From Moraxella nasicaprae (GTDB taxonomy: Bacteria; Pseudomonadota; Gammaproteobacteria; Pseudomonadales; Moraxellaceae): a stretch of DNA of 32,000 nucleotides. A program made the position numbers and the translations under genes. The first letter of the stretch is position 1. Each line of letters opens with the position of its first letter. The notes under the pieces were generated by a model. It worked only from the letters and a program-made list of their open reading frames with translations. It ran no database searches and was not told the origin of the DNA. Below are positions 1 through 32,000 of the stretch, piece after piece. The stretch spans positions 570,001 through 602,000 of the forward strand of contig NZ_CP089977.1 of the NCBI RefSeq assembly GCF_025643275.1, in the 5' to 3' direction.

Positions 1-1795
1 TTATCTTGTGGCTAAGTGGGGCGATACTGATTACGCAGACTAAGATTGGACGAAAGTTTTGGCAGATTACCAAGCCTTGTCTAAGCCTTGCAAGTACTTT
101 TAAGACCTTGCTGATGGTTGGGCTGCTGGTGGCTTTTGTGCTGCTAGAAGTGCGTATCAGTGTACTCAATACCTTTTTTTATAAGGGATTGTATGATGCC
201 TTGCAAGAGATGGATTGGCAGGCTTTTTGGTTTTTTGCACTTATCAATGCTGGCATTGTTGCACTTAGAGTAATCCAAGAGATTGTGGACAGTTTTTTGG
301 GGCAGAAATTTGAAATTCATTGGCTAGAAAAACTAAACGCCCACCTCTTGACCCGCTGGCTTAGTAACCACAACTACTACCGCTTACAGAATGCCTTTAA
401 TAGCAATCTATCGGTTGGTAATGAACGCACACTTGATAACATAGACCAAAGGATAGAACAGGACGCGACCGCCTTTATTTCAGATACGGTAGCACTGGTC
501 AGAGGTATGATGAATTCGGTGCTGTCATCCATTGAATTCACACTGATTCTGTGGCAGCTGTCTGGGGTGCTGGTGCTGCTTGGGCTTAGTATTCCAAAAG
601 GGGTGGTGTTTTTGCTTTATGTCTTTATTCTTATCGCCACGGTGATGTCTATGTGGATTGGTAAGCCTTTGATTCGTCTGAATTTTAATAAAGAAAAAAA
701 CACGGCGACTATCGTTATGCACTCATTCAAGTTCGTAACCATAGCGAAAGCATTGCCTTTTATCAAGGCGAACAACAAGAAAAAATAACTTTAACGCAGC
801 GATTTTCGGCAATTATCAAGAACCGCTGGGCAATCATCAAACAATCCTTAATGCTTGATGGTTTTAACTCTGGCGTCACTCAGCTATCCAAACTGTTGCC
901 GATTATGCTGCAAGCGCCCCGTTTTTTTGCAGGCGAGATTAAGCTTGGTGATGTGCATCAGACGGTGCAGTCCTTTAATCGTTTGATGACTGCCTTGTCC
1001 TTTTTCCGCCTGTTTTATGAGCAGTTTACGCTGTATCAGGCAAGGATAAACCGCTTACAGAGCTTTTTGCAGGCGATAGATGAGCTGGATAACAAACAGC
1101 CCAACCACACGCAACCAAATAATCCAACAGATACGCCAGCACCGACCATCAGTGCTACCACCCCACAAGAGCAGTCGGCACAGCTTTGCTTAAACCAAGT
1201 AGGGCTAACCAAAGTAGAGGGCGGACTGCTGTTTTCCCCTGTCAGTGTCTCGCTTGGTCGTGGCGATAGGTTACTGATAATGGGTGAGTCAGGCATTGGC
1301 AAAAGTAGCCTACTCCGTGCGATTGCAGGCTTATATCCCTTGCCGATGGTGGGGGCGATTGACATTGCGATGGGTCTTAAGCTTTGGTTTGTGCCGCAGC
1401 GAAGTTATACGCCACAGGGGAGTTTGCGTGCGGTGGTTTGTTATCCTGTCTTGCAGGCAGATGATGACACGCTAATCAGGCTAATGTGCCTGTGTGGGCT
1501 GGATAATTTCGTCCACCGCCTTGATGAAGTGGCAGATTGGCAGCACATTCTATCCCCTGGTCAGATACATCGGATTGGCTTTGTGCGAATCTTATTGGTT
1601 GCCCCTGATGTGGTGTTCTTGGACGAGGCGACTTCTGCATTGGACGAGCAGAATGAACGCCGAATGTATGAGCTATTAAACTGCCATCTACCCCACGCCA
1701 TCATCGTGAGTGTGGGGCATGGAAGTACTTTGATTGACTATCATAACCGCCAGCTGTGTCTGGTCAGTGAGAACAAGTCGTTCTATCAGCCTTAG
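1..1795 (+). pseudogene. YddA-like ABC transporter (fused SbmA/BacA-type permease + ATPase). Frame broken by apparent 1-nt loss in an A7 run. The 5' end may lie left of the window.
   Basis: ORF 6..788 (TM-rich) and ORF 851..1795 (Walker A GESGIGKS, signature LSPGQ, Walker B VVFLDEATSALD) are one gene. The frame of the second ORF is open back to ~701. It reads KEKKHGDYRYALIQVRNHSESIAFYQGEQQEK (typical family linker) if the A-run 694-700 had 8 A instead of 7. Confidence 0.8.
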
Positions 1796-1818
1796 GCTTG
1801 TTAAGTTAAAAAATGCTT

Positions 1819-2549
1819 GGCTCTAGACCATCAAAATTTAAAAAAATCTCACTTAATCAAGCTCCATAAATGGCGTTGCAACTCATCAACATCTTTGTTC
1901 CAACGCCATTCACATTCTTTTAAGCGTAGGTCAAAGTTGGCAGCAACACCGTTAAATTTAGCAAGTCGTCTTTTGCTAAAACTCCAAAAGCTCTCAATGT
2001 CGTTAATATGACACTTGCCGTGAGCAAATTCATTGTTACCGTGATTTACTCTAAAATGCTTGTCATAACCCATATCAACAAGCCCATTATAACCACGAAA
2101 GCCTCAGAGTATATCACACTTTGAATATCAACTTCACCAAGTATCACAGCTTGTAAGGTTGCTTTGGTGCAGTCTGGTACAATTTTTAGTATAAACTTGC
2201 TTTGTCTCTTTCAAAGATACCAAAAACCGGTTGTTTTAATGTGCCACGACCTCTTTTGAGTTTACCGTGAAAGCCTTGTTGGTGCTTTGCTCTAAAATAG
2301 CTTTCATCCAGTTCAATTTCACCATATAATAAGCGTTTTGGTTGGTTTGATGCTCATAGATTTTTTGTCTAAAAATACCAAACCAATGATTGATTGTGTT
2401 GCAGTTTAATTCAAGCAAAAGTGCTGTTCTTGTTGCGTCTATGTCAATACAAAAGCATTTTATGATTTTCTTTTAGTTTATAGACACTTAACTTACTGTT
2501 ATATTTCATATTTCTGGTCTAGCATAGGTTGGGTTGCTAGTCTAGAGCC
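1819..2549 (-). mobile_element. Decayed IS1595-family (IS1016-like) insertion sequence, about 731 bp
   Basis: Perfect 10-bp terminal inverted repeats: GGCTCTAGAC at 1819-1828 and GTCTAGAGCC at 2540-2549. They enclose transposase fragments, and the size fits small IS1016-type elements. No clear target-site duplication seen. Confidence 0.75.
1849..2418 (-). pseudogene. IS1595/ISXO2-like DDE transposase, disrupted by several frameshifts/stops
   Basis: ORF 1849..2073 gives GYDKHFRVNHGNNEFAHGKCHINDIESFWSFSKRRLAKFNGV (conserved IS1595 C-terminus). Hand translation of 2074-2330 in other frames gives YGEIELDESYF...KRGRGTLKQPVFGIFERD and KIVPDCTKATLQAVILGEVDIQSVIYSEAF, so at least 3 frame breaks. Confidence 0.75.
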
Positions 2550-2592
2550 TATTTTAATATCAAGACAAATTATCGTTTTTGGAAGCCACACC

Positions 2593-3507
2593 ATGACTCA
2601 GATTCCCCACGCAGATGCACTGCTCATTGAACTACAAAAACTCACCCAAGCCGTTGAACGCCTTGCTAAATCGCAAGAAACTGATTTATCAGTTCTAGAC
2701 ACTGCTATTGCCTTTCGCTTTGAAAAAGATGGTACACAAGCGTATTTTATGCCTATCCACAAACCCAATTTGATTGATTTTGACAGCTTGTGCAATATTG
2801 ACAGCCAGCTTGACAAAGTACGCAAAAACACTGAAGCCTTTGCTCACGGCTTTTTAGCAAATAATGTGCTTTTGACAGGAGCAAGAGGGACAGGCAAATC
2901 GTCTATCGTTAAAGCCTGCCTAAAATCTTTTGCCCACTTAGGGTTACGCTTGATTGAGCTGGACAAAAAATACTTAGATGACCTCCCCAAAATCGTTACG
3001 ATGCTCCAAAACCGCACTGACAAATATCTGATTTTTTGTGATGATTTGGCATTTGAAGCAGGTGATGCCAGTTATGCCACCCTCAAAACGGTACTGGACG
3101 GCTCACTATCAGCAGGGGCGGACAACACCTTGATTTATGCCACTTCTAACCGTAAGCAGATGGTGGTAGAGTACAGCCGTGATAACAATGAATTGTACAC
3201 AGACAACAACGGCGAACTTCGCCACAGTGATACCATTGAACAAAAAACCTCTCTGGCTGACCGCTTTGGTCTGCACATTCATTTTTATGGGTTTAGCCAA
3301 GACGAATATCTAAACACGGTGCAGTTTTGGCTTGACCATTATGGCTGGCAAAAAAGCCAAGATTGGGAAAGCGTTCGCCTACTGGCTTTGCAATACGCCA
3401 CCCAACAAGGCAATCGCTCTGGACGCATTGCTAATCAATTTGCCAAAATGACGGTTGGTCAAGAACAATTACGCTTAAAAATAGGACAAAATAATGAACC
3501 TATCTGA
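2593..3507 (+). CDS. DUF815-family AAA-type ATP-binding protein
   Basis: 304 aa. P-loop LLTGARGTGKSS, Walker B-like LIFCDDLAFE and overall DUF815 layout. Confidence 0.75.
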   Translation: MTQIPHADALLIELQKLTQAVERLAKSQETDLSVLDTAIAFRFEKDGTQAYFMPIHKPNLIDFDSLCNIDSQLDKVRKNTEAFAHGFLANNVLLTGARGTGKSSIVKACLKSFAHLGLRLIELDKKYLDDLPKIVTMLQNRTDKYLIFCDDLAFEAGDASYATLKTVLDGSLSAGADNTLIYATSNRKQMVVEYSRDNNELYTDNNGELRHSDTIEQKTSLADRFGLHIHFYGFSQDEYLNTVQFWLDHYGWQKSQDWESVRLLALQYATQQGNRSGRIANQFAKMTVGQEQLRLKIGQNNEPI

Positions 3508-4015
3508 TATTGATGGCTTGATGCTCGATAAGGTGGATATGATTTTGGCTCAATGGCAACGCCAGCATGATGATTTACCTTTGCAAGCGATGGGCATTTT
3601 AGGACGATTAAAACGCTGTGTCTCCCTGTTGGACAATATGCTTTTGACACAATTTGATGCCTTTGACTTAAATTATGGCGAATTTGATGTTTTGGCAGCC
3701 CTAAGACGGTCAGGTGAGCCATACACACTCACGCCGACCCAGTTGTATTCTACTTTGATGATTAGCTCAGGTACCATCACTAACCGCCTAAAACATTTAC
3801 AAAATAAAGAGTTAATAAAGCGTCTGCCCAATCCTGATGATAACCGAAGTCTTCTGGTACAACTGACTGATGAGGGTAAGATATTGGTAGATAAAGTGTT
3901 TTTTGTGCATATTACAGGTGAAAAAGATTTGCTTGCTGATATGCCTGATGAGGTGTTACAGGGGCTGGATAAAGGATTAAGAGAGCTATTATCGCAATTA
4001 GAACGCCAAATTTAG
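3494..4015 (+). CDS. MarR-family transcriptional regulator
   Basis: 173 aa. Winged-helix region GEFDVLAALRRSG...LTPTQLYSTLMISSGTITNRLKHLQNKELIKRLPNPDDNRS. Overlaps the DUF815 gene by 14 nt (operon). Confidence 0.8.
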   Translation: MNLSDIDGLMLDKVDMILAQWQRQHDDLPLQAMGILGRLKRCVSLLDNMLLTQFDAFDLNYGEFDVLAALRRSGEPYTLTPTQLYSTLMISSGTITNRLKHLQNKELIKRLPNPDDNRSLLVQLTDEGKILVDKVFFVHITGEKDLLADMPDEVLQGLDKGLRELLSQLERQI

Positions 4016-4102
4016 AATACCCAATTTGGATAGGCTGGTTTTTTTAAACACAAAGAAAGCATCACTTGCTTATTTCACATAATCCAAGCGATGCTTACCA
4101 AG

Positions 4103-4208
4103 CTAATGCCCACCCATTTTAGACAGCGTATTCATCATTATCACCTCTGCCAAAATAAGCCCTATGCTCGCAATTCCCCAAAAATCCACCTTTTCGCCAA
4201 ACACCACC
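4103..4208 (-). pseudogene. 3'-terminal remnant (34 codons + stop) of a second SMR efflux gene
   Basis: 97/106 nt identical to 4899-5004 by hand alignment. Translates VVFGEKVDFWGIASIGLILAEVIMMNTLSKMGGH*, versus VVFGEKVDFWGMASIALILAGVIMMNTLSKMGGH* in the intact gene. Similarity decays just before the DUF924 stop codon. Confidence 0.85.
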
Positions 4209-4229
4209 TACCCCAAACAGCATTTATCA

Positions 4230-4784
4230 TCAAAACCCCGAATGGCTTTTTAAAAATTCCAGCTCATCAGGAGTGCTATCTCGTCCCAGTACGGCATTTC
4301 GGTGCGGATAGCGTCCAAAACGGTCAATAATGGCTTTGTGCTGCAATTCAAAATCAAGGGCTTTGGGATTGCCCAGTGCCTCAAACAACGCCACCGCCTT
4401 GTGATGAATGTCGGCACTTTCGCTGTGCATCAACGGCATCAGCATAAAATGACGCTCGCTTGGGTTTAGGCTGGCAAAATCAGGCTGGTTGATGGCTTCT
4501 TGGGCAAGCACCAAAGCGGTCAAATCATAAGCAAAAGCCTCTTTGCTTTGGCGGTGTAGGTTGCGTGAGAACTGGTCTAAAACGATGATTTCGGCAAGCC
4601 GCCCTTGCAAAGTCGTCCGCCAATGATACAGCTCGCCCTCTATTGCCTTTGTCCAAGTCTCATAAAATTGTTGAGAAATGGTGCGGTCAAAGTCATCATT
4701 TTGCACAAACCAAAAGGCTTGATTGTCCTGATGAAACCAAAAATCCAAAATGTCGTTTGGGGCAACAGCATAAGAGTGCGACAT
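4230..4784 (-). CDS. DUF924-family protein
   Basis: Motifs ILDFWF, VLDQFSRNLHR, LMPLMHSE and RFGRYPHRNAVLGRDSTPDELEFL. Start trimmed to MSHSYAV (ATG at 4784) because the longer ORF N-terminus has no family similarity. Confidence 0.85.
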   Translation of the reverse strand: MSHSYAVAPNDILDFWFHQDNQAFWFVQNDDFDRTISQQFYETWTKAIEGELYHWRTTLQGRLAEIIVLDQFSRNLHRQSKEAFAYDLTALVLAQEAINQPDFASLNPSERHFMLMPLMHSESADIHHKAVALFEALGNPKALDFELQHKAIIDRFGRYPHRNAVLGRDSTPDELEFLKSHSGF

Positions 4785-4860
4785 ACAAAACCTTACTAAC
4801 GGATTGATATTGTGAGGTATTATAACACGGCTGATGGTTTTGGTTTTTAAAAATTTAAGA

Positions 4861-4890
4861 AAAAAACCGCTTAAACATTCCTGCAAGCGG
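4861..4890 (-). terminator. Rho-independent terminator of the SMR gene
   Basis: Stem CCGCTT (4867-4872) / AAGCGG (4885-4890), followed on the minus strand by a T6 run (4861-4866). Confidence 0.7.
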
Positions 4891-4898
4891 TATTTATC

Positions 4899-5231
4899 CT
4901 AATGCCCGCCCATTTTAGACAGCGTATTCATCATAATCACCCCTGCCAAAATCAGAGCGATGCTTGCCATTCCCCAAAAATCCACCTTTTCGCCAAACAC
5001 CACCACGCCAACAATTGCCGTCAAAACAAGCCCGACACCAGACCAAATTGCATACGCCATTCCAAGCGGAATGGATTTTAAGGTCAAGGACAAACAATAA
5101 AACGCCAAAGCAAATCCCACCACCACACCGATTGACGGTAAGGGTTTGGTAAAGCCTTGTGAGAGTTTAATCATTGTTGAACCAAACACTTCACTACAAA
5201 TGGCAATCGCCAATAAAATAGACCAGTGCAT
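4899..5231 (-). CDS. SMR-family small multidrug/cation efflux protein (EmrE/Qac-like)
   Basis: 110 aa with 4 TM segments. Membrane-embedded Glu in TM1 (AICSEVFGSTMIKLS), WSGVG motif, AGGAG RBS upstream. Confidence 0.85.
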   Translation of the reverse strand: MHWSILLAIAICSEVFGSTMIKLSQGFTKPLPSIGVVVGFALAFYCLSLTLKSIPLGMAYAIWSGVGLVLTAIVGVVVFGEKVDFWGMASIALILAGVIMMNTLSKMGGH

Positions 5232-5261
5232 AAAATGCTCCTAAAATAAAAATAAATATCA

Positions 5262-5394
5262 GGTATTGTTAAATAAAGATAGATTTTAAGGTTTTCCGTT
5301 CGGACTGAGCTTGTCGAAGTCTAGGAAAACCGTTATGGTTCGACAAGCTCACCACGAACGGTTTTCTAGAAAAGTATACTCAATTAACAATACC
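5262..5394. repeat. 133-bp palindromic (MITE-like) element in the SMR upstream region
   Basis: 11-bp perfect terminal inverted repeats: GGTATTGTTAA at 5262-5272 and TTAACAATACC at 5384-5394. Inner 12-bp perfect IR: GAGCTTGTCGAA at 5307-5318 and TTCGACAAGCTC at 5339-5350. Flanking pair CCGTTCG 5296-5302 / CGAACGG 5355-5361. Competing pairings GGTTTTCC 5290-5297 / GGAAAACC 5324-5331 / GGTTTTC 5360-5366. Confidence 0.7.
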
Positions 5395-5420
5395 AAATAT
5401 CATACAGCGTTTTAAAAAAA

Positions 5421-6260
5421 TTAAACCGCCACTCTTTGCCCAATGTCTTTTAATTCAGAAAATTTCTCTACCAATCTTGGCATATCATCAAGACTCATTG
5501 CAAAGCCCCACAAATAAGTCATCACGGCATAAATATGCCCTGCTTGTACTGACTTTTTTGACAAGATAAATAAAGTCGCCCCAAATAATATCGCCAATGT
5601 TAATCCAATCATTAAATAAGAAAAGGCTTCACGATTGGAAATGGCAATACGAATTTTGGATAATACATCATAATGCTTGATTAAATGATGATGTTTATTT
5701 TGTTCAATCACATTGACTTCATTTTCAAGGCGGTTATTGAGTTTAAAATAAAGTTTATCATTTTGCCGACTATAATTTGGCAATATCAAAATAAACACAA
5801 ACAAAATAAATAGGGCAATCATTCCAGAATAAAATTCAAGCATTAACAGCATCACCACCGAACCAATAATATTAAATAAAGCCGTGATTAAAATCGGCAA
5901 ATGCTCCTCAAAAAATGCCACAAACTGCCGTGCCATCACAGCGTGGGCAGTGGCTGAGGTATTGCCTTTTTGTTTTTCACTAATAATGGCTTTACTCGCC
6001 AAATCAGCGTAAATTTTTACAAAGGCACGAGTATCCACTGCACGGCGTGCCGAACCCACAGACCATATCACAAAGACCATTAAGGCATACACCAAAGCGT
6101 GCCAAGTTTGCTGATTTAATACCGCATTGACCGCAAAACTGCCCACCAATGGATATAATAAAAACAACATATTTTCTAATGCCACTAAGCCAAAAGTTGC
6201 CGATAATTTTCTTTTATTGTTTAAGGCAATATTTTTTAGAGTATGAATTGCTGTATTCAT
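5421..6260 (-). CDS. ABC-exporter-type six-TM membrane domain protein lacking a nucleotide-binding domain
   Basis: 279 aa with a hydrophobic profile and spacing like an ABC exporter TMD. The stop at 5421 is followed by non-coding DNA, so there is no NBD. Its ATG at 6258-6260 abuts the MarR stop at 6261-6263. Confidence 0.5.
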   Translation of the reverse strand: MNTAIHTLKNIALNNKRKLSATFGLVALENMLFLLYPLVGSFAVNAVLNQQTWHALVYALMVFVIWSVGSARRAVDTRAFVKIYADLASKAIISEKQKGNTSATAHAVMARQFVAFFEEHLPILITALFNIIGSVVMLLMLEFYSGMIALFILFVFILILPNYSRQNDKLYFKLNNRLENEVNVIEQNKHHHLIKHYDVLSKIRIAISNREAFSYLMIGLTLAILFGATLFILSKKSVQAGHIYAVMTYLWGFAMSLDDMPRLVEKFSELKDIGQRVAV

Positions 6261-6698
6261 TTATTGTTCCAAATGATTTGCCATTAAGGTTTGCAAGTCT
6301 TGCATTTCTTTTAATAACAATAACATTCGCTCACCGCCAAATTCATCAATGATTTTTTGTTCAAGGTTTAACAGCGTTTCAATAATGGGTTTGGCAAAGG
6401 CTTTACCCTTATCGGTCAAGGATAGGATTTTTTCTCGTTTGTCATTTTGACTAATGATACTTGTGATTAAACCGTCTGCCTCAAAGCGTTTGCATAAAGT
6501 ATTAATGGTTTGTTTGGCAAGCACATATTCATCGGCAATTTGTTTTTGCGTGCGAAATTCATTGACCCAAAGGGCATAAAAAATCGCCAATTCATTATCG
6601 CTAATGCCATATTTTTTTGCAAAAATGGCATAACTTGCCACTATTTTGGTAGAAATATCGCCCAGTTGGTCTAGGGGATTTTTGGGGGTATTGCTCAT
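6261..6698 (-). CDS. MarR-family transcriptional regulator
   Basis: wHTH region TQKQIADEYVLAKQTINTLCKRFEADGLITSIISQNDKREKILSLTDKG. Start trimmed to MSNTPK (ATG at 6698, AGGAC RBS). Confidence 0.8.
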   Translation of the reverse strand: MSNTPKNPLDQLGDISTKIVASYAIFAKKYGISDNELAIFYALWVNEFRTQKQIADEYVLAKQTINTLCKRFEADGLITSIISQNDKREKILSLTDKGKAFAKPIIETLLNLEQKIIDEFGGERMLLLLKEMQDLQTLMANHLEQ

Positions 6699-6763
6699 AA
6701 AAATAGTCCTAAAATTCACTAATTGCATATTTTAGTCAATTTTAGGATGAATTGCAAGGTTTT

Positions 6764-6840
6764 TTCAGGCTAGTTGAAAGTTTATTTTGCAAAATTCCAA
6801 TCAAAAAACACCGCCTAATTTTTAAATTAAACGGTGTTTA
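6764..6840. repeat. Composite intergenic module, copy a (box + spacer + terminator hairpin)
   Basis: TTCAGGCTAGTTGAAAG TTTATTTTGCAAAAT ... AAAAAACACCGCCTAATTTTTAAATTAAACGGTGTTT. Lies directly 3' of the SnoaL-like gene. Confidence 0.75.
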
Positions 6841-6843
6841 AAA

Positions 6844-7284
6844 TCAGCCAATTACTCTGGTTTCACTAATCATAAAATTGGCAATGCGGTGTTTAATCAG
6901 CCACTTGCCATTTTCTTTGACATAGGTGTCATTGTAGCGAATGCTGTGGTCGTGCAGGATTTCTTTGCCGTCTTTGGTCTCAACCAATTTAACCGCACAA
7001 TAGTTAATCGCTGTGGCATTATTTTCATCAACAAAAGACACGCTGTGCTGTCCGTTGATATGATACACGGTGTGAAAACTTGCCAAAAAATCGCTAAATG
7101 TTTTTTCAATTTGGGCAACGCCTGCCATATCAAACACCAGTTTTCCACCAATAAAAGTTTGCACGATGGCATCAGGGGTAAACAATGACATTTGCTCGGC
7201 GACTTTTTTCTCGTCTGCTAAATTGGAAAAAGTATCTACCAAATCTTTTAAGGCTTGGCGTTCGGTGTGGATATTAAAATTCAT
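6844..7284 (-). CDS. SnoaL-like / NTF2-fold family protein
   Basis: About 146 aa with a pattern typical of NTF2-like SnoaL_4 proteins. Start placed at MNFNIH (ATG 7284) with a GGAG RBS 7 nt upstream. Confidence 0.55.
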   Translation of the reverse strand: MNFNIHTERQALKDLVDTFSNLADEKKVAEQMSLFTPDAIVQTFIGGKLVFDMAGVAQIEKTFSDFLASFHTVYHINGQHSVSFVDENNATAINYCAVKLVETKDGKEILHDHSIRYNDTYVKENGKWLIKHRIANFMISETRVIG

Positions 7285-7303
7285 TACTGGCTCCATTATT
7301 TAT

Positions 7304-8146
7304 TCACACATCAACCTTATAATTCATCAAAAACTTGGCGATTTCTGGGTTGCTGTGGTCAAAAATTAGCGATTTTCCTAAATCAAGCGTGGCGATTTTG
7401 GCATTGTCGTCCGCCGTGAGTTCAAAATCAAAAATAGCTAAATTTTCCTGCATTCTTTCAAGGCGACTGGATTTGACCAAAGCGACAATGTTTCTTTGCA
7501 CAAGCCAACGGCTGATAACTTGGGCGGGCGTTTTGCCGTATTTTTGGGCGATTTGTACCAGTACAGGATTGTTAAAAATGTCATTTTTCCCTTCGGCAAA
7601 ACTTGCCCACGCCTGCACTACTATGTCATTTGTTTGCAATTTTTCCACTTCATCAAACCGCTGATAAAACGGATTGACCTCAATCTGATTGACCATTGGC
7701 ATCACCTGATTGCCCGCTCCGAGTGCCACCGCAAACGCTGGCGTAAAATTGCTCACGCCAATGGCACGGATTTTGCCGTCATTGTACAGATGTTCCAAAT
7801 CCCGCCACGCAGAATAAGTATCGCCAAACGGCTGATGAAGTAGCACCAAGTCCAGATAATCAAGCCCCATACGGTCAAGCGAACGCAACACACTTGCCTT
7901 GCAATCGGTGTAATTGGAAATCCACACCTTAGTGGTAATGAAAAATTCATCTCGGGCAATTCCGCTGTTTTTTATCGCCAAGCCGACTTCACACTCGTTT
8001 TGATAACTTTGGGCGGTGTCAATATGGCGATAACCTGCTTGTATGGCTGTACTTACCAAATGCTCGGTATCTTGTGGGGCAATTTGAAAAGTGCCAAAGC
8101 CCAAAATTGGCATTTGTACGCTGTTGGATAAAGTGATGTTTTGCAT
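7304..8146 (-). CDS. Aldo/keto reductase (DkgA/YvgN-like, cytoplasmic)
   Basis: 280 aa. MPILGFGTF, GYRHIDTAQSYQNE, LDYLDLVLLHQP and IRAIGVSNF are classic AKR motifs. Confidence 0.85.
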   Translation of the reverse strand: MQNITLSNSVQMPILGFGTFQIAPQDTEHLVSTAIQAGYRHIDTAQSYQNECEVGLAIKNSGIARDEFFITTKVWISNYTDCKASVLRSLDRMGLDYLDLVLLHQPFGDTYSAWRDLEHLYNDGKIRAIGVSNFTPAFAVALGAGNQVMPMVNQIEVNPFYQRFDEVEKLQTNDIVVQAWASFAEGKNDIFNNPVLVQIAQKYGKTPAQVISRWLVQRNIVALVKSSRLERMQENLAIFDFELTADDNAKIATLDLGKSLIFDHSNPEIAKFLMNYKVDV

Positions 8147-8155
8147 AAATTACTC

Positions 8156-9304
8156 CTATTTCACTTCTGAAAATTTTAAAATGGCTTCTGGCAAACGCTC
8201 GCCCATAATTTGAATTTGCTCCAATTCAGTGCGGAATGCTTTTAATTCATCATCACCAAAGACAATGTCGCTTGCCCCCAAATTCTCCATTAAATGAAAG
8301 CCTTTGGTAGTACCTGCAATCGGTACAATGCCGTCATATTGAGCAAGTAGCCACGCCAATGAAAATTGGGCTGGGGTGCAGACTTTGCGGTTTGCCCATT
8401 TTCTGATTAACGCAAAGAGTTTGGCGTTTTGAGCCAAATTTTGCGGAGCAAAACGGGGCAAAATGCCACGCAAATCTTGACTAGGGTCATTGGCAAAGCG
8501 TGTGTGTTCATTGACATAGCCCGCCAAAGTCCCCATACCCAAAGGCGACCACGGCACAAAGCCAATGCCAAGCTGACGGCACACAGGCAACACATCATTT
8601 TCACGCCCACGAAACAGCAATGAATACTCGCTTTGAATGGCAGTAATGGGAGCAATGGCGTGAGCTTTTTCAATGGTTTGAGGCGACACTTCACACAAGC
8701 CATAGCCCAAAATCTTACCTGCCTGTATCAACTCTTTCATTACCCCTGCAATCTCTTCTACTGGCACTTCGGGGTCGGCACGGTGCTGATACAACAAATC
8801 AATGCGGTCGGTTTGCAAACGACTTAACATATTATCCACCACCATTTTGATGTGGTTAGGCTTGCTGTTTACCTTGCCTGTGCGTTGTCCTGTTTTTTGG
8901 TCAATATCCCAACCGTATTTGGTTGCCAAAACGATTTGATTGCGAAAAGGCTTAATCGCCTCGCCCACAATCCGCTCACTTTTAAAAGGTCCATAGGCTT
9001 CGGCTGTATCAAAAAAAGTAACACCGTGTTCAAAGGCTTGGCGAATGATTTTAACCGAATGATTTTTATCAGGTTCTGGCACGCCATACATATTTTGCCC
9101 AAAGCCTTGACAGCCAAGCCCCAAAGCTGACACGGTCAAATTGCCTAATTTTCTTGTGGGCAAAACAGATTGGGTGGTTTTGGTGGTGGATACAACATTT
9201 TTTGAGTGTCTAGCATTTGCCAACACACCAGAACAGGCGGATACCGCCATACCTACACCGATTAACCCACTGCTTTTTAACAGATTTCTGCGAGAAATAC
9301 TCAT
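8156..9304 (-). CDS. Aldo/keto reductase with twin-arginine (Tat) signal peptide
   Basis: N-terminus MSISRRNLLKSSGLIGVGMAVSACSGVLANA (SRRxLLK Tat motif + h-region + AxA). AKR core FFDTAEAYGP, IDLLYQHR. Start trimmed to ATG 9304 (AAGGA RBS). Confidence 0.8.
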   Translation of the reverse strand: MSISRRNLLKSSGLIGVGMAVSACSGVLANARHSKNVVSTTKTTQSVLPTRKLGNLTVSALGLGCQGFGQNMYGVPEPDKNHSVKIIRQAFEHGVTFFDTAEAYGPFKSERIVGEAIKPFRNQIVLATKYGWDIDQKTGQRTGKVNSKPNHIKMVVDNMLSRLQTDRIDLLYQHRADPEVPVEEIAGVMKELIQAGKILGYGLCEVSPQTIEKAHAIAPITAIQSEYSLLFRGRENDVLPVCRQLGIGFVPWSPLGMGTLAGYVNEHTRFANDPSQDLRGILPRFAPQNLAQNAKLFALIRKWANRKVCTPAQFSLAWLLAQYDGIVPIAGTTKGFHLMENLGASDIVFGDDELKAFRTELEQIQIMGERLPEAILKFSEVK

Positions 9305-9337
9305 CAAATTTTCCTTAAAATTTTCAAAATGCCAAAT

Positions 9338-9358
9338 ATTGAGTGTATTGTAATCAAT
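9338..9358. promoter_or_regulatory. Candidate LysR-type (T-N11-A) operator in divergent promoter region
   Basis: Perfect dyad ATTGA-N11-TCAAT at 9338-9358, between the AKR operon start (9304) and the LysR start (9415). Confidence 0.35.
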
Positions 9359-9414
9359 CATTTTGTTAAAATATATAAGCAAAATCAAAACAGACTGTTT
9401 AGGATATTGGAACA

Positions 9415-10290
9415 ATGCCATACTTTGACGACTTATATTTATTTTTAACGATTGTACAAACAGGCAGTTTTACCAAAGCTGGCGAAAAATTGGGCGTATC
9501 TAAATCTGCACTATCGCAAAGTATCAGTCATTTGGAAAACCGCTTAAATATCCGCCTATTAAACCGCACCACAAGAAGCGTCTCACCCACGCCAGAGGGT
9601 TTGTCTTTGTATAACGACCTTGCACCCCATTATTTTGCCATTGGCGAGGGGCTTGCCAAACTGACCGAACATCAAGCCCACATCACAGGCACAGTACGCA
9701 TTAACGCCAGTCATTTGGCGATACAAACGGTGATTTTGCCCAAACTTGCCCCTATTTTGAGCCAAAATCCGCATATTTTTGTACAACTTTACAGCGATAA
9801 CCGCTTTGTGGATATTGTGGCAGAAGGCTTTGATATGGGGGTACGGCTTGGCGGTACGGTCGCAAGCGGTATGATTGCGGTCAAAATTTCACAAATGGTG
9901 CAAATTACGCTGGTTGCCACGCCCAATTATCTAAAAAATAAAGACATTCCAAAAAGCATTGATGACCTAGACCATCATCATCTGATTAATCTGCAACTGG
10001 ATAAAAATAAACCGCCAATGGACTGGGAATTTTGGGTCAATGGCAAGGTGGTCTCTTACACGCCCAAAAGTCAAATTTTAATGAATGGCAATGGACTAAA
10101 TGCCATTTTGCAAGATTTGGGCATTGGGCTTGTGGGGCTGTCGCAAGTGGAGCGTTTCATCAAAACAGGGGAACTTGTTGAAATTTTACCAGAGTTTAGA
10201 ATGACTTATGAGCCATTTTATGCCTATTACCCTAGCCGAAAACACCATTCAAAGGCGTTTGAGGTGGTATTAAATGCGTTAAGGGAATAG
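9415..10290 (+). CDS. LysR-family transcriptional regulator
   Basis: 291 aa. N-terminal HTH FLTIVQTGSFTKAGEKLGVSKSALSQSISHLENRL. Divergent from the AKR operon. Confidence 0.9.
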   Translation: MPYFDDLYLFLTIVQTGSFTKAGEKLGVSKSALSQSISHLENRLNIRLLNRTTRSVSPTPEGLSLYNDLAPHYFAIGEGLAKLTEHQAHITGTVRINASHLAIQTVILPKLAPILSQNPHIFVQLYSDNRFVDIVAEGFDMGVRLGGTVASGMIAVKISQMVQITLVATPNYLKNKDIPKSIDDLDHHHLINLQLDKNKPPMDWEFWVNGKVVSYTPKSQILMNGNGLNAILQDLGIGLVGLSQVERFIKTGELVEILPEFRMTYEPFYAYYPSRKHHSKAFEVVLNALRE

Positions 10291-10292
10291 GT

Positions 10293-10370
10293 TTCAGGCA
10301 GCCTGAAAGGTTATTTTGCCCATTTTAAAATAAAAAAAACCGCTTGAATTGCTCAAACGGTGTTTTTCTT
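10293..10370. repeat. Composite intergenic module, copy b
   Basis: TTCAGGCAGCCTGAAAG GTTATTTTGCCCATTTT ... AAAAAAAACCGCTTGAATTGCTCAAACGGTGTTTTT. Lies between the convergent LysR and LLM genes. Confidence 0.75.
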
Positions 10371-10371
10371 T

Positions 10372-11307
10372 TCAAAATTGTGTCAAAGCATACTCTGCCA
10401 ATTCCGTCAGCACTTCATCGGCAGGTCTTTGTGTGGGTTTTAAATTTAACGCCAAATGCGTTACGCCTTTTTCTTGTTCTTTTACCCAAAAGTCTGCCAA
10501 GCCTTTTGCCCCGCCACGCAGATAAATGTTGTTAAACAGTTGGGTGGGGGAATTTTTATCCGCCAGCACTTCCACAAATTGAGCATAGCCAAAGGCGGTT
10601 GGCGTCTCTTTTTGGCGTAAATCGGCAAGGGTTTTGATGATGTTTGCCGTGTCATCGGGGTTCACGCCGTGCCACAGCCACGCATCAGGTACATTGGCAA
10701 GATACGCCATTTCTTGCCTTGCTCGCCCAATCGCCACAATGGGCAAGCGGTGTTTGGGTTTGGGGAGTAAATCCAAATTGCCTGTTAAATCGCCATAATG
10801 TTTACCATTAAAATGGGGAAAGTCCTGCTCGGTCAAGGTTTTAATCAGTTCAATGTTTTCACGAAAACGCTCGGCACGATTGGTAAAATTTTCATTAAAA
10901 GCAGGGTATTCCACAGGTCTATCGCCAGAGGATAAGCCCAATAAAAACCGTCCATTACTGAGTTTATCCACGCTGACCGCAGACTTGGCAATGTGAATGG
11001 GACTACGCAAAGGGGCAATCAGCCCTGCCGTGCCAAGGGCGATTTTTTGGGTGTGGGCGGACAAAAAACCAAGTGTAACCATCGGGTCAAGCCCTTGCCC
11101 CACATCGCCAAAATGAGGGTCATAAAACGGCACATCTCGTACCCACAATGCTGAAAAGCCCAAGTTTTCAGCCAGCCGTGCATTGTCGGCAATGGCGGTC
11201 AAATCGTCTGGAATGTGCTTTTGATAGCCCATAAAGGGAGCGATTAAGCCCAGTGTTAATTGATTTTGCCCAAAAACTTGGGAGAAAATGGGGGAAAGCG
11301 TGTTCAT
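10372..11307 (-). CDS. LLM-class (luciferase-like) flavin-dependent oxidoreductase
   Basis: 311 aa. LGFSALWVRD, GRFLLGLSSGDRPVEYPAF and overall luciferase-like pattern. Confidence 0.8.
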   Translation of the reverse strand: MNTLSPIFSQVFGQNQLTLGLIAPFMGYQKHIPDDLTAIADNARLAENLGFSALWVRDVPFYDPHFGDVGQGLDPMVTLGFLSAHTQKIALGTAGLIAPLRSPIHIAKSAVSVDKLSNGRFLLGLSSGDRPVEYPAFNENFTNRAERFRENIELIKTLTEQDFPHFNGKHYGDLTGNLDLLPKPKHRLPIVAIGRARQEMAYLANVPDAWLWHGVNPDDTANIIKTLADLRQKETPTAFGYAQFVEVLADKNSPTQLFNNIYLRGGAKGLADFWVKEQEKGVTHLALNLKPTQRPADEVLTELAEYALTQF

Positions 11308-11384
11308 TTTGGTGTACCTGTCTTATTTAAGATAAGGTATTTTAAGGGCTTTTGAGTTTGCTTAAAATGGGATAAATTGAGAAA

Positions 11385-11484
11385 GTGTTTTGCTAAATTG
11401 GCATAAATGATTTTTTTGGGCTGGCTGAAAAGGATTTTACCCCATTTTAAAAAACACCGCTTAATTTAAAATTAAACGGTGTTT
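11385..11484. repeat. Composite intergenic module, copy c (with 28-bp left extension)
   Basis: TTTTGCTAAATTGGCATAAATGATTTTT (11388-11415), then TTGGGCTGGCTGAAAAG GATTTTACCCCATTTT AAAAAACACCGCTTAATTTAAAATTAAACGGTGTTT. Confidence 0.75.
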
Positions 11485-11487
11485 GTA

Positions 11488-11796
11488 CTCATTCAACAAA
11501 TTGGATTGATTTGCTCGAAAACCAAATAATAATTGTTGAGTTTTGGCTAGATAGCGTACGCCTATCCTTGTGCGTTTACGATAATCTTGCTGTTGTGAAC
11601 GAATCGGTTTTAGCCATTCATCAGGTTGAACCTGTGCCAAATGCTGAAAATGTGATGCCAAAACGTGCTGTTTATGCTCAATTTGTGCATTTAAATCCAA
11701 ATGCTGCAAATTACAACCACCACATTGCCTATAATATGTACAAAACGGTTGAACACGATTGCGTGATTGTTCCCCAATAATCCGCACCATATCTGC
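11488..11796 (-). pseudogene. rlmD: Internal fragment of 23S rRNA (uracil-C5)-methyltransferase RlmD/RumA, truncated at both ends
   Basis: ADMVRIIGEQSRNRVQPFCTYYRQCGGCNLQH...DYRKRTRIGVRYLAKTQQLLFGFR parallels the E. coli RlmD Fe-S cluster region (RCPHFGVCGGCQQQH...[23 protein letters not shown]). The TRAM N-terminus and the whole methyltransferase domain are missing. The ORF tail is read from module c. Confidence 0.8.
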
Positions 11797-11880
11797 CTCA
11801 ATAAATATTAATTTTATTTGCAATACCAGAGACCAAAATAGGATTATACATGGGTCATATTCTCAAAATTTCATCATAAG

Positions 11881-12363
11881 TTATGATTTAAATTGACATC
11901 TGGCTTTATTTTCAGTTTGATAATCAAAGCGATATTTTTGCACACCGTCAGGCGTTTCTTTGGATAAAATCACATATTTTTTAGGTTTTAATTTAACCAA
12001 ATGCAACTGCGTTAAAAAAGGTCGATAATCATAACCAGACGAGATATAAAAATTAGCCATCACGCCATTATCATTTTCAGGCACGCCAACAATACGATAT
12101 AAGGGTTTCTCTGTATTATGACAATCATATTTCCATTCACGATAAAAATAATAACCCTTGTTATCACTATGTTCGCCTAATTCAAACACAATCGAATGAT
12201 GTGTTGTTGGGTCATCATAGACCCAAAAAGCATTGGCTAAACGGCTTGCCAATGGTTGACGTTCGATATTGATTGATTGTGTGCCGACACCTGATTTTGC
12301 ATAGCTGATTTGACTACACAATACTCCACCCAATAAAATACACCACACCAAGTTAAAACGCAT
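11881..12363 (-). CDS. Secreted hypothetical protein (Sec signal peptide)
   Basis: 160 aa. N-terminal MRFNLVWCILLGGVLCSQISYA signal. No family recognised. Start overlaps the upstream gene by 11 nt. Confidence 0.6.
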   Translation of the reverse strand: MRFNLVWCILLGGVLCSQISYAKSGVGTQSINIERQPLASRLANAFWVYDDPTTHHSIVFELGEHSDNKGYYFYREWKYDCHNTEKPLYRIVGVPENDNGVMANFYISSGYDYRPFLTQLHLVKLKPKKYVILSKETPDGVQKYRFDYQTENKARCQFKS

Positions 12364-12595
12364 TATACATCCCCTTCATCAATCGAAAATATTCCCACTC
12401 TTCCACCACCTGCCCATTTGGCAACACACAGACACCGTATTCTGAACCGTCAGCATTTTTACGGATTTGCGATTGTCCGCCTTGTTTCACACAAAATTCC
12501 GAAGCTGGATTAAGTGCATCGGTGATTTGGTTTGGCGTACTTTGACAGGCGGTCAAAACACTCATCATCACTCCCAATAGCAGTAAGTTTTTCAT
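12353..12595 (-). CDS. DUF333-domain lipoprotein (so-called putative hemolysin family)
   Basis: 80 aa. Lipobox LTAC. NPASEFCVKQGG...GVCVLPNGQVVEEWEYFR matches the DUF333 pattern. Confidence 0.75.
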   Translation of the reverse strand: MKNLLLLGVMMSVLTACQSTPNQITDALNPASEFCVKQGGQSQIRKNADGSEYGVCVLPNGQVVEEWEYFRLMKGMYNAF

Positions 12596-12680
12596 TTTTA
12601 ATACCTTTTTCAGTTAAGAAATGGCGGTATTGTAAGCGGTTTTGGCTTAAAGTTTAAGTATTCAATTGTGAAATGGCTTG

Positions 12681-12757
12681 TCAGGCAGCCTGAAAACCCA
12701 TTTTGCAAAATTTTTATAAAAAAACACCGTTTTCAATTTAACGAAAACGGTGTTTTT
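12681..12757. repeat. Composite intergenic module, copy d
   Basis: TCAGGCAGCCTGAAAA CCCATTTTGCAAAATTTTT ... AAAAAACACCGTTTTCAATTTAACGAAAACGGTGTTTTT. Lies directly 3' of the ABM gene. Confidence 0.75.
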
Positions 12758-12766
12758 AATTAAAAA

Positions 12767-13117
12767 TCAACCAATTCGCTTACCAAATTCAAATGGCATA
12801 TCGCTATACACCACTTCAAATAAGCCATTGAAATATTGAATGCCGTCCATTACCCCTGCTGGCATATCTTTGTGGGCAGTTTGCAGGGCTTTTTGGAATT
12901 TCTCGGGGCTTTCCCATAAAGCGACATTCACAAATTTAAAATGCCCATTGGGGTCAATGTTTTTGTGTAATTGGGTAGCGATATAGCCATCTTGGGTTTT
13001 TAAAAATTCGGCAGACTTTTGCCAAAATTCCAACATTACCGCTTCTTTTTCGGCTGGGACAATAAAGCTGTTAATCAGCACATAAGCGTCTTTTGGATTG
13101 AAAGTTACATTGCTCAT
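12767..13117 (-). CDS. Antibiotic-biosynthesis-monooxygenase (ABM) family protein
   Basis: 116 aa with ferredoxin-like ABM pattern (INSFIVP...EFW...YIATQLH...FKFVNVALWES). Confidence 0.65.
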   Translation of the reverse strand: MSNVTFNPKDAYVLINSFIVPAEKEAVMLEFWQKSAEFLKTQDGYIATQLHKNIDPNGHFKFVNVALWESPEKFQKALQTAHKDMPAGVMDGIQYFNGLFEVVYSDMPFEFGKRIG

Positions 13118-13173
13118 AGATTACTCCGATGGTTAAAATAAACAGTTAAAAAATAGAAAACTTATGCAATAAA

Positions 13174-13632
13174 TTATATCATTTTTGATAAAACTTTCTC
13201 GCCTTTTATTTGATGGAAAATTGCCAATCCAATATGCCCAACAATTAAAAGTAATAAAAGCATTGCTAATTCGCCGTGCAAATTATTACCAAGCTGTACC
13301 AAAAATTCATTGCCATTTTCACGCCCAATATTTCTTGCCATTCCCAAAACAGGAACAATCAACATCAAAGCATATAAGGCAAAATGTCCAATTTTGACTT
13401 TCGTATCGTTTTTTGGGCGTTTTTTGGCATTAACCGCCGCCCACACAATGCGAAGCACGGTCAAAACCAGCACCGCCATTCCAAGAGCCTGATGTGGCTG
13501 TAACAAAAAGCGTAAGTCCGGGTTAAATTTGGCAATGAGTGCTGTGGCAAACATAGCGATGTAGCCTAAAAATATGCCCCAGTGCAACAGGCGTGAGATG
13601 GTGCCGTAGCGGTTTTGAGTGTCTGGTTTCAT
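13174..13632 (-). CDS. Cytochrome b561-family membrane protein
   Basis: 152 aa with 4 TM segments. N-terminal RYGTISRLLHWGI motif plus conserved His residues in later helices. Confidence 0.7.
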   Translation of the reverse strand: MKPDTQNRYGTISRLLHWGIFLGYIAMFATALIAKFNPDLRFLLQPHQALGMAVLVLTVLRIVWAAVNAKKRPKNDTKVKIGHFALYALMLIVPVLGMARNIGRENGNEFLVQLGNNLHGELAMLLLLLIVGHIGLAIFHQIKGEKVLSKMI

Positions 13633-13649
13633 TTGCGTTCTCCAATTTA

Positions 13650-13705
13650 TATAGCTTACTATGGAAAATAGTATAGCACACTATGCATTTAAATAGCAAG
13701 CTATA
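13650..13705. promoter_or_regulatory. Candidate MarR operator (imperfect 13-bp inverted repeat) in divergent promoter region
   Basis: TATAGCTTACTAT at 13650-13662 versus ATAGCAAGCTATA at 13693-13705 (12/13 complementary). A related ATAGTATAGC lies in between. Confidence 0.4.
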
Positions 13706-13721
13706 TTTTTATTCATTTTTG

Positions 13722-13730
13722 TGTTATAAT
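13722..13730 (+). promoter_or_regulatory. Extended -10 promoter element for the MarR gene
   Basis: TGTTATAAT (TGn + TATAAT), 31 nt upstream of ATG 13761. Confidence 0.45.
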
Positions 13731-13760
13731 AATAGTACTTTGATTTATAAGGAAAAATAA

Positions 13761-14198
13761 ATGACGATTAACCAAAAAAATTCGCTGGGCTATCTGACCA
13801 ATATGATTGCTCGCCAGTTTGCCCAGCTTATCGGACAAGAGCTTGCCCCTTTGGGCTTAAATCCTGCCTATTTGCCTGTGCTGTTTGAGCTGTGGGACGG
13901 ACAAGAGCTGACCCAGCAAGAATTGACCGAAAAAAGTTCGGTTTCGCAAGCGACAATGGCAAACACGCTGGGGCGTATGGAGCGGGACGGTCTGATTGAA
14001 CGCCTGCCCAACCCAAACGATGCCAGAAGTCGGCTGATACGGCTGACCTCTGCCGCCCTTGCCAAAAAAGACGATTGTGTCGCCGCCGCTCAAAAAATCA
14101 ATAACGGCGTGCTAGAAGCCCTTGACGAACAAGAAATCAAGGCGTGGCTTGATATTATGAATAAAGTGGTACAAAGACAAAAACAGATGTTGGGGTAG
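13761..14198 (+). CDS. MarR-family transcriptional regulator
   Basis: 145 aa. LTQQELTEKSSVSQATMANTLGRMERDGLIERLPNPNDARSRLIRLT. Confidence 0.85.
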   Translation: MTINQKNSLGYLTNMIARQFAQLIGQELAPLGLNPAYLPVLFELWDGQELTQQELTEKSSVSQATMANTLGRMERDGLIERLPNPNDARSRLIRLTSAALAKKDDCVAAAQKINNGVLEALDEQEIKAWLDIMNKVVQRQKQMLG

Positions 14199-14202
14199 GT
14201 TT

Positions 14203-14275
14203 GGGCTGGCTGAAAGTTTATTTTGCAAAATTTGAAAACAAAAGTGCCGTCTGAAATATTTTTCAAACGGCATTC
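14203..14275. repeat. Composite intergenic module, copy e (terminator arm replaced by a GCCGTCTGAA hairpin)
   Basis: GGGCTGGCTGAAAG TTTATTTTGCAAAATTT ... GTGCCGTCTGAAATATTTTTCAAACGGCAT. Lies between the convergent MarR and quinone oxidoreductase genes. Confidence 0.75.
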
Positions 14276-14294
14276 CATTTCATTTAAAAAACAA

Positions 14295-15284
14295 TCAAAC
14301 CTTAACCACAATCTTACCAATCTGCTGATTGCTTGCCATATATTCGTGGGCTTTAACCATTTCATCAAAGGCAAAGATTTTGTCAATTTCTGGGCGTAAC
14401 TGACCGCTTGCCAAACCGTCATAAACAAATTGTTTGGCTTGGGCGAGTTTTTCAGGCACGGTGGTGATTTCAAAGAGTTCATACCCCCTCACCGTCAAAT
14501 GTTTGCCCAAAATCGGAAAGACTGGCACAGCAATATCATCGTGGCTTAATGCCCCATAAATGATGTAACGACCATCTTGTGCCATTGCGTTGATGATTTT
14601 TGCCGCCTCTTGTCCGCCCACAGGGTCAAATACCACATTCACGCCTTTGCCGTTTGTGATTTTAAGAAGTGTGGCGGTTACATCGTCTTCGCTTGTGGCG
14701 ACCACAAAATCCGCCCCTTTTTCCAAAAGTACATCGCCTTTGGCGTGGGTGCGAGACAAGGCAATCACCGTTGCCCCTTGCATTTTGGCGATTTGAATGC
14801 TTGCCAGACCGACCGAACTGGTTGCACCGCCCAGCACCACCACATCGCCTTTTTGTACTTTGCCAAACTCAATCAGTCCGCCATAAGCGGTAACAAACGC
14901 CATCCAACTGGCGGACGCTTGTTCCATTGTCAGATTGTCAGGGTGCTTGACCACGGCGTGTTTGGGCATATTGACGATTTCGCCATAAGTGCCGTATTCG
15001 GTAAACATAAAAGATGGAATAATGCTGACCTTATCGCCAATGGCAACTTCGCTCACACCCTCGCCAATCGCCACGACCACGCCTGCCCCTTCGTAGCCCA
15101 AAGTCGCAGGGAATACAGGGTCAATCACATACGCCCCTTCTCGGTACATCATTTCGGCACGGTTTAAGCCAATGGCGTGGATTTGGATTTGTACTTCGTG
15201 TGCTTTTGGTGTAGGAATTGCTACATCAACGATTTGTAGCACATCAGGCGAACCTGTTTTTGTAAATTGGATTTGTTTGCTCAT
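14295..15284 (-). CDS. Zinc-independent MDR-family NADPH:quinone oxidoreductase
   Basis: 329 aa. GLNRAEMMYREGAY, nucleotide-binding GGATSSVGLASIQIAK, C-terminal GKIVVKV. Confidence 0.85.
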   Translation of the reverse strand: MSKQIQFTKTGSPDVLQIVDVAIPTPKAHEVQIQIHAIGLNRAEMMYREGAYVIDPVFPATLGYEGAGVVVAIGEGVSEVAIGDKVSIIPSFMFTEYGTYGEIVNMPKHAVVKHPDNLTMEQASASWMAFVTAYGGLIEFGKVQKGDVVVLGGATSSVGLASIQIAKMQGATVIALSRTHAKGDVLLEKGADFVVATSEDDVTATLLKITNGKGVNVVFDPVGGQEAAKIINAMAQDGRYIIYGALSHDDIAVPVFPILGKHLTVRGYELFEITTVPEKLAQAKQFVYDGLASGQLRPEIDKIFAFDEMVKAHEYMASNQQIGKIVVKV

Positions 15285-15357
15285 TGTTTTGACCTTTTGT
15301 GAAAATAATGGGCGTATTTTAATGCAATGAATTTATTTTAAAAATCACATCAATCGC

Positions 15358-15447
15358 AAAACACTTTTGCTAAATTGGCATAAATGATTTTTCAGGCTTC
15401 TTGAAAAGAAAAACACCGCTTATCATAACGATAAACGGTGTTTTTTT
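15358..15447. repeat. Composite intergenic module, copy f (with 28-bp left extension, spacer deleted)
   Basis: TTTTGCTAAATTGGCATAAATGATTTTT (15365-15392), then CAGGCTTCTTGAAAAG AAAAACACCGCTTATCATAACGATAAACGGTGTTTTTTT. Confidence 0.75.
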
Positions 15448-15458
15448 AAAACATTGTC

Positions 15459-16016
15459 TTAAAAATTAATTTTAATCTCAACTGCCGAAATATCAACATC
15501 TGCGGCATAAGCGATCATTTCTTTCGCTTCGGCAATAATCTCAACCAAATCACGCTTGTCATCAACTTCCATCTTGGAGGCGTGATTGGTCATACTTTGT
15601 TTTGACATAAATGGTTGCCAATCTAAATCAGGTGAATTGACATCAAGCCCCATTTTTTGTAACACCTCATCAGCATTCAGATAAGAAACAGGGTAACGCT
15701 GTCCATTCGTCAGTTTTTTCCACACATTCTCCGTTGAATTATCTTGGGGTAATAACACATACTCACTAATTAGGATAATTTTTCTGCCTTTATAAGGCGT
15801 ATCAGAAGAACAGCCTGCAATTTTTCCCAGCATATAGGCTTGTCCGTGTTGAAAACCATCATCTTTAGCAGACCAGCTCTCACGATGATTTCGCATTACC
15901 AAAACATATTTGGCATTTTTGACACGCCCAGACTGCACAATCCAGTAACCAATACCACCCTCTTCCTCAAAGGTGGCTAAATTTTTACCTGAATAAATAC
16001 CGATAACTTTATCCAT
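15459..16016 (-). CDS. Hypothetical protein, no family recognised
   Basis: 185-aa ORF with no signal peptide or TM segment. Terminator (module f) lies immediately 3'. Possible TATAAT at 16060-16065 (minus strand). Confidence 0.55.
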   Translation of the reverse strand: MDKVIGIYSGKNLATFEEEGGIGYWIVQSGRVKNAKYVLVMRNHRESWSAKDDGFQHGQAYMLGKIAGCSSDTPYKGRKIILISEYVLLPQDNSTENVWKKLTNGQRYPVSYLNADEVLQKMGLDVNSPDLDWQPFMSKQSMTNHASKMEVDDKRDLVEIIAEAKEMIAYAADVDISAVEIKINF

Positions 16017-16066
16017 AGTTTAAACCTCGTTAAGAAATAAAACAGAATTTATGCGTATAATTATAT

Positions 16067-16166
16067 AATTTATCGCTTAAATTTGTCAATACTTAGCGTT
16101 AATTTTTTTAAAAATATCGCTTAGTTTTTAAAAAATTATCGTTAATTATTGAAAATATCGCAAATA
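16067..16166 (+). repeat. Five tandem iteron-like direct repeats, consensus AAAATATCGCTTAATTTT, period about 19-23 bp
   Basis: Cores TATCGCTTAA 16071, TAGCGTTAA 16094, TATCGCTTAG 16115, TATCGTTAA 16137, TATCGCAAA 16156. The last unit abuts a TATAAT at 16165-16170. Confidence 0.65.
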
Positions 16167-16226
16167 TAATGCCATTTACCCAAAAATCTGCTAAAATAAC
16201 AAAATACTTTTACCAAATCAGCACAA

Positions 16227-17147
16227 ATGAACCCCAAAAACACCACACTCCACGCCCTAGAAATTTTTTTAGCCGTTGCCCGTGAAAAAAACTTTTCCGA
16301 AGTCGCCCGCCAGTACGATGTGGCAAGTTCGGTCATTTCTCGGCAAATCAAGCAGTTAGAAGACGATTTTGGGCAAACCTTATTTTACCGTAGCACAAGG
16401 GCGATGAGCCTGACGCAGGCTGGGGAAGTTTTTGCCACGCACGCCAAAGCGATTTTGGGCGAATTTTCCCATTTAACCGACAAATTAAATGATAAAAATC
16501 AAGAACCTAATGGCATTATTCACATCAACGCCCCTGTATTTTTTGGGCAAAAACACATCGCTCCACATTTGGGCGAACTAGCCAAACGCTATCCCAAATT
16601 ACAAATCTACCTTACCCAAACCGATGATTTTATTGACCCTTATGGGGAAAAAGCGGACATTATTGTCAGAGTTGCCGTGCCGATGGACAGCAATTTAAAG
16701 CAAAAAATCATTGCTCGCCAACGCCATTTTTTGCTTGCCTCGCCTGCTTATTTGGCAAAAAACAGTACGCCCCAAACGCCTGATGAGCTTGCGACACATC
16801 AGGGGCTTTTTTATCGTGGGGAGTTGGGCGTATTGCGTTTTAAAAATTTAAATACAAATCAAATAATTGAAATTAAAGAGAAAATGGTCAGCAACAATGC
16901 GGACAGTTTGATTCAAATGGCAATGGACGGTGCAGGCATTGTGATGATGCCCGATTGGGCTGTGGCTGATGAAGTCAAAACAGGCAAACTTGTGCCGATT
17001 TTGTCCCATATCCCGATTGCCAGTGGTAATGAGGAGATTGTGCTTGCCATTTTGACGCCGCAAAGCACCTACCGCCCTGTGAGCGTGCAAGCGGTCATTG
17101 ATTTTTTGGTGGAAAAATGGGACGGTGGTCAAGTGTGGCAGGTGTGA
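16227..17147 (+). CDS. LysR-family transcriptional regulator
   Basis: 306 aa. HTH LEIFLAVAREKNFSEVARQYDVASSVISRQIKQLEDDFG. Confidence 0.9.
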   Translation: MNPKNTTLHALEIFLAVAREKNFSEVARQYDVASSVISRQIKQLEDDFGQTLFYRSTRAMSLTQAGEVFATHAKAILGEFSHLTDKLNDKNQEPNGIIHINAPVFFGQKHIAPHLGELAKRYPKLQIYLTQTDDFIDPYGEKADIIVRVAVPMDSNLKQKIIARQRHFLLASPAYLAKNSTPQTPDELATHQGLFYRGELGVLRFKNLNTNQIIEIKEKMVSNNADSLIQMAMDGAGIVMMPDWAVADEVKTGKLVPILSHIPIASGNEEIVLAILTPQSTYRPVSVQAVIDFLVEKWDGGQVWQV

Positions 17148-17470
17148 TTTTTTAAGGATTTAAAAGATTGGGTTGCCCAATACGGCAATATACCTGTTGC
17201 CAGATGGGTTATTTTTATGTATGAACGATGAATCTGCTGAGCTTTGGTGTCAAGCTGAGCAAGATGAACACCAATTCAACTTTTAAAAGTCCCACCAACT
17301 TAATCGCAAATCATATCATGATGACAAAAATGGCATGGCGATTTTACCCACACCGCCTCAATGCCATCATGATATGGCAAAATTAACAGTCAAAAGCTTA
17401 TTTTTTGGAAATATGGTTTTTAAAAATGGTGCATAATCTGTTATGATAAGACATCTTTTTTGTTGATAAC

Positions 17471-18877
17471 ATGAGAACAGCAGCCATGGATACAGCCACT
17501 TTTTTGAACGCTCTAAGCACGCTTCTGCCAGAACTTAGCATCAAAACCGACCAAGACAGCACCCAGCATTGGGGCAAGGACTGGACGGTACATTTTGAGG
17601 TGGATTGCTCGGCGGTACTTTTCCCAAAAAGCACCGAAGAAGTTGCCCAAATTGTTCGCCTTGCCAATGAACATCAGGTTGCCTTAGTGCCTAGCGGTGG
17701 TCGTACAGGGCTGTCATCGGCAGCGGTGGCAAGTCGTGGCGAGGTGGTGGTCAGCTTTGATAAAATGAATCAAATCGGTACTTTTTATGAAGCTGACCAC
17801 ATGGTCGAAGTTGAAGCTGGTGTGGTTACCAAGACTTTGCAAGAATACGCTGAAAGTCAAGGCTTGTATTATGGCGTGGATTTTGCTTCTAGTGGTTCTA
17901 GTCAGATTGGTGGCAATATCGGTACTAATGCTGGTGGCATTAAGGTCATTCGCTATGGCATGACTCGCAATCAAATCTTAGGTCTGACGGTCGTTACAGG
18001 CAAAGGCGATATCTTAGAACTGAATGGCGGTATGCTAAAAAACGCCACAGGCTATGATTTTCGCCATCTGTTCATCGGTGCAGAAGGCACGCTTGGTTTT
18101 GTGACCAAAGCCCTCATCAAACTAGAAAAACAACCCACCAACTTAACCGCAATGGTACTGGGCGTGCCTGATTTTGGCTCGGTGGTTGGTCTGTTAAACC
18201 GTTTTAATAAAGCACTAAATTTGACTGCTTTTGAGTTTTTTGACGCCATCGCCATTGATAAAGTCATCAGTGCAGGACACGCCAAAGCCCCCTTCGATAG
18301 CCAAACCCCGTTTTATGTGCTGCTTGAATTTGAAGCAATCAATGATGAAGTGCTAGACACAGCCATGTCTGTCTTTGAACATTGTGCCGAAGAAGGATTG
18401 ATTGTCGATGGCGTGATGAGCCAAAGCGTGGGTCAGCTCCAAGAACTCTGGAAATTGCGTGAAAGTATCTCAGAAACCATCTCGGTATTTACGCCTTATA
18501 AAAATGATGTTTCGGTGCTGATTACGCATTTGGGCGATTTCATCAATGACATCGAACGCATCGTTAAAGACAATTATCCAGATTTTGAGATTTGTTGGTT
18601 TGGGCATATTGGCGATGGCAACCTACACCTAAATATCCTAAAACCTGACACTCTATCCAAAGATGAGTTTTTTGCCAAATGCCAAACGGTCAATCAATAT
18701 GTCTTTGAAACCGTCCAAAAATACAAAGGCTCCATCAGTGCTGAGCATGGGGTGGGCATGACCAAAAAACCATACCTGACCTACACCAGAAGTGCTGCTG
18801 AGATTGAATACATGAAAGCCATCAAGGCGGTATTTGACCCAAACAACATCATCAATCCTGGCAAGATTTTTGACTAA
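17471..18877 (+). CDS. FAD-binding oxidase, GlcD / D-2-hydroxyacid dehydrogenase family
   Basis: 468 aa. FAD_binding_4 region VALVPSGGRTGLSSAAV, C-terminal SISAEHGVGMTKKPYL and DPNNIINPGKIF. The start could instead be ATG 17486. Confidence 0.8.
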   Translation: MRTAAMDTATFLNALSTLLPELSIKTDQDSTQHWGKDWTVHFEVDCSAVLFPKSTEEVAQIVRLANEHQVALVPSGGRTGLSSAAVASRGEVVVSFDKMNQIGTFYEADHMVEVEAGVVTKTLQEYAESQGLYYGVDFASSGSSQIGGNIGTNAGGIKVIRYGMTRNQILGLTVVTGKGDILELNGGMLKNATGYDFRHLFIGAEGTLGFVTKALIKLEKQPTNLTAMVLGVPDFGSVVGLLNRFNKALNLTAFEFFDAIAIDKVISAGHAKAPFDSQTPFYVLLEFEAINDEVLDTAMSVFEHCAEEGLIVDGVMSQSVGQLQELWKLRESISETISVFTPYKNDVSVLITHLGDFINDIERIVKDNYPDFEICWFGHIGDGNLHLNILKPDTLSKDEFFAKCQTVNQYVFETVQKYKGSISAEHGVGMTKKPYLTYTRSAAEIEYMKAIKAVFDPNNIINPGKIFD

Positions 18878-18885
18878 CCCAAACA

Positions 18886-18910
18886 AAAAGCCCTGCATTA
18901 GGGGCTTTTT
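18886..18910 (+). terminator. Rho-independent terminator
   Basis: AAAAGCCCTGCATTAGGGGCTTTTT directly after the stop at 18877. Confidence 0.7.
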
Positions 18911-18929
18911 ATCAACATGAATCGATGCA

Positions 18930-19403
18930 ATGAAAAATTTCTTCACAACACTTGTCAAATACCTACTGATATTCGTGGTGGTCTATGTGGCGGTCAATCT
19001 TTGGCGTTCGCCCAGCACGCCTGCCAAACAAGCTGATATGGGCATACCATCATCATTTTTACAAACTAGCCAACAAGAGCCTGTTTTGGTGTATTTTTGG
19101 GGAACTTGGTGCGGCATCTGTCGTCTAACCAGCCCCAATGTCAATGAAATGCACCTATCAGGCTATCCTGTCTTAGGCATTGCAGTCTCCTCAGGCAGCA
19201 CAGACGAGCTGAATAATTATCTACAACAACACGATTACCGTTTTGCCAATCTTAATGATGAATATGGTCAGCTGTTTGCTGATTGGCAAGGTCAAGTTAC
19301 GCCATCATTCATCATCATCACAGATGGTCAAGTTAGCCAAAGTTTTACAGGCATCACGCCTCTTTGGCTGATGAAAGCTCGTATGTTTTGGGCAAGCATC
19401 TAA
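18930..19403 (+). CDS. TlpA/ResA-like membrane-anchored thiol:disulfide oxidoreductase
   Basis: 157 aa. N-terminal TM anchor, thioredoxin motif FWGTWCGICR. Confidence 0.65.
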   Translation: MKNFFTTLVKYLLIFVVVYVAVNLWRSPSTPAKQADMGIPSSFLQTSQQEPVLVYFWGTWCGICRLTSPNVNEMHLSGYPVLGIAVSSGSTDELNNYLQQHDYRFANLNDEYGQLFADWQGQVTPSFIIITDGQVSQSFTGITPLWLMKARMFWASI

Positions 19404-19434
19404 CCGCCATTGATAATCACGCAGTCTTGATGAC

Positions 19435-19470
19435 AAAACCCCAATAACCAAAAGTCATTGGGGTTTATTA
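19435..19470. terminator. Bidirectional terminator hairpin between convergent genes
   Basis: AAAACCCCAAT ... ATTGGGGTTT with flanking A/T runs. Confidence 0.65.
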
Positions 19471-19495
19471 TTGACACTCAATCTGTCATCATGGC

Positions 19496-20557
19496 TTATT
19501 TGGCTTGGCGAGCAGGCGTGGTATCAACATTCACGCTTTCGCCCAAAGTGGTCAAATCCACACTCACGCCTTGTTGGGCAGCGTGTTTTGGACTGATGAA
19601 TAGCGTCAAAGTATTCATCACTTGTGGTTCAATCTCGCTGGGCGACTTACCGTCTAAGACCTGAGCAACCATCTTAGAGGCAGTAACACCAAAGTCATAG
19701 TCATTGACACCAAGTGCCGCTGCCGCACCACGACGCACGCTAAACTCATCAGAAGTGATTACAGGAATTTTTAGCTCATTAGCAGCTTGCACCATCGCTT
19801 CCATCGCTGATGCCACGCCATTATCTAGCGAAGTATATACCAAATCAGCACGACCTGCCAAAGAACGAGTCGCTTCGGCAACATCACTAGAACGATTGGC
19901 GGCAACATCAACCAGCTCCATGCCTCGTTTTGGTAATTCAACCGCCAATTTATTTTTGACCGCCACTGCATTCGCCTCGCCTGGACTGTACACAAAACCG
20001 ATGCGTTTGGCTTCTGGCTTAATCTTGGTAAACAGCTCAATCTGTGGTTCTAGCGGTAATTGGCTTGATAAGCCTGTGATGTTTGGCTGTGTGCCTTTAT
20101 TATTTTCATCAATCAATTTGGCAGCAACAGGGTCAGAAACCGCTGTATAAATCATTGGAATCGTGGTGGTTGCCGCTGCCAAACTTTGGGCTGATGGCGT
20201 TGTGATACCAATGATGGCATCAGGATTATCTGCCACAAACTGCTTGGCAATCTGTCCAACCGTCGCCATACTGCCTTGTGCTGATTGGAAATTAACCGTC
20301 AAATTTTCGCCATCTTTATAGCCCAAACTTGCCAAACCATCAATCACACCCAAGCGAATGTCATTCAACGATGGGTGCTCAACAATAGCAGTGATGGCAA
20401 TGGTCTTGGTGGCTTTTTGTTCGCCTGTCGCCACCTGAGCATCGGCAGGTTTTTGGGTCGCCTCTTCTTTACAACCTGATAAAATACTGGCTGTCAAAGC
20501 CAATGGTAAGCCCATACGATAAATGACTTGGGCAAATTTATTGCGTGGTAGATTCAT
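19496..20557 (-). CDS. ABC transporter substrate-binding lipoprotein (ABC_sub_bind / COG2984 type)
   Basis: IVEHPSLNDIRLGVIDGL, ITTPSAQSLAAA, YTAVSDPVAAKL, GFVYSPGEANAV, IPVITSD. Lipobox LSGC. Start trimmed to MNLPRNKF (ATG 20557, GGAG RBS). Confidence 0.85.
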   Translation of the reverse strand: MNLPRNKFAQVIYRMGLPLALTASILSGCKEEATQKPADAQVATGEQKATKTIAITAIVEHPSLNDIRLGVIDGLASLGYKDGENLTVNFQSAQGSMATVGQIAKQFVADNPDAIIGITTPSAQSLAAATTTIPMIYTAVSDPVAAKLIDENNKGTQPNITGLSSQLPLEPQIELFTKIKPEAKRIGFVYSPGEANAVAVKNKLAVELPKRGMELVDVAANRSSDVAEATRSLAGRADLVYTSLDNGVASAMEAMVQAANELKIPVITSDEFSVRRGAAAALGVNDYDFGVTASKMVAQVLDGKSPSEIEPQVMNTLTLFISPKHAAQQGVSVDLTTLGESVNVDTTPARQAK

Positions 20558-20631
20558 CACAACTCCATCAATTTTTACTAAAATAAAAAATATTCTAGCA
20601 CATAATCGCCCAGTCTTGCTAGAATTATTGA

Positions 20632-20669
20632 CAAACAAAAACACCCCAAATCTGCTGATTTAGGGTGTT
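20632..20669 (-). terminator. Rho-independent terminator of the repeat-tailed lipoprotein gene
   Basis: Stem AACACCC / GGGTGTT, followed by a T-run on the minus strand. Confidence 0.6.
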
Positions 20670-20691
20670 TGGCATCACAAAAACAAGGTAA

Positions 20692-21798
20692 TCAGTAAGT
20701 TTCGCCAGTCTCAACAATGGTAATCTGTGCTGGTGCTGCTTGTTTGCTTGGCTGAGCGGTTGGTGCGATGTCTTTTTTTGGCTCAGCTTTTGGGGCTGGT
20801 TTTGAAGTATGTTCGCTCTTTGGTTCAGCTTTTGGCTCAGTTTTTTCGACTTTTGGCTCTGATTTAATGATTTGTTTGGTTTGTTCGCTGACCAAAGTAT
20901 CTGTCTTCGCCTCTTCTTTGGCTGCGGCTGCTGGGGTAGATTTTTTTGGTTCACTGGACTTGTTTTGGACAGCCTGCTCGCTACGCTTTGGAGTTGGTGT
21001 GTCGTTATTTCTGCGTGGTTGCTCCTTTTGAACCACTCGCTCTGCTCTTGGCTGTTGTGAGCGAGTCGCTTGCTCTTTGGCAGGACGACTGACCGTCTCG
21101 CCTGCTGGACGAGAAATCGGTGCTGCTGACACGATTTGGTTTTCTTGCATCTTCACCACCGCCTCTGGTCGCACAGATACGGTTGGTGCAGCGATGTTTG
21201 CCATCTGTTCATTTGACTCATCTGGCGTTTGGGTATGCACCACGCTGGCGGCAGCAACCAGCACATCAGCCAGCAATGCTACGGCTGGGTGTTCTTCGCC
21301 AAGCACCGCCTTATTATCCACGATTTGATAAGAAAAACCCTGTGCCACAAGACGACCTGCAATGATTTGCACTCCTGCTTGCTCTGCACGCTGAGCCAGC
21401 GGCATCTGACTTTCTGCAAATAGTGTCTCTGCCGCTGCCAAATCAGTCGCTTGCGGTGTCAGATACACATCAGCAACACAGCCACCCTCAACATTGGCAA
21501 CATTTTGCAAATCAATCGCCACTGATGATAGCTTGCCACGAACTTTGGTCTCCATGTCTTGCATTTGCAATTCTGACAAACCTGATAGGCGTGCCAATGA
21601 TGCGTCCAGCAACGCTGCTTGCAAAGAATCGCTCAGACGATTTTTTAGGCTATGGTCATCACACACGGCAGCGATTTGTGTCACCACAGGCTTGGCAACT
21701 TTCATGCCATCTGATTCGACATCATTTTTTTCACAGCCAAACAATGCCAAAGCTGCCACCGCTGGAATACCAAAAAATTTTAGCGTTGTTGTTTTCAT
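20692..21798 (-). CDS. Lipoprotein with Lys/Pro/Glu/Ala-rich repetitive C-terminal tail, function unknown
   Basis: 368 aa. Lipobox LFGC. The C-terminal ~110 aa is low complexity (EPKVEKTEPKAEPKSEHTSKPAPKAEPKK). Confidence 0.7.
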   Translation of the reverse strand: MKTTTLKFFGIPAVAALALFGCEKNDVESDGMKVAKPVVTQIAAVCDDHSLKNRLSDSLQAALLDASLARLSGLSELQMQDMETKVRGKLSSVAIDLQNVANVEGGCVADVYLTPQATDLAAAETLFAESQMPLAQRAEQAGVQIIAGRLVAQGFSYQIVDNKAVLGEEHPAVALLADVLVAAASVVHTQTPDESNEQMANIAAPTVSVRPEAVVKMQENQIVSAAPISRPAGETVSRPAKEQATRSQQPRAERVVQKEQPRRNNDTPTPKRSEQAVQNKSSEPKKSTPAAAAKEEAKTDTLVSEQTKQIIKSEPKVEKTEPKAEPKSEHTSKPAPKAEPKKDIAPTAQPSKQAAPAQITIVETGETY

Positions 21799-22033
21799 AA
21801 TTTGCTCTAAATGCTGACAATCTTTTTTTAAAATCTATCTTTAATGACACAAAACCAAGCTGGCAAAGCCATAATATCATGGCTATGGCATATCTTTATT
21901 GCTATTGGTATAATAGCACCTATCGTGTGCCAAATTTCAACATTATACCACAAGCCCATTGATTTGATAGTAACAAGATGACAAAGATTTGGCTTGGATA
22001 CATTTTTTCTGTTTAATTTTACAAACCATTAAC

Positions 22034-22834
22034 ATGACTGTCACAAATCACCCTGCCCAAGATAGAAATTTTGATGCCATCAGTGACCATTTTGCCAAAA
22101 AAGTCTATGGCGGACTTAAAGGTCGTATCCGTCTTGCTGTACTCCATCATGATATTGCCGAAATCGTCACGCAGTTAAGTCAAGCACTTGCTCGCCCCTT
22201 AAAAATTCTTGATGTGGGTGCAGGACTTGCCCAAATCAGCCTCTCCTTGGCAGACAGTCATCAAGTTACCATCAATGACATCTCAGCCAATATGCTGGCA
22301 CTGTCCAAAGAATATGCCGCCAATCAACACATCAACACCGATGGCATACGATTCATCATTTGTCCCTATCAAGCATTATCATCGCATCTTGCGGACGAAA
22401 AATTTGACCTAATCTTATGCCATGCCGTGCTAGAATGGCTGGGCAAGCCTGAACAAATCATGGACTTTTTTGACCGTCACTTGGCAGATGATGGTGCATT
22501 ATCATTGTGCTTTTATAATCCTGCCAGTCTGACTTATCGCAATCTGGTGATGGGTAATTTTTATCAGCTAAACAACCCAAAAACAGCTGATAATAAAAGC
22601 CTAACTCCAAATCACCCTGTCGCCCCAGAGGTCGTGGAAGAATGGCTACACCAGCATCGCTATCAAATCATACAACAATCTGGCATTCGAGTATTTTCTG
22701 ATTATGCACCGCTCAAACGAGGCGGTCTAACCAATGAAGATGCGGTGGTTGAGATGGAGCTAAAATATTCAAGACAGATGCCATTTCGCCTGATGGGTCG
22801 TTACTTACATTTGATTGCCCAAAAAAAACTTTAA
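22034..22834 (+). CDS. cmoM: tRNA (cmo5U34) methyltransferase CmoM (SmtA)
   Basis: QDRNFDAISDHFAKKVYGGLKGRIRLAVL, LDVGAG, CHAVLEWL and MGRYLHLIAQK are collinear with E. coli SmtA/CmoM. Start trimmed to MTVTNH. Confidence 0.8.
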   Translation: MTVTNHPAQDRNFDAISDHFAKKVYGGLKGRIRLAVLHHDIAEIVTQLSQALARPLKILDVGAGLAQISLSLADSHQVTINDISANMLALSKEYAANQHINTDGIRFIICPYQALSSHLADEKFDLILCHAVLEWLGKPEQIMDFFDRHLADDGALSLCFYNPASLTYRNLVMGNFYQLNNPKTADNKSLTPNHPVAPEVVEEWLHQHRYQIIQQSGIRVFSDYAPLKRGGLTNEDAVVEMELKYSRQMPFRLMGRYLHLIAQKKL

Positions 22835-22843
22835 GGCAATAAC

Positions 22844-23755
22844 ATGCACAAACAACAACTGATTGGTTCACTACAAGTGATTTTGGCAGGCATCTGCTGG
22901 GGCAGTTTAGGGATTTTTTCAACCAAACTGGGCGAGCTTGGCGTAGATAGTTTTGGCATTGCTGCCTTGCGTATCGTGACGGCATCGCTGTTGATTATCA
23001 TCATCACACCAAGACTATTTCCCATCATCAAGACGCTTGATGGGTCGGCATGGTTTGGTTTGATTGTCCAAGCCATCATTGGTGTGCTTGGCATGACTTT
23101 TAGTTATTTTTATGCTGTCAAAACCGTAGGCGTCAGCATGGCGGTGGCATTATTGTACACCGCACCTGTATTTAGTCTGATTTTTGCCAATCTATTGCTG
23201 GGCGAACGCATCGCCAAAAAATCCATCTACCTATCCATCATTGCCGTGCTTGGCGTGGCGTGCCTGATGGCACAAGACGGTTTGTCGCCAACGGTTGGCA
23301 TGGCGATTGGATTATTATCGGGTGTCTGTTATAGTCTTTATGGCGTGCTGGGCAAAAAAGCCATCGCTAACGCCACACCTCCTTTGTTGATATTTTTTAG
23401 CTCCATCACCATCAGCAGTCTGATTTTATTGGCTTTGCCAAGCACTTGGCATGCTTACCAAATCATCGCCACACTACCCACCTCAAACTGGCTACTGGTA
23501 TTAGGACTTAGCGTGATTGGGACGATTGCACCGTTTTTATTGTACATGAGTGCCTTGGACAAATTGTCCGCCACAACCGCCTCCATCTTTACCATCATTG
23601 AGCCTTTGACAGCGATTTTACTGGCAATTTTTTTGTTAAATCAATCCTTGCAGCCCTTGCAAATACTGGGTATTGTATTGATTATTCTGGCAACTTTGGC
23701 AAACGCTGTGGGCAATCATACCACTAGCCCAGCCAACGACCCAGCAACGCATTGA
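22844..23755 (+). CDS. EamA/DMT-family transporter
   Basis: 303 aa with 10 predicted TM segments arranged as two EamA-like halves. Confidence 0.75.
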   Translation: MHKQQLIGSLQVILAGICWGSLGIFSTKLGELGVDSFGIAALRIVTASLLIIIITPRLFPIIKTLDGSAWFGLIVQAIIGVLGMTFSYFYAVKTVGVSMAVALLYTAPVFSLIFANLLLGERIAKKSIYLSIIAVLGVACLMAQDGLSPTVGMAIGLLSGVCYSLYGVLGKKAIANATPPLLIFFSSITISSLILLALPSTWHAYQIIATLPTSNWLLVLGLSVIGTIAPFLLYMSALDKLSATTASIFTIIEPLTAILLAIFLLNQSLQPLQILGIVLIILATLANAVGNHTTSPANDPATH

Positions 23756-24434
23756 CCGCAGCTTCGGTGCGTAAAATCCTATCTCCAAAACTCACCGCCT
23801 GCACGCCCACGCTTTGTAATAACTTGATTTCATAAGGAATAAAACCGCCTTCTGCCCCCACAATCATCACTTTGGGCAAGCCGTCAGCCAAATAATCCGC
23901 CAGCCTTGTTTGGGCATAAGGGTGTGCCACCATCGCTCGTCCATCGCCAATCATGGCTGGCAATTCATCTTCCACAAAGGGCTTAAACCGCTTTGCTAGA
24001 ATAATCTTGGGTGGTATCGTATCCACACCCTGTTGCAGTCCCTCCAACACAAACTCATCAAGCCGTGCCAATAATGGCGACCCCCAGTAGGATTTATCCG
24101 TGCGATAGCTGTTCATCAGCACCATCTGCGATACGCCCATTGCCGTCATGTCCATCACAAGCCGTCTTAGCACTTTGGGTCTTGGTAGGGCAAGCACCAC
24201 CGTCAAATCCAGCTTATCAGGCGATTTTTTGGTCAAATGAACATCATCAAGCACAACGACATCATCGATTTGCCTGATGATTGCCGTACCCAACAATCCA
24301 CCAATCTGACCCACTTTTAGATCATCGCCCACGCCTGCTCCCAGTACCGTTTTGATGTGTTTGATGGTGTTTGGGTCGTGAATGATGGCAGTATGCTGGT
24401 GGATTTGTTCTTGGTTTAATAAAATCACATTCAT
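23724..24434 (-). CDS. rsmE: 16S rRNA (uracil1498-N3)-methyltransferase RsmE
   Basis: 236 aa. C-terminal GAEGGF...FGDRILRTEAAV is the RsmE signature. 4-nt overlap with waaA upstream. Confidence 0.8.
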   Translation of the reverse strand: MNVILLNQEQIHQHTAIIHDPNTIKHIKTVLGAGVGDDLKVGQIGGLLGTAIIRQIDDVVVLDDVHLTKKSPDKLDLTVVLALPRPKVLRRLVMDMTAMGVSQMVLMNSYRTDKSYWGSPLLARLDEFVLEGLQQGVDTIPPKIILAKRFKPFVEDELPAMIGDGRAMVAHPYAQTRLADYLADGLPKVMIVGAEGGFIPYEIKLLQSVGVQAVSFGDRILRTEAAVNALLGRWLG

Positions 24435-25765
24435 GCTAACTCTTTTGCCAATACCGCCAAAATTTTTGTTAATTGTGTCTGCAAGGCAGATTGTTTGGCG
24501 GTTACCAAATCTTTGGCAAGACCGCCTTTATCCGTGCCAGATTTGACCGCATCAAAGCGTTTGGCAAGCGTCTTTGACAGACTATCCCACACATCAGGTG
24601 TATCAGGCAAACTGTCCAATGCCCCAATGTCTGATAATGCCTCGACCAACTGATGGCAGTTTTCATCATACTGCCCCATGATGATGGGCTTGCCAAAGCT
24701 GGCAGGCTCGATGGGGTTGTGTCCACCGATTTTTGGCACAAAAGAACCTCCAACCACCGCCACATCACAAAGCTGATACCACGCCAACAGCTCGCCCATC
24801 GTATCCGCCAAATATACTTGGGTGGATTCATCAATCATTTGTCCCAAAGAGCGTCTTGCGACAATCAGCCCACTATCTTGGCATGACTGATACACCGCTT
24901 CAAACCGTTCGGGGTGGCGAGGCACAAGAATCAATAGCAAATCATCTCTGCTTTGGCACAGCTTGGCATGAGCATTTAGGGCGATACCCTCCTCGCCATC
25001 ATGCGTGCTTGCCATCACCCATACAGTACGATTTGCCAAAATCGGCTTGAATGCCTCTACCAACGATTGATTGGTCTGGTTCGGCTTGGTCAGACTGACC
25101 CATTTTAAAGAATCAGCGACGCTTAATTGGTTGGCAGTCGCCCCAAGTTTGGCAAATTTTTGAGCAAATGCCTCATCTTGGGCAATGATGTGGCTGATGT
25201 TTGCCATCATGCTGGCGGATACTTTGGCAAACTTATGATAGCCTTGATATGATTTTTCGCTCAATCTGGCATTGACCATCACGGTTGGTATGCCATGTTT
25301 TTTTGACAGATACAGCGTATTTGCCCATAATTCTGTTTCGATGAACAGCACCATCACAGGCAAGACATACGCCAAAAATCGCTCAATCACCGCCTGATTA
25401 TCCACAGGTACAAAACTGTGCGACACAAGACCTGACGCCAACTCATCGGCAAATAGCTTTTGTGCTTGGGCAAAACCTGTCTGTGTCGTACTGCTTATCC
25501 ATAAACCAAAACCCAGCTCAATCAGTTTTTTTAGTAGCGGATAAGCGGTGTTTAATTCGCCCAACGACACCGCATGACACCAAATCACCCCTCGACAACC
25601 CGTTGGTCTGGACTGATAACGCACGCCAAATCGCTCGTCCAATTCTCGTGATAGCGTGGGCAGGTTCTTGGATTTTTTTTGCACCAACAAACGATATAGC
25701 GGCGTCAATACCTTGATGGCAACTTGATAATACATCGGTGGTGGTGTGGCAATCTGTACAGTCAT
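24431..25765 (-). CDS. waaA: 3-deoxy-D-manno-octulosonic acid (Kdo) transferase
   Basis: 444 aa. WCHAVSLGE, ETELWAN, VNARLSEKS and GGSF...GGHNPIEPA are collinear with E. coli WaaA/KdtA. Confidence 0.9.
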   Translation of the reverse strand: MTVQIATPPPMYYQVAIKVLTPLYRLLVQKKSKNLPTLSRELDERFGVRYQSRPTGCRGVIWCHAVSLGELNTAYPLLKKLIELGFGLWISSTTQTGFAQAQKLFADELASGLVSHSFVPVDNQAVIERFLAYVLPVMVLFIETELWANTLYLSKKHGIPTVMVNARLSEKSYQGYHKFAKVSASMMANISHIIAQDEAFAQKFAKLGATANQLSVADSLKWVSLTKPNQTNQSLVEAFKPILANRTVWVMASTHDGEEGIALNAHAKLCQSRDDLLLILVPRHPERFEAVYQSCQDSGLIVARRSLGQMIDESTQVYLADTMGELLAWYQLCDVAVVGGSFVPKIGGHNPIEPASFGKPIIMGQYDENCHQLVEALSDIGALDSLPDTPDVWDSLSKTLAKRFDAVKSGTDKGGLAKDLVTAKQSALQTQLTKILAVLAKELA

Positions 25766-25856
25766 GTGTCTGGGTGTCGGTTAGATGGTTGATTGATTTT
25801 ATGATGGCATTGTAGCATTTTTGGCAAAAAGTAAACAATGGATAAATGAATGACAC

Positions 25857-25888
25857 AAAAAAGACAGACCCATCGATCTGTCTTTTTT
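25857..25888 (-). terminator. Rho-independent terminator after pepN
   Basis: Stem AGACAGA (25862-25868) / TCTGTCT (25877-25883), flanked by A6 and T6 runs. Confidence 0.7.
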
Positions 25889-25902
25889 ATTAAGATAAAT
25901 GC

Positions 25903-28473
25903 TTATTTATCTTTAAGCATATTGCCCAAGACTTCCAGCACATTTTTGGAGCTGACGACTTGTTGTAGCTGGCTGAGATACTGCTTGGCAATGGTGCGAG
26001 CCTTCTCTTCTAAGGTGTACCAACGAGCAAAACCGCCCAGCATACGAGCTGCCACCTGTGGATTAGATTTATCCAATCTTTCGATGGCAGATAAATACAG
26101 CTGCAAGCCCTCTTCTGACCATAATTGAACAGGTTTGGCTGACAATGCCCCTAGCGTGGTGCGAACACGGTTTGGCGTATTCCAATCATAGTCTTCTCGT
26201 TGCATCAAGGCAGCGATGTCTGCCACCGAAGTCTTGCCAGAGGCAGCCTGCACGCTAAACCAGCTGTCAATCACTAACTCTTCGTCAGCAAATCTGTCAT
26301 AAAAATCAGCCACAAACTCCGCCTTTCTTGGCAAATCATGATTGATGATGGCACTTAATACCCCAAATCGCTCACTCATACAACCTGCTTGTTGATACTG
26401 CTCATAAGCCCAAGTGTCAGCTTGTGCAATCTTGGCGGTCAAAGCAATGTCAAGCAAGATATTGCGAAGCAATCTTCTGCCACGAGCGTCAGGCGTATCT
26501 TCATAAGCCACCAATGGCAAGGCTTGATACCAATCGCCCACCACATCAGCCAAGCCATCTGCGATGATTTGAACCAGCTCATCACGGCGTGCTTTGACTT
26601 TGGCTGGGTCATAGTTTTCTTCATACGCCATGCCCAGCTCTTTTTGGCTTGGCAAATCAAACAGTCTGGCAGCAAGCATTGGGTCAGACTCACGCAGCTT
26701 GCTCACGGCAGGTTTGAGCGATGATAAGATGAATGAAGCGTCATCAGTCTGTCCTGCAAGCCAGCGATTGATGAGTGTTTGCAAGGCTTGCCATCTGTTG
26801 AAGCCTTCGGTCTCATGTGCCACCAAAAACGCCAAATCCTCATTGGTGTAGTCAAATTCTAATTTCACAGGTGCTGAAAAATTACGCAACACCGACACCA
26901 CAGGGCGAGAATCTGCATCAAGATTGATGCCCTCAAACTCAAAACTTTGAGCATCTTGGGTCAAAAGCAGCATTTTTTGGGCAAGCAATTTGCCTGACTT
27001 GCCATCAAAAATCGCTGTATCAACAGGGATTGGCAAGGCAATCGGAGCATCATAGCCTGCCACATGGCGAGTTTTTTGAGCAAGATTCACAGTGACTGTA
27101 TCGCCATTGACCACAAAATCTCCCGAAACCACAGGCGTGCCAGGCTGACGATACCAAGGCAAGAACAAGCTGGCTCTCTCATCAGCCGATGCCAATGCCG
27201 ACAAGAAATCCTCCACCGTTACCGCCTGACCATCATAGCGTCTAAAATATTCATCAGTGCCTTGACGGAACTTTTCTTTACCCATCAAGGTTGCCATCAT
27301 TCGGACGATTTCCGCTCCTTTTTCGTAGATGGTCAAGGTGTAAAAATTGTTAATCTCCACAAAGCTCTCTGGGCGTACAGGGTGAGCCAGACTACCAGAA
27401 TCCTCATCAAACTGTGCTGAGCGAAGTAGTGCCACATCATCAATGCGTTGCACCGCTTTTGAGCGAAAATCACCTGAGAAACTTTGGTCACGAAATACCG
27501 TAAAACCCTCTTTTAGGCAAAGCTGGAACCAATCACGGCAAGTGATGCGGTTGCCTGTCCAGTTATGAAAATACTCATGAGCGATGACCGATTTGACTCG
27601 AAAACTTCTTTCGTCAGTAGCAGTCTCTGGGCTTGATAGAACACAAGAAGTGTTAAAAATATTCAAGCCTTTATTTTCCATCGCACCCATATTAAACTGA
27701 CTGGTCGCCACAATCATATAGCGGTCTAAGTCATAGGCACAGCCATAGTTTTCCTCGTCCCACTTCATCGAGTCTTTTAGGGCTTGCATGCCTACATGGC
27801 ATTTATCGATGTCGTGGGCGGTGGCGTACACTTCTAGTAATACTTCTCGTCCTTCCATCGTGGTAAAGGTATCGCTAAGCACTTCTAGATTGGCAATCAC
27901 ACAAGCAAACAGATAGCTTGGTTTTTTGGTCGGGTCATGCCAAATGGCAAAATGTCTGTCATCATCAAGCTCGCCTGAGTCAATCAAATTACCATTGGCA
28001 AGCAAGGTCTTAAAGCGTTTTGGTGCTTCTAGACGAGTGCGGTATTCGGTCAAGACATCAGGTCGGTCTGGAAAAAAGGTAATCTTACGAAATCCTTCTG
28101 CCTCACATTGAGTAACAAACATCAGCTCATCGCCACTGCCAGCTTGATACAAGCCTTCTAGCGTGGTGTTGGTCTGTGGCACAATTTTGACCACGGTTTC
28201 TAGCACAAACTCATCAGGGGTGTGATGAATGCTTAAAGTCTCATCATCAACAGCATAATCAGCAGTATCTAGTGCTTGTCCGTCAATGGCGATGCTTTGT
28301 AATTGCAAATCCCTGCCAAATAACACAAACTGCCCCGCCGTCTTTCTCTCATAAGCCGTCTTGGCATACACGGTGGCATATTCATCATACAATTTGATGT
28401 CCAAATCGATGTTCTTGACTGCAAATACAGGTGGCGTGTAATCTTTTAGATAAACTTTGGTTGGTTCTGACAT
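25903..28473 (-). CDS. pepN: Aminopeptidase N (M1 family)
   Basis: 856 aa. GAMEN exopeptidase motif and zinc site HEYFHNWTGN...LKEG. Confidence 0.95.
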   Translation of the reverse strand: MSEPTKVYLKDYTPPVFAVKNIDLDIKLYDEYATVYAKTAYERKTAGQFVLFGRDLQLQSIAIDGQALDTADYAVDDETLSIHHTPDEFVLETVVKIVPQTNTTLEGLYQAGSGDELMFVTQCEAEGFRKITFFPDRPDVLTEYRTRLEAPKRFKTLLANGNLIDSGELDDDRHFAIWHDPTKKPSYLFACVIANLEVLSDTFTTMEGREVLLEVYATAHDIDKCHVGMQALKDSMKWDEENYGCAYDLDRYMIVATSQFNMGAMENKGLNIFNTSCVLSSPETATDERSFRVKSVIAHEYFHNWTGNRITCRDWFQLCLKEGFTVFRDQSFSGDFRSKAVQRIDDVALLRSAQFDEDSGSLAHPVRPESFVEINNFYTLTIYEKGAEIVRMMATLMGKEKFRQGTDEYFRRYDGQAVTVEDFLSALASADERASLFLPWYRQPGTPVVSGDFVVNGDTVTVNLAQKTRHVAGYDAPIALPIPVDTAIFDGKSGKLLAQKMLLLTQDAQSFEFEGINLDADSRPVVSVLRNFSAPVKLEFDYTNEDLAFLVAHETEGFNRWQALQTLINRWLAGQTDDASFILSSLKPAVSKLRESDPMLAARLFDLPSQKELGMAYEENYDPAKVKARRDELVQIIADGLADVVGDWYQALPLVAYEDTPDARGRRLLRNILLDIALTAKIAQADTWAYEQYQQAGCMSERFGVLSAIINHDLPRKAEFVADFYDRFADEELVIDSWFSVQAASGKTSVADIAALMQREDYDWNTPNRVRTTLGALSAKPVQLWSEEGLQLYLSAIERLDKSNPQVAARMLGGFARWYTLEEKARTIAKQYLSQLQQVVSSKNVLEVLGNMLKDK

Positions 28474-28790
28474 ATTTCCCTCTTATGTTGTCTGATAAAA
28501 AACAAGATTTTGGCAATCGACCTGCCAAGCCAAACATACTACCAAAAAATCCCCATCAAAAAAAGCCCCATGAGCAGTTATGGTGCATTTTCATTCATCT
28601 GTGGTATTTTTTAGACACCATGCGTTACGCTTACCCCTGATTCCAACCGTAACTGAACACAACAAAGATAAATCCTTATGTGAAATATGACAATTTTTAG
28701 CAAAAAATTCTTGTAAAACTGTTGTAAATTTGTCATCATAACCACATATCATTACCAAAAGTTTACTCGTATTTATATTAGGTTTCACCA

Positions 28791-29315
28791 ATGAAAACAA
28801 TGACTTTAAAATTATCCGTGATTGCCCTTAGTGCCGCTGTCGCTTTGATGACAGGCTGTGCCAATCGCAACACTTCGCCCAGCTCTCAGGTGGTGGTCGC
28901 CCCTAATGGTATTGCAGGCTATACAGGCAAGGCTTATCATGGCACGCCTTTGGTTAATAATTCCAAAGAAATCAAAGAGGCCGCCTCTAAGCTACCAAGC
29001 CTTGTGCATTTTGACTACAATTCCGATGTCATCAAACCACAAGCCGCCCAAATCCTAGACCAGCAAGCCAAATTCTTGACCGACAACCAAACCGCTCGTG
29101 TCTTAGTAGCAGGTCATACAGATGAGCGAGGCAGTCGTGAGTATAATATGTCATTGGGCGAACGCCGTGCTGCTGCCGTGCGTCAATACCTGATGTCCAA
29201 AGGCGTTCATCAAACCAAAGTTGAAATCGTCAGCTTTGGCGAGGAACGCCCCATTGCCACAGGCTCAGCCGAAGCCTCATACTCAAAAAATCGCCGTGCC
29301 GAGCTGTCTTACTGA
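28791..29315 (+). CDS. OmpA-family peptidoglycan-associated lipoprotein (Pal/P6-like)
   Basis: 174 aa. Lipobox MTGC. OmpA_C motifs FDYNSDVI, GHTDERGSREYNMSLGERRA, NRRAEL. No tol genes adjacent. Confidence 0.85.
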   Translation: MKTMTLKLSVIALSAAVALMTGCANRNTSPSSQVVVAPNGIAGYTGKAYHGTPLVNNSKEIKEAASKLPSLVHFDYNSDVIKPQAAQILDQQAKFLTDNQTARVLVAGHTDERGSREYNMSLGERRAAAVRQYLMSKGVHQTKVEIVSFGEERPIATGSAEASYSKNRRAELSY

Positions 29316-29336
29316 TACCTACGCCAGATAAGCTAA

Positions 29337-29366
29337 CTCCAACTGTTTTGGTTGGGGTTTTTGTTT
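29337..29366 (+). terminator. Probable terminator after the Pal-like gene
   Basis: CTCCAAC TGTTTT GGTTGGGG followed by TTTTTGTTTTT. Confidence 0.45.
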
Positions 29367-29490
29367 TTCATCATATCAATCGCCAGTGCTCTTTTTAAAC
29401 ATCATCGTTATGACACAAATCCTTCAAAGATGTGTATTTTTATGCCAATCATCAAAAAATAACCTTGATAATCTTTAAATACACCAACAA

Positions 29491-29520
29491 AAAAAACAGC
29501 CCCAAATGGAGCTGTTTTTT
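29491..29520 (-). terminator. Rho-independent terminator of the OMP gene
   Basis: ACAGC CCCAAATGGA GCTGT with flanking A8/T6 runs. Confidence 0.65.
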
Positions 29521-29535
29521 ATGCCTTGTGGCGGA

Positions 29536-30318
29536 TTAGAAGCGGTAAGTAACACCAAGTTTAGCGATTGGTAAAACTTTTAGGTAGTTTTTGTCTTCCA
29601 AATCTTTTTCAGCTTGTGCCGCCAGCTCATCACGCTGTGCTTGGCTCATGTTTGCTGATGCACCAGTTGCAGTTACGGTTGCATCAACTTGACCTAGATA
29701 AGCAGCACCCACTTCGCCAAACACGCCCCAGTTTTTGTCGATGTTTGGACGGAAACCAACGGTTAGGTATGGAGCAACTTTATTGCGATGTTCTAGCTTA
29801 CCTTCTAGCACGCCCACATCAGATTGGCTGTAATCTTCGCCACCGATGCGATAAGTGCCATCACTGTTTGGATTGGCTTTAACTTCTAGTTTGTTGTCTG
29901 GAATGATGATACCAGTACCGATGGTAAACCAGTTTGCTGCTGGGCGAAGTTGTACACCTAGGTATGGGTTGCTAAAACGAGTGTCTAGCTGATAGTTAAC
30001 ACCTTTGGCATCAAAGTTATCATTGATGGCTTTGGCGATGTCGCCACCTGCCCAACCAGCCACAACTTCGGTGGTCTCGTTCGCACCCCAAGCGATGTTT
30101 GCACCATAGCCTAGTGTACCAACTTCTGCACTGATGGCAGCAGGTTTGGTTGCAGTTTTTACGAAAGTGCCAGCACCATTAACAATGGCTGAACCTGTGT
30201 TAGTAACTGCTTTGGTTGTGCCTTTTAGTAGGCTGCCTGCTGCGTCAGTCACTGTATTTGCCATCGCACCAGTAGAAACCAATGCTGTTGCCAACAATGC
30301 TAATTGAAATTTTTTCAT
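29536..30318 (-). CDS. Outer-membrane beta-barrel protein
   Basis: Signal peptide MKKFQLALLATALVSTGAMA, alternating amphipathic strands, C-terminal GVTYRF signature. Start trimmed to ATG 30318 (AAGGAG RBS). Confidence 0.7.
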   Translation of the reverse strand: MKKFQLALLATALVSTGAMANTVTDAAGSLLKGTTKAVTNTGSAIVNGAGTFVKTATKPAAISAEVGTLGYGANIAWGANETTEVVAGWAGGDIAKAINDNFDAKGVNYQLDTRFSNPYLGVQLRPAANWFTIGTGIIIPDNKLEVKANPNSDGTYRIGGEDYSQSDVGVLEGKLEHRNKVAPYLTVGFRPNIDKNWGVFGEVGAAYLGQVDATVTATGASANMSQAQRDELAAQAEKDLEDKNYLKVLPIAKLGVTYRF

Positions 30319-30649
30319 TGTATTCTCCTTACAAATAGTCGCATTTTGTGGGTTTAACAATTTGCCTGATAAAGCGACTTGGTTATCATTGGTTACATTT
30401 AACCATATTTTTTTGGTGCTTGTCATCTCAAAAAATGGGCTTTGTTGTGGTGTCTTGGTAATTTATGATGATGGTTTGTATAACCTTTTGGAAAATGTGC
30501 AAGAATTGAGAAAGAATATTACTTATTGATACATTAAGATTTTTAAGCGTGATTTATATAAATATCTGATAAATACGGAAACGGTTTGTTTGATTATCAA
30601 GAAAAGTTTGACAATGATTTTGTTGATATTTTATCCAAAATATGAGCAT

Positions 30650-31288
30650 CTAATCACGCACCACCACACTTTCATACACTCTAAGCGGCTTAATGCTAAG
30701 GGCTTGGTTTGGTGCATGAGGTTGGGTGGCTGGCATGTTAATTGCTAATTGAGCAGTCATCACACTGACCAAAATACCGTGCTGAATCAAGCATCTGCTC
30801 GCCTGATTGTCGTGCATGGATAAGGATAGGCAGGTTTTGGCAAGATGAATTTTATCCTTATCATCAGCTTGCCATGCCATCGAATGTAAGGTCAGATGAT
30901 AAGTATCGTCACTTGTGTCTGCAACATGAGCGTACCAAGTTGTTGTAGCGGGCTTGATGTCAATCCAAAAATGCCTGCCCAGCTGTTTGGTGTATTGGCA
31001 AGATTGACTGGTGCGTTGTTGCCATGTCGCACCACCGCACCCAGACCATAAGATGCCATCAGGTTGCTTGATTAGTAATGAGGCTATATGCTGAGGATTA
31101 TTGAGTATCATCTGGACGCCATCATCTGATGCTCGCTTGGCTTGGTGCTGTAATCTTGCGATTTGCTTGGCATGCTGAGTTAGTTTGGCATCATTATCCA
31201 TCTGCGACAAGGCAATCATCGACATCGCACCAACAATCAGCACCACCATCAATACGATGAGCATCACAAAACCCTGCTGCCGCTTCAT
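30650..31288 (-). CDS. Type IV pilus assembly protein with PilX_N-type N-terminus (PilX/PilK-like)
   Basis: N-terminus MKRQQGFVMLIVLMVVLIVGAMSMIAL is typical of PilX N-terminal domain proteins. ATGA overlap with the upstream gene. Confidence 0.55.
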   Translation of the reverse strand: MKRQQGFVMLIVLMVVLIVGAMSMIALSQMDNDAKLTQHAKQIARLQHQAKRASDDGVQMILNNPQHIASLLIKQPDGILWSGCGGATWQQRTSQSCQYTKQLGRHFWIDIKPATTTWYAHVADTSDDTYHLTLHSMAWQADDKDKIHLAKTCLSLSMHDNQASRCLIQHGILVSVMTAQLAINMPATQPHAPNQALSIKPLRVYESVVVRD

Positions 31289-32000
31289 GATTTACCACCC
31301 AGTCTTAGGTTGGTTGGTGTTAAATACACACGATGAATTCGCCAATCCTGCTTGGGCGATACCAATAATCGCTGTGTCTGCCCAAATATCGACATGGGTG
31401 CTTGACGAGCCTCTGCTGTACCACGACTCATCAAAACCAGCTCAATCGCCACAGGCTGAACGCTTGGATAATGACGACGATACTCATCAAGCAAGACGGA
31501 TTGTATGCCTTGATTTGTTTGGACAGATAATCTTACCCAAAACCCACCAATGTCGCCCATCAAGACTGAGCCTTTCTCGCCCAATCCTTCTGGCGACCAT
31601 GCTCTTTTGACCTTGCGAGCATCGTTTTGCTCATCAATGATGGCATTTTGATGAGCGATACCCAGTCCTTTTTTGTCACGAGTGCCGTCTCGATGAATCT
31701 CATCGACCACATAGTGTATGGCATTGCATCGCAAGGCAAGCGTGCCATCATCTTCTTTTTGGACAAAATATCGCTCAATCACTCTTTGCCCATCAACCAT
31801 CACAAGACGACCATCGCCAAGTCGCACTTGCCGACTGCCCAGTACCAGCCGACCTTCACAATCCCACATATCCTCAGGGGCGGTATAATGTATGCTTAGC
31901 TGGTCTGATGGACGCTGGGTATGACTAGGTAGTGTCTGATGTTGGCTGATGATTTGTTGTGCATTGCCACGCTCAATGCGAAGCTGACCTAATTGACTAG
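31285..32000 (-). CDS. Putative type IV pilus minor pilin/assembly protein (PilW-like by position), 5' end outside window
   Basis: By hand translation the reading frame stays open from 31869 to the window edge. Translationally coupled to the PilX-like gene. No diagnostic motif is visible in the part present. Confidence 0.35.
   Translation of the reverse strand, partial: SQLGQLRIERGNAQQIISQHQTLPSHTQRPSDQLSIHYTAPEDMWDCEGRLVLGSRQVRLGDGRLVMVDGQRVIERYFVQKEDDGTLALRCNAIHYVVDEIHRDGTRDKKGLGIAHQNAIIDEQNDARKVKRAWSPEGLGEKGSVLMGDIGGFWVRLSVQTNQGIQSVLLDEYRRHYPSVQPVAIELVLMSRGTAEARQAPMSIFGQTQRLLVSPKQDWRIHRVYLTPTNLRLGGKS

Follow-up and report, generated by a model that had tools for sequence, protein, structure and literature searches.

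Minimal mobile elements (MMEs) of Neisseria, reportedly described by Saunders and Snyder in 2002 and by Snyder et al. in 2007, resemble the locus analysed here in that whole-gene units without mobility genes occupy sites whose content varies by genome, presumably through transformation and homologous recombination. The homology of MMEs lies in conserved flanking genes, whereas the candidate homology here is a repeated 75-nt tail inside an array, and its exchange spans three bacterial families.

The other close relatives are the uptake signals DUS and USS. Among the DUS of Neisseriaceae, AGGCAGCCTGAA, AGGCTGCCTGAA and overlapping dyads have been described (PMC7371117, section 10; PMC3630211, Fig. 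S6 legend). The AG-kingDUS/AG-simDUS dyad (Frye et al. 2013, PMC3630211; Hughes-Games et al. 2020, PMC7371117) is intergenic, terminator-associated and already in use as a marker for horizontally acquired islands; its sequence is identical to ours, exactly so in copies 2 and 4. In contrast to the known dyads, which are single or form a non-overlapping inverted pair, the dyad of this locus lies in Moraxella, outside Neisseriaceae, is degenerate in four of six copies and is in every case fused at a fixed distance to a terminator of Pasteurellaceae USS type. The Apl-type USS of Pasteurellaceae (Redfield et al. 2006, PMC1626085) has the core ACAAGCGGT, whose first two positions are weak, and segment 3, TTTTGCAAA, in the pattern ATTTN9TTTGC. 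The arrangement common to USS and module comprises a core (A/T)CAAGCGGT, an AT-rich or T-rich segment and TTTTGCAAA 16 nt downstream, with the inverted repeat placed within a terminator. The module differs in its commonest core, which is one mismatch off (TCAAGCGGTG) and paired with ACGG, in its occurrence in Moraxella and Neisseriaceae hosts as well, and in its apparent spread by copying of the whole unit, USS being generally attributed to point mutation and uptake bias. Inverted-repeat terminators formed by DUS or USS (Ambur 2007; Kingsford 2007; Spencer-Smith 2016; bioRxiv 10.1101/2025.10.24.684340) likewise place a rho-independent terminator at the 3' end of a gene, with an uptake signal as its stem. 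Unlike these, the module joins the signals of two families in one tail, and its dyad lies beyond the terminator, where a small separate hairpin can arise from it for the opposite strand. Fused USS+DUS terminators of this kind, together with their cassette arrays, appear to be undescribed, though the components are known.

Module copies in an acquired island

A profile HMM derived from 50 distinct modules, window copy 4 among the seeds, was searched with nhmmer against the window, the 32-kb stretch of Moraxella nasicaprae DNA under study. It recovered six matches, all in one orientation (Table 1), which bore out the six repeat copies placed here by the initial annotation. The profile had no match in positions 1-6700 or 15500-32000, so the proposal of a true repeat family limited to the mosaic half was upheld, the housekeeping half being without copies. 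The remainder of the window, a 20.5-kb stretch (L012) from a strain with 96% identity and a 21.4-kb stretch (L156) of M. nasibovis contained neither module nor DUS; about 45 kb of core Moraxella DNA was without any module copy. Placement at gene-unit boundaries also held for all six copies, each lying directly 3' of a minus-strand gene with its hairpin adjoining the stop codon.

According to Pfam/NCBIfam assignments, the island units encode MarR, SnoaL, two AKRs, LysR, luciferase-like, DUF333, ABM, cytochrome b561, MarR, Zn-ADH and LysR proteins. The closest named homologues of the island ADH and LysR were found in Mannheimia, Bibersteinia, Alysiella and Neisseria and not in Moraxella. The FAD oxidase adjoining the island was about 100% Moraxella nasicaprae, and PepN was only a distant relative of Neisseria PepN. 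The modules are foreign to the Moraxella host and limited to the acquired island.

Table 1. Coordinates of the modules and neighbouring features in the window, with profile matches and folding of the minus strand.
Feature	Position	Strand	Context	Parts	Profile match (E)	Fold
Mosaic island	6261-17147		small regulator/oxidoreductase units; holds all six modules			
Copy 1	6762-6839	-	tail of SnoaL-like gene 6844-7296(-)	box 6762-6780; USS segment 3 6784-6796; terminator hairpin 6803-6839	6764-6838 (1e-10)	15-bp hairpin then U-run, -18.5 kcal/mol, z -2.75
Copy 2	10292-10367	-	between convergent LysR 9415-10290(+) and luciferase-like monooxygenase 10372-11307(-)	exact DUS dyad 10292-10309; segment-3 variant 10313-10326; hairpin 10332-10367	10292-10364 (6e-15)	-21.8 kcal/mol
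Copy 3	11414-11484	-	joined to truncated rlmD fragment	degenerate box 11414-11431; shortened spacer 11434-11448; hairpin 11449-11484	11419-11483 (2e-8)	15-bp hairpin, -20.4 kcal/mol, z -3.4
Copy 4	12681-12757	-	tail of ABM monooxygenase gene 12767-13117(-)	AG-kingDUS 12683-12694; segment 3 12700-12715; hairpin 12718-12757	12680-12754 (5e-15)	16-bp hairpin, -25.7 kcal/mol, z -4.3
Copy 5	14200-14274	-	between convergent MarR 13761-14198(+) and Zn-ADH/quinone reductase 14295-15284(-)	degenerate box 14200-14216; segment 3 14220-14233; hairpin 14240-14274	14204-14270 (9e-6)	-19.8 kcal/mol, z -3.3
Copy 6	15389-15447	-	tail of 185-aa gene 15459-16016(-)	degenerate box 15389-15408 abutting hairpin 15409-15447; spacer absent	15391-15442 (2e-5)	16-bp hairpin, -22.8 kcal/mol, z -6.0
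Luciferase-like monooxygenase promoter/operator region	11364-11415	-	outside module; direct repeat with 15341-15392			
rlmD remnant (23S rRNA methyltransferase gene)	11461-11823	-	NCBIfam PRK13168.1, E 3e-34			
ADH promoter/operator region	15341-15392	-	second copy of direct repeat D14			

Terminator, USS and DUS parts of the tail

Each copy probably forms the 3' end of a gene unit gained by horizontal transfer, a tail in which a terminator, a USS and a DUS are combined and may serve uptake and swapping of the unit. On the gene-sense strand, the tail consists of three parts. The first is a putative terminator hairpin, A-run CACCG(T/C)TT..loop..AAGCGGTG T-run, whose 3' arm is an Apl-type USS core (ACAAGCGGT; commonest form TCAAGCGGT). 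The second is formed by the USS flanks, with the T-run as segment 2 and TTTTGCAAAA, 16 nt from the core, as segment 3. The third is the overlapping AG-kingDUS/AG-simDUS dyad, TTTCAGGC(A/T)GCCTGAAA, of the type found in Neisseriaceae of the Alysiella/Simonsiella/Kingella negevensis group. A common order of parts, as first annotated, was observed in general, the exceptions being a shortened spacer in copy 3 and its absence from copy 6.

The hairpin is predicted to be the intrinsic terminator of the preceding minus-strand gene. Folding of the minus strand gave 12-16 bp hairpins followed by a U-run in all six window copies, and 95% of cells were paired, with compensatory changes at seven pairs across 32 modules. 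The structure is specific to one strand: a C..A mismatch on the box strand became a U.G pair on the gene-sense RNA in 26 of 45 modules, the reverse being seen in one, and the inner stem scored +5.1 pairs on the sense strand vs +1.9 on the other.

By sequence, the hairpin 3' arm (consensus TCAAGCGGT) is the Apl-type Pasteurellaceae USS core, and the spacer ATTTTGCAAAAT matches the USS flanking segment 3 at its native 16-nt spacing. In a comparison made after the USS likeness had been spotted post hoc, 46 of 85 distinct modules carried the core with at most one mismatch on the sense-strand 3' arm, vs about 0.5% of shuffles. Distances of 16 nt and 15 nt between core and TTTGC were measured in 22 and five modules, respectively; native USS in Pasteurellaceae loci had 16 nt in five cases and 15 nt in three. 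Compared with the canonical 10-mer (ACAAGCGGTC), the most frequent core (TCAAGCGGTG) deviates at either end, and the hairpin 5' arm has ACGG instead of GCGG. Within the window the exact USS core was absent from all six copies. Mismatches to the core numbered three in copy 1 (TTAGGCGGT vs ACAAGCGGT), one in copy 2 (TCAAGCGGT), two in copy 3 (TTAAGCGGT), three in copy 4 (GAAAACGGT) and one in copy 6 (ATAAGCGGT), and the core was followed at 16 nt by TTTGCAAAA in copies 1 and 4 and by TGGGCAAAA in copy 2. The stem had been taken as common to five copies; the hairpin of copy 5 differs, being a Neisseria-type DUS inverted repeat with GCCGTCTGAA at 14246, its sole occurrence in the window, and the gene of copy 5 ends in perfect DUS inverted repeats in contigs L001 and L002.

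The box, TTCAGGC(A/T)GCCTGAA, is identified from its letters as the overlapping AG-kingDUS/AG-simDUS dyad of Neisseriaceae. Copy 2 has the exact AG-king/simDUS dyad (TTCAGGCAGCCTGAA; reference PMC7371117) and copy 4 an exact AGGCAGCCTGAA, while the box shows three mismatches to AG-simDUS in copy 1 (AGGCTAGTTGAA) and two mismatches in copy 3 (GGGCTGGCTGAA). The tags in the window are decayed: two of the six copies (2 and 4) have an exact DUS, vs 12 of 13 copies elsewhere in Moraxella and 7 of 8 copies in Alysiella crassa. The Moraxella host of the window is not known to use either uptake signal, DUS or USS.

Distribution across three families and homology breakpoints

A genome scan requiring an exact DUS plus AAACACCG detected full modules in at least 14 Moraxellaceae stretches, at least 13 Pasteurellaceae stretches and many Neisseriaceae stretches; the counts are lower bounds, and the distribution is that of the matches listed. 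The composite tail stood behind unrelated genes for redox, metal and detoxification functions, and did so in other Moraxella, many Pasteurellaceae, Alysiella, Conchiformibius and Neisseria, and cross-family blocks had 95-98% identity. In M. oblonga (L050), seven modules were packed into 7.7 kb with one gene ahead of each. The USS + DUS combination marks a gene pool common to the three families.

These tails could be passive baggage, i.e., ordinary donor terminators brought in by one or few large transfers and without a role in uptake or reshuffling. DUS and USS do sit in the terminators of their home families genome-wide (PMC3630211), DUS-pattern matches of Kingella pumchi and Conchiformibius adjoin the core genes glyQ, lpxD, tkt and mnmE, and part of the breakpoints lie outside modules. 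However, a genome-wide donor feature would bear the signal of one family, not two fused at fixed spacing, and single units occur in many different contexts. In the sampled Neisseriaceae loci, core genes rarely have the full composite behind them, and it is concentrated in detoxification arrays; in A. crassa too it seems to be concentrated in detoxification islands. With tails also exchanged between identical flanks (see below), we regard this account as unlikely.

The ends of homology would fit a role of the modules as places of exchange. Of 237 end points, 76 fell within modules, about 13-fold above the 2.5% module coverage used as null, an enrichment that an intergenic-only null would make much weaker; BLAST end points within modules are blurred by the resemblance of modules to one another. 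Window 10332-11484 matched A. crassa L033 957-2099 at 87% identity and this homology ended exactly at the hairpin end of copy 3, and the homology of M. oblonga L134 and of a Mannheimia-like stretch (L035) stopped at 15408, the box/hairpin joint of copy 6; some breakpoints lay elsewhere, e.g., at 16195 upstream of LysR. The same ADH and AraC flanks enclosed different modules, and gene units between copies had different surroundings in different genomes, as the initial annotation had anticipated. Module-enriched breakpoints and module swaps between identical flanks fit the junction idea without being proof of it, and it is plausible that the modules provide shared homology for unit swapping.

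Some of the same observations would suit a mobile element of the REP/MITE kind, copied to the ends of genes by a trans-acting transposase and only secondarily similar to uptake signals. Near-identical hairpins, loops included, stand behind unrelated genes (e.g., L033 15054 and 20142), the hairpin type of copy 3 occurs behind three different genes, modules are replaced between identical flanks, and dyad and segment 3 keep the same distance in >80 copies, pointing to copying rather than independent mutation. Against this, the six copies have neither element-spanning terminal inverted repeats nor target-site duplications, all cases examined have one orientation with respect to the gene upstream, inner stems vary with compensatory changes, all segments match known uptake signals at native spacing, and a transposase or RAYT-like gene was not found among the annotated window ORFs. 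The earlier idea of a new REP/MITE-like family was therefore abandoned, and such an element is considered quite improbable.

Tails combining terminator, USS and DUS stand behind unrelated genes in all three families, near-identical blocks included. In Pasteurellaceae and Neisseriaceae, the two tags would raise the uptake of unit-bearing fragments in natural transformation, and in every host the hairpin would end transcription, with the dyad and its T-tract perhaps providing termination for convergent genes too. The repeated tails of roughly 75 nt could act as homology patches through which units are added, lost or swapped. In this Moraxella the tags may be decaying passengers, while termination, and perhaps recombination, would be kept.

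Cassette-like arrays and neighbouring repeats

Integron attC cassettes and the BIMEs/REP of E. coli share with the modules small-unit arrays with a terminal hairpin element and mosaic repeats at gene 3' ends, respectively. A cassette array of attC-like sites serviced by a tyrosine recombinase would account for the same-orientation, mostly single-gene units with a terminal ~75-nt hairpin element in the window and in M. oblonga L050. It is nevertheless very improbable: RYYYAAC/GTTRRRY core sites are absent, a search of the window ORFs turned up neither an integrase nor a RAYT; it is on the mRNA-sense strand that the hairpin pairs best, G.U pairs included, and a U-run follows it; breakpoints scatter over the module rather than marking one fixed crossover point; and the units bring their own regulators and promoters. 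Operator sites, with the box palindrome and the ATTTTGCAAAAT palindrome bound by a MarR or LysR protein controlling the neighbours, would explain two palindromes per copy and the many adjacent regulator genes, but are scarcely credible for a module that lies downstream of the preceding gene's terminator with polarity fixed to that gene and not the following one, adjoins unrelated regulator families or none, and excludes the real shared operator-like sequence (TGC-N7-GCA).

The left 30-50 nt originally assigned to copies 3 and 6 (11385-11413 and 15358-15388) likewise fell outside the module and belong to the promoter/operator repeat of the next gene. Of the portable terminator-plus-promoter junction once envisaged, the predicted terminator stands, and the promoter is not carried by the module. 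The repeat, D14, extends over 52 nt at 81% with an exact core of 28 nt, and its two copies bracket a 4-kb stretch containing module copies 3-5 and four gene units. Its first copy, in whose promoter/operator region TGCTAAATTGGCA lies at 11391-11403, is kept upstream of the same monooxygenase gene in A. crassa; the second-copy sequence recurs ahead of ADH in M. oblonga L134 and the Mannheimia-like L035, where it begins right after the DUS dyad. Abutting copy 3, the rlmD remnant spans about residues 60-171 of 446 and marks a rearrangement junction.

The predicted terminator tail and its place in the island

The initial annotation had described six copies of a composite intergenic module, and inspection of the sequence found all six to be present. 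Each is a tail of ~75 nt made up of a terminator hairpin, a spacer and a box, parts that a repeat search of the window returned as the overlapping repeat families D1-D6. A profile HMM seeded with 50 distinct modules from other genomes, with window copy 4 also among the seeds, recovered exactly six copies in the 32-kb window in a single orientation (E values of 5e-15 to 2e-5). It gave no match in 1-6700 or 15500-32000, confirming the restriction of the repeat family to the mosaic half. As had been proposed, each copy occupies a gene-unit boundary 3' of a minus-strand gene, with the hairpin adjoining the stop codon, and the placement between convergent genes is true of copies 2 and 5. The six sites stood, but for copies 3 and 6 the left 30-50 nt formerly assigned lie outside the module and belong to D14, a distinct direct repeat of 52 nt that includes an exact core of 28 nt and lies left of these two copies. 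Copy 6 has no spacer, and copy 5 carries a differing hairpin. D14 forms the promoter/operator region of the gene that follows, and other genomes conserve it 5' of the same genes. The 28-nt identical stretch TTTTGCTAAATTGGCATAAATGATTTTT contains a TGC-N7-GCA (T-N11-A) dyad, is conserved 5' of the same genes in Alysiella crassa, Moraxella oblonga and a Mannheimia-like MAG, and is probably a LysR-type operator common to two units.

On the sense strand, a stable G+C-containing hairpin with a U-run stood directly 3' of the gene in six of six copies. Minus-strand folds gave hairpins of 12-16 bp followed by the U-run, with z from -2.75 to -6.0, and the plus-strand folds of copies 2 and 5 were weaker and interrupted. 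The ninth stem position was C..A in 26 of 45 distinct box-oriented modules and the reverse in only one; this combination is a mismatch on the box strand and a U.G pair in the sense RNA. The variable inner stem contributed +5.1 pairs on the sense strand versus +1.9 on the opposite strand (shuffles, 0.8 and 0.6). Across 32 aligned modules (alignment A1), a 15-pair helix was 95% paired with compensatory changes in seven pairs, and scored above all 500 shuffles and all slid controls. The hairpin is predicted to be an RNA-level intrinsic terminator of the upstream gene. On the opposite strand, the dyad of the box is able to fold a 6-7 bp hairpin followed by GUUUAUUUUG, which would fit termination of the convergent LysR gene at copy 2. 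No Rfam 15 family reached its gathering score, and terminator-like matches lay below threshold (E 0.05-0.7).

The host is assigned to Moraxella, since the FAD-linked oxidase beside the island is ~100% identical to a Moraxella nasicaprae protein, with the next matches all from Moraxella, and the window PepN is a distant relative of Neisseria meningitidis PepN. A low-GC Neisseriaceae host, a candidate prompted by the DNA uptake sequences in the box, was ruled out by this PepN distance, the CarO-like porin and the Moraxella best matches. The housekeeping half carries pepN, waaA, rsmE, pal, the CarO-like porin gene and pilin-like genes, and is 96% identical to a strain contig (L012). The small regulator/oxidoreductase units encoded in the mosaic half are MarR, SnoaL, two aldo-keto reductases, LysR, luciferase-like monooxygenase, ABM, cytochrome b561, MarR, Zn-dependent alcohol dehydrogenase (ADH) and LysR. 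The ADH and the LysR at 16227 have their closest named relatives in Mannheimia, Bibersteinia, Actinobacillus, A. crassa and Neisseria, at 85-92% identity. No exact-protein match was found to the window ADH, LysR, FAD oxidase, P0144 or P0217, no L012 protein near the boundary was identical to that of the window, and no island protein was identical in any compared locus. The rlmD fragment (23S rRNA methyltransferase), whose reading frame extends into the copy-3 hairpin, is the scar of an illegitimate junction; a tblastn search with the fragment and its neighbours against all loci revealed no source.

Coordinates of modules and other features within the window (USS and DUS, Pasteurellaceae and Neisseriaceae uptake signals)
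Feature	Position	Strand	Remarks
Island	6261-17147
Copy 1	6762-6839	-	Box with 2-3 mismatches; USS core with 3 mismatches, TTTGC 16 nt past core
Copy 2	10292-10367	-	Exact dyad; USS core with 1 mismatch, variant TGGGC 16 nt past core
Copy 3	11414-11484	-	Box with 2-3 mismatches; USS core with 2 mismatches
Copy 4	12681-12757	-	Exact kingDUS; USS core with 3 mismatches, TTTGC 16 nt past core
Copy 5	14200-14274	-	Box with 2-3 mismatches; without USS core, TTTGC at 15 nt
Copy 6	15389-15447	-	Box with 2-3 mismatches; USS core with 1 mismatch
28-nt identical stretch	11388-11415 and 15365-15392		5' of luciferase-like monooxygenase and ADH
rlmD fragment	11461-11823	-	~residues 60-171 of 446; abuts copy 3
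Stretch compared with M. lacunata L094	12353-13174		Complete ABM unit with copy 4 between cytochrome b561 and DUF333 genes
ADH unit common to window and L035	14206-15408		Copy 5 box to end of copy 6 box
LysR with upstream region	16195-17147		Retains ~32 nt of its own upstream region
FAD-linked oxidase	17486-18877
Direct repeat, 106 nt	4103-4208 and 4899-5004		92% identical
SMR/qac-type efflux gene	4899-5231	-	3' part lies in the direct repeat
AT-rich inverted repeat, 34 nt	16083-16155		82% complementary, 5 nt apart
Sigma-70-like promoter	16089-16060	-	Perfect consensus
Adjacent ORFs	6-788 and 851-1795	+	Match membrane and ATPase parts of a single SbmA/peroxisomal-type ABC transporter

Putative uptake signals of two families in one tail

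By sequence comparison, the 3' arm of the hairpin reads as a near-match to ACAAGCGGT, the 9-bp core of the Apl-type Pasteurellaceae uptake signal (USS). The alignment of 32 diverse modules gave the gene-sense consensus AAAACACCGTTTG..loop..TTCAAGCGGTGTTTTT-n-TTTT-n-AAATTTTGCAAAATAA-n-TTTTCAGGCTGCCTGAAAA. The commonest 9-mer in the place of the core was TCAAGCGGT (27 modules), and 46 of the 85 distinct modules had at most one mismatch to ACAAGCGGT (4 exact, 42 with one), against ~0.5% of shuffles. Of the modules with CAAGCGGT, 37 have it on the sense strand and 9 on the opposite strand. According to Redfield et al. 2006 (PMC1626085), the Apl-type USS has weak conservation at its first two core positions, and beyond the core come segment 2, which is AT-rich, and segment 3 'TTTTGCAAA', in the pattern ATTTN9TTTGC. 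Both segments were found at fixed spacing in window copies 1, 2, 4 and 5 (table). The distance from core to TTTGC was 16 nt in 22 modules and 15 nt in 5, and in native USS elsewhere in the Pasteurellaceae loci it was 16 nt in five cases and 15 nt in three, the modal distance of 16 being the same in both. From the core match, which is imperfect in the window copies, the flanks and the spacing, the spacer of the initial annotation reads as USS segment 3, and its stem of constant sequence as the USS core region. A new DUS dialect in the hairpin arm (ACACCGYTTGAA versus ATGCCGTCTGAA, 8-9 of 12 positions matching) was dropped in favour of the USS, which also accounts for the spacer and the spacing.

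The two strands of the box, TTCAGGCAGCCTGAA, carry AGGCAGCCTGAA and AGGCTGCCTGAA, respectively, known as AG-kingDUS and AG-simDUS, two dialects of the DNA uptake sequence (DUS) of Neisseriaceae. The two 12-mers overlap to make the dyad TTCAGGC(A/T)GCCTGAA. According to PMC7371117 and PMC3630211, Simonsiella muelleri has its DUS mainly in this overlapping form, which is likewise prevalent in A. crassa and Kingella negevensis. The DUS was mostly exact in related modules outside the window. The hairpin of copy 5 contains the classical Neisseria 10-mer GCCGTCTGAA, and in metagenome contigs the same ADH gene has perfect inverted repeats of DUS at its end.

The signal slots also accommodate other dialects, with an AG-DUS, AGGCCGTCTGAA, in the box slot of an Actinobacillus capsulatus module (L145:2025-2107) and AT/AG-type DUS inverted repeats in the hairpin slot of the ADH unit (window 14240-14274; metagenome contigs L001 and L002). 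In A. crassa L033 (CP091519.2), an IS with a DDE_Tnp_1 transposase (5700-6895) lies within a DUS dyad, with AGGCAGCCT at both flanks, and a second copy of the IS is likewise followed by a split dyad; the dyad may be a preferred insertion target.

No module, DUS or matching hairpin occurred in L012 (20.5 kb), in the M. nasibovis stretch around the FAD oxidase (L156, 21.4 kb) or in the window's other 23 kb. A strong genome-wide over-representation of DUS in the host, at ~1 per kb, was not seen, with 0 copies in the window outside the island, in L012 or in L156. After one ascertaining match per locus had been taken out, an exact DUS was present in 12 of 13 modules of other Moraxella, 7 of 8 in A. 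crassa, 5 of 8 in Pasteurellaceae, 1 of 4 in the Mannheimia-like L035 and 2 of 6 in the window. These counts, which are small, would fit erosion in hosts not using the signal.

Distribution of the module in other genomes

A genome collection was scanned with the single pattern AGGCWGCCTGAAAN{5,30}AAACACCG, demanding an exact DUS, and at least 120 stretches were matched. The matches listed included at least ~75 from Neisseriaceae, at least 14 from Moraxellaceae, at least 13 from Pasteurellaceae and at least 18 from unrelated phyla, the last being about the chance expectation. Among those listed, the Moraxellaceae were M. oblonga, M. lacunata, M. bovis, M. equi, M. cuniculi, Moraxella sp. Pampa, Moraxella sp. 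VT-16-12 and a MAG, and the Pasteurellaceae were A. capsulatus, Avibacterium, Rodentibacter, Pasteurella langaaensis, Ursidibacter, Lonepinella, Mannheimia indoligenes and [Haemophilus] felis. The full composite was typical of the listed Moraxella and Pasteurellaceae matches and of the A. crassa islands, and was also found at one Conchiformibius and one N. wadsworthii locus among the matches listed. In Kingella and ruminant Neisseriaceae MAGs the dyad was abundant without the rest of the composite, and the DUS-pattern matches of the Kingella pumchi and Conchiformibius loci adjoined core genes such as glyQ, lpxD, tkt and mnmE. A total of 11 metagenome contigs matched a strict composite pattern, the module density reaching four per 3.5 kb.

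The modules accompany varied genes. The 21 kb around the LysR homologue of A. crassa hold about ten modules, each behind an unrelated gene, and the luciferase-like gene with copy 3, as well as LysR, are 87-90% identical between A. crassa and the window. M. oblonga L050 has seven modules in 7.7 kb, one gene per module, the genes being a CDF efflux gene with MerR, two metallo-beta-lactamase-fold proteins, a cyclophilin-like protein, an esterase, a flavodoxin-like reductase, TetR and LysR; the same arrangement in A. capsulatus comprises nitroreductase, esterase, AraC, SDR, RibD_C, ADH and TetR. Blocks of 5-7 kb (L040, L120, L127, L047, L126, L149 and L130) carrying CDF efflux with MerR, an SBF-family transporter, MerR and DUF305 are 98% identical among Rodentibacter, Conchiformibius, [H.] felis, P. 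langaaensis and N. wadsworthii, with M. lacunata at 92%, indicating that a metal/detoxification block has passed between families very recently. The Mannheimia-like MAG and M. oblonga have in common a 4.4-kb block at 95% identity.

Possible recombination junctions and cassette exchange

The initial annotation had proposed the module as a portable junction giving shared homology for swapping gene units, a proposal that fits part of the data. In loci having at least 400 bp in common at an identity of 85% or above, modules (±10 nt) took in 76 of the 237 informative end points of homology and covered 2.5% of the sequence; the enrichment would be much smaller against an intergenic-only null. Homology between the window and A. 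crassa stops at 11484, the last base of the copy 3 hairpin, that with M. oblonga L140 stops at 6837, and the ADH unit in common with L035 runs from box to box (table). Tails also appear to have been swapped, as hairpins and spacer variants differ between the same ADH and AraC genes in L035 and L134, and unrelated genes are followed by near-identical hairpins, loops included. Against the proposal, the end points were scattered inside modules with no fixed position, crossover points are blurred because the modules resemble each other and alignments run on, and some breakpoints lie outside modules, such as 16195 upstream of LysR. This LysR has four divergent partners in four genomes (window, L033, L035 and L132), namely a 185-aa protein of unknown function, a nitronate monooxygenase, a luciferase-like monooxygenase and a metallo-beta-lactamase-fold protein. 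Further in favour of the proposal, the D14 repeat pair flanks the 4-kb stretch that parts monooxygenase from LysR in the window, and the two genes are adjacent and divergent in the Moraxellaceae MAG L132. It is plausible that the modules serve as homology patches for unit exchange. In M. lacunata L094 (3690-3819), the cytochrome b561 gene lies 48 nt before a DUF333 gene of which only the C-terminal third is present, where the window has the complete ABM unit with copy 4 between the two, a further unit-sized difference beside a module.

Uptake signals are usually viewed as species 'watermarks' that keep transformation inside a lineage, and are thought to build up by mutation and uptake bias. 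Here, the signals of two families stand at fixed spacing in one terminator tail behind dozens of unrelated accessory genes, and the tailed genes reach up to 98% identity among Pasteurellaceae, Neisseriaceae and Moraxella of animal airways and mouths. Such a pattern points to the opposite of watermark use, with tags that may favour the passage of particular genes between families. It is possible, if on balance doubtful, that the module is a copied 'bilingual' uptake tag driving cross-family cassette exchange and array building by transformation. Such a tag would spread as a copied unit and not by point mutation, and would direct a pool of self-contained detoxification, redox and metal cassettes to Pasteurellaceae through the USS and to Neisseriaceae through the DUS, with competent, sequence-indiscriminate bacteria such as Moraxella as the third host family. 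Repetition of the module between cassettes would let transformation and homologous recombination assemble and reshuffle integron-like arrays without an integrase, a recombination-only path to cassette arrays. The composite also offers a simple sequence marker of recently exchanged DNA in genera including veterinary pathogens.

Among known systems, the minimal mobile elements of Neisseria give a like outcome, but the candidate homology of the module lies within the array. Such elements differ in gene content between strains at one site with conserved flanking genes; for the present units, whose island extends on the left beyond the window, the neighbours differ from species to species. An attC site is rejected, as the module consensus lacks the core sites (RYYYAAC...GTTRRRY), no IntI integrase was found within the window and there is no fixed crossover. 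The REP/MITE-like family put forward by the initial annotation was not borne out, since the six copies have neither terminal inverted repeats nor duplicated flanks, their polarity to the genes is fixed, and no MITE/REP-type transposase, RAYT included, was found among the window ORFs. A plasmid origin was discarded for want of a plasmid counterpart (one irrelevant 81% match only), as was a phage origin, the loose pattern giving chance matches and the strict composite 0 matches in IMG/VR. Already known are the DUS dialects and their arrangement in dyads, the Apl-type USS in its extended form, terminators made from uptake signals, and foreign DUS dialects marking acquired islands. In the literature searched, we found neither a Neisseriaceae DUS dyad in fixed union with a terminator of the Pasteurellaceae USS type nor the association of this composite with self-contained detoxification cassette arrays in three families including Moraxella.

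Three further observations concern the window itself. The SMR/qac-type efflux gene is partly duplicated 800 nt upstream, as the 106-nt repeat holds its 3' part. The AT-rich inverted repeat lies between the 185-aa gene and LysR, in their divergent promoter region, where the sigma-70-like promoter was also noted. At the left edge of the window, the two adjacent ORFs could be a split or frameshifted ABC transporter gene.
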